Below are positions 1 through 64,000 of a DNA stretch of 64,000 nucleotides, in pieces (position 1 is the first letter of the stretch; every line of letters begins with the position of its first letter). Source of the DNA: an uncultured Actinomycetes bacterium. Its GTDB lineage: Bacteria > Actinomycetota > Thermoleophilia > Gaiellales > JAICJC01. The notes beneath the pieces were generated by a model. It saw only the letters and a program-made list of their open reading frames with translations. It was not told where the DNA came from and made no database searches. Location: NCBI GenBank assembly GCA_963731515.1, contig CAVSVU010000022.1, forward strand, positions 979 through 64,978. The letters run 5' to 3'. The translations under genes were made by a program, and so were the position numbers.

Positions 1-1
1 C

Positions 2-955
2 ACCGAGATCGACGGCGTGGACGTCCACTTCATCCACGTCAGGTCCGAGCATGAGAATGCGCTGCCGCTGATCATGACCCACGGCTGGCCCGGCTCCGTG
101 ATCGAGTTGATCGACTCCGTCGGCCCGCTGACCGACCCGACCGCGCACGGCGGCAAGGCCGAGGATGCCTTCCACCTCGTGCTGCCCTCCCTGCCTGGGT
201 ACGGCTTCTCGGGCGAGCCGGTCGAGGTCGGCTGGGACCTGGGCCGGACTGCACGGGCCTGGGCCGAGCTCATGCGCCGGCTCGGCTACACCCGCTACGT
301 GGCCCAGGGCGGCGACGTGGGCGCCGGCGTCACCGACGCGATGGCCCGCCAGGCACCCGAGGGCCTGATCGGAATCCACACGAACCTGCTCGTGCCGGCG
401 CTCGGCGGCACCATGCCGACGGCCACGGGCGAGGAACGCGCCGCGGCCGCGCAGATCGCCACCTTCGGGCGGTCTGGAAACGGCTACTTCGTCGAGATGG
501 CCACCCGACCGCAGACGATCGGCTACGCCCTGCTCGACTCCCCCGTCGCGTTGGCCGCCTGGATGACAGACCACGACACGGACGCCTACGACAAGATCGC
601 GCGCGCCTTCGTCGACGGACAGCCCTCGGGCAACCTCACCCGAGACAACGTCCTGGACAACATCACCGCGTACTGGCTGACGGGGACCGGCGCCTCCGCC
701 GCCCGGTCGTACTGGGAGGCCTACGGGCCTGACGCTCCGGCCGCGGGCGGCCAGCCTCTGCCGCCGCCGGCGATCCCGTTCGGCTTCACGACGTTCCCCG
801 GCGAGATCTGGCGGACTCCGCGCAGCTGGGTCGAGGCGAGCTACCCGAACGTCATCTACTTCAACGAGGTCGACAAGGGCGGCCACTTCGCTGCGTGGGA
901 AGAGCCGGAGACCTTCTCAGCGGAGCTGCGAGCGGCGTTCAGGTCGCTCCGCTGA
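2..955 (+). CDS. Epoxide hydrolase (microsomal EHN-type alpha/beta hydrolase), 5' end truncated by window edge
   Basis: Frame open from base 2 (TEIDGVDVHFIH); motifs HGWPGS, AQGGDVG nucleophile elbow, GGHFAAWEEP. Confidence 0.93.
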   Translation, partial: TEIDGVDVHFIHVRSEHENALPLIMTHGWPGSVIELIDSVGPLTDPTAHGGKAEDAFHLVLPSLPGYGFSGEPVEVGWDLGRTARAWAELMRRLGYTRYVAQGGDVGAGVTDAMARQAPEGLIGIHTNLLVPALGGTMPTATGEERAAAAQIATFGRSGNGYFVEMATRPQTIGYALLDSPVALAAWMTDHDTDAYDKIARAFVDGQPSGNLTRDNVLDNITAYWLTGTGASAARSYWEAYGPDAPAAGGQPLPPPAIPFGFTTFPGEIWRTPRSWVEASYPNVIYFNEVDKGGHFAAWEEPETFSAELRAAFRSLR

Positions 956-1004
956 GCAGGCATGTACGTGAGCGTGTCCTCGCCCCACAAGGCAGCGAGC
1001 CAGG

Positions 1005-1472
1005 TTACAGCGTCTTCTCGTAGAACACGCTGGTCGTGATCGTCGCGGGCTGCATCGCCGCGTACTCGCCGAAGGCGGCGCACACCCTGAAGCCGGCGCG
1101 CTCGTAGAACGCCATCGCGGCGGTCTGGTAGCACCCGGTCTCAAGCCGGAGCGTGGTGTATCCGGCCCGCTTTGCCTCGGCTTCGAGATGGCTGAGCAGC
1201 GCGAGAGCGACGCCCAGTCGGCGGTATGCCGGCCGAGTGAACATTCGCTTTACCTCGGCGAACGCGTCGTAGAGCGCGATGCCGCCACAGCCGACGACAT
1301 CGCCTCCGGCGTAGGCCGCAAAAAACCGGACGCTCGGACCGAACAGTTGGTCGAGGGAAAGTGCGTGCCGTTGGGAGGGCAAATACGGGCCGCTCAGATC
1401 ACGATCCAATTCCCCCAGCAGCTCGGCGATTTCCCTGGTGGCAGCGGGTACCGGCTCGATGGACAGGTCCAT
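1005..1472 (-). CDS. GNAT family N-acetyltransferase
   Basis: AEVKRMF..RRLGVA acetyl-CoA motif, LRLETG, FYERAGF; TAGAGT-N6-ATG leaderless start. Confidence 0.9.
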   Translation of the reverse strand: MDLSIEPVPAATREIAELLGELDRDLSGPYLPSQRHALSLDQLFGPSVRFFAAYAGGDVVGCGGIALYDAFAEVKRMFTRPAYRRLGVALALLSHLEAEAKRAGYTTLRLETGCYQTAAMAFYERAGFRVCAAFGEYAAMQPATITTSVFYEKTL

Positions 1473-1563
1473 GCCACGACTCTATCTGCGCATGACACCT
1501 GGCCCGGCCGCGAGGCGGACCCGCCGTGCGGTGTCAGCCATTTCGGAAACGCTCAGTTGAGCC

Positions 1564-1596
1564 ATGCGCCCGGCACGATTCGAACGTGCGGCCTCT
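1564..1596 (-). repeat. att-like copy of tRNA-Arg 3' end (33 bp)
   Basis: ATGCGCCCGGCACGATTCGAACGTGCGGCCTCT is identical to 13658-13690. Confidence 0.9.
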
Positions 1597-2211
1597 CCCT
1601 GCGATGAAGTTGTCCGTCGGCGGGCTTGGTCGCAAGGCATGCGTTCACGCTGCGCCAGTCTCCGCATTAGTTATCCGTACTGACAATGCCGTTCTTGACG
1701 TCAGGCCCAGGGGCTGCGTGACGGTGCGGAGTTCGACTCCAGTCCCCTCACGGCGGCTCGCCAGCCTGCCGATGGCGAAGGGTGAGCTTCATCCCGCGAG
1801 CCGACCTCGGTCCCGTCGCTGACGCGTGAAGCATGGATTGCAGGTTTGTAGTCGTTGCGGTCGGCGGCAGCCGGTCGAAACCATCGGTCTTTGCACGGAT
1901 TGAGGGCCAGTTTGAGCGCCAGTCGGGCAGGGACTCGCTCGCTCCACGGTCAATGGCTCATCCTGCGCGACCGGCATGGGGCCGAGCAGCGGTTCGATCG
2001 GGGGCGGGAGATGTCCTGCGTCTCGGGAGGTGGGTTCGCGGGTGACGGGGTCCCCCTTCAGCCTTTCTTCCCCCCATTTAACCGTTCCGGTGAGGCATTC
2101 CTTGCCCGTTTGGCCACGCGTGGCGCCATCTACAAGTGGTCTGGCGTAGAGGACCTTGTCGAGGGTCAGGTTGCCGCCGGCGATCCTGTGTCCCTGTTAG
2201 GCGTCGCCCGG

Positions 2212-3936
2212 TCAAGTCGTGGACGGCTCGACCTCCGACGCGTCGCCGGCGCGCTCGGCGGGGGCTCCGACGAGCGGCCCGACGCAGAAGTACTGCATGT
2301 GCCGCTCGGCGAGCCGGCTGTGGTAGTCGCCGAACTCCGCCGTGGCGTCCTTGCCGCCGTACATGCGCGCGACGAAGGGCCCGCCCGGGTGGTGGTCCTT
2401 CCACTCGGTGAAGTCGTAGACTTTGCCGCGGATGACGACCCAGCAGTCGTCGAACGCCGCGTGCTGTGCGAGCTCCTCGCGCGTGACGGGCCGGTCGCCG
2501 GTACATGGCTTCGCCGGCTTCCAGAGGCTGGTGGCGACCTCCCTGCGGGCGCCTTTGAGCGCCTCGTTCCGCGAGCGGAAGTGCCACGGCCCGAGCTTCC
2601 TGACCGGGAGCTTGTCGCCGATCTCGCGCGCGTCGAACGCGTAGATCCAGGAGTCGTCGCTGCCCGCACGCTCCGTGTGGTCGAAGACGGGGTAGTCCCG
2701 CTCGTTGACCGCAGCGAGGATCTTCCGGCGCTGAGGTGAGTCCTCCGGCTCAAGGTGCTTGAAGAGGAACTTCGACGCGAACTGGAAGCGCGTCGCGCGG
2801 TAGTAGCGCACGCGCTCGTAGTGCAACAGCGCGCGGTAGATGTCCGTGCCGTGGAGCTCGAAGCACTTGCCCACGGCCGCGGCGTCCTCGAAGGCCTGCG
2901 CGGCACCCTGGCCGAAGGTCGGCAGCATCGGGTGAGCGGCGTCACCCACCAGGCCCACGCGACCCTCCGTCCAGTTCTCGAGCGCGTCCCGGTCGTAGAG
3001 CCCCCACTTCGTCGGGTTCTCCATCAGGCTCGTGAGGGCGACGACGTCGTCGTGACGGGGGTCGCCCTCGAACGCCTTGCTCATGTTGCCGACCATCTCA
3101 TCGCGGTCGGCGGGGAACCAGTCGCCCTCTTGGCGCTCGAACTCCTCGGCGTTGGGCTCGTAATAGGCGAGCCACACGTTGAGAAGCTCGCCGCCGCGGA
3201 CCCAGTACGTGAGATGCTGCGCCGTTGGGGTCTCGCGGGTGTCCATCGACAGCGTTTCGATGGGGTTGTAGTCGAGCGGGCTGCCGTCGGGCCTGCGCGC
3301 CGCGGCGACCTTGTCCCTCGGGACCAGACCGCGGTAGACGACGACCTCTGTCCAGCGCTTGGTCGACACGCCCGGCCAGACCGCCTCCAGCACCTGGGAG
3401 TCGACGCCGTCGGCACCGATCAGCAGGTCTCCGGTCTCCGTCGTGCAGTCGGAGAACGTCACGGTCACGGACTCCTCGTCCTGGCTGACGGCCTCCAGGC
3501 GCTTGGCCATGTGGACCTGGATCGGGCAGTTGACGCCCGTCTCCGGCGCGAACTCGAGGACCCGCTTGTAGAGGCACATCAGCAGGTCGAGGCGGTGCAT
3601 GTGGTGAAAGCCGGCGTTATCGTCGGCCGACGTGTTGTGGTCGAGCGGCTTCCGCGTGATCGAGCCGTCCTCCCAGACCATCCGCGTCTCGCTGAGGATC
3701 GCCGCCCTGCCGCCGTCGACTGCCCCGTGCGGGCCCTTGGGGTTCCCGCCGTCGAGGTCGACGCCCAGCCACCGCGCCAGCCGTGCGGCGTTCGGGGGGA
3801 TGTTCAGCCCCGCTCCCGCGGTGCTCGGCGTGCGCGTCTGCTCGAAGACGTCGATCGTCGTGAAGACGCCCGACTCCCGCAGCGCCAGAGCGGTCATCAG
3901 CCCCGCCATGCCTCCACCTGCGATAAGTGCCCGCAT
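2212..3936 (-). CDS. FAD-dependent monooxygenase (salicylate hydroxylase-like, class A) fused to a C-terminal cytochrome b5 heme-binding domain
   Basis: IAGGGMAG, DLLIGADGVDS, GDAAHPMLPTFGQGAAQAFEDA; C-terminal DCWVVIRGKVYDFTEWKDHHPGG...GKDATAEFGDYHS; GGAGG RBS before ATG 3936. Confidence 0.92.
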   Translation of the reverse strand: MRALIAGGGMAGLMTALALRESGVFTTIDVFEQTRTPSTAGAGLNIPPNAARLARWLGVDLDGGNPKGPHGAVDGGRAAILSETRMVWEDGSITRKPLDHNTSADDNAGFHHMHRLDLLMCLYKRVLEFAPETGVNCPIQVHMAKRLEAVSQDEESVTVTFSDCTTETGDLLIGADGVDSQVLEAVWPGVSTKRWTEVVVYRGLVPRDKVAAARRPDGSPLDYNPIETLSMDTRETPTAQHLTYWVRGGELLNVWLAYYEPNAEEFERQEGDWFPADRDEMVGNMSKAFEGDPRHDDVVALTSLMENPTKWGLYDRDALENWTEGRVGLVGDAAHPMLPTFGQGAAQAFEDAAAVGKCFELHGTDIYRALLHYERVRYYRATRFQFASKFLFKHLEPEDSPQRRKILAAVNERDYPVFDHTERAGSDDSWIYAFDAREIGDKLPVRKLGPWHFRSRNEALKGARREVATSLWKPAKPCTGDRPVTREELAQHAAFDDCWVVIRGKVYDFTEWKDHHPGGPFVARMYGGKDATAEFGDYHSRLAERHMQYFCVGPLVGAPAERAGDASEVEPSTT

Positions 3937-4058
3937 CAAGTCCCTCCAGTTGCTCTCCATCGGTGGCGTCCGACCGCGCGAGCAGCGCCCGCGGCCGGCG
4001 ACCGTAGCTCGGACCGGGCAAGTTGCTCGCCAAACTGTCCATGAGCGTACGTCCTAGA

Positions 4059-4135
4059 GCGTACCCCGAAGTCGCCTACGTGCCGCTCGTCGACGCCGAG
4101 CCGTGCACGCTGGCGATCGTCCCGCGGCGCGCCTT
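4059..4135 (+). pseudogene. Fragment resembling a LysR substrate-binding domain C-terminus
   Basis: YPEVAYVPLVDAEPCTLAIV; no upstream LysR HTH visible. Confidence 0.4.
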
Positions 4136-4268
4136 GCCGACCTGTCGCCGTCACATATTTCGGCTGGCTGCTGCGGGTCGGCGCCACCGGCATTCTGCCC
4201 GTCTATGCGGCGGTCGGCGTAGCCGGCGCGGCTTTCGCGGCTCGCACCTGCGGAAGCGCCGTCGAACG

Positions 4269-4646
4269 CTACCTCGCGCCCTGCTCGCCGTGGTCGTGAC
4301 GGCTGCGGCCGACGTGACGGAGTCTTACGGTCAGCACGGGATCGTCCGGTGGGCGCCGTACGTGATGCGGTGCGCGACAACCCCGCGCGACTGCTGGACC
4401 TAGGACTGATGCCACCAGCGCGCCTCGACATATCCGTGCTCTCATCCCGGCGCCCAAGCGCCTCAGCGCCTCCCTCAGCGGCGTCCGTGAGAGGCCGAAG
4501 TCTTGCGCCAGTGAGCCCTGGGGCAGTCGGGTTCCACGGGCCAATGTGCCGTCAAGGATGCCCTCTCGAAGCGCAGCGTAGACGTGGTCGACCACTGTCC
4601 CGATGTGGATCGGTGTGACAGGGATGGGCGATCTGGGCGCAGCCAC
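4269..4646 (-). pseudogene. Truncated GntR family regulator (HTH only)
   Basis: VVDHVYAALREGILDGTLARGTRLPQGSLAQDFGLSRTPLREALRRL, then similarity decays; no FCD domain. Confidence 0.75.
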
Positions 4647-4762
4647 GGTTGTTGCCCGCGCAGTGTGGCACTGTGCGACGCCTCGAGGAGGCCGCAGCGT
4701 GCTTGACCTCGACGCAGTTGCGTGTGATTGTTTCCCCTCGTTCCGACTGAGGAGGGCGTTCC

Positions 4763-6274
4763 ATGTCAGACGTGGCTTCTGCGAAAACCACGGGAGGGCA
4801 GTTGGGCGAGCGACGGCTCGGCACGATCCACGCCGTCGCGCAGGCACTTGCGATCGGCCCGATGTTCTCGACGGCGGTCGTTCTCGGCTTTGTCTCGGCC
4901 CCGGTCACGGGGGCTGGTTTCAATACCGCGGTCGCCGTGCTGGTCGCCGGGCTCGGCGTGCTGGCGATCGCGTATGCGATCTCGATCTTCGCCCGCCAAT
5001 ACCAGGGTGCGGGTGCCGTCTATGAGTACCTCGTGCGGGGCGCCCACCCGGCGGTCGGCATCCTCACGGCCGGCGTCTTCTTCATGGGCACGCTATTCCT
5101 GGGCGGCGGCGGCATCTATCTCGGCCTGGGCATCCTCACGAACGGCTTCTGGACGGAGCACATCTCGAAGTCGAACGTGCCCGCCTGGTGGCTGCTGGCG
5201 CTGCTGTTCATGGCGCTGGTGCTGGTGCTGAACTACATCGGCGTGCGGATCGCGATCGGCGCGATGCTCACGTTCGCCGCACTCTCGTTCACCCCGATGC
5301 TGATCCTGGCCGTCGCGATCATCTTCCAGGCCAACAACACGCTTGCAGTCTTCAACCCCTCGACGACGTCGGTTCACACCGTCTTCAACGGCGTGATGCT
5401 CGGCATCCTGCTGTTCGTGGGCTTCGAGGCGGCCGCGTCACTCGGCGAGGAGAGCCACGACCCGGCCAAGTCGATCCCACGGGCGTTGATCGGCACCGTG
5501 GGCGCCTCGGCGCTGTTCTACGTGATCATGTCGTACGCGATCTCGATCGGCCTCGGGCAGACGGCGGTCGAGAAGGGCGCCTGGCTCGACCCGGCCGCGC
5601 TCGACAACCTCGCCACCCAATACATCGGCTCGTGGTTCGCGACGATCATCGACCTGGTCGTGATCCTCGACGCGACCGCGCTCGCGCTGGCGATCTGCGT
5701 CACGATCGGCCGTGGCTACTTCGCGCTCGGGCGTGACGGCCTGCTGCCCTCGTTCTTCGCAAAGACGTCGCGGCACAACACGCCATGGGTCGGGAACCTC
5801 GTGATCGCCATCGGCGGTGGCGGACTGATCCTGGTTGGGCTCTACAGCCACACGCTCGATCGGTTCGGCCTGCCGCGGGATTTCGCGGCGTTCTTCGTGG
5901 CGGCCACGGCCGGCTCGTTCGCCGTCGAGCTGGTTTACCTGATCCTGGCCGTCGCAGCCATCGGCTTGCTGGTGCGGACGAACGCCGTGTGGTGGCAGTA
6001 CCTCGTGGTGCTGGTCGCGGTCGCTACGCCGGTGCTCGGCTTCTGGGGTGCGCTCAACCCGGATCCCCACGACACGACGAACCTCAACTGGCTCGCGCTG
6101 TACTGGGCGCTTGGGGTTGTGGTGCTTTCGGTCGTCTGGTTTGCAGCCGTGCGGCTACTACGTCCGGCGGAGGTGGCTAACGCGGCGGCCTACGCCGCTC
6201 AGCACCACGGTGTACCGCCTCTTGACGAGAACATCGACTTCACCCCGGCGCCGGAGGACACGACGCCGATCTGA
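4763..6274 (+). CDS. APC family amino acid/polyamine permease
   Basis: About 12 TM segments; GAGAVYEYL, FVGFEAAASLGEE, GRDGLLP motifs; GAGGAGG RBS. Confidence 0.92.
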   Translation: MSDVASAKTTGGQLGERRLGTIHAVAQALAIGPMFSTAVVLGFVSAPVTGAGFNTAVAVLVAGLGVLAIAYAISIFARQYQGAGAVYEYLVRGAHPAVGILTAGVFFMGTLFLGGGGIYLGLGILTNGFWTEHISKSNVPAWWLLALLFMALVLVLNYIGVRIAIGAMLTFAALSFTPMLILAVAIIFQANNTLAVFNPSTTSVHTVFNGVMLGILLFVGFEAAASLGEESHDPAKSIPRALIGTVGASALFYVIMSYAISIGLGQTAVEKGAWLDPAALDNLATQYIGSWFATIIDLVVILDATALALAICVTIGRGYFALGRDGLLPSFFAKTSRHNTPWVGNLVIAIGGGGLILVGLYSHTLDRFGLPRDFAAFFVAATAGSFAVELVYLILAVAAIGLLVRTNAVWWQYLVVLVAVATPVLGFWGALNPDPHDTTNLNWLALYWALGVVVLSVVWFAAVRLLRPAEVANAAAYAAQHHGVPPLDENIDFTPAPEDTTPI

Positions 6275-6495
6275 CGTCTCTCGCGTCCGCCGGGCTGATG
6301 GCTAGGCGGGCGCGCGCGCGGTCGGGGACTGGGAGCACATCCGCGAGCCGGGCGTCGGTGAACTGGACGTAGGTGGCTCCGAGGACGGCAACAGACCGGT
6401 AGGTGTATTGGGGGGGAGCGACCGGCCGGCGCGGGACGGTCGCGCGCGTCCGGTCGGGCTCCACGCTGTTGGCCCTGGCCCCTGGCCCATCCGTG

Positions 6496-6521
6496 GGTTC
6501 GATTGCTCCGGTCGCGGGTAA
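6496..6521 (+). promoter_or_regulatory. SigB/SigF-type promoter candidate
   Basis: GGTTC-N15-GGGTAA, 10 nt before ATG 6532. Confidence 0.5.
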
Positions 6522-6531
6522 AGGCCCTGGC

Positions 6532-7866
6532 ATGCGTCTCGGCAGTGTCTCAGTACTTCGCGGCTGGAATCCGATCCGGCAGAGCCTGTGGTTCGTGCCG
6601 GTCATGTGTGTGCTCGCGGGTGTCGGCTCCTCGTTCGTCGTCCTGTGGATCGACGGACTGTTCGACTACAAGCTGGTTCCGCGCTGGATGACCGGGGGGC
6701 CGGACGCGGCACTTGCGATCCTGACGTCGATCGCGACGTCGATGGTGAGCCTGGCAGCGTTGGTGTTGACGATCACGATGGTGGTCGTGCAGCTGGCCAT
6801 GGGCCAATTCTCACCGCGCATCGTGCAGACGATCCTGAAGGACAAGCCGAGCCAACTTGCGATCGGCGTCTTCGTCGGCACGTTCGCCTTCGCGATGATC
6901 GCCATGCGCGACGTGCTGGTCGGAACCTCGGGGAGCGGCCGTGTTCCCGGCCTCGCCGTGGTGGTTGCGTTCCTGTTGGTCTTGGTGTCGATTGCGGTAC
7001 TCGTCATCTATGTGCATCACATCGGCTCGGCGCTGCGGGTGTCGGCGTTGATCGAGCTGGTGGGAAGCGACACTCGCAGCCTGCTGGACGAGCACTACCC
7101 GCGGCCAAGCGCCGTCGTTGACGACGCGGTCATCCCGGCGAGCCGAAGCGGCGTGGTCTGCCGCGTCGAGACGGATCGGCTGGTCGAAATAGCCGCCGAC
7201 GCCGATTGCGTGTTCGAGCTGGTACCTGCCTTCGGTGAGTTCGTCCCCGCCGGATCGCCGCTGTTGCGGGTCGGCGACGGCGACCCCAGTCAGATCCGCA
7301 AGAACGCCGCTGACGAGGTCGTGCTCGGCTTGGAACGAACGCTCGGACAGGACGTCTCGTACGGACTTCGCATGCTGGTCGACATCGCAGAGCGTTCGTT
7401 GGCTGACTCGCCGTTCCTCGATCCGACCACCGCCGTACAGGCAATCGACCGTCTTCACGACTGCCTGCGCCAGTTGGCGCGGCGGCCGTTCCCCGACGGG
7501 AAGTATCGGGACAAGCACGGCGACGTGCGACTGGTCACCCCAGTCATGGACTGGGAAGCGCATGTGCATCTCGCGTTTGACGAAATCCGCGAGGCCGGCG
7601 CCGGGACACCTCAGGTGGCGCGCCGGTTGCGGGCTTCTCTGTTGGACCTCTGCGAGTACGCGCCGGCGGATCGGCGAGCCGTGCTGGAGGATCAGATGGA
7701 ACTGCTCGACCAGGCGGTCCGGGCGCGGGCCCCCGACTACCAACTCGCGTACTATCTGACGCCGGATCGGCAGGGCATCGGCGTCGCCGCGGGGGCGAAC
7801 GGCGACGGGACAGCCGCCCGGCTCGGCCGCGCACCGCACCCGCTGCCCGACGATCGAAGAACCTGA
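6532..7866 (+). CDS. DUF2254 family membrane protein
   Basis: SLWFVP, VQLAMGQFSPR, QDVSYGLRMLVDIAERSL..DPTTAVQAID motifs. Confidence 0.9.
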   Translation: MRLGSVSVLRGWNPIRQSLWFVPVMCVLAGVGSSFVVLWIDGLFDYKLVPRWMTGGPDAALAILTSIATSMVSLAALVLTITMVVVQLAMGQFSPRIVQTILKDKPSQLAIGVFVGTFAFAMIAMRDVLVGTSGSGRVPGLAVVVAFLLVLVSIAVLVIYVHHIGSALRVSALIELVGSDTRSLLDEHYPRPSAVVDDAVIPASRSGVVCRVETDRLVEIAADADCVFELVPAFGEFVPAGSPLLRVGDGDPSQIRKNAADEVVLGLERTLGQDVSYGLRMLVDIAERSLADSPFLDPTTAVQAIDRLHDCLRQLARRPFPDGKYRDKHGDVRLVTPVMDWEAHVHLAFDEIREAGAGTPQVARRLRASLLDLCEYAPADRRAVLEDQMELLDQAVRARAPDYQLAYYLTPDRQGIGVAAGANGDGTAARLGRAPHPLPDDRRT

Positions 7867-9500
7867 GGTCGGCCCGAGACACCGTTCCCTGCATGGGGCT
7901 TGGACTTCTGAGGCGGGGGCGAGACCGCCCAACGCGACGACGTCGAGTGCGTCGAGGCGTTCAGCGGGGGGCGCAGAACAACCGCCTCGTTCGGCTGTAG
8001 CAGACCGGCCCATGGCGCCGCGCCGGCGCTTCGTACGGATGCCGTCCAGCCTTCCCCGATCGGGACGTCGAGCTCGCGGTCGGCGAAGCTCGCGAGCACC
8101 TGGCGCACGTCGTCGCCGGCACGTCGCTCATACGCCAGGATCCCTTCGGGGGATGGCCGTATCCGGATCTCCCCCTGGCTGAGCGCCGGCGAGGATCGCC
8201 GCTCGATGAGCAGCGCGCGATAGAGGTGAAACATGGAACCGGGGTCGTCCAGCTCGGCCTCGACGCTGCGGCGGCCGGCCTCGGGCGGCCACGGTAACCA
8301 CGGATCCTCCACCGGCCAGCCGTGACCCTGCTCGGGCGTCCAGGGGATCGGCGCGCGACAGCCGTCCCGGCCGCCAGGGTCGACGCGCCGCTCCTCGGGC
8401 ACTTCGGCATCCTCGAGCCCCAGCTCCTCCCCCTGATACATGAAGGGCGTGCCCCGGAGCGTCAGGAGCAGCACGGCCGCCGTGCGCGCCCGCCGCTCGT
8501 CGCCGCCGAGCCGGGTGCGGAGACGCCGGGTGTCATGGTTGGAGAGCACCCACGTTGGCCATGCGTCCGTGCCCAGCTCGCGCTCGACCGTCTCGATGAG
8601 CTCGCGCCAGGCCGTCACCGTCCACTCGACCGAGAGCGGCATGAAGTTGAACGCCATATGCAGCTCGTCGCGCTCCCCGTAGTAGCCGCGGACGGCCGAC
8701 GTTCCGTGCAGGTTGACCTCCCCCACGGTGACCCGCTCGCCGGGATAGGAGTCGACGAGCCGCCGGATGCCACGCAGCAACGGGTGCGTGCGCGGGTCGT
8801 CGTGAATCCCGACGCGGTCGAGATGCCCGAGGGCCGCCGGCTGATCGGGCAACGCAGGATCCTTGCCGATGAGGTGGGCCACGTCGATCCGAAAGCCGTC
8901 GACGCCGCGATCGAGCCAGAAGCGAAGCACGTCGTGCATTGCGGCGACCACCCCCGCGTTGCCCCAGTTCAGGTCAGGCTGCTGGGGCAGAAACAGGTGC
9001 AGGTACCACTGGCCGGTGTGGTCGTCATACGTCCATGCCCGGCCGCCGAACACCGCCCACCAGTTGTTCGGCGGCCCATCCTCCCGACCGTCGCGCCAGA
9101 AGTACCAATCCCGCCTCGCCGCGTCGCGCGAGGAGCGGGAATCGACGAACCAGGGGTGCTGATCTGAGGTGTGGTTCGGCACCCAGTCGATCAGCACGCG
9201 GAGGCCGTGGTCGTGCGCAGCGGCGATCAGACGGTCGGCATCATCGAGCGTGCCGAAGATCGGATCGACGTCGCAGTAATCGGAGACGTCGTAGCCGAAG
9301 TCGGCCATCGGCGAGCGGTAGAAGGGCGAGATCCAGATCGCGTCGACACCCAGCCGGGCCAGATGGTCGAGGCGCGAGATTATGCCGCGAAGGTCACCCA
9401 CGCCGTCGCCGCTCGTGTCGAGAAACGACCGCGGGTAGATCTGGTACACGACTGCTCCGCGCCACCAGGGCGAGGCGGTCTCATCCCCGTCACCGTTCAT
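7752..9500 (-). CDS. GH13 alpha-glucosidase / oligo-1,6-glucosidase
   Basis: WWRGAVVYQIYPRSF, DFGYDVSDY, PNHTSDQHPWF, GVDGFRIDVAH, VLSNHD, GRDGCRAP; alternative start 9512. Confidence 0.93.
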   Translation of the reverse strand: MNGDGDETASPWWRGAVVYQIYPRSFLDTSGDGVGDLRGIISRLDHLARLGVDAIWISPFYRSPMADFGYDVSDYCDVDPIFGTLDDADRLIAAAHDHGLRVLIDWVPNHTSDQHPWFVDSRSSRDAARRDWYFWRDGREDGPPNNWWAVFGGRAWTYDDHTGQWYLHLFLPQQPDLNWGNAGVVAAMHDVLRFWLDRGVDGFRIDVAHLIGKDPALPDQPAALGHLDRVGIHDDPRTHPLLRGIRRLVDSYPGERVTVGEVNLHGTSAVRGYYGERDELHMAFNFMPLSVEWTVTAWRELIETVERELGTDAWPTWVLSNHDTRRLRTRLGGDERRARTAAVLLLTLRGTPFMYQGEELGLEDAEVPEERRVDPGGRDGCRAPIPWTPEQGHGWPVEDPWLPWPPEAGRRSVEAELDDPGSMFHLYRALLIERRSSPALSQGEIRIRPSPEGILAYERRAGDDVRQVLASFADRELDVPIGEGWTASVRSAGAAPWAGLLQPNEAVVLRPPLNASTHSTSSRWAVSPPPQKSKPHAGNGVSGRPQVLRSSGSGCGARPSRAAVPSPFAPAATPMPCRSGVR

Positions 9501-9533
9501 GCGATGGCGCACCCTAGACGGTTACCATCCGGC

Positions 9534-11189
9534 GTGGTGCACGCCGACCTCTGGTTCAAGAACGCGGTCATCTACAGCCTCAACGTCGAGACGTTTCTGG
9601 ACGCGAACGGCGACGGCTGCGGCGATCTTGAGGGGCTTTCGCGCAAGCTCGACTATCTCAACGGGCTCGGCGTGGACACGCTGTGGCTGGCGCCGTTCCA
9701 GCCGACACCGGGTCGCGACGACGGGTACGACATAACCGACCACCTGGGTGTCGATCCGCGGTTCGGCACATCCGGGGACTTCGTCGAGTTCATGCACGAG
9801 GCCGGGAGCCGGGGGATGCGGGTGATCGTCGACCTGGTGGTGAACCACACGTCCGATCGGCATCCCTGGTTCAAGGACGCTCGCTCCAGCCGAGACGCGG
9901 CCCGGCATGACTGGTTTGTGTGGTCGGACACGCGTCCGCCCGACTGGGACATCGGCATGGTGTTCCCCGGCGTGCAAAAGGAGACCTGGAGCTACGAGCG
10001 GCGCGTCCGGCAGTGGTACTTCCACCGCTTCTACGACTTCGAGCCCGATCTCAACATGTCGAACCCGCTGGTGCGCGAGGAGATTCGGCGGATCATCGGC
10101 TACTGGCTCGAGCTTGGTGTCGCCGGGTTCCGGGTCGACGCCGTGCCGTTCGTGCTGGAGAAGCCCTCGGTCGACGGCGGTAAGACGCGGCTGCAGTTCG
10201 ATTGGCTCCACGACATCCGCGAGTTCCTGCAGTGGCGGACGGGAAACGCCGCGTTGCTCGGCGAGGCGAACGTCATGCCCGGCGAGGCGCAGAGGTATTT
10301 CGCCGACGGCGACGGGCTGCACATGATGTTCAACTTCTGGGTGAACCAGCATCTGTTCGCCGCACTCGCCACCGGAGATGCGCAGCTGCTTGGGCGCGCC
10401 CTGCGACAGACCGCCGCCATTCCGCAGGGCACGCAGTGGGCCCACTTCCTGCGCAACCATGACGAGCTCGATCTCGGCCGCCTGCCGGACGAGCTTCGGC
10501 GGGACGTGTTCGAGGCGTACGGCGCAAAGCCGTCGATGCAACTCTACGGCCGCGGGATCCGCCGCCGCCTCGCGCCGATGCTGGGCGACCGGCGCCGGAT
10601 CGAGCTTGCCTACAGCCTGCTCTTCTCCATGCCGGGAACGCCGGTGCTGCGCTACGGCGACGAGATCGGGATGGGGGATAACCCCCGCCTGCGAGAGCGG
10701 CTGGCCATCCGCACCCCGATGCAGTGGTCGGGCGCGCCGAACGCCGGTTTCACCACCGCAGAGCGGCCTGTTACGCCCGTCGTCGCGGACGGCCCGTATG
10801 GCTACGAGAAGGTGAACGTCGAGGCACAACTCCGCGACCCGGGATCGCTGCTGCGCTGGATCACAGCCATGATCCGGCTGCGCAAGGAATGCCCCGAGAT
10901 CGGGTGGGGCGCTTCCAAGGTGCTGCCAAGCGGCCGCCGCGAGGTGCTCGCGATGGTCCACACCTGGCGCGGAACAGGGATCGTCTGCGTCCACAACCTT
11001 GCACCGGAGAGCGTCCGCGCCCGGGTCGCGCTCGATGCTCCGTCTGCGGGGCTCACCGCACTCCTCGATCACGAGCCCAGCAGCGCCGGCACGCGTGGCA
11101 TTCACCAGCTCGACCTCGAGCCCTACGCATACCGCTGGTATCGCATAGACGGCCACGATTCAGCACTTCGCCGGAAACGGGTCGGATAG
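9534..11189 (+). CDS. GH13 trehalose synthase (TreS)-like alpha-amylase family protein
   Basis: LWFKNAVIY, RDDGYDITD, VNHTSDRHPWF, GFRVDAVPF, FLRNHDELDL, GIRRRLAPML; TACCAT-N5-GTG. Confidence 0.9.
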   Translation: MVHADLWFKNAVIYSLNVETFLDANGDGCGDLEGLSRKLDYLNGLGVDTLWLAPFQPTPGRDDGYDITDHLGVDPRFGTSGDFVEFMHEAGSRGMRVIVDLVVNHTSDRHPWFKDARSSRDAARHDWFVWSDTRPPDWDIGMVFPGVQKETWSYERRVRQWYFHRFYDFEPDLNMSNPLVREEIRRIIGYWLELGVAGFRVDAVPFVLEKPSVDGGKTRLQFDWLHDIREFLQWRTGNAALLGEANVMPGEAQRYFADGDGLHMMFNFWVNQHLFAALATGDAQLLGRALRQTAAIPQGTQWAHFLRNHDELDLGRLPDELRRDVFEAYGAKPSMQLYGRGIRRRLAPMLGDRRRIELAYSLLFSMPGTPVLRYGDEIGMGDNPRLRERLAIRTPMQWSGAPNAGFTTAERPVTPVVADGPYGYEKVNVEAQLRDPGSLLRWITAMIRLRKECPEIGWGASKVLPSGRREVLAMVHTWRGTGIVCVHNLAPESVRARVALDAPSAGLTALLDHEPSSAGTRGIHQLDLEPYAYRWYRIDGHDSALRRKRVG

Positions 11190-11266
11190 CGATGGCCGCC
11201 GTGCTCGTACCTGGAGACTCGCTGGGGAGCACTCAGGCAGCCTGGGCTCTGAAGAACGGCTTTACC

Positions 11267-11290
11267 ATGCGCCCGGCACGATTCGAACGT
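11267..11290 (-). repeat. Second att-like copy of tRNA-Arg 3' end (24 bp exact, then degenerate)
   Basis: ATGCGCCCGGCACGATTCGAACGT matches 13658-13681 and 1564-1587. Confidence 0.85.
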
Positions 11291-11507
11291 TGCGGGACTC
11301 TCCGCCGAGGTCTCGCTTCAGTTCCGGTCACCCATGGTCACGCCCGGCGAAGGGGTCCGCCCGGCCTGCACGCATGACCGCGCCACGCTCGGCGTCGGGG
11401 TGTCGATCGTGGCTCGCAGGGGCGTTTCTCAGCGCCGGTGCAGTCGCATCCACAGCCCCCGCACCGCTTTGCAGAATCCGGGGCCGCCGTTCAGTGCGAC
11501 GCGGCGG

Positions 11508-12527
11508 TCAGTGGCAGGGCGCCGATCCGGAGTCGACGGTGCCCCCGCTCGCGTTCACGAACCGCCAGTCGTAGCTGGTGGGGTGAAGCGTGAGCTTGAG
11601 GATGCCGAACGTCTTGGTCGTCTTCTCGACGTTGTGGCTGCCGTTGAGCGAGAACAGGTCCTCGCCGCCGGTGCCGACGATGAACTGCCGGATTCCCCGG
11701 CTCGAGTCCACGTGGCCGGCGGCGTCCTGGGGCGCGAACCGGCCATACGTGTGCAGGTGCCCGGCCAGGATGACGTCCGCCCCGGCGTTGTAGAGGGTCT
11801 GCCAGAAGTACTTGTAATTGCTGACGGGCGTGCTGGTGCCGTTGTAGTAAGGCTGGTGCCAGTAGGCCAGCGTGCACGTGGCCGAGCCGAGGTTCTGCTT
11901 CAGGAAATTCCCCTGCGGCGAGCCGGAGCCGCAGCCTCCGACCTTGCCGCAGTTGCCGTTCAGCGCGATCAGGTGCCATGCGCCGAGGTTCCACGCATAG
12001 TCGCCGCGCGAGTCGCCGGCCGCGGCGCCGAAGTACTTGAAGTAGCCTCCCGCGCTCGACGTGCAGTCCGTGCCGCCGCTCGTTTGGTACTCGTGATTCC
12101 CGGCGACCGGATGGGTCATCGCAAGAAAGCGGCCCCACGACGGGTCGTACGACTTGAGGTAGGCCTGATAGCCGCCGCACCCGTACTGGTTGTCGCCCAA
12201 CGGAAGCACGGCGCCGATGCTCGAATCGGCAGCGATCAGGTTGGACGTCGCGAGCTCGCGACAGGCGCTGCTCGTCCCCTTACCCCCGTTGAACTTGGAG
12301 CTGGCGGGGTCGCAGGCGATATCGCCGGCGGTGGCGACGACCGGATCGGACGCGGCAGCGGCGGTCGCGCCCGATACGCCGGGCGCAGCTGACAGCGCGC
12401 CGGCCGGAGCAGCCACCAAACACGCGCAGAGTGCGGCTGCCGCGACCAGAAGATTCCTGCAGCGCCGAACGGCAAGCAAGCGGTGACGACCTTCCGCCGG
12501 CTCGCCGCCGCGAACGAGAAAACGCAT
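11508..12527 (-). CDS. Secreted calcineurin-like metallophosphoesterase
   Basis: Signal peptide; AGDIA, LGDNQY, GNHEY, YWHQP, GHLH motifs. Confidence 0.9.
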   Translation of the reverse strand: MRFLVRGGEPAEGRHRLLAVRRCRNLLVAAAALCACLVAAPAGALSAAPGVSGATAAAASDPVVATAGDIACDPASSKFNGGKGTSSACRELATSNLIAADSSIGAVLPLGDNQYGCGGYQAYLKSYDPSWGRFLAMTHPVAGNHEYQTSGGTDCTSSAGGYFKYFGAAAGDSRGDYAWNLGAWHLIALNGNCGKVGGCGSGSPQGNFLKQNLGSATCTLAYWHQPYYNGTSTPVSNYKYFWQTLYNAGADVILAGHLHTYGRFAPQDAAGHVDSSRGIRQFIVGTGGEDLFSLNGSHNVEKTTKTFGILKLTLHPTSYDWRFVNASGGTVDSGSAPCH

Positions 12528-12680
12528 AATCGACCCCACCTTTCGACCTGCGCCCCTAGAAGATCCGAGAGCCAGTGGCCAACTCTACAGGTTCTCGCAC
12601 CGGAAGCCACGCCGGCATCGACCAGCTCTTGTCGCGCGCACACCTTGCGACGCAAGGGTCTGGCAGCTATCATGCGACGC

Positions 12681-13034
12681 ATGGCACCGCTTCCCCAGCG
12701 CCGCACCGAACTGCTTCGGGGCGTGCTTGATCTCTGTCTCCTGGCCGTGATGGATGAGGGGCCGGCGTACGGCTACGAGATGACCCAGCGGTTGCGCGAG
12801 CGTGGGCTTGCGATCGTCGGTGAGGGCTCGATCTACCCGCTCCTCGGACGGCTGGAGCGCGATGGGCTCGTCGACACGTATCGGGCCGCGAGCAACGGTG
12901 GCCCTCCCAGGAAGTACTACCGGCCGTCGAGGGCGGGCAAGGTGGCGCTGGGGGCGGGTGTGCTCGAATGGCGAGAGGTCCGCGACGCGGTCGACGCGGT
13001 GCTTGCCCCGGTCAAAGTCGAGGTGGCTTCATGA
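12681..13034 (+). CDS. PadR family transcriptional regulator
   Basis: ELLRGVLDLCLL, YGYE, GSIYPLLGRLE, GPPRKYY; TATCAT-N7-ATG. Confidence 0.93.
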   Translation: MAPLPQRRTELLRGVLDLCLLAVMDEGPAYGYEMTQRLRERGLAIVGEGSIYPLLGRLERDGLVDTYRAASNGGPPRKYYRPSRAGKVALGAGVLEWREVRDAVDAVLAPVKVEVAS

Positions 13035-13567
13035 GCGAGTTCGTCCAACAGTGCCAACGAGAGTGGAATCGGCTTGGTGTCCCCGACGCGGTCGCGGAGG
13101 AGATGGCGACAGAACTCACGGCCGACCTTCGGGACGCTGAGGCCGCGGGGATGTCCACCGAGGAGTATCTGGGAGCCAGCGCAGCGGATCCACAAGCGTT
13201 CGCGGCCTCGTGGGCCTTTGAGCGGGGCACCATCCCCGCACCGTCCGGCCGAGAACCCCACCGTCGCAAGCCGCTCGTGCTCGTCGCCTTCACCGCTGCG
13301 GCGGCGCTGACGCTCGTCCTCGCGGCGGTCCTGCTCATCACCGGAGAGCCGCGGATCGGACTGTCCACCTCCACGAACCATCCGAACATCAGCCCGACAC
13401 TGTCCGGCCCGCTCCCGCACGTCACACGGCAGGTGTCTGCGACGAACGCCTCTGGACCGGTCGAATGGATCCTTCTGGCGGCTGCGGCCATCGCACTCGG
13501 CTTCGCATCATGGCTGTGGATGACCTGGAACCGCTCGGAATCCACCATCCACCGCGCCGCCCACTAA
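13031..13567 (+). CDS. PadR-associated membrane protein (hypothetical)
   Basis: ATGA overlap with padR; helical N-terminus (EWNRLGVPDAVAEEMATEL) plus two TM helices. Confidence 0.8.
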   Translation: MSEFVQQCQREWNRLGVPDAVAEEMATELTADLRDAEAAGMSTEEYLGASAADPQAFAASWAFERGTIPAPSGREPHRRKPLVLVAFTAAAALTLVLAAVLLITGEPRIGLSTSTNHPNISPTLSGPLPHVTRQVSATNASGPVEWILLAAAAIALGFASWLWMTWNRSESTIHRAAH

Positions 13568-13658
13568 CGGCGCGACGCCAGGGCGCTCTCCCCGAACGAC
13601 GTTCGCCTCGTCCGCTCGTCCTATGGGTGTCCGGTGGACGAGCCACATTGCTCGGCGA

Positions 13659-13731
13659 TGCGCCCGGCACGATTCGAACGTGCGGCCTCTGCCTCCGCAG
13701 GGCAGCGCTCTATCCCCTGAGCTACGGGCGC
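13659..13731 (-). tRNA. tRNA-Arg(GCG)
   Basis: GCGCCCG acceptor stem, D arm GCTC/GAGC, anticodon arm CTGCC-CTGCGGA-GGCAG, T arm GCACG-TTCGAAT-CGTGC; CCA not encoded. Confidence 0.96.
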
Positions 13732-13774
13732 GTCAGCGTGCCAGTCTATCGGGTCTCCTGCGCGGCAAGCGCAT

Positions 13775-13787
13775 GGGGACTGTCCCC
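13775..13787. repeat. REP-like palindrome GGGGACTGTCCCC
   Basis: Same core recurs at 49126-49138, 49146-49158 and about 49228-49239; all intergenic. Confidence 0.55.
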
Positions 13788-13817
13788 GCCTTGGCGGCCG
13801 CAAGGTAGGATCGCCGC

Positions 13818-14735
13818 GTGGCGGAGACGGCGAAGGAGACGCGCGAGGGCACGGTCCCGTTCGACCTCGGGGACGGCGAGATCGCCGAGACCTGGTTCCG
13901 GATCACGGGCGACCTCGAGGCCGGCGCCACGCCCCTCGTCACGCTGCACGGCGGGCCGGGCGCGACCCACGACTACCTCCTGTCGATGGCCGACCTCGCC
14001 GCCGACCGCGCCGTCGTCCACTACGACCAGCTCGGGAACGGCCGCAGCACGCACTACCCGGAGCGGGGCGCCGACTTCTGGACGGTCGACCTCTTCGTGC
14101 GCGAGCTGCACGGCCTGGTCGCCGCGCTCGGGATCGCGGATCGCCACCACGTGCTGGGTCAGTCGTGGGGCGGCTTCCTCGCCCAGGAGTACGCCTTCAC
14201 GAGCCCGCCCGGCCTGCGCTCGCTGGTGCTGGCCGACACCGCCGCCTCGTTCCCCGACTTCGTCGCCGAGGCAAACCGCCTGCGCGCCGATCTGCCACCC
14301 GACGTCGAGGCGACGCTGCGCCGGCACGAGGATGAGGGCACGACCGACGACCCCGCGTACATGGAGGCCTGCCAGGTCTTCTACGGCCGCCACGTGTGCC
14401 GGCTCGACCCGATGCCGCCCGAGGTGGTCGAGGCGTTCTCGTGGCTCGAGCGCGATCCCACCGTCTACCACACGATGAACGGGCCGAGCGAGTTCCACGT
14501 CGTCGGCTCGATCCGCGACTGGCAGTCGAATGACCGGCTGGGCACGATCACGGTGCCGACGCTCCTCGTCTCGGGCCGCCACGACGAGGCGACGCCGGCG
14601 CTGCAGGAGACGCTCCAGGCTGGGATCGCGGGCTCCGAGTGGGTCGTCTTCGAGGACTCGTCGCACATGCCGCACGTCGAGGAGCGGGAGCGCTACATGC
14701 AGGTCGTCGGCGACTGGCTCGCCCGGCACGACTGA
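13818..14735 (+). CDS. Proline iminopeptidase / L-amino acid amidase family hydrolase
   Basis: LHGGPGATHDY, YDQLGNGRS, GQSWGG, YHTMNGPSEF, SSHMPHVEE; TAGGAT-N6-GTG. Confidence 0.93.
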   Translation: MAETAKETREGTVPFDLGDGEIAETWFRITGDLEAGATPLVTLHGGPGATHDYLLSMADLAADRAVVHYDQLGNGRSTHYPERGADFWTVDLFVRELHGLVAALGIADRHHVLGQSWGGFLAQEYAFTSPPGLRSLVLADTAASFPDFVAEANRLRADLPPDVEATLRRHEDEGTTDDPAYMEACQVFYGRHVCRLDPMPPEVVEAFSWLERDPTVYHTMNGPSEFHVVGSIRDWQSNDRLGTITVPTLLVSGRHDEATPALQETLQAGIAGSEWVVFEDSSHMPHVEERERYMQVVGDWLARHD

Positions 14736-14736
14736 C

Positions 14737-15597
14737 CTACAGGTCGCGGCGCTGGAGGCCGATCGCCGTTGCCGCGAGCACGACGGCGACGTACGCGAGC
14801 GCCCACACGCCGAGCAGCGGCCCGGCTCCCTGCCCGCCGCCGAGCGGCCCCAGGTGGACGATCACCCCGGTGATGCCGCTCGTGTCGGCGGTGAGCGCGT
14901 GCAGTCCGGCCTGGTAGAGCGCGTCGAACGGCAGCGCCCACGAGGCGTCTCGGCCGATCTGCTGCAGCCGCTCGGACGGGAGCGCGTAGCCGATCTGCCC
15001 GAGCAGCCCCGACACGAGGCCCGCGCCGTAGATCATGAGCACGGCGATCCCGTTCGCGATCGTCGACAGGTACACCGAGCCCAGCAGCGAGATGGCCGCG
15101 ATCACGCAGACGGCGGCCGCGAGCGCGAAGCCGGGCACGACGATGCTGTCCGGCCACCAGCCGCCCTCGAGCCCGGTGATCACGACGCTCGCGGCGTACA
15201 CGAGGACGGTGTAGGAGGCGCAGATCCCGCAGGCGGCGCCGAAGCGGGCGGCGACGAAGACCGTCCGCCCGATCGGGCGCACGACGATCGGCTGGAGCAG
15301 GCCCTGCTCGGCGTCTCCGCGGATGGCGTTGAACGTGAGGAACACCGCGAGCACGGCGCCGAGGAAGAGCGTGGCGAACATCGCCAGCCCGAGCAGGCTG
15401 GCGCCGGCGAGGGTGTTCGCGTCGACGAGGGAGCCGTTCTGACGCACCTGGGCGCTCCCGACCGTCGCGAACGCCAGGTGGGTGGCGATCGCGTAGAGCG
15501 CCAGGAAGGCGACGGTGAGCAGCACGACCACGACCAGCACGCGGCGGCGCAGGCACTCGCGCAGCGTCACCCCCACGATCACCCCGGCGGCGCTCAC
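14737..15597 (-). CDS. ABC transporter permease
   Basis: About 6 TM segments; overlaps the ATPase gene; TLRECLRRR N-terminus. Confidence 0.85.
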   Translation of the reverse strand: MSAAGVIVGVTLRECLRRRVLVVVVLLTVAFLALYAIATHLAFATVGSAQVRQNGSLVDANTLAGASLLGLAMFATLFLGAVLAVFLTFNAIRGDAEQGLLQPIVVRPIGRTVFVAARFGAACGICASYTVLVYAASVVITGLEGGWWPDSIVVPGFALAAAVCVIAAISLLGSVYLSTIANGIAVLMIYGAGLVSGLLGQIGYALPSERLQQIGRDASWALPFDALYQAGLHALTADTSGITGVIVHLGPLGGGQGAGPLLGVWALAYVAVVLAATAIGLQRRDL

Positions 15598-16433
15598 CCC
15601 ATCTCCCCCTCGACCGCCTCCAGGTAGGCCTCCTCGAGCGTCGAGCGGGTCATGCGCACCTCGTACACCTGCTCGCCGGTGGCGACGAGCTCGGCGACGA
15701 GGCCGGGCACGTCCTCGCGCGCCGCCTGGTAGCGGCGCGTGCCTGACCCGGTCTCGATCTCCACACCGCCGGCCGCGGTCAGCTCGTCCGGCGTGCCCTG
15801 TGCGACCACCCGGCCGCGGTTGATGATGACCACTCGGTCGCAGACGAGCTCGATCTCGCTGAGGAGATGCGAGTTCAGGAGCACGGCGGTGCCGCCGGCG
15901 CGCAGCTCCTCGAGCATGTCGCGCACCGTCCGCCGCCCGGCCGGGTCGAGCGCGCTCGTCGGCTCGTCCAGCACGAGCATGCGCGGCCCGGCGACGAGCG
16001 CCTGGGCGATCCCGAGCCGCTGCTGCATGCCCTTCGACATCGACTCGATCTGGCGCCCGGCCACGTCGGCCAGGCCGACCAGCTCGAGCAGCCGCCCCCG
16101 CTCTCCGCCGCCGCCCTCCGATCGGGTCAGGCCCTGGTGGACGCGCAGGAGCTCGTCGGCCGTCATCCAGCCGGGGAACCGGAAGAGCTCGGCCAGGTAG
16201 CCGAGGCTCGCCCGCGCGGCCGCCGACCCGGCCGGCGCGCCACAGACCGTCGCGCTCCCGGCCGACGGGCGGACGAGGCCGCAGCCGATCTTGACGAGCG
16301 TCGACTTTCCGGCGCCGTTCGGGCCGAGCAGCCCGACGAGCTCGCCGGCGTCGACGTGCAGGCTGACGCCGTCGAGCGCGACGGTGCGCCCGTAGCGCTT
16401 GGAGACATCCTGGGCGGCGAACGCGACCGTCAC
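15594..16433 (-). CDS. ABC transporter ATP-binding protein
   Basis: GPNGAGKST, MSKGMQQR, LVLDEP, NSHLL. Confidence 0.95.
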   Translation of the reverse strand: MTVAFAAQDVSKRYGRTVALDGVSLHVDAGELVGLLGPNGAGKSTLVKIGCGLVRPSAGSATVCGAPAGSAAARASLGYLAELFRFPGWMTADELLRVHQGLTRSEGGGGERGRLLELVGLADVAGRQIESMSKGMQQRLGIAQALVAGPRMLVLDEPTSALDPAGRRTVRDMLEELRAGGTAVLLNSHLLSEIELVCDRVVIINRGRVVAQGTPDELTAAGGVEIETGSGTRRYQAAREDVPGLVAELVATGEQVYEVRMTRSTLEEAYLEAVEGEMG

Positions 16434-16442
16434 GACGGAGTA

Positions 16443-16838
16443 CTAAACCGCCGGATCGAGCAGCTCGACGCGTTCGTCCTCGGTCTCGGGCGGCGCCCCG
16501 TAGACGTAGACGAGCAGGTCGTCCTCACCGTGGTTGGCTGCCTGGAGCGCCGTTCCCGCCTCGACGTGGACGACGCCGCCCGCGACCATGTCGCACCGCG
16601 TCGGATCGTCACCGAGGTACATCGAGAGCGTCCCGGTGAGGACGACGAAGGTCTCCTCGTGGGTCGGGTGGCGGTGACGCCGGCCGCGGGCGCCGGGCTC
16701 GTAGCGCCAGATGTTCGCGCGCGAGTGGGTGAAGCCCGCGAGCTCGCTCAGCTCCGCCACGTGCCGGGCCGGCTCGCCGGGCTCGTGCGGCCGGGTGATC
16801 CAGGCCGGATCGTCGGGAGGGATCGCGCGGAAGCCCAC
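16443..16838 (-). CDS. Cupin domain protein
   Basis: HRHPTHEETFVVLTG cupin motif; TAGGCT-N6-GTG. Confidence 0.85.
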   Translation of the reverse strand: MGFRAIPPDDPAWITRPHEPGEPARHVAELSELAGFTHSRANIWRYEPGARGRRHRHPTHEETFVVLTGTLSMYLGDDPTRCDMVAGGVVHVEAGTALQAANHGEDDLLVYVYGAPPETEDERVELLDPAV

Positions 16839-16871
16839 GGCCAAAGCCTAGCCAGGTGTGGCCGGGGCCGG

Positions 16872-17990
16872 TCAGGCCCGGGTCGGCACAGAGACGTCGA
16901 AGCGCGACCCGCGCTCGGGGCCGCTCGATGCCTCGATCCTGCCGCCGAGGGCCTCGACGATGCGCTTGGCGAGGGTCAGCCCGAGCCCGGCGCCGCGGCT
17001 CGACCGCGCCGGGTCGGCGCGCCAGAACGCCTCGAAGACGCGCGGCAGCTCGTCCGGGGCGATCCCGGGCCCGCTGTCCTCCACCGACAGGCTGATGTCG
17101 TCGGCGCCACCCTGCGCGCGTAGCGTCACCCATCCGCCGGTGGGCGTGTAGCGGACGGCGTTGTCGAGCAGCGAGTGGACGACCCGGGCGAGCTTCGGCG
17201 AGCACAGGCTGGCCCCGGCGCCGCCCAGGTCGACGTCGATCCGGATCCGCTTCTCGGCCGCCTCCGGGCGGCACAGGTCGAGCGCGCCCTGCACCACCTC
17301 GGCCAGCGCCATCGAGCGGGCGTCGCGGGCGAACTCGGCCGCGTCCAGCTGCGCCAGCTCGAAGAGGTCGTCGACCATCGTCACGAGCGCCATCACCGAG
17401 CGGCGCATCTCGGCCGTGTAGCGCGCCACCGTCTCGGGGTCGCGCACGATGCCCTCGTCGATCGCCTCGACCATCGCGCGCAGGTTGGCGATGGGCGTGC
17501 GCAGGTCGTGCGAGAGCGACGTCATCAGGTCGCGCCGCTGCGCCTCGACCGCGCGCTCGGCCTCGATGCCCGCTTCGAGCCGGGCGGCGGCGGCGTCCAG
17601 CGTCTCTCCGAGCAGCCGCAGCTCCGGTGCGGCCCGAAGCTCGCCGGCGCGCGCGTCGAGGCGGTTCTCGCCCAGGGAGCGGGCCGTGGCGACCAGCCGG
17701 GCCAGGGCGCGCGTGTTGGAGCGGCTGACGATGAGCGCCGCCGCCACGCCCGCCGTGACGGAGTAGAGCGCCACCGAGACCAGCTCGGTCGGATTGCCCG
17801 GCGAGATCAGCATGAAGTGGTTCAGCACGAGCAGGTCGACCACCGTCACGAGCGAGGCGATGACGGCGATCGCGATCAGCATGTACGCGAGGCCGACGCG
17901 GGTGGCCAGGCGCCGGGCGATCAGGGAGGTGACGAGCGTCGCCACGGCGATCGGGGCGAGCAGCGCGACCAGCCGGACGGTCTCGCTCAT
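16872..17990 (-). CDS. HAMP-domain sensor histidine kinase
   Basis: N-terminal TM helices, SHDLRTP H-box, LLDNAVRY, DSGPG, GAGLGL; ATGA overlap with the response regulator. Confidence 0.95.
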   Translation of the reverse strand: MSETVRLVALLAPIAVATLVTSLIARRLATRVGLAYMLIAIAVIASLVTVVDLLVLNHFMLISPGNPTELVSVALYSVTAGVAAALIVSRSNTRALARLVATARSLGENRLDARAGELRAAPELRLLGETLDAAAARLEAGIEAERAVEAQRRDLMTSLSHDLRTPIANLRAMVEAIDEGIVRDPETVARYTAEMRRSVMALVTMVDDLFELAQLDAAEFARDARSMALAEVVQGALDLCRPEAAEKRIRIDVDLGGAGASLCSPKLARVVHSLLDNAVRYTPTGGWVTLRAQGGADDISLSVEDSGPGIAPDELPRVFEAFWRADPARSSRGAGLGLTLAKRIVEALGGRIEASSGPERGSRFDVSVPTRA

Positions 17991-18676
17991 GCCTCGAACC
18001 GGTACCCGACGCCGTGCACGGTCACGAGCCGGCGCGGCTGCGAGGGGTCGTCCTCGATCTTCGCCCGCAGCCGCCGGATGTGGACGGTCACGGTCTCGGT
18101 GTCCCCGGTCCACACGTAGCCCCACACCGACTCGACGAGCTCCGCCCGCGTGTAGACGCGGCCGGGGTTCGACGCCAGCCGCAGGAGCAGGTCGAACTCC
18201 TTGCGGGTGGTGCGGACGACCTCCCCCGCGCGGCTGACCTCGCGCCGGACCGGGTCGATCACGAGGTCGCCGAACTCGAGCTGCGACCGCGGCTCCCCGC
18301 TCCCGCGGCGCAGGACGGCCCGCACGCGGGCCACCACCTCGCCCGGCGAGTACGGCTTGGTCACATAGTCGTCGGCGCCCAGCTCGAGCCCCGCGATCCG
18401 CTCGCGCTCGCTCACCTTCGCCGACAGGATGATCACCGGCACGCTGCTCTCGAGCCGGACCAGGCGCAGGAGCTCCAGGCCGCTCAGCTTCGGCAGCATC
18501 AGGTCGAGCACGATCACGCTCGGCGGCTGCGCCTCGATGGCGCTCAGCGCAGCGTGGCCGTCGGCCGCCGAGTCCACCTCGAAGCCCTCGTGCGTGAGGT
18601 AGCGGGTGAGGACGTCGCGCACGACCGGCTCGTCGTCGACGACGAGCACGCGCGGCGATTGTCCGGACGACGCCAT
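17987..18676 (-). CDS. OmpR/PhoB family response regulator
   Basis: VLVVDDE, VLDLMLP, GADDYVTKPYS, TVTVHIRRLRAKIE, TVHGVGYRF; TACGCT-N6-ATG. Confidence 0.95.
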   Translation of the reverse strand: MASSGQSPRVLVVDDEPVVRDVLTRYLTHEGFEVDSAADGHAALSAIEAQPPSVIVLDLMLPKLSGLELLRLVRLESSVPVIILSAKVSERERIAGLELGADDYVTKPYSPGEVVARVRAVLRRGSGEPRSQLEFGDLVIDPVRREVSRAGEVVRTTRKEFDLLLRLASNPGRVYTRAELVESVWGYVWTGDTETVTVHIRRLRAKIEDDPSQPRRLVTVHGVGYRFEA

Positions 18677-18714
18677 GCCACCAGCGTACCCTCGTCCGCC
18701 TCGCCCGGCGGGTT

Positions 18715-18731
18715 GTTCAGGTTCTTGCAAG
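18715..18731 (-). promoter_or_regulatory. Conserved motif copy 1 (CTTGCAAGAACCTGAAC) upstream of the response regulator
   Basis: 16/17 match to the copy at 22646 and 15/17 to the copy at 21120; ends 26 nt upstream of the -10 box. Confidence 0.65.
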
Positions 18732-19871
18732 CTCGCCGCTCGGCGCCGGCTCGATGCGGCCGGCGCCGAGGACGATGCAGAAGATGAGCGCGAGCGGGAT
18801 CAGCAGCGCTGCTCGCAGCTGGACGCGGCCGGCCGCGAACCCGATCGCGGCCGGCCCGGCGATGGATCCGCTGTACGCGATCAGGAGCACGCGCGAGAGC
18901 GCCACCTCAACCCCGCGCACGGCCGCGCCCGCGGCGCTCAGGACGAGCGGCACGATCGGGGCCAGGCCGGCTCCCATCAGGGCGAACCCGGCGACGCCCG
19001 CGCCCGGCGCCGGGACGGCCAGGGCGAGCGCGAGCCCCGCCGCGGCCGTGAGCCCGGCCCGGCGCGCGAGTGCGGCCGGCCCGATCGCCGCCACGATCCG
19101 GTCTCCTGCCAGTCGCGAGGCGGCCATCGCGAGCGAGAAGCCGGCGAACGCCGCGGCGGCGACCGCGGCCCCGGCTCCGGCGCGGTCGTGCATGTAGACG
19201 GCGCTCCAGTCGGCCGCGGCCCCCTCGGCGAAGAAGCTGCAGAAGGCGATTGCCCCGAGAATGACGAGCTCGGCCGACCACGCGGTGCGGCGGCGGGTGG
19301 ACGCGGCCGCCGGCGACTCCTCGAGTGGGAGCCCGGCGAGCACGGTGGCCGCCAAGGTGGCCACGACGATTGCGACGGCAGCGAAGTGCGCCTCGGGCAT
19401 GACCCCTGCCGCTGCCGCGGCGCTGGCGCCGAGCGCCCCGAGCAGGAGGCCGACGCTCCACGCGCCGTGAAAGCCCGACATCTGCGGCCGTCCGCGGTCG
19501 CGCTCGACCGCGACGGCGATGGTGTTCATGCCCACGTCGACGATCGCGCCGAGCGTCCCGAAGCAGACGAGCGCGGCGGTCAGCGCGGCCAGGTCGCCGG
19601 CGACGGCCGATGCGACGAGCGCCGCCGCCATCGCGGGGATGCCGCCGCGGACAACCGTCGCCGGCCCCAGCCGCCGGGCGAGGTGGCCACCCCACCAGCT
19701 GCCGAGCAGCGTCCCGGCCGCCATCCCGAAGAGCGCGGCGCCGAGCGCGGTGTCGGAGAGGTGAAGCGCGTGCTTGATCGCGGGCACCCGTCCCGCCCAT
19801 GTGCCGACGAGCGCCGCGTGGAGGACGAACGCGGTTCCGACGATGCGGCCGTCCCTGTGCTGCCACGGCAT
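18717..19871 (-). CDS. MFS transporter
   Basis: About 12 TM segments; WAGRVPAIK, DVGMN, MSGFHGAWSVG, EGAAADWSAVY. Confidence 0.9.
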   Translation of the reverse strand: MPWQHRDGRIVGTAFVLHAALVGTWAGRVPAIKHALHLSDTALGAALFGMAAGTLLGSWWGGHLARRLGPATVVRGGIPAMAAALVASAVAGDLAALTAALVCFGTLGAIVDVGMNTIAVAVERDRGRPQMSGFHGAWSVGLLLGALGASAAAAAGVMPEAHFAAVAIVVATLAATVLAGLPLEESPAAASTRRRTAWSAELVILGAIAFCSFFAEGAAADWSAVYMHDRAGAGAAVAAAAFAGFSLAMAASRLAGDRIVAAIGPAALARRAGLTAAAGLALALAVPAPGAGVAGFALMGAGLAPIVPLVLSAAGAAVRGVEVALSRVLLIAYSGSIAGPAAIGFAAGRVQLRAALLIPLALIFCIVLGAGRIEPAPSGELART

Positions 19872-19947
19872 CGCCCCAGGCTATCCCGACGGCGGCCCGG
19901 CCCTCCCCGGGCGCCGGCGAGGCCGGCGCCCGGGAGGAGGGATCAGA

Positions 19948-21024
19948 CTAGGACGAGGCGACGCTCACGTCGCCGACGGGCAGGCCGCCGACAGAGCCGA
20001 CCGGCACGAGCGTGCCGTGCGGGCCGATGCGGTAGCTGGTGATGCTGTTCAGGCCGCTCGTGAGGACGTCCAGGTACCTGCCGCCGGGCGTGACGGACTC
20101 GTCGAGCGGCTTGCTCGTCGATCCGGGGCTCGCGACCACGCCGCGCAGGTGCAGCCGGCCGTCCCCGCCGACGCGGAAGGCCGAGATCGTCCCGCTGCCG
20201 GCGTTGGCCGTGTAGGCGATCCGGCCGTTGATCGCGACCCAGCATGCGGCCAGCTGGTTCGCCGCCACCGGCCCGGACAGGAGCCGGAGCGTGCCGGTGT
20301 GCCCGATCCGGTACGAGCTCGCCGCGCTCGTCGGCGCCTGGTGGGCGTCCGAGACGACCAGCACGCCCCTGTGGGTGAACCCGAACCCGAACGGCGTCGT
20401 GCCCACGGACGCGAACGAGCGCAGGTGCCGGACGGCGCCGTCATGCCGCAGCGTGATGGTGTCGATCGTGTTCGAGGTGGTGTTCGTGACGGCCAGCGCG
20501 GTGCCGGCCGGGTTGAGCGCGATCTCGGCGGGGCCGGCGTCGCCGGAGGCGAGCGCCACGGATCCGTGATGGATGCGGCGCAGGCCGCCACCGGTGACGC
20601 GGAAGCCGACGACGTTCAGCCCGCCGGCGTTCACGACGTAGACGCGGCCGTCACGCGCGGTCAGGCTGGCCGGGCCCGTGCCGCCGGACGACACGACGGC
20701 CAGACGGGTCAGGTGGGTGCCGTGCACCGCGAAGACCGCGATCGTGCCCGAGCCGCCGTTCACCGCGTAGAGCCGGCGGCCGTCCGGGCTGAGCGCGAGC
20801 GAGCCCTGGGTCGTGGCGGCGACGCCGGTGCCGTCGCCGCCCGTCGAGACCGAGCCGGCCGGCGAGAGCGTGCCGTCGTGCGCGCGGGCGAAGGCCAGCA
20901 CGCGGCTCCCCGTTGTCTGGTTCGAGAGCGTGAACACGGCCGCGCCTCCGCTGTGGGCGGCCGCCGTGGCGGGGAAGGCCAGGGCGGCGAGCGCCCCGAG
21001 CGGTATCAACCATCGTCGCTTCAT
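19948..21024 (-). CDS. Secreted lactonase-family 7-bladed beta-propeller (3-carboxymuconate cyclase-like)
   Basis: Signal peptide; repeated LSPDGRRLYAVNGGSGTI, AACWVAI, YTANAGSGTISAF blades. Confidence 0.85.
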   Translation of the reverse strand: MKRRWLIPLGALAALAFPATAAAHSGGAAVFTLSNQTTGSRVLAFARAHDGTLSPAGSVSTGGDGTGVAATTQGSLALSPDGRRLYAVNGGSGTIAVFAVHGTHLTRLAVVSSGGTGPASLTARDGRVYVVNAGGLNVVGFRVTGGGLRRIHHGSVALASGDAGPAEIALNPAGTALAVTNTTSNTIDTITLRHDGAVRHLRSFASVGTTPFGFGFTHRGVLVVSDAHQAPTSAASSYRIGHTGTLRLLSGPVAANQLAACWVAINGRIAYTANAGSGTISAFRVGGDGRLHLRGVVASPGSTSKPLDESVTPGGRYLDVLTSGLNSITSYRIGPHGTLVPVGSVGGLPVGDVSVASS

Positions 21025-21115
21025 CTGCGTGCTCCCTCCGGGTGGGTGGGCCCGGCGGGAGGCCGGGCGTCGTGGGAAGGCACGCTACGGAGCCGGTCTT
21101 TCCGAGCCCTTGCCC

Positions 21116-21136
21116 GTTCCTTACAAGAACCGGAAC
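21116..21136. promoter_or_regulatory. Conserved motif copy 2 (GTTCCTTACAAGAACCGGAAC)
   Basis: 20/21 identical to 22642-22662; 28 nt upstream of a minus-strand TAGCGT -10 box of the beta-propeller gene. Confidence 0.7.
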
Positions 21137-21320
21137 TCTCGCCTCGTCGCTTCTTACGGGCCTGGACCAGCAGACGGGCCACCCCTCGCTGCACCTCGGG
21201 ATGACCCGCGGTAGTGGGACACCTCCAGCGCCGGGGGTGGCGTTCCCCTTGGTCGACGCCGGGCAGGTATCCACCGGTCTGGTTCACCCGGGCCGCCGAC
21301 TGTAAACACCTGGAAGACAC

Positions 21321-21611
21321 CTAGGCCTGGCCGATGACCTCGCAGACATCGACGCTGATGAACGTTGCAGGCGCCTCGGGCATGTCGCGGAGGCTGTTGA
21401 ACGTCGCCTCGGCACCCCGGGCATTCTCCTCGGTGTCGAAGAGCCAGAAGGAATGCTGGATCACGTCGCCGCCCTCGAGCGTGCGCGCCCAGTACCCGCC
21501 CGCAGAACCGGCCATGCCTTGCAGCATCGCAACGCCGTGTTGCTCGATCATCGCGAGCGTCTCGTCCTCCCGCCCCGGCTTGATCATGACCCGCCCGATC
21601 ACCGCGTGCAT
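21321..21611 (-). CDS. Small dimeric alpha-beta barrel (ABM-like) protein
   Basis: 96 aa; GGAGG RBS; MHAVIGRVMIKPG...GGYW...LFDTEENA pattern. Confidence 0.75.
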   Translation of the reverse strand: MHAVIGRVMIKPGREDETLAMIEQHGVAMLQGMAGSAGGYWARTLEGGDVIQHSFWLFDTEENARGAEATFNSLRDMPEAPATFISVDVCEVIGQA

Positions 21612-21699
21612 CAGGAACCTCCCTGCCGCTGGTTGCCAATCCCGCAGACCTTAGACAAGCCGAATCTGCACTTCTTCGACCGTGACTCACCCGGAAGCG

Positions 21700-21729
21700 C
21701 AGGAGGCCCGCCGGACGGCGGGCCTCCTG
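21700..21729. terminator. GC-rich hairpin downstream of 21760-22521
   Basis: CAGGAGGCCCGCCG / CGGCGGGCCTCCTG perfect inverted repeat. Confidence 0.6.
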
Positions 21730-21759
21730 GAGTTAGGACATGGCCTCGTGGGGCTGGTG

Positions 21760-22521
21760 TTAGAGGTTCTTGCACTCTCCGCGCTTGTGGCCCGCGACGA
21801 TGTTTGGCGAGCCGCCGGAGTCACCGATCTGGGCGCCGGGGACGTTGTTGAAGCACGACAGGTTCCCGCCGACGACGTTGGTGATGATCTCGTTCGCATC
21901 GGGATCACCGAAGCGGTTGCCGATCACCTGGACGTTGCCGCCGACCTGGGTTCGGATCAACCCGAACCAGCATGTGTGCACTCTGCGCACAACGACGTTC
22001 CCGCCGACCGTGCTGTCGTGGACGGTCGCGAAGAACGGGCCGCCGACCAGGCCCGTTGAGGAACAGTCCATCGACCGGCCGCCGCCGACGATGGAGATGT
22101 TGCCGCCCACGTGCTCCTGCTCGACGACGACCGCCCAGGCACCGTTGCCGGTCAGGTTCCCGCCGATGTGGTCGTTCGACTCGGTCGGGCAGCCAACCTC
22201 GTCGTTGCAGCCCAATCCGGCGATGCCGTCGTTTCGCACCGACACGTTGCCGTCGACGTTGAACGTCCCGGTGGTGAGGGTGTTCAGGAACGCGTGTCCG
22301 CGCACGACCACGTTGCCCTTCACATGCGCCGTGCCCTTGGCCGTCAACGTGCACGTGCCCGCGACCGTCAGCGACCTGTACGTCCCGGCCCTGATCGTCC
22401 CACCCCGACAGGTCACATGACCGAAATGCCTACTTGCACCCGCCGCGCCGGCCGTGCCGGCCGACACCAGCAGCAGGCCCAGAATCAGCCCACCAACTGC
22501 CATCCTTCGAAGCAACCCCAT
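21760..22521 (-). CDS. Secreted hypothetical protein with VxGNV repeats (beta-helix-like), 8 Cys
   Basis: Signal peptide, GGGAGGAG RBS, repeated VKGNV/VDGNV/IGGNL/VGGNI/VGGNV. Confidence 0.8.
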   Translation of the reverse strand: MGLLRRMAVGGLILGLLLVSAGTAGAAGASRHFGHVTCRGGTIRAGTYRSLTVAGTCTLTAKGTAHVKGNVVVRGHAFLNTLTTGTFNVDGNVSVRNDGIAGLGCNDEVGCPTESNDHIGGNLTGNGAWAVVVEQEHVGGNISIVGGGRSMDCSSTGLVGGPFFATVHDSTVGGNVVVRRVHTCWFGLIRTQVGGNVQVIGNRFGDPDANEIITNVVGGNLSCFNNVPGAQIGDSGGSPNIVAGHKRGECKNL

Positions 22522-22641
22522 CTCTCACTCCTCCCGTAGCGGTCCGCCCCACCCGCGCCACGAGTGTCGCCAAGGCTCGAGCTCGCGGCTTCACCCGTTA
22601 CGGGTGAGGCGGCGCTCGCCGGCCGGCGAGCGCCGGGTCGC

Positions 22642-22662
22642 GTTCCTTGCAAGAACCGGAAC
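22642..22662. promoter_or_regulatory. Conserved motif copy 3 (GTTCCTTGCAAGAACCGGAAC)
   Basis: Lies in the divergent intergenic region between the secreted protein and the Mo-oxidoreductase. Confidence 0.7.
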
Positions 22663-22714
22663 ACTGTGACGGGCGCGCGTGTAACACCGCGGCGCGACGC
22701 GCATACTGCGAGTG

Positions 22715-23395
22715 ATGGACGAACGACGCATCGGCCGGGCCACGTTCCTCTCGGTAGTGGGCGCCGGCACGATCGGCATGCTGTTCGGCGACCGCATCAC
22801 CTCCGCCCTGCACGGGCCGATCGCCGACGCCGGCTCGATCGTCCCGAACGCGATCAAGGAGGTCTTCCCCTCCGGCTGGCGCATCTACGCGATCAATCCG
22901 CCCTGGCCGACCTTCCACCCGGCCAGCTACCGGCTCGAGATCGGCGGCGAGGTGCGCAAGCCCCTCACGCTGACGTGGTCGGAGGTGCGCGCGCTCCCGG
23001 CGGCCTCGCAGACGACCACCTTCCACTGCGTGACCGGGTGGACGGTCTCGAACGTGCACTGGCGCGGGGTGCGCCTGCAGACACTCTGGGACATGGTCGA
23101 GCCGCTGCCGACGGCCCGTTATGTCAACTTCGTCTCGATGGAGCGGCCCTACGTCGACAATCTCTCGCTCGAGCAGTCGACGCTGCCGGACGTGATGCTC
23201 GCCCACACGATGGAAGGCAAGCCGCTGACGCAGGCGCACGGGTCGCCGATGCGGCTCGTGATCCCCGAGATGTACGGCTACAAGGGCGTGAAATGGCTCC
23301 ACCGGATCGAGCTCGTCTCCAAGCTCGAGCCCGGGTTCTGGGAGCAGAACGGCTACGACGTCGATGCCTGGGTCGGCCGGTCGAACGGCTACTGA
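22715..23395 (+). CDS. Molybdopterin-dependent oxidoreductase (sulfite oxidase/MsrP-like)
   Basis: FHCVTGW Mo-ligand Cys, WRGVRL, HGSPMRLVIPEMYGYKGVKWLHRIE, GFWEQNGY; Tat-like N-terminus. Confidence 0.92.
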   Translation: MDERRIGRATFLSVVGAGTIGMLFGDRITSALHGPIADAGSIVPNAIKEVFPSGWRIYAINPPWPTFHPASYRLEIGGEVRKPLTLTWSEVRALPAASQTTTFHCVTGWTVSNVHWRGVRLQTLWDMVEPLPTARYVNFVSMERPYVDNLSLEQSTLPDVMLAHTMEGKPLTQAHGSPMRLVIPEMYGYKGVKWLHRIELVSKLEPGFWEQNGYDVDAWVGRSNGY

Positions 23396-24026
23396 GCGGG
23401 GCCGGCCGCGGCCGGTCTACGTGCGCCGCTTCTGGCCGGAGGAGCGCTCGCTCCACTGGCTGCTGGCGGTCACGTTCCTGACCCTGCTCGCGACCGGCCT
23501 CATCCTCTACCTGCCGGTCTTCGCCGAGCTCGCGGCCAACCGGCGGCTGTGGAAGTCGATCCACCTCGGCGCCGCGATCGCGTTCTGGGCCGGCCTCGTC
23601 GTCCTCGTCGTGAGCGACACCGACGGTCGCCTGCGCCGCACCGCGTCCGAGGTCGACCGGTTCGACGAGGACGATGTGCGCTGGCTGGGCTGGGCGGTGA
23701 CCAGGCGCGGTCTCGAGCCGCCGCAGGGCCGCTTCAACGCCGGGCAGAAGCTGAACACGGCGTTCGTGTTCGGGCTCATGGTGGTGTTCTCGGTGAGCGG
23801 CGTGCTCATCTACCTGCAGGAGACGGACGCGGCCGTCCGCGGACGCACGAGCGCGATCCTCGTGCACGACGTCGCCACCTGGGTGGCCGTGCCGCTGGTC
23901 GTCGGCCATCTCTACCTGGTGCTCGTCAACCCCTCCACCCGCCATTCGCTGCGGGGGATGGTGCTCGGGACCGTGCGCCGCGACTGGGCCCGCCGCCACC
24001 ACCCCAAGTGGGAGGCCGATGAATAA
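23364..24026 (+). CDS. Cytochrome b/b6 domain membrane subunit (FdnI-like)
   Basis: RF..EERSLHW, QGRFNAGQKLN, four TM segments with His ligands, GHLYLV; start position uncertain. Confidence 0.88.
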   Translation: MPGSAGRTATERGRPRPVYVRRFWPEERSLHWLLAVTFLTLLATGLILYLPVFAELAANRRLWKSIHLGAAIAFWAGLVVLVVSDTDGRLRRTASEVDRFDEDDVRWLGWAVTRRGLEPPQGRFNAGQKLNTAFVFGLMVVFSVSGVLIYLQETDAAVRGRTSAILVHDVATWVAVPLVVGHLYLVLVNPSTRHSLRGMVLGTVRRDWARRHHPKWEADE

Positions 24027-24050
24027 ACGGGGTCAGACCCCGTTTATTCA
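24020..24050. repeat. 31-bp perfect palindrome (REP-like), copy 1
   Basis: TGAATAAACGGGGTC-A-GACCCCGTTTATTCA; identical copy at 57876-57906. Confidence 0.9.
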
Positions 24051-24887
24051 CGCCCCGGGCAGGAAGCGCTCGACTGCCTTGCGGGTCTCGCCGGGGCGCT
24101 CCATCCACGGGAAGTGGCCGCAGTCGGGGATCGTCTCCACCCGCGCGCCGGGGATGAGCGCGGCCGCCTCGAGCGACGAGGAGACGGGCAGCGGATCGCG
24201 CTCGCCGTGGACGAACAGCGCCGGCAGCTCCGTCGACGGCAGGCCGGTGGCGAGCGTGAAGCGGCCGAAGTGGTCGGAGATCGACGCGTTCGTCCCGATC
24301 GAGCAGTCGACGCCGATGTGCGAGGCCGGATGGGCCGGCGCGGCGTCGGGGTCGGCGAAGTAGCGCGGCCACACGAGCTTCGACCGCTCGACGAGGTCGG
24401 GCTCGGTGACCTCGCCGCGCCGGCGGCTCTCCTCGATCTCCTCGATCCGGGCGACCTCGTCGCGGCTCATCGTCCTGCGCAGGTTCGCCCCGAACTCCGC
24501 GAAGACGCGGTCGAACGCGCCGAGCGGGTCGATGCAGACGATGCCGAGCAAGCGGTCGGGGTGCGCGACCAGCATGTGCAGGGCCAGGTGGCCGCCCCAC
24601 GAGTGGCCGACGACCCAGGCGCGCTCGATCTCGTGGTCGTCGAGCACCGCGATCGCGTCGCCCATGTGCGCCTCGATGGTGTACGGACCGCCCACCGTCG
24701 AGGGTCGCGTGCCGCGCTGGGTGTAGCGGTGTGTGCGCAGCAGGCCCGCGAGCTCCTCCGCGAGGCCCTCCGTGTAGTCCGGCCACGCCGGGCCGCCGTG
24801 CAGGATCAGAGCCGGCAGGCCTTCCCCGCCACGATGGCCGGCGAGCGCGCCGTCACCGACCGGAACCGTGAACGGCTCCTCGCTCAC
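24048..24887 (-). CDS. Alpha/beta fold hydrolase
   Basis: LHGGP, GHSWGG, VHGERDP, CGHFPWME; TAGGTT-N7-GTG. Confidence 0.9.
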   Translation of the reverse strand: MSEEPFTVPVGDGALAGHRGGEGLPALILHGGPAWPDYTEGLAEELAGLLRTHRYTQRGTRPSTVGGPYTIEAHMGDAIAVLDDHEIERAWVVGHSWGGHLALHMLVAHPDRLLGIVCIDPLGAFDRVFAEFGANLRRTMSRDEVARIEEIEESRRRGEVTEPDLVERSKLVWPRYFADPDAAPAHPASHIGVDCSIGTNASISDHFGRFTLATGLPSTELPALFVHGERDPLPVSSSLEAAALIPGARVETIPDCGHFPWMERPGETRKAVERFLPGA

Positions 24888-24897
24888 GCGACTGAAC

Positions 24898-26220
24898 CTA
24901 CAGGAACGGCGCCCCCAGGGTCACGGCCAGAAGGGTGATCGAGAGCGCCGACGTCGCCAGCACCGTTAGGCCGGCGATGACGTTGAACAGGCGGCCGTTG
25001 CGGTAGTCGCCCATCAGCTCGCGGTTGCTCGCGAGCTTCCAGATGAAGATGAGCAGGACCGGGAGGAGCGCGCCGTTCACGACCTGCACGCCGACGAGCA
25101 GGGCGATGACGGGGATGCCGGGGATGATCGCGACCACGGTGCCGATCGCGATCAGGACGGTGATGACGCCCACGAACACCGGCGCCTCGTGAATGCGGCG
25201 GTTGATGCCCTTCTCGAACCCGAACGTCTCGGAGACGACGTAGGCGGCCGTGACCGGCAGGATCGCCGCGGCGAGCAGGCTCGCGCCGAGCAGCCCGACG
25301 GCGAACAGCACCTCGGCGTACTGGCCGGCGAACGGCTCGAGCGCCTTGGCGGCCTGTGCGGCCGACGTGATGTGGTGCTCGCCGTGCAGGTAGAGGGTGG
25401 CGCCGGTAGCGATGATGATGAAGCTCGCGACCATGTCGGCGAAGATCGAGCCGGATGTCACCTCGGCCCGCTCGGCGTTCAGCTCGTCGGTGCCGACCCC
25501 GCGCTCGACGACGGCAGATTGCACGTAGAGCTGCATGAACGGCGTGATGGTTGTGCCGGCGGTCGCGATGAAGAGGAACAGGTAGGCGCGCGAGGCGTGG
25601 ATGTTCGGCGCCACCACCGCGTGCCCGACCGCCCCCCAGTCGGGACGGGCGAGGATGGCCGCGATCGGGTACGCGAAGAAGGGGATCGTCATCAGGACGA
25701 AGATCCGCTCGGCCACCTTGTACGAGCCCCGGATCAGGAGCAGCCAGACCCCGACCGCGGCGATCGGCACGGACACCTGGGCAGGGATGCCGGCGAGGCC
25801 GAGCGCGGCGCCGATGCCGACGAACTCCGAGATGCAGATGCCGACGTTCGCGATCAGGACCGACGTGGTCGCAAAGAGCGACCAGCGCACGCCGTACTGC
25901 TCCCGGATCAGCTCGGCCAGACCCTTGCCGGTCACCGCGCCCATCCTCGCCGCCATCTCCTGAACCACGATCAGGGACACCGTGATGACCACCATCATCC
26001 ACAGCAGGTCGTAGCCGTAGCGCGCGCCGACGGTCGAGTAGGTGGCGATGCCGCCGGCGTCGTTGCCGGCGTTGGCGGCGATCAGGCCGGGCCCGAGGAA
26101 CCCGATGACGACGAGCAGGCGGGCGCTGCCGCGGCTAAGCGGGCCGCGCCGAGCCCTGCCGGATCCGCCGCGGAGCAGGCGGTCGCGATACGACCGGAGC
26201 CTCGATACTCGGCCCGCCAT
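24898..26220 (-). CDS. Nramp-related divalent metal (probably Mg2+) transporter
   Basis: GPGLIAANAGNDAGGIATYS, QEMAARMGAVTGKGL, GTTITPFMQ. Confidence 0.9.
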   Translation of the reverse strand: MAGRVSRLRSYRDRLLRGGSGRARRGPLSRGSARLLVVIGFLGPGLIAANAGNDAGGIATYSTVGARYGYDLLWMMVVITVSLIVVQEMAARMGAVTGKGLAELIREQYGVRWSLFATTSVLIANVGICISEFVGIGAALGLAGIPAQVSVPIAAVGVWLLLIRGSYKVAERIFVLMTIPFFAYPIAAILARPDWGAVGHAVVAPNIHASRAYLFLFIATAGTTITPFMQLYVQSAVVERGVGTDELNAERAEVTSGSIFADMVASFIIIATGATLYLHGEHHITSAAQAAKALEPFAGQYAEVLFAVGLLGASLLAAAILPVTAAYVVSETFGFEKGINRRIHEAPVFVGVITVLIAIGTVVAIIPGIPVIALLVGVQVVNGALLPVLLIFIWKLASNRELMGDYRNGRLFNVIAGLTVLATSALSITLLAVTLGAPFL

Positions 26221-26276
26221 CCACCCTCGTTCCCCTCCCCGTCGCCGGCACGGCGGCGACGATACCAGCTAGGTCT

Positions 26277-27542
26277 CTAGTCCGCGCCCAGCACGTCGAA
26301 TCGCCGCCGCCAGCCGCGCGGGAGCACCATCTCGAGCACGTCGTCGACGCTGACGACGCCCATGATCTGCTCGCGCTCGTCGACGACCGGGACGACGGTG
26401 AGGTCGTAGTCGGTCATGAGCCGGGCCACCTCCTCCAGCTCGGCCTCGGCCGAGACCCGCGGCGGCAGGAACGTGGCGACGTCGCCCATCGTCCGGTCGT
26501 CGCCCACGCGCAGGAGGTCGGCGAGCGCGATCGCGCCCTTGAGGCGGCGATCGAGGTTCATGACGTAGACCCAGGCGAGCGTGTCGGCGGGCGCACGGCT
26601 GCGCTCGATCCGCTCGATCGCCTCCTGCTTCGACGCCTGTGCGTAGAGGCACACGAACTCGGGGCTCATGAGCCCGCCGGCCGTGGCCGGGTCGTAGCCG
26701 GCCAGGGCGCGCACGCGCCGGCGCTGGACGGCCGGGAGCAGCCGCACGACCTCCTCGCGGCGCTCCTCGGGCAGGTCGCCGAGCAGGTCGACGGCGTCGT
26801 CGGGCTCCATCCGCTCGAGCAGCTGGGCCACCTCCGCGTCGGGCCGCTCCTCGACGAACTCGCGCCGGTGCTGGGCGTCGAGCTCCTCGTACACGTCAGC
26901 CTCGAGCTCGCCGTCGCCGCCGACGGCGTTCATGATCTCCCGGCCCTCGTTGTGCGACGCCGCCTCGACCAGGTCGGCCAGCTGGGCCGGGTGGAGCCGC
27001 GCCAGCTTGGGATGGGGCACGCGCAGGCGCACCGTGGGGACGTGACCGGTGAACGCCTCGACGCTCGCCCAGTCGAGGAACCCGCCCGGCGGCATGTTCG
27101 TGCCGACCCGCCGCGGCACGACCCGGCGGACGATCCCGCGCAGGCCAGTGTCGACGCCGACGACCCGGTACCAGCCCTCAAGCCGGGCGATCTCGATCTC
27201 GTTCGCGCGCACGAGCCGGGCGCCGTCGATGTTGATCAGCTGGCGGTCGAGCACGTCCTTGCGCAGCAGCACCTCGCCGGAGCGGCGCTCGAAGGGCTGC
27301 AGATCGAGCCTGTCCGAGACCACGTCGACGCGCGCATGCGCGATCTCCGCGAGCTCGGTGGCGGGAACGAACACCTGCCGTCCGGCGACGGTCGCGAGGA
27401 CGCCGGTGACGGGCGGGTAGTCCTCGCCCAGCCGCACGATCAGGTCGTCGACCTTGCCCAGCCGCCCGCCGTTGCGGTCGCGCAGGGTGCCGCCGACGAT
27501 CAGCGAGAGGTGCAGCACCATCGGCGGCGCGGTCGTGGCCAC
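26277..27542 (-). CDS. MgtE intracellular N-domain + CBS pair protein (no pore domain)
   Basis: PRC-barrel-like N-terminus, LHPAQLADLVE, MEPDDAVDLL, TAGGLMSPEF, GVVSVDDVL; TAGATT-N6-GTG. Confidence 0.9.
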   Translation of the reverse strand: MATTAPPMVLHLSLIVGGTLRDRNGGRLGKVDDLIVRLGEDYPPVTGVLATVAGRQVFVPATELAEIAHARVDVVSDRLDLQPFERRSGEVLLRKDVLDRQLINIDGARLVRANEIEIARLEGWYRVVGVDTGLRGIVRRVVPRRVGTNMPPGGFLDWASVEAFTGHVPTVRLRVPHPKLARLHPAQLADLVEAASHNEGREIMNAVGGDGELEADVYEELDAQHRREFVEERPDAEVAQLLERMEPDDAVDLLGDLPEERREEVVRLLPAVQRRRVRALAGYDPATAGGLMSPEFVCLYAQASKQEAIERIERSRAPADTLAWVYVMNLDRRLKGAIALADLLRVGDDRTMGDVATFLPPRVSAEAELEEVARLMTDYDLTVVPVVDEREQIMGVVSVDDVLEMVLPRGWRRRFDVLGAD

Positions 27543-27597
27543 GGCCAGAATCTAGTCTCCGCCACGCGGGCGGGGGCCGCATGGTTAGGGTGCTCCA

Positions 27598-28048
27598 ATG
27601 GTCATACGCCCAGCCCACTCAGGCGAGGGCGAGCGGCTGCGGGAGATCACGGCCGCGGCGAAGGGCCTCTGGGGCTACGACCCCGCGCGTGCGCGCGTGG
27701 GCGGCGGCGCTCGACCTCTCGCCGGATCGGCTCGCCGCCGCGCACGCGTTCGTCGCCGAGGTGGATGGAGGCGCGATCGGCTGGGCCGAGATCCTGCCGC
27801 CCGAGGTCGGCGTCTGCGTGCTCGAGCACCTGTGGGTCGAACCGGACCGGATCCGCCGCGGCGTGGGGTCGCAGCTCTTCCGCCACGCCGCCGGCCGCGC
27901 GCGTGCGCTCGGTGCGAGGGCAATGGAGTGGGAGGCCGAGCCGAATGCCCTCGGGTTCTACGCGCGGATGGGCGACCGCCCGCTGCGCACCGCCACCTCC
28001 GAGTGGGGCCGCGAGCTCTCGATCATGGGCGTGGCCCTGGTTCGGTGA
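27598..28048 (+). pseudogene. GNAT acetyltransferase with an internal frameshift near 27685-27690
   Basis: Frame 1 MVIRPAH...KGLWGYDPAR continues in frame 2 as VRAWAAALDL...LEHLWVEP..RRGVG..AEPNALGFY. Confidence 0.8.
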
Positions 28049-28141
28049 TCCAGGCCACGTCGCGAACGCCACTTGGCGGGTGAAGATGCCGCCGGGTGCG
28101 GCCCCGGAGGGGCGGGCCGCCACGACGCACGGAGGTGTGAG

Positions 28142-29770
28142 ATGCGAGGCAGGTACGTCGCCGTCCTCCTGACGGCGGCCATCGGCGTGCTCGGATCGAG
28201 CCAGGCGGCGATCGGGTCGAGCGGGCACGACGAATACGGCCAGGTGTGCGAGGCCGCGAAGGTCATGTGCCAGGACCCGATGGTGACGGCGCCCGGCCAC
28301 TACATCGGCCACGACGAGCCGTCGGTCGGCTTCGAGTCGAGCCGGCCCGGGTCGGGCAACGACGTCACCTACACGGTGCGCCTCCCCAAGAACCCGCCCA
28401 CGCTGCCGCAGCAGAACCAGAAGGGCGGCACGTGGGACTTCATGCTGCGGCCGACGTTCTGGCTCGGCATGGTGCTGTGCGACTCCCAGTCGGCGCCTGA
28501 CTTCACCCACAAGTGCACGCCGGACTCCGACGCGAACAACAAGGTGAGCCCGCACCCGAGCTCGCCGAACTACATCGGCAAGCACCCGGGCAACGCCTTC
28601 ATGGAGGTGCAGTGGTACTCGCCCGGCTATGTGCCGCAGTTCGACGGCTTCGGCTGCACGGCGACGCAGTACTGCGCGGCCCTCACGATCGACAGCTTCC
28701 CGTTCAACCAGAACACGGGCAAGTTCAACAACAACGACTGCAACAACTTCCCGCTCGCAGGCGAGGAGCCGATCAACTGGGCGTACGTCACGCGCAGCGG
28801 CAAGTCGCAGGCGCCGGCGAACCCGCTCGCGACGTCACGCGATCTGCTTGACGACGGCGTCGCCAAGGCGCTCAACCCCGACCCGTCGGTCGACCTGATG
28901 ATGAACCCCGGCGACACGATCCGGGTGCACATCCACGACACGCCTGGCGGCGTGCGGGTCGACATGCACGACCTCACGACGGGCAAGAGCGGGTCGATGA
29001 CGGCCAGCAAGCGCAACGGCTTCGGCCAGGTCCTGTTCCAGCCGAACTCGGCCAAATGCCACGAGCGGCCGTACGCGTTCCACCCCATGTACAACACCGC
29101 CGTCTCGCGCGGCAACACGTGGGCGCAGCACGCCAACAACCTGGCGTTCTCGGACGAGATCGGTCACTTCGAGTACTGCGACGCGATCGACGCCGAGGGC
29201 GGCAACTGCACGAAGCCCGCCCCGCCCGATACGACGCTCGACGCTGACGACGCGTTCTGCTTCGACGGGGCCGCCTCGACCCTGGTGCAGCTGACCAGCT
29301 GCTTCGCGGGGGCGGGCGACTTCGACTGGGACGGCACCTCCTACCAGCGTGATTGGCCGGGGACGCTTGCGAACCGGCACCTCGACCGCAGTCTGCACGA
29401 GACGCCGCTCATGATCTCGAGCCCGATGACCCGCGGGCACAACTACCGCCGGGCGCTGTTCGAGGTGAACCTGCCGGGCAACGAGACGCCCGACGTCGGC
29501 GGCGTCTGCGACACCAGCACCGGCGAGGGCTGCACGCTGCCCGCACCGGGCACGGCGTTCTACCCGATCTGGACGACCCGCATGGTCGGCGGGAAGTGCA
29601 CGTTCCAGCAGGGCGGCGACCTGATGCCGCACCGGCGGGACTTCGGCGGCAACGTCAAGACCGAGTACGGCCACCTCTTCCGGATGGTCTTCCCGGGCAC
29701 CGGCTTCCAGCCGGAGGTCAGGTTCGAGAACTTCCGGCGCACGCTCCGGGGCAACCCCTGCCCCGCATAG
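28142..29770 (+). CDS. Large secreted Cys-rich hypothetical protein
   Basis: GGAGG RBS, signal peptide, strong codon bias, 16 Cys; no family recognised. Confidence 0.85.
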   Translation: MRGRYVAVLLTAAIGVLGSSQAAIGSSGHDEYGQVCEAAKVMCQDPMVTAPGHYIGHDEPSVGFESSRPGSGNDVTYTVRLPKNPPTLPQQNQKGGTWDFMLRPTFWLGMVLCDSQSAPDFTHKCTPDSDANNKVSPHPSSPNYIGKHPGNAFMEVQWYSPGYVPQFDGFGCTATQYCAALTIDSFPFNQNTGKFNNNDCNNFPLAGEEPINWAYVTRSGKSQAPANPLATSRDLLDDGVAKALNPDPSVDLMMNPGDTIRVHIHDTPGGVRVDMHDLTTGKSGSMTASKRNGFGQVLFQPNSAKCHERPYAFHPMYNTAVSRGNTWAQHANNLAFSDEIGHFEYCDAIDAEGGNCTKPAPPDTTLDADDAFCFDGAASTLVQLTSCFAGAGDFDWDGTSYQRDWPGTLANRHLDRSLHETPLMISSPMTRGHNYRRALFEVNLPGNETPDVGGVCDTSTGEGCTLPAPGTAFYPIWTTRMVGGKCTFQQGGDLMPHRRDFGGNVKTEYGHLFRMVFPGTGFQPEVRFENFRRTLRGNPCPA

Positions 29771-29788
29771 CGCGCGGCTGACCGAGCA

Positions 29789-29820
29789 CGGCGGGTGGGC
29801 GGGCGACCGTCCACCCGCCG
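29789..29820. terminator. Hairpin between convergent genes
   Basis: CGGCGGGTGGGCGG-GCGA-CCGTCCACCCGCCG. Confidence 0.6.
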
Positions 29821-29839
29821 GAGCTCATGCGTCGATCGG

Positions 29840-30916
29840 CTAGCGGCGAAGGCGGCCGATGCGCTCGTTCGCGCCCGACGCCCAGCATGAGCCGCGCGGC
29901 GTGCAGACGACAGCGTCGAAGCTGCCGCGGTCGAACCGCGTCCAGGAGAACCCGCCGTCGGTCGAGATGTCGCTGCCGGTCAGCCCGACGGCGAGCGCCG
30001 TCCCCGCGGTGTGCGGAATCCAGGTCGCGCCCGAGCGGTATGCGCCCGGTGCGGCGCCGGCGCCGACGAGCGTCCAGGTGCGGCCGCCGTCCGCGGTCAG
30101 TGCGAGCGACCGCGGAGCCGTGGCCGGATTCGCGAAGTCGCCGCCGATGGCGAGGCCCTGCAGGCTGTTGCGGAACGCGACGGCGAAGATGCCGGAGCTG
30201 TCGCCGCTGGCGATGGGCGTCTGCGAGACCTTCCAGTGGTGGCCGCCGTCGGTCGAGCGGTACACGCGCCCGCCCTCCGAGCCGCCGCTGCCGAACCAGG
30301 CGTCGTGCCGGCCCGACGTGGTGATGCACTCGTTCGAGGCGGCGAAGCCGAACTCGTTGGGCGAGTTGGCGGCCGGGACGTTCGCGGCCGGGTCGACGTG
30401 CCAGCTGCGGCCGCCGTTGGCCGTGATCAGCACGCGGAAGCGCCCGTTGACCGGGTCGCTCAGGATGAGCCCGTGGCTGCGGTCGAAGAACGCCATGCAG
30501 TCGTAGAACGCCTGCGGATTCGTGTTGCGGTTCGTGATCCGCCAGTGGCGGCCGCCGTCGGACGTGAGGTAGGTGCGGAAGTCGCCGGGGTGGTCGCCGA
30601 TCGACATGAGGACGGCGTGGCGGGCGTCGAAGGCCTTGAGGCCGCGGAACTCGAGCGCGCTCGTGCCGGCGGGCCCGACGCTCTTCCACGAGCGACCGCC
30701 GTTGGTCGTGCGCAGCACGGTGCCGTCGCTGCCGCTGGCCCAGACGACGTGCCGCGAGACCGGGCTGATCGCGCGCAGATCGGCGCTGCCGCCGTGGTGG
30801 ACGACGCGCCAGGACGGCGCGTGGTGGGCGTTCGCTGCCGCAGGCACCGCCGCGATCGCGATGAGCGCCAGTGTCGCCACCGCGCCGAACCGCCCCCTCG
30901 TTGGCAGCCTCCGCAT
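29840..30916 (-). CDS. Secreted BNR/Asp-box beta-propeller (Ycf48/sialidase-like)
   Basis: Repeated TxDGGxxW boxes; signal peptide; TATGAT-N7-ATG. Confidence 0.88.
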   Translation of the reverse strand: MRRLPTRGRFGAVATLALIAIAAVPAAANAHHAPSWRVVHHGGSADLRAISPVSRHVVWASGSDGTVLRTTNGGRSWKSVGPAGTSALEFRGLKAFDARHAVLMSIGDHPGDFRTYLTSDGGRHWRITNRNTNPQAFYDCMAFFDRSHGLILSDPVNGRFRVLITANGGRSWHVDPAANVPAANSPNEFGFAASNECITTSGRHDAWFGSGGSEGGRVYRSTDGGHHWKVSQTPIASGDSSGIFAVAFRNSLQGLAIGGDFANPATAPRSLALTADGGRTWTLVGAGAAPGAYRSGATWIPHTAGTALAVGLTGSDISTDGGFSWTRFDRGSFDAVVCTPRGSCWASGANERIGRLRR

Positions 30917-30978
30917 GGGCGAGATCATACCCTCACTTCGATCTCGATAGTCACCCCCGGCGGTCTAGAGTTTTCCCC

Positions 30979-31395
30979 GTGGCACACCGCGTCACGACGA
31001 TCGACGCGCTCGGCCCCGGGGTCTTCCGCAAGCTGCGGCACGAGCTGGGCGTGACGGCGTTCGGCCTGAACGCGATCGTGCTCCCGCCCGGCACCGAGTG
31101 GTTCAACCACTTCCACCACCGTCAGGACGAGGTCTACTTCGTCCACGGCGGGACGGCCGGGTTCGAGGTCGAGGGCGAGTCGTTCGAGCTCGGCCCGGGC
31201 GGCGCCGTCCACGTCGAGACGACGACGCCCAGGCGCTTCTGGAACGCCGGCGACGACGAGCTCGTGCTCCTCGCGATCGGCGGCCGCGACGGCTACGTGG
31301 AGCGCGACGGCGAGATGGTCGACCCCGCCGATGTGGAGCGGCGGCGGCGGTTCTCGGACGGGGATCTCGATGCGATCCGCAGGCGGGAGGCGTGA
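30979..31395 (+). CDS. Cupin domain protein
   Basis: LRHELGVTAFGLN, HFHHRQDEVYFVHGG; TAGAGT-N7-GTG. Confidence 0.87.
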   Translation: MAHRVTTIDALGPGVFRKLRHELGVTAFGLNAIVLPPGTEWFNHFHHRQDEVYFVHGGTAGFEVEGESFELGPGGAVHVETTTPRRFWNAGDDELVLLAIGGRDGYVERDGEMVDPADVERRRRFSDGDLDAIRRREA

Positions 31396-31480
31396 GTGTC
31401 CCCCGACGCTGACCTCTCCGTCGCCGTTGCCGACGACGACGCGTTTCCGGAGGTCATGGCGCAGGAGTAGGATCCGGCTC

Positions 31481-31852
31481 GTGACCGCCGTCTCGTGGAA
31501 GATGATCCAGCACGGGTGGGCGGTCCATGCGAGCGACGGTGAGCGTGTCGGCGTCGTCTTCCTCGTCGTGGGCGACGAGAACGAGGACATCTTCGACGGG
31601 CTCGCGATCACCCAGCACACAGGCTTCGCGTTCCACAACTACGCCGACCGTCCCCACTACATCGAGGCGGCGAAGGTGGGAGAGATCGACGACTCCGGAC
31701 GCGTGAACCTCACGATCACGGCGGACGAGTGCTGCCATCTGCCTGTGCACGACCCGCCCGAGAGCGCCGAGATCATCCCGGAGAAGGCGTCGCTCATCGA
31801 CCGGGCGCGCAGTGAGATCGAGCACCTCACCGGCGAGGATCGCACCAACTGA
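31481..31852 (+). CDS. Hypothetical protein, PRC-barrel/DUF2171-like
   Basis: VSWKMIQHGWAVHASDGERVG..GDENEDIFDGLA; TAGGAT-N7-GTG. Confidence 0.75.
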   Translation: MTAVSWKMIQHGWAVHASDGERVGVVFLVVGDENEDIFDGLAITQHTGFAFHNYADRPHYIEAAKVGEIDDSGRVNLTITADECCHLPVHDPPESAEIIPEKASLIDRARSEIEHLTGEDRTN

Positions 31853-31955
31853 CCCGAGCGCAGTTGGGGGTTAATCCCCATTGAGGCAGCGGCGGCAGCA
31901 GGCGTAGGCTCGCTGCGCCTCCCACGGTGTGCGGACGCCGGGGTGGTCTAGACAT

Positions 31956-32000
31956 GAAGGCCGCCGGCCCGCGAGGGAGCGCCTCGAGCCGGCGGCCTTC
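31956..32000. terminator. Strong hairpin at the left edge of the stress island
   Basis: GAAGGCCGCCGGC ... GCCGGCGGCCTTC 13-bp stem plus inner CGAGG/CCTCG stem. Confidence 0.6.
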
Positions 32001-32018
32001 GTCTGGAGCGGGGTGGGG

Positions 32019-32219
32019 TCACCTGCGGCCGCGCGACGCGCACAGCTTGCACGGGCGCAGGTTCGACATCGCGGCGGCCTGCTCGACGTCGATCGCGGCC
32101 AGGGACTCGGCCCGGGAAAGGCAGCCCTCGGTCCAGTGATACGGCCCGCGATCTCCGCGCACGATGCATTCGACGCGCGCCCACACCTTGCGGGAATTCG
32201 GTCGATGCCCGTTCGCCAT
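32019..32219 (-). CDS. Small putative Zn-binding protein (YHxxxxC...RPCKLC)
   Basis: H-C-CxxC pattern like Ada-type metal-binding modules; GGGTAT-N9-ATG upstream; hairpin downstream. Confidence 0.55.
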   Translation of the reverse strand: MANGHRPNSRKVWARVECIVRGDRGPYHWTEGCLSRAESLAAIDVEQAAAMSNLRPCKLCASRGRR

Positions 32220-32448
32220 TCCCGCCGGATACCCGGGGCGGGTGGTGGTTTACGCCAAGTGCTAGGTGGGGCACTCGGGTGTGGCGGCTTCGGTCCCTTC
32301 GGCAGGAGGAGCGGATCGAAGCCGCACTCACCCTCGGATGGATCCACGGAATCGTCCCGATGGGATGATCCCCGGGGAGCCTCGGCGCCGGAGAGTGGGC
32401 GTCCGAGGACGCGTCACGGGACGCGAGTGGGGGGAAGGGATACCTGGG

Positions 32449-32940
32449 ATGTTCGGCGTCGCGCTCACGCCTGCGGGTGTGAGGGATGACCTCGTGGCGT
32501 ACTGCGAGGATGCTGCGGAGTGGCGGTTGCACAGGGCTGCCGAGTGCTCGTCGAATGGGCGCAATCTGGCGGCGGTCGATGCCCTCGAGGCGGCGGCCGA
32601 GAGCATCGCGGAGCTGCCCGATGACGATCCGGCGCTGACCCGGCTGGCGTCGGTGTATGACCAACTCGGCGACGACCAGCGCGCGCTTGCGTTCACCGAA
32701 CAGCGGCGGGTGGTGAAACGGCATGGCTGGGACGGGCCCGCGACGCCAGGCGCACTCCTCGCCCGAGTCACCCGACACGCCGAGGCGATCCTCGAGAACC
32801 GGCTCGAGCTCCCTGGAGGGAATCGGGCCGCCCTCCAGCTCGTCTCCGTCGCGTCCGGCCAGACCGCCGATCGCGCTCCGGGCGCCGCCGGGGCGACGAC
32901 GCCGTTGGCACCGACCGGGACGAGCGCGGCGCCGCGCTGA
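32449..32940 (+). CDS. Hypothetical helical protein
   Basis: Protein-like composition (AEWRLHRAAE...LPDDDPALTRL); purine-rich RBS; start uncertain. Confidence 0.6.
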   Translation: MFGVALTPAGVRDDLVAYCEDAAEWRLHRAAECSSNGRNLAAVDALEAAAESIAELPDDDPALTRLASVYDQLGDDQRALAFTEQRRVVKRHGWDGPATPGALLARVTRHAEAILENRLELPGGNRAALQLVSVASGQTADRAPGAAGATTPLAPTGTSAAPR

Positions 32941-32948
32941 CGCGATCC

Positions 32949-33608
32949 GTGGCGGCTGACCAGAAGGAGCGGGGAGAGAGGCGCTGGCCGATGGCCGCCG
33001 CCGTGCTTCTCGCCGGGGTGCTGCGGACAGCCCTCCCGTCCCAGCTCAGGGTGAATGACGCCCGCTGGCTCTTTCTCGTGCTGCTCGCCGTCCTCGTCAT
33101 CGTGCTGATCGTCGGCGACCCCGGCCGGATCGATCGTCAGGCGAGGTGGCTGCGGAACCTGACCGGCGCGCTCATCGGCCTGATCACCATCGTCAACGGC
33201 GGCTCGTCGGTGAAGCTCGTGATCAGCATCGTCTACAGCGAGCCCTTCACCCAGACCGCCCGCGTGCTGCTGGCCTGCGGCGGCATCATCTGGCTGACGA
33301 ACGTGATCGCGTTCGGCCTGTGGTACTGGGATCTCGACCGCGGCGGCCCGGCCGCCCGGGCGGCGGGATCGACGATCCGGCCGGCGTTTCTCTTCCCCGA
33401 GATGTCCGTCCCGGAGCACGTTCGCGAGGGCTGGTACCCGACGTTCGTCGACTACCTGCACCTGTCCTTCAACACCGCGATGGCCTTCAGTCCGACGGAC
33501 GTCTCGGCGATCAAGCCGTGGGCGAAGGTGATGATGATGGCCGAGGAGGCCGTCTCGGTGACCGTCGGCGTCCTCGTCGTCGCGCGAGCCGTCAACATCC
33601 TGTCCTAG
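32949..33608 (+). CDS. DUF1345-like membrane protein
   Basis: IWLTNVIAFGLWYWDLDRGGP, FLFP, WYPTFVDYLHLSF..AFSPTD. Confidence 0.85.
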   Translation: MAADQKERGERRWPMAAAVLLAGVLRTALPSQLRVNDARWLFLVLLAVLVIVLIVGDPGRIDRQARWLRNLTGALIGLITIVNGGSSVKLVISIVYSEPFTQTARVLLACGGIIWLTNVIAFGLWYWDLDRGGPAARAAGSTIRPAFLFPEMSVPEHVREGWYPTFVDYLHLSFNTAMAFSPTDVSAIKPWAKVMMMAEEAVSVTVGVLVVARAVNILS

Positions 33609-33647
33609 GCCGTTGCCGATCGCGGGTCCGCGCGTATCATTGGTCAC

Positions 33648-33905
33648 ATGCAGGATTCGCGAAGGACAGTGCTCCGCTGGATCGGCACGGTGATGGGCCT
33701 GGCGCTGATCGCGCTTGGTGTGCACATGGGTCTGATCCATGGGTCGCTCGGCTGCCGGCCCTCCGGGACGGGGCAGGCCTACGTCTGCAGCGGTCACCCG
33801 CCAAACCACCCGCACGCCGTGCTCGGAATCCTGGTCGGCGCGGTCGGGCTGGCAGTCCTGGTCGGATCTCGCCGCTACCTCTCGTACTACGGTCGGGCCG
33901 AGTAG
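33648..33905 (+). CDS. Small two-TM membrane protein
   Basis: Two hydrophobic helices flanking a Cys-pair loop; TATCAT-N7-ATG. Confidence 0.6.
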   Translation: MQDSRRTVLRWIGTVMGLALIALGVHMGLIHGSLGCRPSGTGQAYVCSGHPPNHPHAVLGILVGAVGLAVLVGSRRYLSYYGRAE

Positions 33906-33997
33906 GTAGTGCCGGCGACGTAACGCGACGTGCGCGCCTGGCCGGTGACGGCACCCTCGCGGGGCAGGACTGACGGCACCGCCTGCGAAATTCGACC

Positions 33998-34438
33998 GTG
34001 ATGACAAGCCAGACGCGTCTCGAGCGCCGGCTCGACCGGATGATCGCTCGCGCCCAGACCCCGCGAACGGCGGCACTTGTGATCGCCACGGTGACGATCA
34101 CGATCACCATTGCCGCCGGCGTGCTGATGACGATCGTCGACCACAAGGGTTTCCCGTCGGTCGGGTCGGGGCTCTGGTGGGCCGTCCAGACCGTGACGAC
34201 CGTCGGCTACGGCGATCACGTTCCCGAGACCGCCCCCGGCCAGATCATGGCTGCGATCGTGATGCTCCTCGGGATCGGATTCGTCACGGTGATTACCGCG
34301 TCGATCACCGGCGCTTTCGTGGCACGGACGCGCAAGGATGAGCGGGACGCGGGCGACGACCGTCCGTCTGGCGAGCAGTTCGACGAGGTCATCGAACGTC
34401 TGCGACGGATCGAAGCCGCCCTGACCCAGCGCCCATAG
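33998..34438 (+). CDS. Two-TM potassium channel (KcsA-like)
   Basis: LWWAVQTVTTVGYGD selectivity filter. Confidence 0.92.
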   Translation: MMTSQTRLERRLDRMIARAQTPRTAALVIATVTITITIAAGVLMTIVDHKGFPSVGSGLWWAVQTVTTVGYGDHVPETAPGQIMAAIVMLLGIGFVTVITASITGAFVARTRKDERDAGDDRPSGEQFDEVIERLRRIEAALTQRP

Positions 34439-34476
34439 TCACTCCTGAGCCGATGCCGACCTGTGTGGGCGGGGCC

Positions 34477-34504
34477 GGTTTGACGGTGTGGTGGTGACGG
34501 GCAT
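34477..34504 (+). promoter_or_regulatory. SigB/SigF-type promoter candidate
   Basis: GGTTT-N17-GGGCAT upstream of 34560. Confidence 0.45.
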
Positions 34505-34559
34505 GAGGTTCAGCGGCCGCAGGACGCGGCGCGGCGAGTGGCGTTTGGAGGCGAGACCG

Positions 34560-34931
34560 ATGACGGATCGAGAGAAGCACGAAGACGATGCCTCGGTGAA
34601 GCCGAGCGAACAGCGCGGCGGAGGCACGCCAGGCGACGAGGAAGCGCAGCGCAAAGGCCCGTGGGCGGCGAAGGCGGCGGACGGCGTCGTCCCCGCGGAA
34701 CTCGGTGGGTCGGACGCTCCGCCCGACATGCTGGGAGATGACCCCGAGCTCGGGAGTGAGGTGCTCGGCAGAACGACCGGATCGGACGAACCGGCGACTC
34801 GGGACGGCATCGACGTAAGCGATGGGGATGATGCTGACGCGACGAGCGACGGCGGCGCAGATGTTCCGGACGACGTCGAGCCTGACCTGAAGGATGCCGC
34901 GGCAACGCGCTTACGACGTGGCCCCGAGTGA
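34560..34931 (+). CDS. Acidic hydrophilic (hydrophilin-like) hypothetical protein
   Basis: GGAGG RBS; D/E/G-rich, probably disordered. Confidence 0.75.
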   Translation: MTDREKHEDDASVKPSEQRGGGTPGDEEAQRKGPWAAKAADGVVPAELGGSDAPPDMLGDDPELGSEVLGRTTGSDEPATRDGIDVSDGDDADATSDGGADVPDDVEPDLKDAAATRLRRGPE

Positions 34932-35003
34932 TCCGCAACCCCGAGGCGCGTCCGTTATCGACGTCCCGCACGTCGTCGGCGTTGGCGAGGCGCGGGCTGG
35001 GGC

Positions 35004-35165
35004 GTGGCGCAGTCCTCATCGGTGCTGGCGCACCGGGCCGAGCACTACGAGATCGCGGCGTGCGGTGCCGCCCGCGCCCTCGCTAGCCGGCGGGGGCGTT
35101 CCGACTCGCCCAAGTTTCCGTCGCAGGCGTGGACGAGAAGCCCGGCCGCCGACGACAAGGTGGTC
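35004..35165 (+). pseudogene. Degenerate YciF/DUF892 fragment
   Basis: AHRAEHYEIAACGAARALA...AADDKV resembles the YciF QxVEHYEIAxYG motif. Confidence 0.6.
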
Positions 35166-35359
35166 CAAAGGGGCGCGCGACGCCGTCCGAGCCTAGGCGG
35201 CGGTCGACTGCATCGCTGACGGAGCCGGCGACCAGCCCACAAAACCAGAGGATGAACCGCTACGCCGCGTCATACCGACGGCATCTGGGTGCCCGCTCGA
35301 CATGCGCGCCTTCGTCAGGACCAGTGCCGTCGGGTGTCCTGATCAGCGCAACAGGCTCA

Positions 35360-35415
35360 GGTTCACTCACCGAGCCCAGCACAGCCCGATCAAGAACTCC
35401 CTTTGCGTTCCCTTG
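35360..35415 (-). pseudogene. Universal stress protein (USP) C-terminal remnant
   Basis: GNAKGVLDRAVLGSVSE resembles the USP motif GxxGxxxxxRxxLGSVS. Confidence 0.45.
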
Positions 35416-35601
35416 TCGCCAGTCGGATTCGTCTCGTTCGGTCGAGTGGGCCGTCCGGCCGGCCACCCGCTCGGATGAGACCCCGACGTGGAGAGGGTCC
35501 GCCCCTTGGCGTCGGGTAGCTGTCATCTACCGCGAGTGTTCCGGGCGCAAGCGCGGCGGCGGCGATCGCCTCCAGATCGCGTGGAGGATTGAGGTGTGCC
35601 C

Positions 35602-35754
35602 TCAGACGGGCGTTTCGGGGTCGCCGTGGACGTCGCTCTGTTTGTCGGGTGATGTGGGCTGTTTGGGAGGGTTGGACTCTGGCGTCGCGCGAGCCTTGGT
35701 AGGCCCGACGGCCTTCGGCGGCGCCCCTTGGCCCTGGGTGGTATTCCTTGGCAT
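35602..35754 (-). CDS. 50-aa hydrophilic small protein (below ORF-track cutoff)
   Basis: GGAG RBS; MPRNTTQGQGAPPKAVGPTKARATPESNPPKQPTSPDKQSDVHGDPETPV-stop. Confidence 0.45.
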   Translation of the reverse strand: MPRNTTQGQGAPPKAVGPTKARATPESNPPKQPTSPDKQSDVHGDPETPV

Positions 35755-35780
35755 CGCTCTGCTCCCGTCGTGGTCATGGA

Positions 35781-35825
35781 CTGATTCGGCGGGCGCGTAT
35801 CCGAAGCCTGCGCCCGCCGAATCGG
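35781..35825 (-). terminator. Hairpin downstream of DUF892 copy 1
   Basis: GATTCGGCGGGCGC / GCGCCCGCCGAATC; homologous hairpin at 41428-41470. Confidence 0.6.
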
Positions 35826-35853
35826 CGATCCATGTCGTGCTGAGGCGTCTCTG

Positions 35854-36354
35854 TTACCGCGCGAAGACCGGGGCGTCGGCGAGGGTGAGGTCGAGGACGT
35901 GATCCCAGCTTGCGGCGATCTTGTCGGCCATGGCCTGCTCGTCGGCGCGGTTGTGGCGGGCGATCTCGGCGGTCTCGTGGTCGCCGGCGCGGATTGCCAG
36001 TCGCTCGAGCAGTTCGTATGCCGCGATCTCGATGTGCTCGGTGACGTAGCCGTCGCGGGCGTTCTTGGCGGGCTTGTCGCCGCGGACGCTGTCGATGACG
36101 GACTTGAGGGCGCCGCCGATCATCGTCTGGGCCTGCTTGCGGCCGGACGTGCCCTCACCGATCGCTTCCAGCCGGCGGGTGAGGCGGGCCTCGTGCTGCT
36201 CGGTCTCGGCGTGGTGGTGGCGAAGTAGCGCGAGTGTGGGCTCGTCGTCGGTGTTTTCGATCATCGAGTCGAGCATCTGCAGGACGTTCTGCTCCATGGC
36301 GTGGGTGTCCTGGATGTAGTCGACGAGCTTGTCGTGCAGTTCGGGGTTGGTCAT
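35854..36354 (-). CDS. DUF892 (YciE/YciF) ferritin-like protein, copy 1
   Basis: YIQDTHAMEQ, HHAETEQH, TEHIEIAAYELL, DEQAMA. Confidence 0.92.
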   Translation of the reverse strand: MTNPELHDKLVDYIQDTHAMEQNVLQMLDSMIENTDDEPTLALLRHHHAETEQHEARLTRRLEAIGEGTSGRKQAQTMIGGALKSVIDSVRGDKPAKNARDGYVTEHIEIAAYELLERLAIRAGDHETAEIARHNRADEQAMADKIAASWDHVLDLTLADAPVFAR

Positions 36355-36409
36355 TGGTTCCTCTCTGAGAGTTCGGTGCGCCGAGGGTTCGGCGCGCCGT
36401 TCTTGGTGA

Positions 36410-36667
36410 CTACGTGGTCGCGGGCCGGCGACCAGAGGTCTCGCGGGCGCCGAGCAGCTTCGGCAAGAGCACCAGCTCGTACACGGCCGCGAGGCCGACC
36501 AGGATGTAGATGATGCGGCTGGCGGCGTTGGTTTGGCCGAAGTCGAGTCCGCCGCAGATCCAGGCGACGAGGTCGAACTTGAAGAGTCCGATCAAGCCCC
36601 AGTTCAGGCCGCCAACAATGATCAGCAACCGGCACAGGCCGTCCAGCCCGTTTCGTGCGTTCAACAT
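36410..36667 (-). CDS. DUF378 family membrane protein
   Basis: LLIIVGGLNWGLIGLFKFDLVA...SRIIYILVGLAAVY. Confidence 0.92.
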   Translation of the reverse strand: MLNARNGLDGLCRLLIIVGGLNWGLIGLFKFDLVAWICGGLDFGQTNAASRIIYILVGLAAVYELVLLPKLLGARETSGRRPATT

Positions 36668-36804
36668 GAGTGTCCCTTCTCGCGTAGTGCGGTGGAGGTG
36701 GCAGTGGGTTCATCCCCAACCGCGCCACCTCATCACCTGGGTTTGGGAGGGGCGGGTGTCTGCTGGCGGTGACGCCCGGAGACACCCGCCCGGAGTGGTG
36801 TGGG

Positions 36805-37428
36805 CTAGGCGATGTGTGCGACGACGTTGGCGGTGCCCAGCGTGATGCCCGCGCTGAACAGGTTCACGCCCAGGGTGCTGTTGAGCGCGCCTGCCGCGGT
36901 GGTGGTGAGTGTGGCCTTGACGTCGTCGACCTTCACCGTTGGGGGGTGTTTGACGATTGTCGCGTTGCTGAGATCGAGGTTGAGGATCCGCACGCGCGAC
37001 TTCGGGTCGCCGTTGACGGCGGCGGTTAGGCCGGGGTGTGCGCTGATCTGGATCCGGAAGTTGGTCAGCGTCAGTGTGTGGCCGTTGGCGACGTTTACGA
37101 ACTCAAGTCCGCCCGAGTGGTTGATGTGCCCGACGAGGCTGGTCGCGTCGACGCGACCTCTGGTGATCGGGAACGAGTAGCGCAGCGAGAGCCCGCGATG
37201 CCACGACGCCACCCGGACGCTGGCAGGGTTGACGGGCAGCGGCAGGATGCCGTTCGAGATCAACGCCTTGGTGGTGGCGGGGTCGGTCTGGAGGGTGGTC
37301 GCTTCGCCCTTCAGCTTGACGGTGCTCGCGCTGCTGGCGCCCGCCGTGGTGGGGGCGAACACCGCGACGACCGCGACCAGGGCTGCAGCCGAGGCGATCA
37401 GCCTTCTCGCGTGTGTGGTCATGAACAT
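36805..37428 (-). CDS. Secreted HtaA-like beta-rich protein
   Basis: Signal peptide; FPITRG...GHINHSGGLEF, LTLTNFRI, LTTTAAGALN; GAGGAG RBS. Confidence 0.75.
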   Translation of the reverse strand: MFMTTHARRLIASAAALVAVVAVFAPTTAGASSASTVKLKGEATTLQTDPATTKALISNGILPLPVNPASVRVASWHRGLSLRYSFPITRGRVDATSLVGHINHSGGLEFVNVANGHTLTLTNFRIQISAHPGLTAAVNGDPKSRVRILNLDLSNATIVKHPPTVKVDDVKATLTTTAAGALNSTLGVNLFSAGITLGTANVVAHIA

Positions 37429-37494
37429 GAACATCTCCTCTTCTGGATGGCCCCGACACCACGTGTCGCATGTTTGTCGAGGGTTTGTAGCGGC

Positions 37495-37549
37495 AGGGTA
37501 GCCACAAACGGCGGCCCTGTCAAATGTCTGTCCACTGTATGTGTATACT
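37495..37549. promoter_or_regulatory. Divergent promoters with CarH-type operator (three 11-bp-phased TnnACA repeats)
   Basis: Plus-strand TGTCAA 37518, TGTCCA 37529, TGTGTA 37540; minus-strand TTGACA-N17-TACCCT; plus-strand TATACT-N6-ATG. Confidence 0.8.
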
Positions 37550-37555
37550 GGCGGC

Positions 37556-38449
37556 ATGAGCGCAGCAGACCCGCCCGCGCCGCGTCTGCGCATCGGCCAG
37601 CTCGCGAGTCGGGTTGGCGTCTCGGCGACGTTGTTACGCGCGTGGGAGCGTCGCTACGGTCTGCTCGAGCCGGTGAGAACCGACCATGGATACCGGCTCT
37701 ACAGCGACGAGGACGAGGCTCGAGTCCGTTCGATGCTTGCCCTGATCACCGGCGGTGTCGCCCCACAGCAGGCGGCGCGCATGGTCGTCTCCGGCGCCGC
37801 ACCTCCGGCCGTCTCGCGTGGCGACGACACGTCTCCCGACGACGACCGCGCGCTCCTCGGCGCGGCCCTTGAGCAGTTTGACGATGTCGCGGCCAACGCC
37901 GTCTTCGACGCGTTGCTCGCGCGATACACGGTCAGGACGGTGCTCCTTTCCGTCGTCGTCCCCTACCTTGCCGACCTCGGCGACCGGTGGGCACGCGGTG
38001 AGGCCACGACCGCGCAGGAGCACTTCGCAAGCAACATGCTTCGTGGTCGCCTGCTCGGCCTAGCGCGGGGGTGGGACGCGGGCGTCGGGCCGCGCGCCCT
38101 TCTCGCGTGTCCGAGCGGCGAGCGTCACGACCTCGGCTTGCTCGCCTTCGGTATCGCCCTGCGCGGCCACGGATGGCGGATCACCTATCTCGGCGCCGAC
38201 ACCCCACCCGAGAGTCTGCAAGAGTCCATCGCCGCGCTCGCGCCGAGCGCGATCATTCTCGCCGTGACTATCACCGCGGACACGCAGGCGGTGGGCGACG
38301 GCCTCGCCCAAGAAGGGCGACTGGTCGCGATCGGCGGGCGCGGGGCGACACCCGAACTCGCGGCGAAACTGGGAGCGGAGGTGCTGGACTGTGATCCGGT
38401 CACCGCCGCCGACCGGATCGCTGCCGCCGGCGCGAGTTACCGACCGTGA
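37556..38449 (+). CDS. carH: MerR-family B12-binding photoreceptor/repressor (CarH/LitR-like)
   Basis: LRAWERRYG..RTDHGYRLYS HTH; W-x9-EH (WARGEATTAQEH); ExHxxG (GERHDLG); YLGADTP. Confidence 0.88.
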   Translation: MSAADPPAPRLRIGQLASRVGVSATLLRAWERRYGLLEPVRTDHGYRLYSDEDEARVRSMLALITGGVAPQQAARMVVSGAAPPAVSRGDDTSPDDDRALLGAALEQFDDVAANAVFDALLARYTVRTVLLSVVVPYLADLGDRWARGEATTAQEHFASNMLRGRLLGLARGWDAGVGPRALLACPSGERHDLGLLAFGIALRGHGWRITYLGADTPPESLQESIAALAPSAIILAVTITADTQAVGDGLAQEGRLVAIGGRGATPELAAKLGAEVLDCDPVTAADRIAAAGASYRP

Positions 38450-38497
38450 CCGACCTTTCGGGCGAGCGTGTCGTAGGGCGAACCGAGGAGTGTTCGT

Positions 38498-38971
38498 TCA
38501 GGCGAGCGCGCGTTTGGCAGCGGCGATTCGAAAGGGCTCGAGCCTGCTGCGCTGGTCTTCGGCGCGTCGGATCAGCGCGTCCAGGTCGACGCCGAGATCG
38601 CTGTGAGGGAGTTGCGCCAGGGCGCGCCAGCCAGCGAGCTTGCCTTCGATCCCGAGCGACAGAGCCTCCGTTTCCATCAGGCGGCTCAGGTCACCACTGC
38701 CGGTGATCCGCTCGTCGAACTTGACCCGGCTCACCGTCTCGAGCACGCGGCTACCCGCCTGCTTGATCGGGCTGGGCGTAACGTCCAGGGCTTGCATGAC
38801 CTGCTCGAGCGCTGCGCGATCCTCTTCGATGTCGGCCTGCAGGCGCTCGAGGAATGCGCCGAACTCGGTGCCCTCATTGTTGGGCCGCATCTTCTTCATC
38901 AGATCGATCGCAAACGCGGAGCCGGCCAAGTGATCGTTCAGGTATCTGCTCAGAGGCGTCGACTCGGACAC
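38498..38971 (-). CDS. Conserved hypothetical ferritin-like protein
   Basis: YLNDHLAGS, EEDRAAL, LSRLMETEALSLGIEGKLAGW. Confidence 0.8.
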   Translation of the reverse strand: MSESTPLSRYLNDHLAGSAFAIDLMKKMRPNNEGTEFGAFLERLQADIEEDRAALEQVMQALDVTPSPIKQAGSRVLETVSRVKFDERITGSGDLSRLMETEALSLGIEGKLAGWRALAQLPHSDLGVDLDALIRRAEDQRSRLEPFRIAAAKRALA

Positions 38972-38980
38972 GAGCGCCGC

Positions 38981-39066
38981 GTACCCTCGCTCGCGCCCCA
39001 CCAAACGCGGCAACCGAGGCGTCACCCCGCGCCCTCGGGAGGTTCGAGGCCTGTGCGTGTGGGTAT
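38981..39066. promoter_or_regulatory. Back-to-back SigB/SigF-type promoters
   Basis: Minus strand: GTTT-N16-GGGTAC-N9-GTG(38971); plus strand: GGTTC-N15-GGGTAT-N9-GTG(39076). Confidence 0.65.
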
Positions 39067-39075
39067 GTCGGCAGC

Positions 39076-39489
39076 GTGACCAAACTGCGGCCAGATGACG
39101 ATCGATCCCTTGGTGACCTGACGAAGCAGCTGTCGCGTGACGTGTCGCAGCTGGTGCGGAGCGAGGTGGCGCTTGCCAAGGCGGAGGTTTCGGAGCGCGC
39201 GGCGACGATGGCGCGCGGCGTGGCCATGCTCGCCGTCGGCGTGCTCCTTGCGGTGATCGTGCTCGCGTGCCTGGTTGCGGCTGCGATCGCCGCGCTTTCG
39301 CTGATCGTGGATGTCTGGCTCGCGGCGTTGATCGTGGCGGCCGTCGTGGCCGTGATAGGCGTGATCGTGGCGATGATCGGCGTGAAGGCGCTGCGCTCGG
39401 CGGGGCCGCCCTTGCCGCTGGATACCGTGGAGTCCGCAAAGGAGGATGTCGCATGGGTGAAGACACGCGCGAACTCCGGCGCGATGTAG
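39076..39489 (+). CDS. DUF1469/YqjE-like membrane protein (phage holin_3_6 family)
   Basis: RSLGDLTKQLSRDVSQLVRSEVALAKAE, two TM segments, P..TVESAKEDVAW. Confidence 0.88.
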   Translation: MTKLRPDDDRSLGDLTKQLSRDVSQLVRSEVALAKAEVSERAATMARGVAMLAVGVLLAVIVLACLVAAAIAALSLIVDVWLAALIVAAVVAVIGVIVAMIGVKALRSAGPPLPLDTVESAKEDVAWVKTRANSGAM

Positions 39490-39617
39490 ATGCGGCGCGG
39501 GATCAGCTCGGCGACACGGTTGAGGCGCTGGCCTATCGCGCGAACGCGCCCAAGCGGGCGAAGAATCGATTGACCGACTCGCTGGCGAGGTTGAAGCAGC
39601 GAGTGAGCCGCAAGTAG
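39453..39617 (+). CDS. DUF3618 domain protein
   Basis: AAGGAGG RBS; ELRRDVDAARDQLGDTVEALAYRAN. Confidence 0.85.
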   Translation: MGEDTRELRRDVDAARDQLGDTVEALAYRANAPKRAKNRLTDSLARLKQRVSRK

Positions 39618-39631
39618 TAGGAGGAGTTTCA

Positions 39632-39841
39632 ATGGGCGCAGCAGATTTCGCGACGGTTGTGGTGAAGCCGGCTTTGACCGGGACCATGAGGGCTCGCAAG
39701 ACGAAGGCACGGCAGAACAGCGTCGCCAAGAAGCAATGGATCGCCTATATCGGCGTGGCGATCCTGACCACCGTCCTGACCAAGACGCTGAATGAGTTCA
39801 TCGAACGCCGATTCGCGGCCGAAGACGCTGACGTCTCCTAG
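39632..39841 (+). CDS. Small membrane-anchored hypothetical protein
   Basis: AGGAGGAG RBS; lies within the operon; single hydrophobic segment. Confidence 0.55.
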   Translation: MGAADFATVVVKPALTGTMRARKTKARQNSVAKKQWIAYIGVAILTTVLTKTLNEFIERRFAAEDADVS

Positions 39842-39843
39842 CG

Positions 39844-40941
39844 ATGCCGACCGAGAGCGCCCGGGTTGCCGCGGAGACCGCGCGTGAGGCCGTCGCGTCG
39901 GACATTGCAAAGCTGAGCGAGCGGCTCAGTAACCCTGTGCCGCTGATCCGGCTGCCACGGCTGGCACGTCATCCGACGAGGCCACGGCCACGCGCCGACC
40001 CTGCGCCGAGCGCTCCGACCGAGCCCGATCGGACGCCGGCCGCCACCGGCCTCACCGATCTGCCCGCGAGTGACTACCGGAGCGTGGTCGCTCGGGCCGT
40101 CAAACGCACCCTGGCGGACAATATGACCAGTGTCGGCAAGGGTGTCGCATACGGTGCCTTCTTCGCAATCCCCTCGGCGATGATCGTGGCGCTCGGCGTG
40201 CTCAATCTGACCGCCGGCCCCGACAGTATCAACACGCTGGTGGACAGGCTCAACGGCGTCGTGCCCGCAAGTGCGCGAGAGCTGATACGCACCAACCTGC
40301 AGCAGGTATCGACCTCTCGCGGCGGCGGCGTGATGGTGATCGTCGGCCTGGTGCTGGCGGTATTTTCGCTGATGGGCGCGGTGCAGACCGTGATGTGGGG
40401 CCTCAACGTGGCGTATGAGCGTCGCGAGCAACGAAGCTTCATCCGCCAGCGCGTGTCCGCGTTCTTGATCACGATGATCATGACCGCGGCGCTGGTGCTG
40501 GTGTTTGCGGTGCTCGTGCTGGCGCCGTACATGACCGGGTGGGTCGGAACGGCCAGCGGCCACCCGACGGAAGTGTCGTGGCTGTGGTGGACGTTGCAGT
40601 GGCCGCTGCTGTTCGTGGCGCTTCTCGTGGCGTTCGCCGGCATCCTCTACCTCGGCCCCGACGTCGACCATCCCCGGTTTCGGTTCATCACGCCGGGAGC
40701 CGTCGCGGCCGCGGTGCTCTGGATCGTCGGATCAGCGCTCTTCGGCCTGTACGCCTCGGGACTCGCGTCCTACAACAAGGCGTGGGGGTCACTCGCCGCC
40801 GTGATCGTCACACTGACGTGGCTCTGGTTGTGCAGCGTCGCGGTCCTGTTCGCCGCGGAGCTGAACGCCGAGCTCGAGCGAACGCGGGAGATCCATGCCG
40901 GCGCGAACCCGGCCGACACACTCACCGCGCGACACAAATGA
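39844..40941 (+). CDS. YihY/virulence factor BrkB family protein
   Basis: VAYGAFFAIP, LNVAYERREQRSF, LYLGPD, ITPGA, YNKAWGSLAAVIVTLTWLW. Confidence 0.92.
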   Translation: MPTESARVAAETAREAVASDIAKLSERLSNPVPLIRLPRLARHPTRPRPRADPAPSAPTEPDRTPAATGLTDLPASDYRSVVARAVKRTLADNMTSVGKGVAYGAFFAIPSAMIVALGVLNLTAGPDSINTLVDRLNGVVPASARELIRTNLQQVSTSRGGGVMVIVGLVLAVFSLMGAVQTVMWGLNVAYERREQRSFIRQRVSAFLITMIMTAALVLVFAVLVLAPYMTGWVGTASGHPTEVSWLWWTLQWPLLFVALLVAFAGILYLGPDVDHPRFRFITPGAVAAAVLWIVGSALFGLYASGLASYNKAWGSLAAVIVTLTWLWLCSVAVLFAAELNAELERTREIHAGANPADTLTARHK

Positions 40942-41012
40942 GCGGCCAAGACTCCCGGGCTGGCCAGGTCAGGGCCGGCTCTACCAGACGGTCGGCGCCC
41001 GCCGGCGGAAGA

Positions 41013-41264
41013 TCACTCAGACAGTCGTTCGTGTACGACTCGGGCGAGGACATCCAGGCTCAGTCCTCTGCGCTCGAGGTCGTCCAACGCATCCCGTACG
41101 GGGGCCTCTTCGAGCTCGGTTGTGGTCGTGTCGACGAGATCGCGGAAGCGCTGCCACAACCGTTCCCGTTCATGGCTTGTGACCATCGCTTTGGCGAGCA
41201 GGCTCGCGGCCTGCTCGGCGAGCGGGTCGAGTGACTGCGGCTTGGTGGCCTGTTCTACGGGCAT
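41013..41264 (-). CDS. Hypothetical 83-aa helical protein
   Basis: GAGAGGA RBS before ATG 41264; protein-like composition. Confidence 0.6.
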   Translation of the reverse strand: MPVEQATKPQSLDPLAEQAASLLAKAMVTSHERERLWQRFRDLVDTTTTELEEAPVRDALDDLERRGLSLDVLARVVHERLSE

Positions 41265-41427
41265 AGGCGAATCCTCTCCGACGCGATAACGTGGAATGAT
41301 GATGATATTCCCTCCTCGCGCGAAAACCACCCGCGAGGCGTTGGCCGTCTGCGGCTGGTTGCCCCGGGACTAGGCCCAAGCCGGCGACCTGATCGTCGCA
41401 GAATGGCCGCGGCTGGAGCCGCCTGAA

Positions 41428-41470
41428 CCGACACGGCGGGCGTCTTCAAAGCCTGCGCCCGCCGTATCGG
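41428..41470 (-). terminator. Hairpin downstream of DUF892 copy 2
   Basis: CCGACACGGCGGGCG / CGCCCGCCGTATCGG. Confidence 0.6.
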
Positions 41471-41487
41471 CGATCAGCGGGGTTGGT

Positions 41488-41988
41488 CTACCGCGCGGCG
41501 AGCTGGGCGTCGGCGAGGGTGAGGTCGAGGACGTGATCCCAGCTTGCGGCGATCTTGTCGGCCATGGCCTGCTCGTCGGCGCGATTGTGGCGGGCGATCT
41601 CGGCGGTCTCGTGGTCGCCGGCGCGGATTGCCAGTCGCTCGAGCAGCTCGTATGCCGCGATCTCGATGTGCTCGGTGACGTAGCCGTCGCGGGCGTTCTT
41701 GGCGGGCTTGTCGCCGCGGACGCTGTCGATGACGGACTTGAGGGCGCCGCCGATCATCGTCTGGGCCTGCTTGCGGCCGGACGTGCCCTCACCGATCGCT
41801 TCCAGCCGGCGGGTGAGGCGGGCCTCGTGCTGCTCGGTCTCGGCGTGGTGGTGGCGAAGTAGCGCGAGTGTGGGCTCGTCGTCGGTGTTTTCGATCATCG
41901 AGTCGAGCATCTGCAGGACGTTCTGCTCCATGGCGTGGGTGTCCTGGATGTAGTCGACGAGCTTGTCGTGCAAGTGGGTATCGGTCAT
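41488..41988 (-). CDS. DUF892 (YciE/YciF) ferritin-like protein, copy 2
   Basis: Nearly identical to 35854-36354. Confidence 0.92.
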   Translation of the reverse strand: MTDTHLHDKLVDYIQDTHAMEQNVLQMLDSMIENTDDEPTLALLRHHHAETEQHEARLTRRLEAIGEGTSGRKQAQTMIGGALKSVIDSVRGDKPAKNARDGYVTEHIEIAAYELLERLAIRAGDHETAEIARHNRADEQAMADKIAASWDHVLDLTLADAQLAAR

Positions 41989-42042
41989 CGTGTTCCTCTC
42001 AACAGGGTTCGGTGCGGGCGATCGCGTGGGGCAGATGACCCG

Positions 42043-42540
42043 TCAGGCTGTTTCGTCCGGGAGTTCGGCGGCGGCCAGACTGACCGAGGCAGCCATCACC
42101 TCGGTGAGGTGGCGCTGCTGGATCGGGAGCGCCCAGCCGACGAGCTCTGCGACCTGGTCGTGAGCGTGGCCGCCGTTCATGGCCTTGAGCACTGACCAGT
42201 GGCCGACTTCGCCGGCCTCGGCCATCGTCAGGAACTCGAACCCGTCCAGCGAATCGGACTCGTCGTCGAGGTAGGTCTTCATCATCTCTGCGCCCTTGGC
42301 CTTGGTTGACCGAGCCTCTTCGAGGATCGCCGTTTTCTTCCCGTCGAACGACTCGGAGAGCTCCGTGCAGCGCTTCTCGGTCTCGGCCGCCTCGTCGTGC
42401 ATCCGGTGCAGCTTCGCTTCGAGCTCTGACTCGCCGTCCTGCCCAGCCAGCTTCAGCACCTTCGTGGTCGCCGCCTGGGCGGCCATCGCCAAACCGGTCA
42501 CCTCGCCGAGCTTGGTCTCGAGATTCGTGAGATCTGCCAT
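42043..42540 (-). CDS. Ferritin-like four-helix-bundle protein
   Basis: AAGGAG RBS; KLGEV..LA, HDEAAETE, FEFLTMAEAGEVGHW, IQQRH. Confidence 0.8.
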   Translation of the reverse strand: MADLTNLETKLGEVTGLAMAAQAATTKVLKLAGQDGESELEAKLHRMHDEAAETEKRCTELSESFDGKKTAILEEARSTKAKGAEMMKTYLDDESDSLDGFEFLTMAEAGEVGHWSVLKAMNGGHAHDQVAELVGWALPIQQRHLTEVMAASVSLAAAELPDETA

Positions 42541-42542
42541 GT

Positions 42543-43061
42543 CTACTCCTTCGTTGTTTGGACGGGCACGCCGTCTGGCGTCGCCCGGTACGACTCCCGC
42601 GGCCGCTCTGGGCGTCCGAGCCCGAGTGGTCGGGTCCGAGCGTCTCGTGGTTGGTGTGTGCGCCAGCCGTCTACGTGTCGGCGATCGGTGGCGGTGGCGT
42701 GTTCGGCGGCGTGGTCGACGTCTGGAAGGACGTCGAACAGGCGGTCGAGTCGCAGCAAGTCGAGAAGCCGTTTGACGACGCCGGTTGCACCGGCCAGGAC
42801 GACCGCCGCGTCGGGTTCGCGTCGCAGCGGCGCCACGGCCCGGAGCAGGGTCCCGACGCTGGCGCAGTCAAGGAACGTCGCAGCGCTGAGGTCGATGACG
42901 AGGTGGCGATGGCCGCAGGTGATCTCGCGTTCGATCGCCTCTCCCAGCGTCGCTGCGTAGGCCAGGTCGAGTTCGCCTGCTATGCGCACGTATGACCCTT
43001 GTGGGGCGAAGGTTTCGGTCGTCACCGAGGGCGGTTGGGGGCCATAGGACGTCGGGGGCAT
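42543..43061 (-). CDS. STAS-domain anti-sigma factor antagonist (RsbV/SpoIIAA-like)
   Basis: IAGELDLA, LVIDLSAATFLDCASVGTL, VKRLLDLLRLDRLF; start uncertain (43061 or 43079). Confidence 0.88.
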   Translation of the reverse strand: MPPTSYGPQPPSVTTETFAPQGSYVRIAGELDLAYAATLGEAIEREITCGHRHLVIDLSAATFLDCASVGTLLRAVAPLRREPDAAVVLAGATGVVKRLLDLLRLDRLFDVLPDVDHAAEHATATDRRHVDGWRTHQPRDARTRPLGLGRPERPRESYRATPDGVPVQTTKE

Positions 43062-43085
43062 GGTGGCCCACAGTAGCACAGATGC

Positions 43086-43140
43086 GTAGGTTTATAGGAG
43101 TAAATATGGAGATTTAATTCATATATTGCGGAGATATGAC
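43086..43140. promoter_or_regulatory. AT-rich divergent control region with 11-bp-phased GKAG repeats
   Basis: GTAG 43086, GGAG 43097, GGAG 43108, GGAG 43130. Confidence 0.55.
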
Positions 43141-43164
43141 CGCCCGCCTGGGTATACTTCTGAG

Positions 43165-43812
43165 ATGGCCGAGGTGGCGCTCTACAGCATTGGCGCGGTG
43201 GCGCGCATGACCGGGGTGGCGGTTGGGACGCTGCGTACCTGGGAGGAGCGGTATGGATTGGTGGTCGCGAGCCGCAGCGCCGGTGGTCAGCGGCGTTACA
43301 GCCGTGACCAGCTCGAGCAGTTGATGTTCGTCGCGCGCGAGGTGGGCACGGGCATGTCGCCGGGCGATGCGCACAGGCTGCTGGCGGATCGCGGCTCGAC
43401 GGCGACCGGGACTCCGGAGGGGACGACGGGCGGCGTGTTGATTCTGCTCGCCGAGCGCGACCCGTACGCGGCGAGCTATCTGGACTACTTCCTGCGCACG
43501 GAGGGCTATCGGGTCGAGCTGGCCGGGGATGCGGAGGAGGCGGAGCGGCGCTTCGCATCGCTTTCGCCGCAGGTGGTGATCGTGGAGCTGCTGCTCTCGG
43601 GCGGCCTGGGTGGCGCGCTGGTCCAGCAGCTCAAAGCATCGGGCGTCCTGGTCATCGCGATCTCTCCGCTGGCGGCCGCCGATATCTCCGCGGAGCTGGG
43701 CGCCGACGCGTTCCTGCAGAAGCCGATCGACCCGGTGGTGTTGCTCTCCACGGTGCGTGACCTGCTCGGAACCAGCGCGCTGACGGAAGCGCGGATGCGC
43801 TCCACCTCGTGA
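43165..43812 (+). CDS. MerR (CarH/MlrA-type) HTH fused to an atypical receiver domain
   Basis: YSIGAVA..TLRTWEERYG..RSAGGQRRYS; REC ILLAERD, VVIVELLL (Asp replaced by Glu), GADAFLQKP. Confidence 0.88.
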   Translation: MAEVALYSIGAVARMTGVAVGTLRTWEERYGLVVASRSAGGQRRYSRDQLEQLMFVAREVGTGMSPGDAHRLLADRGSTATGTPEGTTGGVLILLAERDPYAASYLDYFLRTEGYRVELAGDAEEAERRFASLSPQVVIVELLLSGGLGGALVQQLKASGVLVIAISPLAAADISAELGADAFLQKPIDPVVLLSTVRDLLGTSALTEARMRSTS

Positions 43813-45203
43813 TCGAGCGGCTGTCCAGCGGCATCGCTCCACTCGACGGGATCCTTTCGGGCGGGTTGGTCTCGAACTCGATCAACCTGGTGATCGGCGT
43901 GCCCGGGAGCGGCAAGACGATCCTGGCGCAGCGTTACGCGTTCACCAACGGCACCGTCGAGCGGCCCGCGCTGTACATCTCGACGGTCTCCGAGCCGCTG
44001 GACAAGATCGTCCGATTCGGCCAGACGCTCTCGTTCTTCGACGTCCAGGCCGTCGGCACGCGCGTCTTCTATGACGATATCGGCGATGACCTCGGCCGCG
44101 GAGGGTTGCCCGCCATCACCGAACGGATTCAGACGCTGCTGCGTGAGCGGCGACCGGGCGTCGTTGTGATCGACAGCTTCAAGGCGTTGACGCCCTACGC
44201 ATCCGACGCGCGTGACTACCGCACGTTCTTGCACAGCCTGGCGGGTGCCGTCTCGGCGATCACCGGCTCGAGCTTCTGGCTGGGCGAGTACAGCAGCGAC
44301 GAGATTGCAAGCGCGCCGGAGTTCGCCGTCGCCGACAGCGTCATCTCGCTGGGCACGCGCGCCATCGGCGATCGCTCGGAACGCGTTCTGGAGGTGCTCA
44401 AGCTGCGCGGCAGCGACTACGCGTCCGGACAGCACGGCTACCGACTGACCAGCGACGGCCTCGACGTCTTCCCACGCCTGGCCGACACGCGCGACGACAC
44501 CATCTACAGCATGGATCCCGAGCGCGTGTCCACCGGTATCCCATTGCTCGACGAGATGCTCGGCGACGGCTACTGGCCGGGCTCGACGACGCTCTGCGCC
44601 GGGCCCTCGGGAATCGGAAAGACACTGATGGGCCTGCACTTCATCACCAGCGGTGCCGCCCGAGGCGAGCCCGGCGTGATCGCCAGCCTGCAAGAGAACC
44701 CCTCCCAACTCGAGCGGGTGGCGCGCTCGTTCTCGTGGACGCTCGACGGCGTGGTCGAGGTCATGTACCGCTCGCCGGTCGACATCCAGATCGACGAGTG
44801 GATCTACGAACTGCTCGAAACGGTCGAACGGCTCGGCGCGCGGCGAGTGCTGATCGACAGCCTCGCCGACCTCCAGTTCGCATCAGGCGATCGCACCCGC
44901 TTCCGCGAATACATGTACTCGCTCACCCAGCGCTTCTCCCGCGCCGGCGTCAGCGTCTTCATGACCTCCGAACTCGCCGACCTGTTCACCGTCACCCGCC
45001 TCTCCGACCACGGCGTCTCCCACCTCTCCGACAATGTCCTGCTGCTGCAATACCTCCGCGACGGCGCCGGCATCCGCCGCGCCATCACCGTCCTCAAGAC
45101 CCGCGCCACCAAGAACGACGCCCACGTCCGCGAGTTCACGATCACCGCCGACGGCATCACCCTCGGCGACACCATCGACAGCCGTCCCTCCAACGCGACC
45201 TGA
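43809..45203 (+). CDS. KaiC-like double-domain RecA-superfamily ATPase
   Basis: Two Walker A motifs (GVPGSGKT, GPSGIGKT), VVIDS/VLIDS, VLKLRGS/VLKTRAT, ERVSTGIPLLDEMLG; GTGA overlap with the upstream regulator. Confidence 0.93.
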   Translation: MIERLSSGIAPLDGILSGGLVSNSINLVIGVPGSGKTILAQRYAFTNGTVERPALYISTVSEPLDKIVRFGQTLSFFDVQAVGTRVFYDDIGDDLGRGGLPAITERIQTLLRERRPGVVVIDSFKALTPYASDARDYRTFLHSLAGAVSAITGSSFWLGEYSSDEIASAPEFAVADSVISLGTRAIGDRSERVLEVLKLRGSDYASGQHGYRLTSDGLDVFPRLADTRDDTIYSMDPERVSTGIPLLDEMLGDGYWPGSTTLCAGPSGIGKTLMGLHFITSGAARGEPGVIASLQENPSQLERVARSFSWTLDGVVEVMYRSPVDIQIDEWIYELLETVERLGARRVLIDSLADLQFASGDRTRFREYMYSLTQRFSRAGVSVFMTSELADLFTVTRLSDHGVSHLSDNVLLLQYLRDGAGIRRAITVLKTRATKNDAHVREFTITADGITLGDTIDSRPSNAT

Positions 45204-45247
45204 GATCACGACAGCCCGCTACTGGAGCCGGATTCTGGCCGGTGCAG

Positions 45248-45336
45248 CGGAGGGGGAGGGATTCGAACCCTCGGTACGCCTAACGACGCACAACGGTTTT
45301 CGAGACCGCCGCATTCAACCACTCTGCCACCCCTCC
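45248..45336 (-). tRNA. tRNA-Ser(CGA)
   Basis: GGAGGGG/CCCCTCC acceptor stem, GCGGT-CTCGAAA-ACCGT anticodon arm, long variable arm, GAGGG-TTCGAAT-CCCTC. Confidence 0.96.
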
Positions 45337-45352
45337 GGGAGGCCGGCGCATT

Positions 45353-45459
45353 GTAGATGGTTGATCGGTACGTCCACGCGCGCCTGGACGCGCAGGCGCA
45401 TCGGATCGCGGTCAAGGGATTGCCCTTGAGATTACGGGACGCACCGATCAACCATCTAC
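45353..45459. repeat. 107-bp MITE/REPIN-like element with 23-bp terminal inverted repeats
   Basis: GTAGATGGTTGATCGGTACGTCC ... GGACGCACCGATCAACCATCTAC (1 mismatch); two internal hairpins. Confidence 0.7.
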
Positions 45460-45480
45460 TCGGATACGCTTTTGCGGCCC

Positions 45481-46650
45481 ATGGCGACCCCGGCGGCCAA
45501 CACGCCCGATCTGACCGACGAGCAGCGAGAGATCCAGGCGCTCGCGCGCGAGTTCGCTCGCTCGGAGATCCGCCCCATCGCCGCCGAGGTGGACGAGTCC
45601 GACGTGGTCTCGCCGCTCGACGTCGTGCACAGGGCGGCAGGCGTCGGCCTCACGTCCTTCATGCTGCCCGAGGAGGTCGGCGGGGGCGGGATCGGCGACG
45701 TCCTCACCGGCTGCATCGTCCAGGAGGAGCTGAACTGGGGCTGCGCCGGGATCGGCAACCTGATCACGTCGGCCGGCTTCTTCGCGCGGCCGCTGATCGA
45801 GGTGGGGACGCCGGAGCAGCGCGAGCGCTGGCTGCGGCCCCTGTGCGGCCCCCGGCCGCCCCTGACCGCGCTCGCCTCGACCGAGCCCGGCGTCGGCTCC
45901 GACGCCGCCGCGATGACGACCGCCGCCACGCGCACCGGGTCGGGCTACCGGCTCCAGGGCCAGAAGACCTGGATCTCGAACGGCGGCCTGGCCGAGTACT
46001 ACGTGATCTTCGCGACGGTCGCGCCCGGCACCGGCTCGCGCGGAGTGACGGCCTTCGTCGTCGAGAAGGGCGATGCCGGCGTCTCGTTCGGCGAGCCGAT
46101 GCGCAAGCACGGCCAGCGCGCGATCGTGTCGACGGAGGTGTTCCTGCAAGACGTCGACCTGCCCGCCGACCGGCTCCTGGGCGAGGAGGGCAAGGGCTTC
46201 TACAGCCTCATGCACACGTTCGACGAGTCGCGTGTGCACCTGGCCGCCGGCGCGATCGGGATCGCGCGCGCCGCGCTCGAGTACGCCACCGAGTACGCCC
46301 GCGAGCGGACGGCGTTCGGCAAGCCGATCGGGCACCACCAGGCCGTTGGCTTCCGGCTCGCCGACATGGCGACGCGGATCGACGCGGCCCGCCTGCTGGC
46401 GCACCGGGCCGCCCGCTCGATGGACGCCGGGCGGCACGTGCCCGCCGAGGCGGCGATGGCCAAGCTGTTCGCGTCCGAGGCCGCCACCTGGTGCACCTGG
46501 GCGGCGGTGCAGACGCTCGGCGGGTGGGGCTACTCGCGCGAGTACCCCGTCGAGAAGTGGATGCGCGATGCGAAGCTCGAGGAGATCGAGGAGGGCACGT
46601 CCGACATCCAGCGCCTGATCATCGCCCGCAGCCTCATCGGCCGGCCTTGA
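45481..46650 (+). CDS. Acyl-CoA dehydrogenase
   Basis: STEPGVGSD, GQKTWISNG, RTAFGKPI..HQAVGFRLADM, GGWGYSREYPVEKWMRDAK, EEGTSDIQR. Confidence 0.95.
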   Translation: MATPAANTPDLTDEQREIQALAREFARSEIRPIAAEVDESDVVSPLDVVHRAAGVGLTSFMLPEEVGGGGIGDVLTGCIVQEELNWGCAGIGNLITSAGFFARPLIEVGTPEQRERWLRPLCGPRPPLTALASTEPGVGSDAAAMTTAATRTGSGYRLQGQKTWISNGGLAEYYVIFATVAPGTGSRGVTAFVVEKGDAGVSFGEPMRKHGQRAIVSTEVFLQDVDLPADRLLGEEGKGFYSLMHTFDESRVHLAAGAIGIARAALEYATEYARERTAFGKPIGHHQAVGFRLADMATRIDAARLLAHRAARSMDAGRHVPAEAAMAKLFASEAATWCTWAAVQTLGGWGYSREYPVEKWMRDAKLEEIEEGTSDIQRLIIARSLIGRP

Positions 46651-47494
46651 GGACATCCGCCACGGCCTTCGCCGCCCGCAGGAACGGCTCGAGCTCCTTC
46701 CCCGCCGAGTACCAGGCGACGTAAGGCGTCATGGTCAGGTGCGGCAGGCCGAGCAGGTCCCTCCGCGGCGGCCGCTCCCACACGTTGTCGAACGCGGCCT
46801 GGACGTGCGTCGCCGCCTTCAGCGCCTCCCGGTCGACCACGGCGCCGCGGGCGGTGTTCACGAGGATGGCGCCCGGCCGCATGAGGCCGAGGCGGCGCGC
46901 GTCGATCATGCCGAGGGTGTCGTCGGTCAGCGGCGTGTGCAGCGAGACCGCGTCCGCCCACGCGAGCAGGTCGTCGAGCTCGGCGCCGCCGGGGACGAAC
47001 GGGTCGTGGTGGCGCACCTGCATGCCGAGCGCCTCCGCGCTCGCGGCCAGGCGGCGGCCGATCCGCCCGAACCCGACCACGCCGAGACGGGTGCCGGCCA
47101 GGAGTCCCAGCCCGCCGACCGACGTCCAGTCCCATGCGCCCGCCTGCACCGACCGGTCGCCGGCGATCAGCCCTCGCCGCAGCGCGACCACCATCGCGAG
47201 CGCGTGGTCTGACACCTCCTCGATGCAGTAGTCCGGCACGTTCACGACAGCGATGCCGCGGGCCTCGGCGGCGTCCATCGCGATGTGGTCCGTGCCCACG
47301 CTGGCGGTCGCGATCAGGCGCAGGTCGGGCGCGCCCGCGATGTCGCCGGCGCCCACCGGCACCTCCGGCGAGACGACGATCGCGACGACGCCCTCGCCGG
47401 CGTCGGCGACCCGTCCGATCTCGGCCTGCGGCAGGATCTCCCGCGCCGTGGCGAGCGGGAACTCGGGATCGCAGATCAGCACCCGGACGTCCAT
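46634..47494 (-). CDS. D-2-hydroxyacid dehydrogenase family (CtBP-like)
   Basis: VNVPDYCIEEVSDH, VGFGRIG, SLHTPLT, VNTARG; catalytic His region reads TPYVAWYS. Confidence 0.9.
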   Translation of the reverse strand: MDVRVLICDPEFPLATAREILPQAEIGRVADAGEGVVAIVVSPEVPVGAGDIAGAPDLRLIATASVGTDHIAMDAAEARGIAVVNVPDYCIEEVSDHALAMVVALRRGLIAGDRSVQAGAWDWTSVGGLGLLAGTRLGVVGFGRIGRRLAASAEALGMQVRHHDPFVPGGAELDDLLAWADAVSLHTPLTDDTLGMIDARRLGLMRPGAILVNTARGAVVDREALKAATHVQAAFDNVWERPPRRDLLGLPHLTMTPYVAWYSAGKELEPFLRAAKAVADVLKAGR

Positions 47495-47552
47495 CGCCCG
47501 ATCCTACCGCCGCCCCGCTCAAGAATGACCTCGCCCTGCCGATCCCCCGGGC

Positions 47553-49115
47553 GTGAGGCTGAATCGTCGTGGGCTGCTCGTGGGCGCGGCCGGCATGGTG
47601 GCGCAGACCAACCTGCTGGCGGCGGCGCTCGCCCATGCCGCGCCCCGGCCGTCCTACGCCTGGCGCAAGGGCGCGATGGACGGCGGCGGCTACTGCAACG
47701 CCATGGCGACCGACCCGCTCCAGCCCGGCCATGCGGCCGCGGCCGGCGACGTCTGGGGCGAGTTCGCGACCCGCACGGGCGGCGACCTGTGGTACCCGAC
47801 CATGACCGGCGCGACGTCGATCGGCGCGATCTACGGCCGCGCGGTCGCGTACTCCCGCAAGACCCCGGGCCTGCGCTACTTCGGGATCGGCGTCCTCAAG
47901 GACGCGTGGGCACAGGGTTACCTGGGCGTCGTGGGGCCGAACTCGCTCACCCTCGAGCGGCGCAACCCGAGCGTCGGCTTCTCGACCTATCTGCCACACG
48001 GCACCGCCGGGGACGTTCCCCGGGCGGTCGGCAACCTGATCGCCGTCGACTACGACGCCGCCTCCGGCAGGGAGTACCTCTACCTGCTGACGCGCCAGGG
48101 GCTCATGCGCTCGCAGGACGGCGGCGTCACGCTGCGCCCGCTCGGCCTCCCCGCCGTCGCGCCGCAGCTGGCCTGGTCGGCCCTCTGCGTCTGCCCCGAC
48201 GGGTCGCTGCTCGCGGCCAGCTTCCGCACGAGCGACCGATCCGGCTCTCAGGTGTGGCGGATAACGAACCCTCGCGGCACGGCCACGGTGGCGCCCGTCC
48301 CAGGGGCGCCTGCCGTGGTCGAGGACATCGCCGTCGTCGACGGCGTCGTCTACGCGGCCTGCGGCCCGTTCGGGCTCTACCGCATCGGCGCTTCGGGCAC
48401 GTGGACGGCGCTCGCGCCGGCGACGTTCCACGGGTGCCACCTCTCGTCGGTCACAGGCCACGGCGGCGTGCTCTGGGCCGGCAACGGAATCGGGATGCAC
48501 GACCACCGCTACATCGCGAAGTCGACGAACGCCGGCCGCACCTTCACCTGGACGACGAAGCCCGCCAACGTCTCCTACGCCGTGATGGGGGCGAACCGGA
48601 GCTGGTGGCTGGAGTCGTCCTGGCCCGGCCTCGACAAGCACGGCTACTCGGTCAGCCAGCTGGCCGTCGATCCGGTGAACCCGAACATCTGCTACTCGGC
48701 CGGGCGCAGCGGCATCGTCGCAACGCGCGACGGCGGCAAGACCTGGCGGCCGGCGATGAACGGGCTCGACGGCTCCGAGATCATCCAGGTGCAGGCCGGG
48801 CCGCGGACGGGCGAGGCGTGGGCGACCGACACCGACTGGAAGGGCATCCACACGCTCGACCACTGGCAGACCTGCCGGCAGGTGCCGCATGAGGTGCCGC
48901 GGCTGCACCCGCCGTCGCTCGTGCGCAACCGCAACGGCGTCCGCTACGAGGTGTCGCTCGCCAACCCGCGGCGCATGCTCGTCGGCGGCGTCGACGTCGC
49001 CACGGACTACTTCCGCTCCGCATGCGTCAACCCGAGCGACCTGGCCGTCTCGGGCGACCGCCGCATCTACGTCGGCCTCTACGGCGGCGGCGTGCTGGTC
49101 GGCCAGCCGCACTGA
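47553..49115 (+). CDS. Tat-exported BNR-repeat beta-propeller protein
   Basis: LNRRGLL Tat signal; SQDGG, STNAGRTF, TRDGGKTW Asp-boxes. Confidence 0.8.
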   Translation: MRLNRRGLLVGAAGMVAQTNLLAAALAHAAPRPSYAWRKGAMDGGGYCNAMATDPLQPGHAAAAGDVWGEFATRTGGDLWYPTMTGATSIGAIYGRAVAYSRKTPGLRYFGIGVLKDAWAQGYLGVVGPNSLTLERRNPSVGFSTYLPHGTAGDVPRAVGNLIAVDYDAASGREYLYLLTRQGLMRSQDGGVTLRPLGLPAVAPQLAWSALCVCPDGSLLAASFRTSDRSGSQVWRITNPRGTATVAPVPGAPAVVEDIAVVDGVVYAACGPFGLYRIGASGTWTALAPATFHGCHLSSVTGHGGVLWAGNGIGMHDHRYIAKSTNAGRTFTWTTKPANVSYAVMGANRSWWLESSWPGLDKHGYSVSQLAVDPVNPNICYSAGRSGIVATRDGGKTWRPAMNGLDGSEIIQVQAGPRTGEAWATDTDWKGIHTLDHWQTCRQVPHEVPRLHPPSLVRNRNGVRYEVSLANPRRMLVGGVDVATDYFRSACVNPSDLAVSGDRRIYVGLYGGGVLVGQPH

Positions 49116-49308
49116 CCCGGAAATCGGGGACTGTCCCCGACGACCGGGGACAGTCCCCACCCCGTCCCGCGTCTTTGCGCGTCCGGCGTCCGGGAGAGCA
49201 TGTGCTGGTCGGCCGGCCGCACTGACCGGGACAGTCCCCGTCCCGTCAGCGGCGCTTCTCGGTGAACGCGGTCACCGCGTCTTGCGCGTCCGGCGTCCCG
49301 GCCAGCAT
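49092..49308. repeat. Degenerate tandem duplication (about 110 bp) containing REP-like palindromes
   Basis: Units 49092-49201 and 49202-49308 share GTGCTGGTCGGCCRGCCGCACTGACC and CGCGTCTT(T)GCGCGTCCGGCGTCC..AGCAT. Confidence 0.75.
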
Positions 49309-50007
49309 GCCGTAGGCGAGCTGCTCCATCAGGATGGCCGCCTCGCGCGACGACTCCGCCGCCAGGTCGATCGTCGCCTTCGCCGTCCGCAGCGCGAGCG
49401 GCGGCAGCGCGGCCAGCTCGGCGGCGATCTCGAGCGCGCGGGCGAGCGCGTCGCCGGCCACCTCCGCCACGAGGCCGATCGCGCGCGCCTCGGCGGCGTC
49501 GAAGCGGCGCCCGCGCAGGATCAGCTCCTTCGCCCGGGCCGGCCCGACGGCGCGGGTGAGCCGCAGCACGCCGCCCGAGCTCGGGATGATCCCGAGGCCC
49601 ACCTCGGGCAGGCCGAAGTCCGCGGAGGCGTCCGCGATGCGGATGTCGGTCGCGAGCGCCAGCTCCAGGCCGCCGCCGAGGCAGTAGCCCGCGATCGCGC
49701 TCAGCGTGGGCTGCGGGAGCCGCGCGATCCGCTCGTACACCCCGCCGGTGCCGGCGTAGTAGGCGGCGACGGAGGCGGCGTCGGCGTCGCGGAACTCGGT
49801 CACGTCGGCGCCGGCCGAGAACGCCCGCGCCCCGCCGGTGAAGACGACGCAGCGGCTCTCGCGCACCTGCGCGCTTGCGACGGCAGCGTCCAGCCGCTCC
49901 TCCATCACGGTCGAGAGCGCGTTCAGCTTGCGCTCGCGCCGCAGCTCGACGACGGCGACCGCGCCCTCGCGGCGGACGGAGACGGTCTCCTCGTCCGCCG
50001 CGCCCAC
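49246..50007 (-). CDS. Enoyl-CoA hydratase/isomerase
   Basis: KLNALS, AFSAGADV, GYCLGGGLELALATDIRIA, FGLPEVGLG. Confidence 0.93.
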   Translation of the reverse strand: MGAADEETVSVRREGAVAVVELRRERKLNALSTVMEERLDAAVASAQVRESRCVVFTGGARAFSAGADVTEFRDADAASVAAYYAGTGGVYERIARLPQPTLSAIAGYCLGGGLELALATDIRIADASADFGLPEVGLGIIPSSGGVLRLTRAVGPARAKELILRGRRFDAAEARAIGLVAEVAGDALARALEIAAELAALPPLALRTAKATIDLAAESSREAAILMEQLAYGMLAGTPDAQDAVTAFTEKRR

Positions 50008-50011
50008 GCCG

Positions 50012-51127
50012 CTAGACCGGCTCGACGGCTTCTTCGTCGAGCTTGGCGAGGGCGGCGCCGGTATCGGTCAGCACCCGCAGCGCCTCGGGCGGCAGGTAGG
50101 CCTGGACGGGCGTCCCCTGCTTCCACGGGATGTCTTCGCCGACGTTCTGCACCAGCACCTGGATCGTCGTGCCGATGGCGAGCCGGGTGATCACCTGCAC
50201 CGAGTTGCCCAGATAGACCAGCCGCTCGACCATGCCGGGGATCCGGTTCGGGCCGCTCACGTCCTGCTCCTCGAGCCGTACGCGCTCCGGCCGGATCGTG
50301 ACCTTGCTCGGCCCGCGTGCGTCGGTCTTGCCCCTGAGCGCGTCGAGCTCGAAGTCGCCCACCATCAGCCGGCAGATGTTCGCGCCGCCGACGGCTTCGG
50401 CGTCCATCAGGTTGGAGACGCCCAGGAAGTCGGCCACGAAGACGGTCTCCGGGGCCTCGTACACCTCCTGGGGCGGCCCGATCTGCTCGACCTTGCCGTC
50501 GGCCATGACCGCGATCCGGTCGCTCATCGTGAGCGCCTCCTCCTGGTCATGGGTGACGTAGACGAACGTGATCCCGACCTGCTGCTGCAGCGACTTGAGC
50601 TCGATCTGGAGCGCCTTTCGCAGCTTCGCGTCGAGGGCGCCGAGGGGCTCGTCGAGCAGCAGCACCGCCGGCTTCAGGACGAGTGCCCGCGCGAGCGCGA
50701 CCCGCTGCTGCTGGCCGCCGGACATCTGCCCCGGCTTGCGCTTCTCGAACCCCGAGAGCTGGACGAGCTCGAGCGCCTCGCCGACCCGCTGACGCACCTC
50801 CTGCTTGCCGACCTTCTGCCGGCGCAGGCCGAACGCGACGTTGTCGGCCACGTTCAGGTGCGGGAAGAGCGCGTAGTTCTGGAAGACGGTGTTGACGTTG
50901 CGCTTGTGCGGCGGCGTGTAGGCCATGTCGGTGCCGTCGAGCAGGATCCTGCCCTCGGTGGGCTGCTCGAACCCGGCGATCATCCGCAGCGTCGTGGTCT
51001 TGCCGCAGCCGGACGGCCCGAGCATCGAGAAGAACTCGCCGCTCGGCATGTCGACGTCGATCCCCGCGACGGCCGCGACGTCGCCGAATCTCTTCACCAG
51101 ACCGACGAGTGAGACTTCTCCAGCCAT
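50012..51127 (-). CDS. potA: Polyamine-type ABC transporter ATP-binding subunit
   Basis: GPSGCGKTT, RNVNTVFQNYALFPHL, MSGGQQQR, LLLDEPLGALD, TOBE-like tail. Confidence 0.92.
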   Translation of the reverse strand: MAGEVSLVGLVKRFGDVAAVAGIDVDMPSGEFFSMLGPSGCGKTTTLRMIAGFEQPTEGRILLDGTDMAYTPPHKRNVNTVFQNYALFPHLNVADNVAFGLRRQKVGKQEVRQRVGEALELVQLSGFEKRKPGQMSGGQQQRVALARALVLKPAVLLLDEPLGALDAKLRKALQIELKSLQQQVGITFVYVTHDQEEALTMSDRIAVMADGKVEQIGPPQEVYEAPETVFVADFLGVSNLMDAEAVGGANICRLMVGDFELDALRGKTDARGPSKVTIRPERVRLEEQDVSGPNRIPGMVERLVYLGNSVQVITRLAIGTTIQVLVQNVGEDIPWKQGTPVQAYLPPEALRVLTDTGAALAKLDEEAVEPV

Positions 51128-51149
51128 CCTCAATCCACCCTACCAATCA

Positions 51150-52085
51150 TCAGATGTCGAACGCCGCCATGTCGCCGACCATCCCCTGGCCCGCGGCGCG
51201 CTCGCCGCGCGTGAAGACGCGGTAGCCGACGTAGCCGAGGACGACCGATGCGAGGGTGATCAGGGAGAGGATCGTCGCGATCGCGTTGGTCGACGGCAGT
51301 GGCGCCGCACGCGTGGCGGCGTAGATCGCCATCGGCACGGTCGTCGTGTTGCCGCCGCTCGAGAGCCAGTACGAGATCACGAAGTCGTCGATCGAGATGG
51401 CGAAGCAGATCGCCGCGCCGGCCACGATCGCCGGCGTGAGCAGCGGCAGCAGCACCTTCGTGAGCGCCACGCGCGGCGGCGCGCCCAGGTCGGCCGCCGC
51501 CTCCTCGTACTGTCTCCCGATCGAGAACAGGCGCCCGCGTACGATCACCACCACGTAGGAGATCGAGAAGGTGACGTGGCCCAGGATCTGGGCGAATGTG
51601 CCCGTGTGGATGAACGTGAAGAGGTTCGTGAACACGAGCAGGAGCGACACGCCCATCACGATCTCCGGGGTCACCAGCGGGAACAGCATGATGAAGTTGG
51701 ACGTCCCCGAGCCGCGCCCCTGCCATCGGGCCAGGCCGAGTGCGAGCAGCACGCCGATCGGCGTCGCGATGATCACGTCGGCGGCCGCCAGCTTGAGACT
51801 CTGCTGGAGCGCGGACGACAGGCCGGGATCGTTGATGACGGAGCTCGGGTCGCTGATGTACCAGCGGGTCGAGAAGCCGGCCCAGATCGTCCGCGAGCGG
51901 CTGTTGTTGAACGAGTACTGCACCGCGATGAGCACGGGGACGATCGCCCAGATCATGTACACCCAGGTGATGAGCGCCAGGAAGCGCGGCCGGCCCCACG
52001 GGTTCGCGAACCAGGAGCGGATGCGGCGCAGGGTTGAGGGCCTCGCGGGTGCGGTGGCCGGAGCTGCCGGGGTCGTTGTCGTCAT
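51150..52085 (-). CDS. potC: Polyamine-type ABC transporter permease
   Basis: YSFN, GFSTRWY, PEIVMG, EEAAADLGA, SIDDFVIS. Confidence 0.88.
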   Translation of the reverse strand: MTTTTPAAPATAPARPSTLRRIRSWFANPWGRPRFLALITWVYMIWAIVPVLIAVQYSFNNSRSRTIWAGFSTRWYISDPSSVINDPGLSSALQQSLKLAAADVIIATPIGVLLALGLARWQGRGSGTSNFIMLFPLVTPEIVMGVSLLLVFTNLFTFIHTGTFAQILGHVTFSISYVVVIVRGRLFSIGRQYEEAAADLGAPPRVALTKVLLPLLTPAIVAGAAICFAISIDDFVISYWLSSGGNTTTVPMAIYAATRAAPLPSTNAIATILSLITLASVVLGYVGYRVFTRGERAAGQGMVGDMAAFDI

Positions 52086-52972
52086 GCCCGCTGCTCCTTC
52101 GTCGCGCGGGCGACCGTGACCATGTAGTAGGCCATCAGCACCACCAGGAACAGCGACAGGATCAGCGTCAGCGCCGCACCGATCGTCGGCTGCGAGGTGT
52201 AGTGGAAGTAGAGGTCGATCTGGTTCCCGAGCATCGACGTCGTCGGTGCGCCGGACACGATGTTCGGGGTGTAGTAGTCGCCGAACATCGGCAGCGCGAC
52301 CAGCACGCACCCGCCCAGAATGCCGGTCTTCGAGAGCGGCAGGGTCACGTGCAGGAAGGTGCGGAACGGGCTCGCGCCGAGGTCACGGGCCGCCTCGAGG
52401 AAGCTCTTGTCGATCCGGTCGAGCGAGGCGTACAGGGGCAGGATGAAGAAGGGGATGTAGCCGTAGATGAGCGCGAAGATCACGGTGATCGGGCGCCCGT
52501 CGAGCCATCCGTACGGCGTGCTGATGACGTGGCTCCACATCAGGAACCGGTTCACGTAGCCGTCCGGGGCGAGCAGGTTCACCCATGCCAGCATCCGCAT
52601 CAGGTAGCTGATCCAGAGCGGCAGGATGAGGAGGATCAGGAGCAGGCTCTTCGTCCGCGACGCGTGGCGGGCGATGTAGTAGGCGACCGGGTAGCCGATC
52701 GCGATGCACATCCCGACGGAGAGGACCACGTACTCGCACGTCCGCACGAACACGACCCACAGGTCACCACCGGGCCGCAGGCGGGTGAGCGCCTCGTTCA
52801 CCCAGCCGACGTTCCACTGGAGCGGGTTCCAGATCGGCTCCGGCGTGAGCAGCGTCGGGTTGACCTGCCCGAACGCGACCGCTGTCACCGCATAGAACGG
52901 GATGATGAAGAGGAGGATCAGCCAGACGACCCCCGGAAGCGCAAACCCTCGCCAGAGCCAGCGTGGATACAT
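52082..52972 (-). CDS. potB: Polyamine-type ABC transporter permease
   Basis: IGYPVAYY, PLWISYLMR, LEAARDLGA, LPLSKTG. Confidence 0.88.
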   Translation of the reverse strand: MYPRWLWRGFALPGVVWLILLFIIPFYAVTAVAFGQVNPTLLTPEPIWNPLQWNVGWVNEALTRLRPGGDLWVVFVRTCEYVVLSVGMCIAIGYPVAYYIARHASRTKSLLLILLILPLWISYLMRMLAWVNLLAPDGYVNRFLMWSHVISTPYGWLDGRPITVIFALIYGYIPFFILPLYASLDRIDKSFLEAARDLGASPFRTFLHVTLPLSKTGILGGCVLVALPMFGDYYTPNIVSGAPTTSMLGNQIDLYFHYTSQPTIGAALTLILSLFLVVLMAYYMVTVARATKEQRA

Positions 52973-52975
52973 TGT

Positions 52976-54262
52976 CTATCCCGCCAGGAACTCGGAGTAG
53001 CCGTTCTGCCAGAGCACCCTGCCGGCGTCGGTCAGGGTCATCTCCTGGATCGAGGTCGGGCCGAGGTCGTCGTTTGTGAGGATGCAGGTCTTGAGGTTCT
53101 CGGGGATCACGCCCTTCGAGATGAGCGATTCGGGATCGATCTCGTTGAGCGGCGGCTGGTAGCCGTTGAAGTTCACGAAGTTCGAATAGGCGACGCCGTT
53201 GTCGTTGATGTAGTTCAGCCACAGGTGCGAGAGCACCGGCTTCTTGGTCGTCGCACAGATCGACCAGCAGTCGTTCTGGACGGGGGCGTGGCCCTTCGCC
53301 GCCTTCCAGTAGCTCATCACCTTCGGCGACGTGCCCTTGGGCAGGTAGTAGAAGTAGCCGGAGAGCGGGTCGCCCGACCAGGCCTGGTTCAGCCAGGCGG
53401 TGCCCTCGGGGATCGTCTGGTACTGCGAGTCGCCGACCTTGATGTTGCAGACCCCGTAGAGCTGCTTCAGGTCGTCGACGGCGCGGTTGATCAGCTTGGG
53501 ATCCTCGGTGTTGATGTCGGTGATCCCGCGCCGCAGCAGGGCCATCGCGATCGTCTCCCGATCCTCGGAGAGCAGCGCCACCTTGCCGCTGTACTTCTGC
53601 GACTCCCAGAAGATGTCCCACGGCTGCGTCATCCCGGCGATGTCCTGGGTCACGTGGTCGTTGCGCCAGAAGATCCCCGTCGCATAGATGGTGTAGGGGA
53701 CGGTGTAGCGCGAGCCGACGTCGTAGAACGGCGAGACCAGCTGCGGCCAGACGTTCTTCTGGAGGTTGGGGATGTAGTCGAGGTTCAGCGGCTTGATGAG
53801 CTTGCCGGCGACGACCTGGTCGAGGTTGTCGGGCGTCATCTCCATCACGTCGGGCTGCACCGAGCCGGACGCGAGCCGCTGGATGCCGGAGGCGATGTTG
53901 TCGAACGGCGTCAGCACCGGCGTCACGTCGTACTTGGAGCAGAACTCCTTGAACAGCTTCGTGTACAGGTAGTCCGGGTAGTTGAAGACCTGGAACGACC
54001 CCCCGGTCTCCGGCTTGAGGCCGGACGCAATGGGATCCTCCCAGCGCGGCAGCGTGACCCGCTTGTCCGGCCGGGCCAGGGGCAGGCCGCCGGGGCCGAC
54101 GGGCGCCGCGCCGCTGCTGCTGCCGCCGCCGCCCGTCGAGGTGCTGTTCGAGCATGCCGCCAGGAGCGACCCCGCGCTCGAGAGGCCGATCGCGGCGCCT
54201 CCGGCGCGGGCCAGCAGGTCGCGCCGCGTGTGGCCGCGCGGCTCCTTCGGATGCAACGTCAT
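52976..54262 (-). CDS. potD: Polyamine-type ABC substrate-binding protein (Tat lipoprotein)
   Basis: TRRDLL Tat signal + LAAC lipobox; FNYPDY, YTVPY, AWSGD. Confidence 0.85.
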   Translation of the reverse strand: MTLHPKEPRGHTRRDLLARAGGAAIGLSSAGSLLAACSNSTSTGGGGSSSGAAPVGPGGLPLARPDKRVTLPRWEDPIASGLKPETGGSFQVFNYPDYLYTKLFKEFCSKYDVTPVLTPFDNIASGIQRLASGSVQPDVMEMTPDNLDQVVAGKLIKPLNLDYIPNLQKNVWPQLVSPFYDVGSRYTVPYTIYATGIFWRNDHVTQDIAGMTQPWDIFWESQKYSGKVALLSEDRETIAMALLRRGITDINTEDPKLINRAVDDLKQLYGVCNIKVGDSQYQTIPEGTAWLNQAWSGDPLSGYFYYLPKGTSPKVMSYWKAAKGHAPVQNDCWSICATTKKPVLSHLWLNYINDNGVAYSNFVNFNGYQPPLNEIDPESLISKGVIPENLKTCILTNDDLGPTSIQEMTLTDAGRVLWQNGYSEFLAG

Positions 54263-54343
54263 CGGTCCCTCCCGTGATGGGTCACGCTCGCTACGACGAT
54301 ACTCCCACCCGGCCGGTTTGGCGCTCCGGGTGTGTGGCCTCGG

Positions 54344-55501
54344 TCACGCAGGCGCCCCGGCGGCGAGGGCACGGACGCCCTCGCCCTCGTCGTCGACCGC
54401 CGTCGCCGGGATGGCGTCGCGGATCAGATCGTGGAAGTGCAGCAGCCCGTTCTCGCGGGCGCCGATCACGCCGGCACGGTAGAGGCTCGAGCCGAGCCCC
54501 TCCTGCACGCGGGCGGTGAGGTCGTTGTCCTCGTGCTGGACCAGGCCGTTGATGCGCGTGTTCAGGTGGCGCACGATCCGGTCGCGGCGGCCCGCCGTCT
54601 CCGGCGGCCGGAACGAGTTCCAGACCGAGAGGGTGCGCCGCTCGTCGAGCGGGTAGTTGACCCAGAAGTCGATCTGGTCAGGGTAGAGGTTGAACGTCAT
54701 CGCCGGGAAGGCGAAGACGAAGTTCCACTCCCGGTTCTCCGGCTCGCGCAGGCCCGGCATCGGCCGCATCAGCCGCTGGTACAGGCGCTCCTGGAGGTTC
54801 TGCGACACCTTGTCGCGCATGGGGCTGCGCGCGATCGACACCCGCGAGTCCGTCGCCTCGACCAGGTAGCGCTTGTAGTCGAGCATCCGCAGCAGGCCGG
54901 GATGGCCGACCGGGATGTGGTACCCCTCGAGGTAGTTGTCGATCGAGTTCTTCCAGTTGATCGGGAGGACGGCGGTGGCCTCGTCGTTCCTCACCAGCCG
55001 CTCGGGCCGGTAGGGCGCGAGCCACTCCTCGAACGGCCCCAGGTACTCGGACAGCGGCGGCGGGTCGGGAGCGAGGCTCGCGAAGACGAAGCCGGCGGCG
55101 ACGCCCACCGAGAGCGGCCAGAGACCGTTCGCGTCCTTGTCGAAGCCGGGGAAGCCGGTCTTCTCGGGGATCGCGAGCAGGCGCCCGTCGAGCCCGTACG
55201 TCCAGCCGTGGTAGGGGCAGCGCATGGCCTTGCCGCAGTTGCCGGCGCCGTCGAGGACGCGGGCCGCGCGGTGGCGGCACACGTTCGAGAACGCGCGCAG
55301 CTCGCCGTCCTTGCCGCGGATCACGGCGATCGGCTCGCCCGCGATCGTCATCGAGACGTAGTCGCCCGGCTCGCGCAGCTGGCTCACGTGGCCGACCAGG
55401 AGCCAGTTGCGGGCGAAGATCTCGCGCCGCTCGGCCTGGAACAGCTCGGGGCTGCGGTACGCCCACGCCGGCAGGGTGCGGGGTGCGACCTCGGTGCTCA
55501 T
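54344..55501 (-). CDS. Rieske non-heme iron oxygenase alpha subunit (choline monooxygenase/CntA-like group)
   Basis: NVCRHR..CPYHGW Rieske motif; NWKNSIDNYLEGYHIPVGH; EDNDL. Confidence 0.93.
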   Translation of the reverse strand: MSTEVAPRTLPAWAYRSPELFQAERREIFARNWLLVGHVSQLREPGDYVSMTIAGEPIAVIRGKDGELRAFSNVCRHRAARVLDGAGNCGKAMRCPYHGWTYGLDGRLLAIPEKTGFPGFDKDANGLWPLSVGVAAGFVFASLAPDPPPLSEYLGPFEEWLAPYRPERLVRNDEATAVLPINWKNSIDNYLEGYHIPVGHPGLLRMLDYKRYLVEATDSRVSIARSPMRDKVSQNLQERLYQRLMRPMPGLREPENREWNFVFAFPAMTFNLYPDQIDFWVNYPLDERRTLSVWNSFRPPETAGRRDRIVRHLNTRINGLVQHEDNDLTARVQEGLGSSLYRAGVIGARENGLLHFHDLIRDAIPATAVDDEGEGVRALAAGAPA

Positions 55502-56109
55502 GCCGCCCTCCCCTGTGCCTGCGACACGGGCCCGAGCTCGTGCGTGGTGGCCGCGGCGAGCGCCGCCCGCATTCCGGCCGGCGTGCGCATGCCGATCAGG
55601 GTCTCGCGGCCCCAGTCGTCGACGCAGGCGGCGAGCCGGCGGGCGGCCCCGTCGACGTCCACGTCCGCCGGGATCGACCCGTCGGCGGCGCCCTCCGCGA
55701 TCAGTTGCGCCACCTGGTCGAGCCAGCGCTGGTGCGAGTCGGCCACCATCGCCCGGGCGGCCTCGTTGTGCGCCGCGTACTGCCACATCTCGTTCCACAC
55801 CGCCCAGTTCGTGCGGATCGCCGGGTCGTCGCCGGCCCAGGTCAGGATCAGCCGCTCCACCCGCTCGCGCCCGTTGGCGAGCTCCGCCAGGTGCTCCTCC
55901 GCGACGGCGTCGGCGAGGTCGTCGGCGTGCGCGAACGCCTCGACGATCACCTCGGCGCGGGAGGGGAAGTAGTAGTGCACGAGCGCGGTCGAGACGCCGG
56001 CCTCACCGGCCACGTCGGACACGCGCACGGCCGCGGCGCCGGTGCGGGCGATGGCCCGGCAGGCTGCGTCCAGGATCAGGTGCTTGCGATTCACGGTGGG
56101 CTCGGTCAT
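55498..56109 (-). CDS. TetR family regulator with BetI-type C-terminal domain
   Basis: ILDAACRAIARTG..VAGEAGVSTALVHYYF; WAVWNEMW. Confidence 0.92.
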   Translation of the reverse strand: MTEPTVNRKHLILDAACRAIARTGAAAVRVSDVAGEAGVSTALVHYYFPSRAEVIVEAFAHADDLADAVAEEHLAELANGRERVERLILTWAGDDPAIRTNWAVWNEMWQYAAHNEAARAMVADSHQRWLDQVAQLIAEGAADGSIPADVDVDGAARRLAACVDDWGRETLIGMRTPAGMRAALAAATTHELGPVSQAQGRAA

Positions 56110-56127
56110 GATGGTGGTGGTGTTTGA

Positions 56128-56143
56128 CTGACTGATCAGTCAG
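56128..56143. promoter_or_regulatory. Probable TetR operator (16-bp perfect palindrome)
   Basis: CTGACTGA-TCAGTCAG within the 51-bp divergent gap. Confidence 0.75.
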
Positions 56144-56160
56144 GATACCGCGCCGACCCG

Positions 56161-56577
56161 ATGAGCGTCAACGTCCCCACCCCGAAGACCCCGTTCGCGC
56201 ACGATGAGGACTGGCGCGACCGGTGGCTGTTCCTGACCCCGGAGGGCGAGTCGCAGCTGCCGCCCGCGGTGGCCGCGCTGCGGGCCGCGCTCGACGAGCC
56301 GGCCGGGGGCGAGGCGGCCGAGACGGAACGGGTCGAGTGGATCATCCTGCACGGCGCCTACGCGGACTGGCTGGCCTATCTGCGCGAGCGGCGGGAGCTG
56401 CTCGCGCGCTATCTCGACCGGTTCGGGGCCGATGCGCTGGCCGGCCTCGTGGTCGACGTGCTCTGGAACCACTATCTGCTGGCACTGACGGTGCCCGGCG
56501 AAGAGCCGCTCGTCGACGCCGAGCGCGACCGCGTGCAGGCCCTGCTCCACCGGATCCACGGGCCGGACGCGCGGTGA
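56161..56577 (+). CDS. Hypothetical protein
   Basis: 138 aa; GTGA overlap with the amine oxidase gene. Confidence 0.75.
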   Translation: MSVNVPTPKTPFAHDEDWRDRWLFLTPEGESQLPPAVAALRAALDEPAGGEAAETERVEWIILHGAYADWLAYLRERRELLARYLDRFGADALAGLVVDVLWNHYLLALTVPGEEPLVDAERDRVQALLHRIHGPDAR

Positions 56578-57878
56578 CGAAGGCCGTGGTCGTGGGCGCC
56601 GGCCTGGCCGGGCTCGCGGCGGCGCGCGACCTCGACCGCGCCGGCTGCGACGTCGTCGTTCTCGAGGCCCGCGACCGGCCCGGCGGGCGGGTCGAGCAGA
56701 CGGAGATCCCGGATGGGCGCGTCGTCCAGCTCGGCGGCGAGCTCGTGGGCGACTTCCACACCGCCTACCTCGAGCTCGTGGCCGAGCTCGGCCTGACGAC
56801 CCGGCCGAGCTACGTCGCCGAGCCCGGCGAGATGACCTTCGACCTGGTCGACGGCACCTGGCGGGGCGACGACGTCCCCTGGATGACCGACGCCGACCGC
56901 GAGGACGCGGCCCGGGTGGGCGGCCTCTTCGTCGAGCTTTCCCGCACGGTCGACCCCGACGACCCGTGGAGCCACCCCGACGCGGAGCGGCTCGACCGGC
57001 TCTCGCTGAACGCCTGGCTGCGCGAGGTGGGCGCAGCGCCCGCCGTCATCCGCGCCCGCGAGGTGGCCGCGCTGAGCCTCTCCGGCGGGTCGGGCGAGCG
57101 CACCTCGCTCCTCGGCGTCCTGCGGATGGACGCGGCCGCCGGATCGCCGGGCGAGTACGACCTCGAAGTCTGGGAGAACCTGACCGTGGCCGAGGGCTCC
57201 GCCACGGTCGCGCTGCGGATGGCGGACGAGCTGGGCGATCGCCTGCGGCTGGGCGCGCCCGTGCGCCGGATCGCGGTCGGAAGCGGGGTCGAGGTGTCCC
57301 TGGCGGACGGCTCGCGGGTGACGGGCGACGTCGTCGTGTGCGCGGTGCCCGTCGCCCCGCTGCGCGACATCGCGCTCGAGGGGATCTCGCCGCAGCGGCT
57401 CGCCTCGCTGCGGCGCCAGCGCAACGCCCGTGCCGGCAAGGCGGTCGTCGCCTACCGGTCGTCCTTCTGGCGCGAGCTGGGCCAGAACGGGCTCTGCGAG
57501 AGCGAGAACCTGTTCGGCTCGACCTGGCCGCAGGGCGAGGGCGTGCTCTCGATCCTCGTGCCGCCCGAGCGGCTGCTCCACCACCTGTCCGCGGCGGACG
57601 AGGTGCGGCGGGCCGAGGTGCTGGATGCGCTGGCGCGGATCTACGACGAGCGCGCCCGCGACCCGGTCGCCTACCTGCAGCGCGACTGGGGCGTCGATCC
57701 GTGGACGCTGGGCTACGTCGCCCAGTGGGCGCCGGGCGACGTCATGGCGGTCGGGCGGCTGCACGGAACCCACGAGCCGCCGTTCTACGTCGCCGGGTCG
57801 GATCACTGGGTGGCGGGCTACATGGAGGGCGCGGTGCGCACGGGCCGCGCCGCCGCGAGGGCGATCCTGGCGCGCTGA
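56574..57878 (+). CDS. Flavin monoamine/putrescine oxidase family
   Basis: VVVGAGLAGL, LEARDRPGGR, W..DPWTLG, GYMEGAVRTG. Confidence 0.92.
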   Translation: MTKAVVVGAGLAGLAAARDLDRAGCDVVVLEARDRPGGRVEQTEIPDGRVVQLGGELVGDFHTAYLELVAELGLTTRPSYVAEPGEMTFDLVDGTWRGDDVPWMTDADREDAARVGGLFVELSRTVDPDDPWSHPDAERLDRLSLNAWLREVGAAPAVIRAREVAALSLSGGSGERTSLLGVLRMDAAAGSPGEYDLEVWENLTVAEGSATVALRMADELGDRLRLGAPVRRIAVGSGVEVSLADGSRVTGDVVVCAVPVAPLRDIALEGISPQRLASLRRQRNARAGKAVVAYRSSFWRELGQNGLCESENLFGSTWPQGEGVLSILVPPERLLHHLSAADEVRRAEVLDALARIYDERARDPVAYLQRDWGVDPWTLGYVAQWAPGDVMAVGRLHGTHEPPFYVAGSDHWVAGYMEGAVRTGRAAARAILAR

Positions 57879-57906
57879 ATAAACGGGGTCAGACCCCGTT
57901 TATTCA
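57876..57906. repeat. 31-bp perfect palindrome (REP-like), copy 2
   Basis: Identical to 24020-24050. Confidence 0.9.
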
Positions 57907-57923
57907 TGCGAGCATACGACGCG

Positions 57924-59981
57924 ATGGCACGAGATCTGCGCCCGCTGTTCGATCCCCGCTCGGTGGCCGTCGTCGGCGCGTCCGACGACCCCGCCAAGTG
58001 GGGCAACTGGCTCGGCCGGGGGGCGCTCAAGGGCGAGCACCGCCGCCCCGTCTACCTGGTGAACCGCAACGGAGGGAGCGTGCTCGGCCGCAGCGCCTAC
58101 CGCTCGCTCGGCGACCTCCCGGACGCGCCCGAGCTCGTGGTCGTCGCCGTCCCCCCGGCCGCCTTCGAGCAGACCGTCGACGACGCGCTCGCCGCCGGCG
58201 CGCGGGCGCTGATCGGCATCACCGCGGGGCTGGGCGAGCTCGGCGGTGAGGCCGGCCTGCGCGAGCGGGCGCTGGTCGCGCGCGTGCGCGACGCCGGCGC
58301 CGTGCTGCTCGGGCCCAACTGCCTGGGCGTGTACGACGCGGCCTCCGATCTCGGGCTGGCGTCGAACGAGTTCCCGCCCGGCTCGATCGGCCTCGCCTCC
58401 CAGAGCGGGAACCTGGCGCTCGAGCTGGGGATCCTGGCCCGCGAGGCCGGCCTCGGGTTCTCCCGCTTCGCGTCGATCGGGAACCAGGCCGACGTCGACC
58501 TGGCCGAGCTCGTCACCGCGTTCGCGGAGCACCCCGAGACCGAGGTGATCGCCGTCTACGCCGAGGACTTCCGCGACGGCCGCGCCTTCGTCGACGCCGC
58601 CGCCGGCGCCGGGAAGCCGGTCGTGCTGCTGACGGTGGGGGCGTCCGAGGCCAGCGCCCGCGCCGCCCGCTCGCACACCGGGGCGCTCGTGAGCGACGTC
58701 GCCGTCGTCGCCGCCGCGGCCAGGGCCGCCGGCGCCCACGTCGTCAAGACGCCGCACCAGATGCTCGACCTGATCCAGGCGCTCGTGCGCACCCACCCGC
58801 TGCGCGGCGACCGCATCGCCGTCATCGGCGACGGCGGCGGCCACGGGGCGGTCGCCTGCGACGTCGCCGCGGCGGTCGGGCTCGAGCTCCCGCGCCTGTC
58901 CGACGCGCTCGCGGCCGGCCTCGCCGCCCACCTTCCGCACACCGCCGCCACCCGCAACCCGGTCGACCTGGCCGGCGGCGGCGAGCAGGACTTCAACTCC
59001 TACGCCAAGGTCTCGCGGACGCTGCTCGAGTCGGGCGAGGTCGACGGCGTGCTGCTGACGGGCTACTTCGGCGGCTACAGCCAGTACTCCGAGCACTTCG
59101 CCGCGGCCGAGGTGGACGTCGCCCGCGCGATCACCGTCGCGGTCGCCGAGACCGGGCGGCCGATGGTGGCCCACTCGATGTACGCCGACTCGCCGACCGC
59201 CCAGGCGCTGCGCGACGGGGGCGTGCCCGTGTACACGGCGATCGAGGCGGCCGCCGGGGCGCTCGCCGGCCTGCGCACGCGGCCGCGCGCGCTCGGGGCG
59301 CCGTCGCTCCCGCCGCCCGCGACCGGCCCGATCGAGCCCGGGTACTTCGGCAGCCGGGCGCTGCTCGAGGCCGCCGGCGTGCCGTTCGCGGCCGCGGTCC
59401 GGGTGACCGGGCCCGAGGAGGCGCTGGCGGCGGCCGGCGATCTCGGCTACCCGGTGGTCGTGAAGGCGGTCGACGCCCTGCACAAGTCGGACTCGGGCGG
59501 CGTGATCGTCGGCATCGCCGACCCGGCGGCACTCGTCGCGGCGGTGCACGACCTGATCGACCGCCTCGCGCCGAAGGCGATCTCGGTCGAGCGGATGGCC
59601 CCGCTCCACGAGGGCGTCGAGCTGATCGTCGGCGCCCGCACCGACCCGCGCTTCGGGCCCGTCGCGATGGTGGGGCTGGGCGGCATCCACGCCGAGGTGT
59701 TCGAGGACGTCGCCGTCGACCTGGCGCCGCTCGAGCCGCTCGCCGCCGAGCGGCTGCTGCGCTCGCTGCGCGGCGCCCCCCTCCTGGCCGGCGTCCGTGG
59801 CCGCCCGCCGCTCGACGTCGGCGCCGCCGCCCGGGTCGCAGCGGCGCTCTCACAGGTGGCGGCGTCGCGTCCCGACGTCGCCGAGATCGAGATCAACCCG
59901 CTGCTGGTCACGCCGTCGGGGGCCACCGCGCTGGACGCCCGCGTGATCGCGCGGGAGGAGGGAGAGGGCGATGCTCGCTAG
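57924..59981 (+). CDS. Acyl-CoA synthetase (NDP-forming), acetate-CoA ligase family
   Basis: PRSVAVVGAS, LGPNCLG, SQSG, ARSHTGAL, NPVDL, HKSDSGGV, EIEINPL. Confidence 0.93.
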   Translation: MARDLRPLFDPRSVAVVGASDDPAKWGNWLGRGALKGEHRRPVYLVNRNGGSVLGRSAYRSLGDLPDAPELVVVAVPPAAFEQTVDDALAAGARALIGITAGLGELGGEAGLRERALVARVRDAGAVLLGPNCLGVYDAASDLGLASNEFPPGSIGLASQSGNLALELGILAREAGLGFSRFASIGNQADVDLAELVTAFAEHPETEVIAVYAEDFRDGRAFVDAAAGAGKPVVLLTVGASEASARAARSHTGALVSDVAVVAAAARAAGAHVVKTPHQMLDLIQALVRTHPLRGDRIAVIGDGGGHGAVACDVAAAVGLELPRLSDALAAGLAAHLPHTAATRNPVDLAGGGEQDFNSYAKVSRTLLESGEVDGVLLTGYFGGYSQYSEHFAAAEVDVARAITVAVAETGRPMVAHSMYADSPTAQALRDGGVPVYTAIEAAAGALAGLRTRPRALGAPSLPPPATGPIEPGYFGSRALLEAAGVPFAAAVRVTGPEEALAAAGDLGYPVVVKAVDALHKSDSGGVIVGIADPAALVAAVHDLIDRLAPKAISVERMAPLHEGVELIVGARTDPRFGPVAMVGLGGIHAEVFEDVAVDLAPLEPLAAERLLRSLRGAPLLAGVRGRPPLDVGAAARVAAALSQVAASRPDVAEIEINPLLVTPSGATALDARVIAREEGEGDAR

Positions 59982-60777
59982 CGGCAGCTTCGACGGCCAG
60001 GTGGCCGTCGTCACGGGCGGGGGGAGCGGCATGGGCCGGGCGATGGCGGTGGAGTTCGCCCGTCTCGGGGCCGCCGTCGTCGTCGCGGGTCGCCGGCCGG
60101 AGCCGCTGGCCGAGACCGTGGCCCTGGTGGAGGCCGCCGGCGGCCGGGCGCTGGCGCAGCCGACCGACGTGCGCGTGCCCGAGCAGGTTGACGCGCTCGT
60201 CGCCGCGGCCGTCGAGCGGTTCGGCCGGCTCGACGTGCTCGTGAACGACGCCGCCGGCAACTTCGTCGTGCGGGCCGAGGACCTGTCCCCGAACGGCTGG
60301 CGCGCCGTCACCTCGATCGTGCTCGACGGCGGCTTCCTCTGCGCCCGCGCCGCCGGCCGCCAGATGATCGCCCAGGGCGACGGCGGGGCGATCCTGAGCG
60401 TCATCGCGAGCTACGCATGGACGGGAGGGCCGGGGACGGTGCACTCCGCCGCCGCGAAGGCGGGCCTCCTGGCGATGACGCGGACGCTGGCCGTCGAATG
60501 GGCGCCCCACCGCATCCGGGTGAACACGATCTGCCCCGGCCCGACCGCGACCGAGGGCGCCGGCGCGGCGCTCTGGCCGACGCCCGCCGACGAGGCGCGG
60601 GTGGCGGCGACCGTCCCCGCCGGGCGGCTGGCGACGGTCGAGGAGATCGCCTGGTGGTCGACGGCGCTGTGCTCGCGCCGGGCGGCGTACATCACGGGCG
60701 AGAACCTCACGATCGACGGCGGCCACTGGCTGGAGCAGGAGGGCTACATGCCCGCCCTGCAGCCGCCGCAGCGGTGA
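59971..60777 (+). CDS. SDR oxidoreductase (2,4-dienoyl-CoA reductase-like)
   Basis: TGGGSGMG, NDAAGNF..AEDLSPNGW, HSAAAKAG. Confidence 0.9.
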   Translation: MLASGSFDGQVAVVTGGGSGMGRAMAVEFARLGAAVVVAGRRPEPLAETVALVEAAGGRALAQPTDVRVPEQVDALVAAAVERFGRLDVLVNDAAGNFVVRAEDLSPNGWRAVTSIVLDGGFLCARAAGRQMIAQGDGGAILSVIASYAWTGGPGTVHSAAAKAGLLAMTRTLAVEWAPHRIRVNTICPGPTATEGAGAALWPTPADEARVAATVPAGRLATVEEIAWWSTALCSRRAAYITGENLTIDGGHWLEQEGYMPALQPPQR

Positions 60778-61553
60778 CCGGCGACGACCCCGGCCTCGAG
60801 CTCGTCGAGGCGGCCGCCGTCGCCGACGCGTTCGGCGCGGACGCGGTGCGCCTGGGCGGCGCGGTGTGCGCCGTCGCGCCGCGGCTCGAGGAGGTGACGA
60901 TCAACCGGGTCATCGGCCTGGGGATCTCGGAGCCTGCCTCCGACGCGGTCCTCGACCGGATCGCCGACGTGTACGGCTCGGTGCGCCACTCGATCGCCCT
61001 CGCGCCCGGAGCCCGCCCCGCCGGCGTCGCGGCGATGCTGCGCGAGCGCGGCTACGAGCCGGCACACGCCTGGGTGAAGTTCGCCCGGACGGCCGCCGAG
61101 CCGCCGGCGCCGACCACCGACCTGCGCATCGAGCGGATCGGCGCGGAGCGGGCGGAGGAGTTCACGGCGGTCCTCGCGGCCGGCTTCGAGATCCCCCAGC
61201 CGGTGACCGCGATGCTCTCCCACCTCCCCGGCCGGCCCGGGTGGAGCTGGTACCTGGCCCACGACGGCGAGGTGCCCGTGGCCTGCGGCGCGCTCTTCGT
61301 GCGCGGGCGCCACGGCTGGCTCGGGCAGGCGGCGACACTCCCGGCACACCGCCGCCGCGGCGCCCAGTCGGCTCTCATCGCCACCCGCATCGGCGCCGCC
61401 GGCGCGGCCGGGGCGGAGGTGGTGGTCACGGAGACGGGCGAGATCGTCGACGAGCGCCCGACGATCTCCTACCGCAACATCCTGCGGGCCGGGTTCGCCG
61501 CCGCGTACCTGCGCCCGAACTACGTGTCGGCGCCCGCCGACGCGGTCGCCTGA
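60774..61553 (+). CDS. GNAT family acetyltransferase
   Basis: NRVIGLG, ATLPAHRRRGAQSALI, SYRNILRAGF; GTGA overlap. Confidence 0.85.
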   Translation: MTGDDPGLELVEAAAVADAFGADAVRLGGAVCAVAPRLEEVTINRVIGLGISEPASDAVLDRIADVYGSVRHSIALAPGARPAGVAAMLRERGYEPAHAWVKFARTAAEPPAPTTDLRIERIGAERAEEFTAVLAAGFEIPQPVTAMLSHLPGRPGWSWYLAHDGEVPVACGALFVRGRHGWLGQAATLPAHRRRGAQSALIATRIGAAGAAGAEVVVTETGEIVDERPTISYRNILRAGFAAAYLRPNYVSAPADAVA

Positions 61554-61554
61554 G

Positions 61555-62289
61555 CTACGGCGTGCGCCGGCGCAGCGTCGTCGCGCCGAGCGCCAGCGCC
61601 AGCAGCGTCGCCCCGATCACGACGACCAGGTCGCGCAGAACGGTCGAATCGAACCCGGACGTGGTCACCCGGGCGAGGCCGTCGTACGCGTAGGTGAGCG
61701 GCAGCGCGTACGCGACCGCCTGCAGCGCCCCGGCCATGTCGTCGCGGGGGACGAGCAGCCCGCACAGGAGCAGCTGCGGGATGACCACGGCCGGCATGAA
61801 CTGCACCGCCTGGAACTCGGTCTTCGCGAAGGCGCTCACGAACAGGCCCAGCGCCATCCCCAGCACGGCGTTTGCGATCGCGAGCCCGGCGACGACCCAC
61901 TCCGACCCGGCCACGTGCAGGTCGAGCAGCCCGAACGCGACGCCCGCCGTGAGCGCCGCCTGCACCGCCGCGACGGCGCCGAACGCGATTCCGTAGCCGC
62001 ACAGCAGGTCGAGCTTCCCGAGCGGCATCGACATCAGCCGCTCGAGCGTCCCCGTCGTGCGCTCCCGCAGCATCGTGATCGCGGTGACGAGGAACATGCT
62101 GATGAACGGGAAGATGCCGAGCAGCGGCGTCCCGATGCGCTGGAACGCGAGCGGCTGGCCGTCGAGGACGTACCGCAGCAGCACCTCGAGCAGGCACGGG
62201 ACGACGAGCAGCATGACCACCGTGCGCGGGTCGCGGCGCAGCTGCAGCATCACCCGCGCAGCGGTCGCCAGCGTGATCCGGGCGCTCAT
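61555..62289 (-). CDS. ABC-2 type transporter permease
   Basis: QLRRDPRT, LRERTTGTLERL, TEFQAVQFMP. Confidence 0.92.
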   Translation of the reverse strand: MSARITLATAARVMLQLRRDPRTVVMLLVVPCLLEVLLRYVLDGQPLAFQRIGTPLLGIFPFISMFLVTAITMLRERTTGTLERLMSMPLGKLDLLCGYGIAFGAVAAVQAALTAGVAFGLLDLHVAGSEWVVAGLAIANAVLGMALGLFVSAFAKTEFQAVQFMPAVVIPQLLLCGLLVPRDDMAGALQAVAYALPLTYAYDGLARVTTSGFDSTVLRDLVVVIGATLLALALGATTLRRRTP

Positions 62290-63017
62290 CGCGCCGCCTC
62301 CGTCTCCCAGCGCTCGATCGTGCGGACGAACGCCTCGCCGAGGTCGTCCTCGCCGGTCGCCGCGCGCAGCTGCTGCGGCGTCTCGGCGGCGAGGATGTGG
62401 CCGTCGCGCATCAGGAGCAGGTGGCTGCAGCGGTCGGCCTCGTCCATCACGTGGCTCGAGACGAGCAGCGTCGTGCCCGCCTCGGCCAGCCCGGCGAAGG
62501 TTCCCCACAGGTCGCGCCGGAGCAGCGGATCGAGGCCCACGGTCGGCTCGTCCAGCACGAGCACCGGCGGGTCGTTGAGGAGCGCCGTCGCGAGGGACAC
62601 GCGGGCGCGCTGACCGCCGGAGAGCGACCCGACCACGCGGCCCGCGAACGCCTCCAGGCCGACCGTGGCGATGACGGCCTCGACCCGCTCGGGCGCGGTC
62701 CCGAGCACGGCGCCGAAGTAGCGCAGATTCTCGCGCACCGACAGGTCGCCGTACACCGAGGGCGCCTGGGTGACGTAGCCGACCCGCGCCCGCAGCGACC
62801 GCGACCCCGCCGGCTCGCCGAGCACGCTCACCGTCCCCGACGCCACCACCTGCACGCCGACGATCGAGCGCATCAGCGTGGACTTGCCGCAGCCGCTCGG
62901 GCCGAGCAGGCCGGTCACCGTGCCCGGGGGGACGTCGAGGCTGATCCGGTGGAGGACGTCGACGCCGCCGCGGCGCACGAGCAGGTCGCGGACTGCGATG
63001 GCGGGCGCGGCGGCCAC
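62286..63017 (-). CDS. ABC transporter ATP-binding protein
   Basis: GPSGCGKST, LSGGQ, LVLDEPTVGLDP, SSHVMDEA; TAGCAT-N6-GTG. Confidence 0.95.
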   Translation of the reverse strand: MAAAPAIAVRDLLVRRGGVDVLHRISLDVPPGTVTGLLGPSGCGKSTLMRSIVGVQVVASGTVSVLGEPAGSRSLRARVGYVTQAPSVYGDLSVRENLRYFGAVLGTAPERVEAVIATVGLEAFAGRVVGSLSGGQRARVSLATALLNDPPVLVLDEPTVGLDPLLRRDLWGTFAGLAEAGTTLLVSSHVMDEADRCSHLLLMRDGHILAAETPQQLRAATGEDDLGEAFVRTIERWETEAAR

Positions 63018-63076
63018 CCGGTCATGCTAGAGGGGGTTGCGGAAGGCGATGACGCCGGCGCGGCGAAACCCGCGCC

Positions 63077-64000
63077 ATGAGCCGGACCGCCGCCGCGGCG
63101 CGGCGCGACCTCGCCCGCATCGTGGGCGACGGCGCCGTGCAGGTCCCGGTCGCCGACCGGTCGCTCCTGCGCGACATGACCGAGACGCGCGGCCTCGCCG
63201 GCGACGCGCTCGGCGCCGTGTTCCCGGGCTCGACGGACGAGGTCGCCGCCGTCGTGCGCTGGTGTGCGGGGACGCGTGTCCCGTTCGTGCCTCGGGGCGG
63301 CGGCACCGGGTATGCCGGGGGCGCGATGCCCGACGCCGGCTCGCTCGTGATCGCGCTCGCCCGGATGACGCGGGTGCGCGAGGCGGTGCCGCAGGCGTGG
63401 CGGATGACGGTCGAGGCAGGGCTCTCGACCCGCGGTCTGCAGCAGGCGGCGGCCGGCGAGGGCCTGTGGTTCGCGCCCAACCCGGGCGCGGCCGAGCAGT
63501 CGCAGCTGGGCGGGAACATCGCGACGAACGCCGGCGGCCCGCGGTCCTTCCGCCACGGCACGGTGCGGTCGTTCGTCACCGGGGTCGAGCTCGTGCTCTC
63601 CTCGGGCGAGGTGCTCGTCGCCGGCGGCGCCGCCCGCAAGAACGTCGAGACGCTCGATCTGACCGGCCTCGCCTGCGGCGCCGAGGGCACGCTCGGGGTG
63701 ATCACGGCCGCGTGGCTGCGGCTCCTGCCCCGCCCGGAGGTGATCCTGCCCCTGGTCGCGCTCTACCCCGACCGCCGCGCGGGCGTCGCCGCGCTCGAGG
63801 CTGCGATGGCGTGCGGGTGCGTGCCGACGGCGCTCGAGTTCGTTGACGAGCGCGCGTTTGCCGCGGCGGCGGCCACCTATCCCCGCGACGCCGCCCGGGG
63901 CTCCTTCGCCGTGATCACCGAGTCCGCCGGCCCGGCCGCGATCGCGCGGGCCGAGCGCGACATCCTGGTCGAGGCGCTCACGCCGGGCGCCACCGTGGTC
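63077..64000 (+). CDS. FAD-linked oxidase (GlcD/D-lactate dehydrogenase-like), runs off the window
   Basis: My translation from ATG 63077: FPGSTDEVAAVVR, VPRGGGTGYAGG, PNPGAAEQSQLGGNIATNAGG, GAEGTLGVIT. Confidence 0.9.
   Translation, partial: MSRTAAAARRDLARIVGDGAVQVPVADRSLLRDMTETRGLAGDALGAVFPGSTDEVAAVVRWCAGTRVPFVPRGGGTGYAGGAMPDAGSLVIALARMTRVREAVPQAWRMTVEAGLSTRGLQQAAAGEGLWFAPNPGAAEQSQLGGNIATNAGGPRSFRHGTVRSFVTGVELVLSSGEVLVAGGAARKNVETLDLTGLACGAEGTLGVITAAWLRLLPRPEVILPLVALYPDRRAGVAALEAAMACGCVPTALEFVDERAFAAAAATYPRDAARGSFAVITESAGPAAIARAERDILVEALTPGATVV

Follow-up and report, generated by a model that had tools for sequence, protein, structure and literature searches.

What does a CarH-type light-sensing repressor regulate when its neighbours are not carotenoid genes? 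CarH serves as the model for B12 photoreceptors and is in wide use as an optogenetic part, and its natural outputs are, to our knowledge, known almost exclusively as carotenoid genes. In the wider LitR/CarH family, non-carotenoid outputs have already been published for class II LitR, as the part of PMC9758184 drawn on here describes. We analysed a 64-kb stretch of DNA (hereafter the window) from a member of the Gaiellales, in which a carH gene stands divergent to a gene for a secreted HtaA-like protein (Table 1). The original prediction had noted that the window holds no crt gene, and this extends to the genome as a whole (4.35 Mb, 91% complete), in which neither phytoene synthase (SQS_PSY) nor DNA_photolyase has a match. 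A search of sequencing runs listed 20 DNA runs, from soil and rhizosphere metagenomes, and no RNA run.

Table 1. Coordinates of the features of the carH locus, in window positions.
Feature	Position	Strand	Details
Predicted carH/litR (class I, AdoB12-type)	37556..38449	+	297 aa; ATG 37556 is the best start, stop at 38449
carH −10 TATACT	37544..37549	+	Within the 11-bp unit of DR1
Operator O1, three tandem 11-bp direct repeats nnnnTnnACAn	37517..37549	-	Sequence; relatives
DR1 TACACA	37545..37540	-	Reads TGTGTA on +
DR2 TGGACA	37534..37529	-	Reads TGTCCA on +
DR3 TTGACA	37523..37518	-	Reads TGTCAA on +
Divergent-gene promoter	37495..37523	-	−35 TTGACA 37523..37518 (DR3), N17, −10 TACCCT 37500..37495
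Repeat array O2 GCTACA-N5-TCGACA-N5-GCGACA	37464..37491	-	About +1 to +25 of the transcript
Secreted HtaA/CR-fold protein	36805..37428	-	207 aa; Sec signal peptide, cleavage near AGA/SS; mature part about residues 34-207
Strong GC hairpin	36750..36791	-	Directly 3′ of the HtaA-like stop
DUF378 (PF04070) small membrane protein	36410..36667	-	85 aa; Pfam 79 bits, cut-off 25
Hairpin	36374-36399		Folding; after DUF378
Insertion carrying the DUF892 gene (35854-36354)	35840..36395	-	blastn of C22 against C13 and against itself

The regulator is predicted to be a class I, CarH-type B12 photoreceptor that binds AdoB12, forms a tetramer in the dark and releases DNA in the light. Its Pfam domains are MerR_1 (residues 12-76), B12-binding_2 (103-165) and B12-binding (180-273), and Thermus thermophilus CarH/LitR (TtCarH; PDB 5C8D/5C8E and 3WHP), which has the same domains and motifs, aligns with it end to end (E = 2e-35). 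The Wx9EH motif, which caps the adenosyl group (PMC8156234), is present, WARGEATTAQEH aligning with WHRGEIGVAEEH of TtCarH, and the ExHxxG ligand motif reads GERHDLG opposite GERHEIG, with its His aligned to the TtCarH ligand. Read from the translation, the light-response signature GxxW, EH, GxxH and GxxxP (PMC11796333) is complete, as GDRW, EH, GERH and GADTP, and the classic B12-binding motif ExHx2G-x41-SxV/T-x22-27-GG (PMC8156234) appears as ERHDLG, AVT at x41 (an exchange of Ser for Ala that distinguishes the protein from TtCarH) and GG after 21 residues. The match to the NCBIfam CarH equivalog NF052513 reaches 161 bits, below the 400-bit cut-off; since it is full-length (residues 13-278 against 9-265 of the 274 model positions), the protein is, as judged from its sequence, a divergent member of class I. 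Its ATG lies 6 nt downstream of the carH −10, so that the carH mRNA is probably leaderless. The GTG at 37541, the start of the listed open reading frame, falls within the operator and is an unlikely start.

Operator O1 has the published form of a CarH operator, that is, three copies of 5′-nnnnTnnACAn-3′, of which one contains the −35, with regulator and target divergent as in TtCarH (PMC9304148, in the part consulted). The triple TnnACA pattern occurs once in the window (0/100 shuffles) and at two sites in the genome, each at a copy of carH, and a weight matrix built from the operators of 24 relatives scores 48.6 and 49.9 bits at these two sites and at most 18 bits elsewhere. The carH −10 lies inside the DR1 unit, implying autorepression, and TATACT on the carH strand is also kept in relatives. 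A consensus sigma-70 scan called no promoter in 35500-38800, missing the divergent promoter because TACCCT agrees with TATAAT at only three of six positions; our call is based instead on conservation: of 26 distinct promoter regions, 25 have a TAnnnT hexamer after TTGACA, the spacer being N17 in 24 of them and N18 in the other (L065). The original prediction thus holds for the MerR-B12 protein with intact W-x9-EH and ExHxxG motifs, for three TnnACA repeats at 11-bp spacing (37518, 37529 and 37540), which are found only at the two carH copies, for the use of one repeat as the −35 of a TTGACA-N17-TACCCT promoter and for the overlap of another with the carH −10.

At the start of the divergent transcript, a second array, O2, shows 10 of the 12 specified bases (0/300 shuffles for the window sequence). 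Arrays of this kind reach 10/12 in 20 of 26 distinct 5′UTRs, on the same strand in the window's clade and inverted in another, and O2 is a candidate for a second CarH site, with a pseudo-repeat/repeat/pseudo-repeat layout. An Rfam scan of 30000-46000 returned a tRNA and sub-threshold matches only, with no known RNA family in the 5′UTR or the hairpins.

The coupling of regulator and target is conserved among close relatives across the Gaiellales. A survey of carH neighbourhoods, as had been proposed, found carH divergent to the HtaA-like gene in 16 of the 17 loci with an HtaA-like protein at least 55% identical and in 0 of 19 more distant HtaA-like loci; anchored on carH, the HtaA-like gene is divergent in 18 of 29 loci, and as these loci are related, such counts are not independent. 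The operator is kept in 13 of the 17 HtaA-like-anchored and 23 of the 29 carH-anchored loci, and across loci in which CarH is 50-74% identical the TnnACA positions are fixed and the spacers variable. Genes for folE (9/17, with a further partial match at L010), amine oxidase (3/17) or photolyase (1/17) lie 3′ of the HtaA-like gene, which for this reason seems to head a light regulon. The window's closest relatives (L005, L006 and L008) have neither folE nor photolyase downstream, so that in its clade the link to light rests on CarH itself. Beyond these loci, one Solirubrobacterales genome carries the triple repeat 67 nt before the ATG of an unlinked HtaA-like gene, with two CarH genes elsewhere.

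The original prediction had named the HtaA-like gene, DUF378 and the ferritin-like DUF892 as targets; the first, a non-carotenoid gene, stands, and the other two lie behind strong hairpins, which argue against a simple three-gene operon. The 137-nt spacer after the HtaA-like gene folds at −67 kcal/mol (z = −3.9; 0/200 shuffles as stable), and its GC hairpin is possibly a terminator without a U-tail or an mRNA stabilizer. DUF378 may be co-transcribed with the HtaA-like gene by read-through, and the survey found it as the first gene past the carH operator at six other Gaiellales loci (L007, L009, L065, L066, L068 and L069). The DUF892 gene (PF05974) sits in an insertion that duplicates, with 93.6% identity, the sequence surrounding a second DUF892 gene at 41488-41988, both copies scoring 82.9 bits against a cut-off of 23.7. 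This insertion is found only in the window's contig (C22), and DUF892 is absent from the carH site in the sister copy (C13) and in all of the 17 and 29 related loci. From this distribution, the DUF892 gene is probably a passenger, incidental to the regulon.

The principal target encodes a secreted protein whose predicted HtaA-like fold is supported from several directions. Its most likely start is ATG 37428, giving 207 aa as in homologues (alternatives, 37434 and 37422); the upstream ATG of a 262-aa reading frame is unlikely, as the homologues agree with 207 aa. The Pfam HtaA match scores 26.4 bits against a cut-off of 24. An AF2 model (pLDDT 77.5) retrieves with Foldseek ten top hits that are all ChtA, HtaA or HtaB CR domains (E = 5.6e-7 to 1.5e-4; TM 0.5-0.67), and hhalign of the family against eight true HtaA domains gives 92% probability. 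The kinship shows by fold, Pfam and profile-profile comparison only: the family profile finds no HtaA chain among the sequences of solved structures (best E 0.88), NCBIfam has no match for the HtaA-like, DUF378 or DUF892 proteins, and the ESM Atlas yields unnamed actinobacterial clusters plus one cluster with 11% HtaA members, and nothing else.

Does this fold imply heme or porphyrin binding? The original prediction was of a light-induced operon that sequesters photosensitizers or iron, the secreted protein binding heme or porphyrin like HtaA and DUF892 binding iron. In its favour, DUF892 is downstream on the same strand, and the fold is that of HtaA/CR domains, all solved relatives of which bind hemin (PMC12494546). 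In heme-binding CR domains, an axial Tyr (SxxxY) of helix α1 coordinates the heme iron (PMC12494546). In the model of the window protein, helix α1 comprises residues 52-60 (PATTKALIS); the axial Tyr is found in 0 of 34 aligned homologues, and 32 of the 34 lack any Tyr in residues 36-85. The Tyr of the α2-β11 loop, which in CR domains bonds a heme propionate, is matched by an invariant Phe, F193, whose motif LFSAG lies opposite YYTAG/MYGAG of true domains (a presumed equivalence, set by eye outside the hhalign range). In the β6-β7 loop, which in CR domains supplies a helper His or Tyr, hhalign sets V115 opposite GH of true HtaA, and nearby residue 119 is H in 24/34, K in 8/34 and R in 2/34. A family-specific invariant His, H106, which aligns with a Phe of HtaA, could ligate metal. 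Around the genes, Pfam on 46 downstream same-strand ORFs of the 17 close loci and on the neighbours of 14 of the 19 distant loci revealed no heme uptake (hmuTUV-type) or iron transport genes; HtaA-like genes adjoin carH, an ECF sigma/anti-sigma pair or MarR instead. With DUF892 confined to a C22-only duplication behind two hairpins, we regard sequestration of heme, porphyrin or iron as unlikely. Because it has the HtaA/CR fold without the iron-binding Tyr, the protein is, in our reading, a putative extracytoplasmic binder of another ligand, probably hydrophobic or planar.

A rival reading centres on the economy of B12. CarH might act at least partly as a sensor of B12 availability, and the secreted CR-fold protein might scavenge corrinoids, so that a host auxotrophic for B12 could replace chromophore destroyed by light. 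The genome (91% complete) shows no CbiC or CobS but encodes B12-dependent proteins and an adenosyltransferase of PduO type, with which imported B12 can be turned into AdoB12. CR domains bind a tetrapyrrole within their fold; in the window family, the Fe-Tyr ligand is replaced and one His is invariant. The sole cobalamin riboswitch of the genome precedes a DUF4430 protein, DUF4430 being presumably a transcobalamin-type domain that binds B12, but this also means that a dedicated B12 binder under riboswitch control already exists. Moreover, cobalamin riboswitches occur at 0 of 17 distant HtaA-like loci scanned, the Rfam scan of 30000-46000 found none in the window, and the genes that share the operon in relatives (photolyase, folE and amine oxidase) indicate light damage, not B12 supply. 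We consider B12 economy an improbable purpose of the locus. Similarly doubtful is a broader conjecture, in which the protein, having given up heme-iron ligation, would be a light-induced extracellular scavenger of corrinoids or metal-free tetrapyrroles that re-supplies the CarH chromophore. Were this true, a B12-auxotrophic soil bacterium would tie its B12 photoreceptor to renewal of the chromophore destroyed at each light exposure, and the light responses of actinobacteria would have an extracytoplasmic branch, not recognized until now, made up of DUF378 and of secreted fasciclin and HtaA-like proteins.

In a last alternative, the repeats would be nothing more than promoter elements and coincidence, and CarH would be an orphan or a decaying regulator carried by an accessory element. 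This would suit the patchy occurrence of carH (9 of 30 other genomes of the genus) and the position of the locus on a lower-GC contig in two 97% identical copies, but is most improbable given an exact triple repeat confined to carH loci in 4.35 Mb, repeats conserved between variable spacers over deep divergence, and CarH intact with every motif in both copies.

Comparison with known systems clarifies what is shared and what is distinct. TtCarH and the window CarH agree in architecture and operator and differ in output, the target being a secreted HtaA-fold protein rather than crtB or other carotenoid genes; the window also differs in the second array of its 5′UTR and in a genome without the phytoene synthase or photolyase matches. 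Class II LitR of Pseudomonas putida and P. mendocina (PplR/PmlR) is likewise a LitR/CarH-family repressor and controls non-carotenoid genes induced by light, namely phrB, folE, an FAD oxidoreductase and genes without a known function (PMC9758184). This set overlaps with what lies 3′ of the HtaA-like gene in related Gaiellales. Those regulators lack the Rossmann B12 domain and sense light through a LOV partner, unlike the window CarH, which appears to be a complete AdoB12-type class I protein, and the part of that paper drawn on reports no HtaA-like or DUF378 genes in the two regulons. The corynebacterial hemophores HtaA, ChtA and HtaB are likewise secreted, actinobacterial and of β-sandwich CR fold, whereas the window protein lacks the axial Tyr, has Phe for the propionate Tyr (by eye), comprises a single domain without an anchor, and belongs to a family not beside hmuTUV in annotated loci.

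Two actinobacterial systems offer further parallels. The mycobacterial SigK-RskA regulon, with the fasciclin proteins MPT70 and MPT83, is light-induced in M. kansasii according to the part of PMC9861118 consulted; as there, the output predicted for the window is a secreted protein of unknown function. In Gaiellales, DUF378-fasciclin-DUF3140 operons with carH at their head also occur, and Solirubrobacterales HtaA-like genes adjoin genes for an ECF sigma factor and an RskA-type anti-sigma factor. The window differs in having a B12 repressor in place of a sigma/anti-sigma pair and in the fold of the secreted protein. As in Streptomyces LitR-LitS, an ECF sigma gene stands divergent to carH at three Gaiellales loci (L047, L049 and L053); the window locus has no ECF sigma factor, and its control is predicted to be direct. 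Within the part of the literature searched, we found no paper linking CarH/LitR in bacteria to DUF378, HtaA, fasciclin or the Gaiellales.

Collectively, we propose, with a probability of roughly three in four, that a class I CarH/LitR light switch drives the secreted HtaA-like protein within a photo-oxidative stress response, the individual steps being drawn by homology. In the dark, an AdoB12-bound CarH tetramer would occupy the three tandem 11-bp TnnACA repeats, covering the −35 of the strong divergent promoter and the carH −10 and keeping both genes off, with the weaker O2 array at the transcript start probably serving as an additional binding site. Light would break the Co-C bond, dissociating the tetramer and activating both promoters, and the secreted protein would be made as part of the photo-oxidative stress response. 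Related Gaiellales would use the same promoter for folE, photolyase or amine oxidase as well; in the window genome these partners would have been lost or never there, leaving the secreted protein as the main output, perhaps with DUF378.

For the Gaiellales, an uncultured soil order, the locus would thus couple an AdoB12-type CarH and a textbook operator to a hemophore-fold protein predicted to be unable to bind heme in the known way. What is new is a secreted HtaA-fold output for a known class I photoreceptor system, in a genome in which the usual protective genes, for carotenoids and photolyase, are not found. The compact natural promoter/operator pair, with its two repeat arrays, would be useful for studies of CarH-DNA recognition, and the locus offers an entry to two questions: how non-pigmented soil bacteria use light, and which ligand is bound by the large branch of the HtaA family that lacks the Tyr.

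The regulator of the locus carries the domain and motif set of CarH. A full-length alignment of the protein with Thermus thermophilus CarH (3whp, 5c8d; E ~2e-35) places WARGEATTAQEH opposite the Wx9EH motif and GERHDLG opposite GERHEIG, which includes the cobalt-ligating His. The published four-element light-response signature (GxxW, EH, GxxH and GxxxP; PMC11796333) is complete, in the form of GDRW, EH, GERH and GADTP. In the SxV/T element, which precedes GG in the described B12-binding motif (PMC8156234), Ala replaces Ser, with GG 21 residues on, and the NCBIfam CarH equivalog gives 161 bits versus a cut-off of 400. We classify the protein, on these sequence features, as a divergent class I CarH/LitR that is predicted to bind AdoB12, repress in the dark and release in the light. 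The CarH gene, three repeats and divergent genes named in the original prediction were all recovered by Pfam and sequence reading.

Genes and regulatory elements of the carH locus (window coordinates)
Feature	Position	Strand	Details
carH/litR, 297 aa	ATG 37556 to stop 38449	+	Pfam MerR_1, B12-binding_2, B12-binding
HtaA-like secreted protein	stop 36805; candidate starts 37434, 37428, 37422	-	Pfam HtaA 26.4 bits, cut-off 24
DUF378 protein, 85 aa	36410-36667	-	Pfam DUF378
DUF892 protein, 166 aa	35854-36354	-	Pfam DUF892
Divergent promoter TTGACA-N17-TACCCT		-	-35 is DR3; towards secreted-protein gene; from sequence
carH -10 TATACT	37544-37549	+	inside DR1 11-bp unit (37539-37549)
Second array (O2) GCTACA, TCGACA, GCGACA, 11-bp spacing	37491..37464		between -10 and ribosome-binding site

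The operator between the divergent genes, O1, reads TGTCAA-N5-TGTCCA-N5-TGTGTA on the + strand from 37518, giving TACACA, TGGACA and TTGACA (DR1-DR3) on the - strand at exact 11-bp spacing. In published work, CarH operators consist of 11-bp units in tandem, 5'-nnnnTnnACAn-3', and that of T. thermophilus has three with the -35 inside one (PMC9304148), a layout matched exactly here. Because the carH -10 stops 6 nt short of the ATG, a leaderless mRNA is probable; carH would also be autoregulated. The triple-repeat pattern occurs once in the window and in none of 100 shuffles, and its exact form has two sites genome-wide, at this carH and at the copy on the sister contig, C13. With a weight matrix made from 24 distinct operators of relatives, the two carH sites score 48.6 and 49.9 bits, and no other position in a whole-genome scan exceeds 18 bits. 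Across relatives, the T, A, C and A of the repeat are fixed, while spacers and nn positions vary, and TTGACA followed by a TAnnnT hexamer is found in 25 of 26 distinct promoter regions (N17 in 24, N18 in one).

Conservation centres on the carH/HtaA-like gene pair. Two sets of loci were compared: 36 with a gene for a relative of the secreted protein (17 close, at least 55% identical, and 19 more distant), and 29 centred on the order's best CarH homologues. Divergent carH lies directly upstream of the HtaA-like gene in 16 of the 17 close loci and adjacent to none of the 19 more distant ones, although the upstream flank is short in four of these; starting from carH, the HtaA-like gene is found in 18 of 29. 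The triple repeat is kept in 13/17 and 23/29 loci, respectively. The lone exception among the close loci, L010, retains the operator (one pseudo-repeat and two repeats), which with the promoter and the second array (O2) precedes HtaA-like-folE (3140-3260); no carH lies upstream, and no CarH was found in that genome with the query used. In a Solirubrobacterales locus (L038), a triple repeat lies 67 nt before the HtaA-like ATG, with two CarH genes elsewhere in the genome. The module is accessory: CarH was found in 91/201 genomes of the order (a tally that counts one unpublished genome, G060) and in 9/30 others within the genus.

In relatives, the genes downstream of the HtaA-like gene tie the promoter to light. 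Among the 17 close loci, folE follows in nine (with a partial match additionally in L010), a photolyase gene in one (L017), and a DUF4267-like gene plus amine oxidase in three (L014, L015 and L020); light-induced LitR targets in Pseudomonas include phrB, folE and an FAD oxidoreductase (PMC9758184). At other carH loci of Gaiellales, carH heads an amine oxidase gene (L057), or is divergent from an ECF sigma gene (L047, L049 and L053), the same arrangement as Streptomyces LitR-LitS. In other Gaiellales families (L065, L068 and L069), carH with a triple-repeat operator is divergent from a DUF378-fasciclin-DUF3140 operon in place of the HtaA-like gene.

The original prediction envisaged a light-induced response, with an HtaA-like secreted protein among its targets, that may sequester porphyrin photosensitisers or iron; the HtaA-like fold is upheld, and the heme chemistry is not. 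For the AlphaFold model (34 homologues; pLDDT 77.5, above 80 over most of residues 40-209), every one of the top ten Foldseek PDB matches is a CR domain, from ChtA, HtaA or HtaB (E 5.6e-7 to 1.5e-4, TM 0.5-0.67), and residues 85-184 match eight strong HtaA domains, drawn from two actinobacterial genomes, with 92% probability in a profile comparison. In CR domains as described, helix alpha1 supplies the Tyr (SxxxY) that binds hemin, the beta6-beta7 loop a helper His or Tyr, and the alpha2-beta11 loop a Tyr that bonds a propionate (PMC12494546). On the modelled fold, helix alpha1 (residues 52-60, PATTKALIS) has Tyr in none of 34 family sequences, 32 of which lack any Tyr in residues 36-85. Judged by eye, invariant F193 appears to occupy the expected position of the second Tyr. 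His106 is invariant and family-specific, its counterpart in true HtaA domains being Phe. No heme or iron transport genes adjoin the family among loci with annotated neighbours. Given the missing ligands and these neighbourhoods, canonical iron-tyrosinate heme binding appears unlikely. Distant members adjoin ECF sigma and RskA-type anti-sigma, MarR or BacA genes; six Solirubrobacterales loci (L029, L030, L032, L033, L034 and L037) place them, often as two-domain or tandem proteins, beside an ECF sigma gene, with RskA-type anti-sigma also in L029, L032 and L034, recalling mycobacterial SigK-RskA control of secreted MPT70/83.

The 5'UTR of the HtaA-like gene holds a further array, O2, absent from the original prediction and matching 10 of 12 specified bases. 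The same score is reached in 20 of 26 distinct 5'UTRs, with at most 1/300 shuffles reaching it for each. O2 has the orientation of O1 in the window's clade and is inverted in another, a switch that favours a protein site over an RNA element. Repeat/pseudo-repeat operators are described for Myxococcales CarH (PMC9304148), and on that analogy we consider O2 a candidate second CarH site.

Of the two downstream genes, DUF378 is a recurrent CarH partner, being first past the operator in six loci (L007, L009, L065, L066, L068 and L069; L007 and L066 possibly the same genome). In the window, a 137-nt spacer (MFE -67 kcal/mol, z -3.9) containing a 12-bp GC stem separates it from the HtaA-like gene ahead of it, and transcription would reach it by read-through. 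CarH control of DUF892, also proposed originally, is doubtful: the gene sits in a 556-bp insertion (35840-36395) in C22, the contig of the window, relative to C13; the insertion is a 93.6% DNA copy of the DUF892 region at 41434-42016 (duplicated stretch 35787-36380); no DUF892 lies nearby in the 17- and 29-locus sets or the distant loci compared; and a further hairpin precedes the gene.

The upstream side of the locus holds a two-TM K+ channel (33998-34435), along with weak DUF202 and DUF1345 matches that fall below cut-off; downstream of carH (38854-40938) is a cluster of small genes of envelope or stress type (actinobacterial holin-X family, DUF3618 and a membrane protein of the BrkB/YihY family). 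Further along, a fusion of MerR-HTH and response-regulator receiver domain (43126-43809) and, immediately after it, a two-domain KaiC homologue (43809-45200) form a pair 5 kb from the B12 light sensor; the organism is a non-phototroph.

The genome (4.35 Mb, 25 contigs, 72% G+C, 91% complete) contains C22 (69 kb; the window is C22:979-64978) and C13 (66 kb) as end-to-end colinear contigs of ~97% identity (95-99%), with G+C of 0.70-0.71 versus 0.72-0.75 elsewhere; they are either a duplicated accessory element or two co-binned strain variants. At this completeness, neither SQS_PSY (the phytoene or squalene synthase family) nor DNA_photolyase was matched, and FolE and photolyase of the kind seen in relatives gave no tblastn match. 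Contig C11:157673-158918 carries an amine oxidase with 64-68% identity to that of relatives' CarH operons, in two tblastn pieces that overlap and may reflect a frameshift; no operator-like site lies near it. B12-binding_2 domains are confined to a MetH-sized protein, a 508-aa protein and both CarH copies; the 508-aa protein (contig C25; L002 625-3218) has an unannotated 290-aa N terminus before B12-binding_2 and B12-binding, and adjoins an MTHFR-like gene. The 91%-complete genome encodes a PduO adenosyltransferase, searches for CbiC and CobS found neither, and the sole cobalamin riboswitch (contig C18:60925-61103, L079; 68.7 bits) precedes a DUF4430-domain protein; the organism probably imports B12 and is likely a scavenger of it.

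Earlier work had already described CarH, how its operators work, and LitR regulons of non-carotenoid genes. Our literature search returned nothing linking CarH/LitR to HtaA, DUF378, bacterial fasciclin genes or Gaiellales. The new elements are a class I CarH with a Tyr-less secreted protein of HtaA fold as its conserved and, in this genome, nearly sole output; DUF378 and fasciclin as recurring CarH partners; and the second repeat array. Secreted fasciclin proteins are reported to be light-induced in Mycobacterium kansasii (PMC9861118), indicating that secreted proteins without known function can be part of actinobacterial light responses, and we suggest that the HtaA-like system may have a role in photo-oxidative stress.
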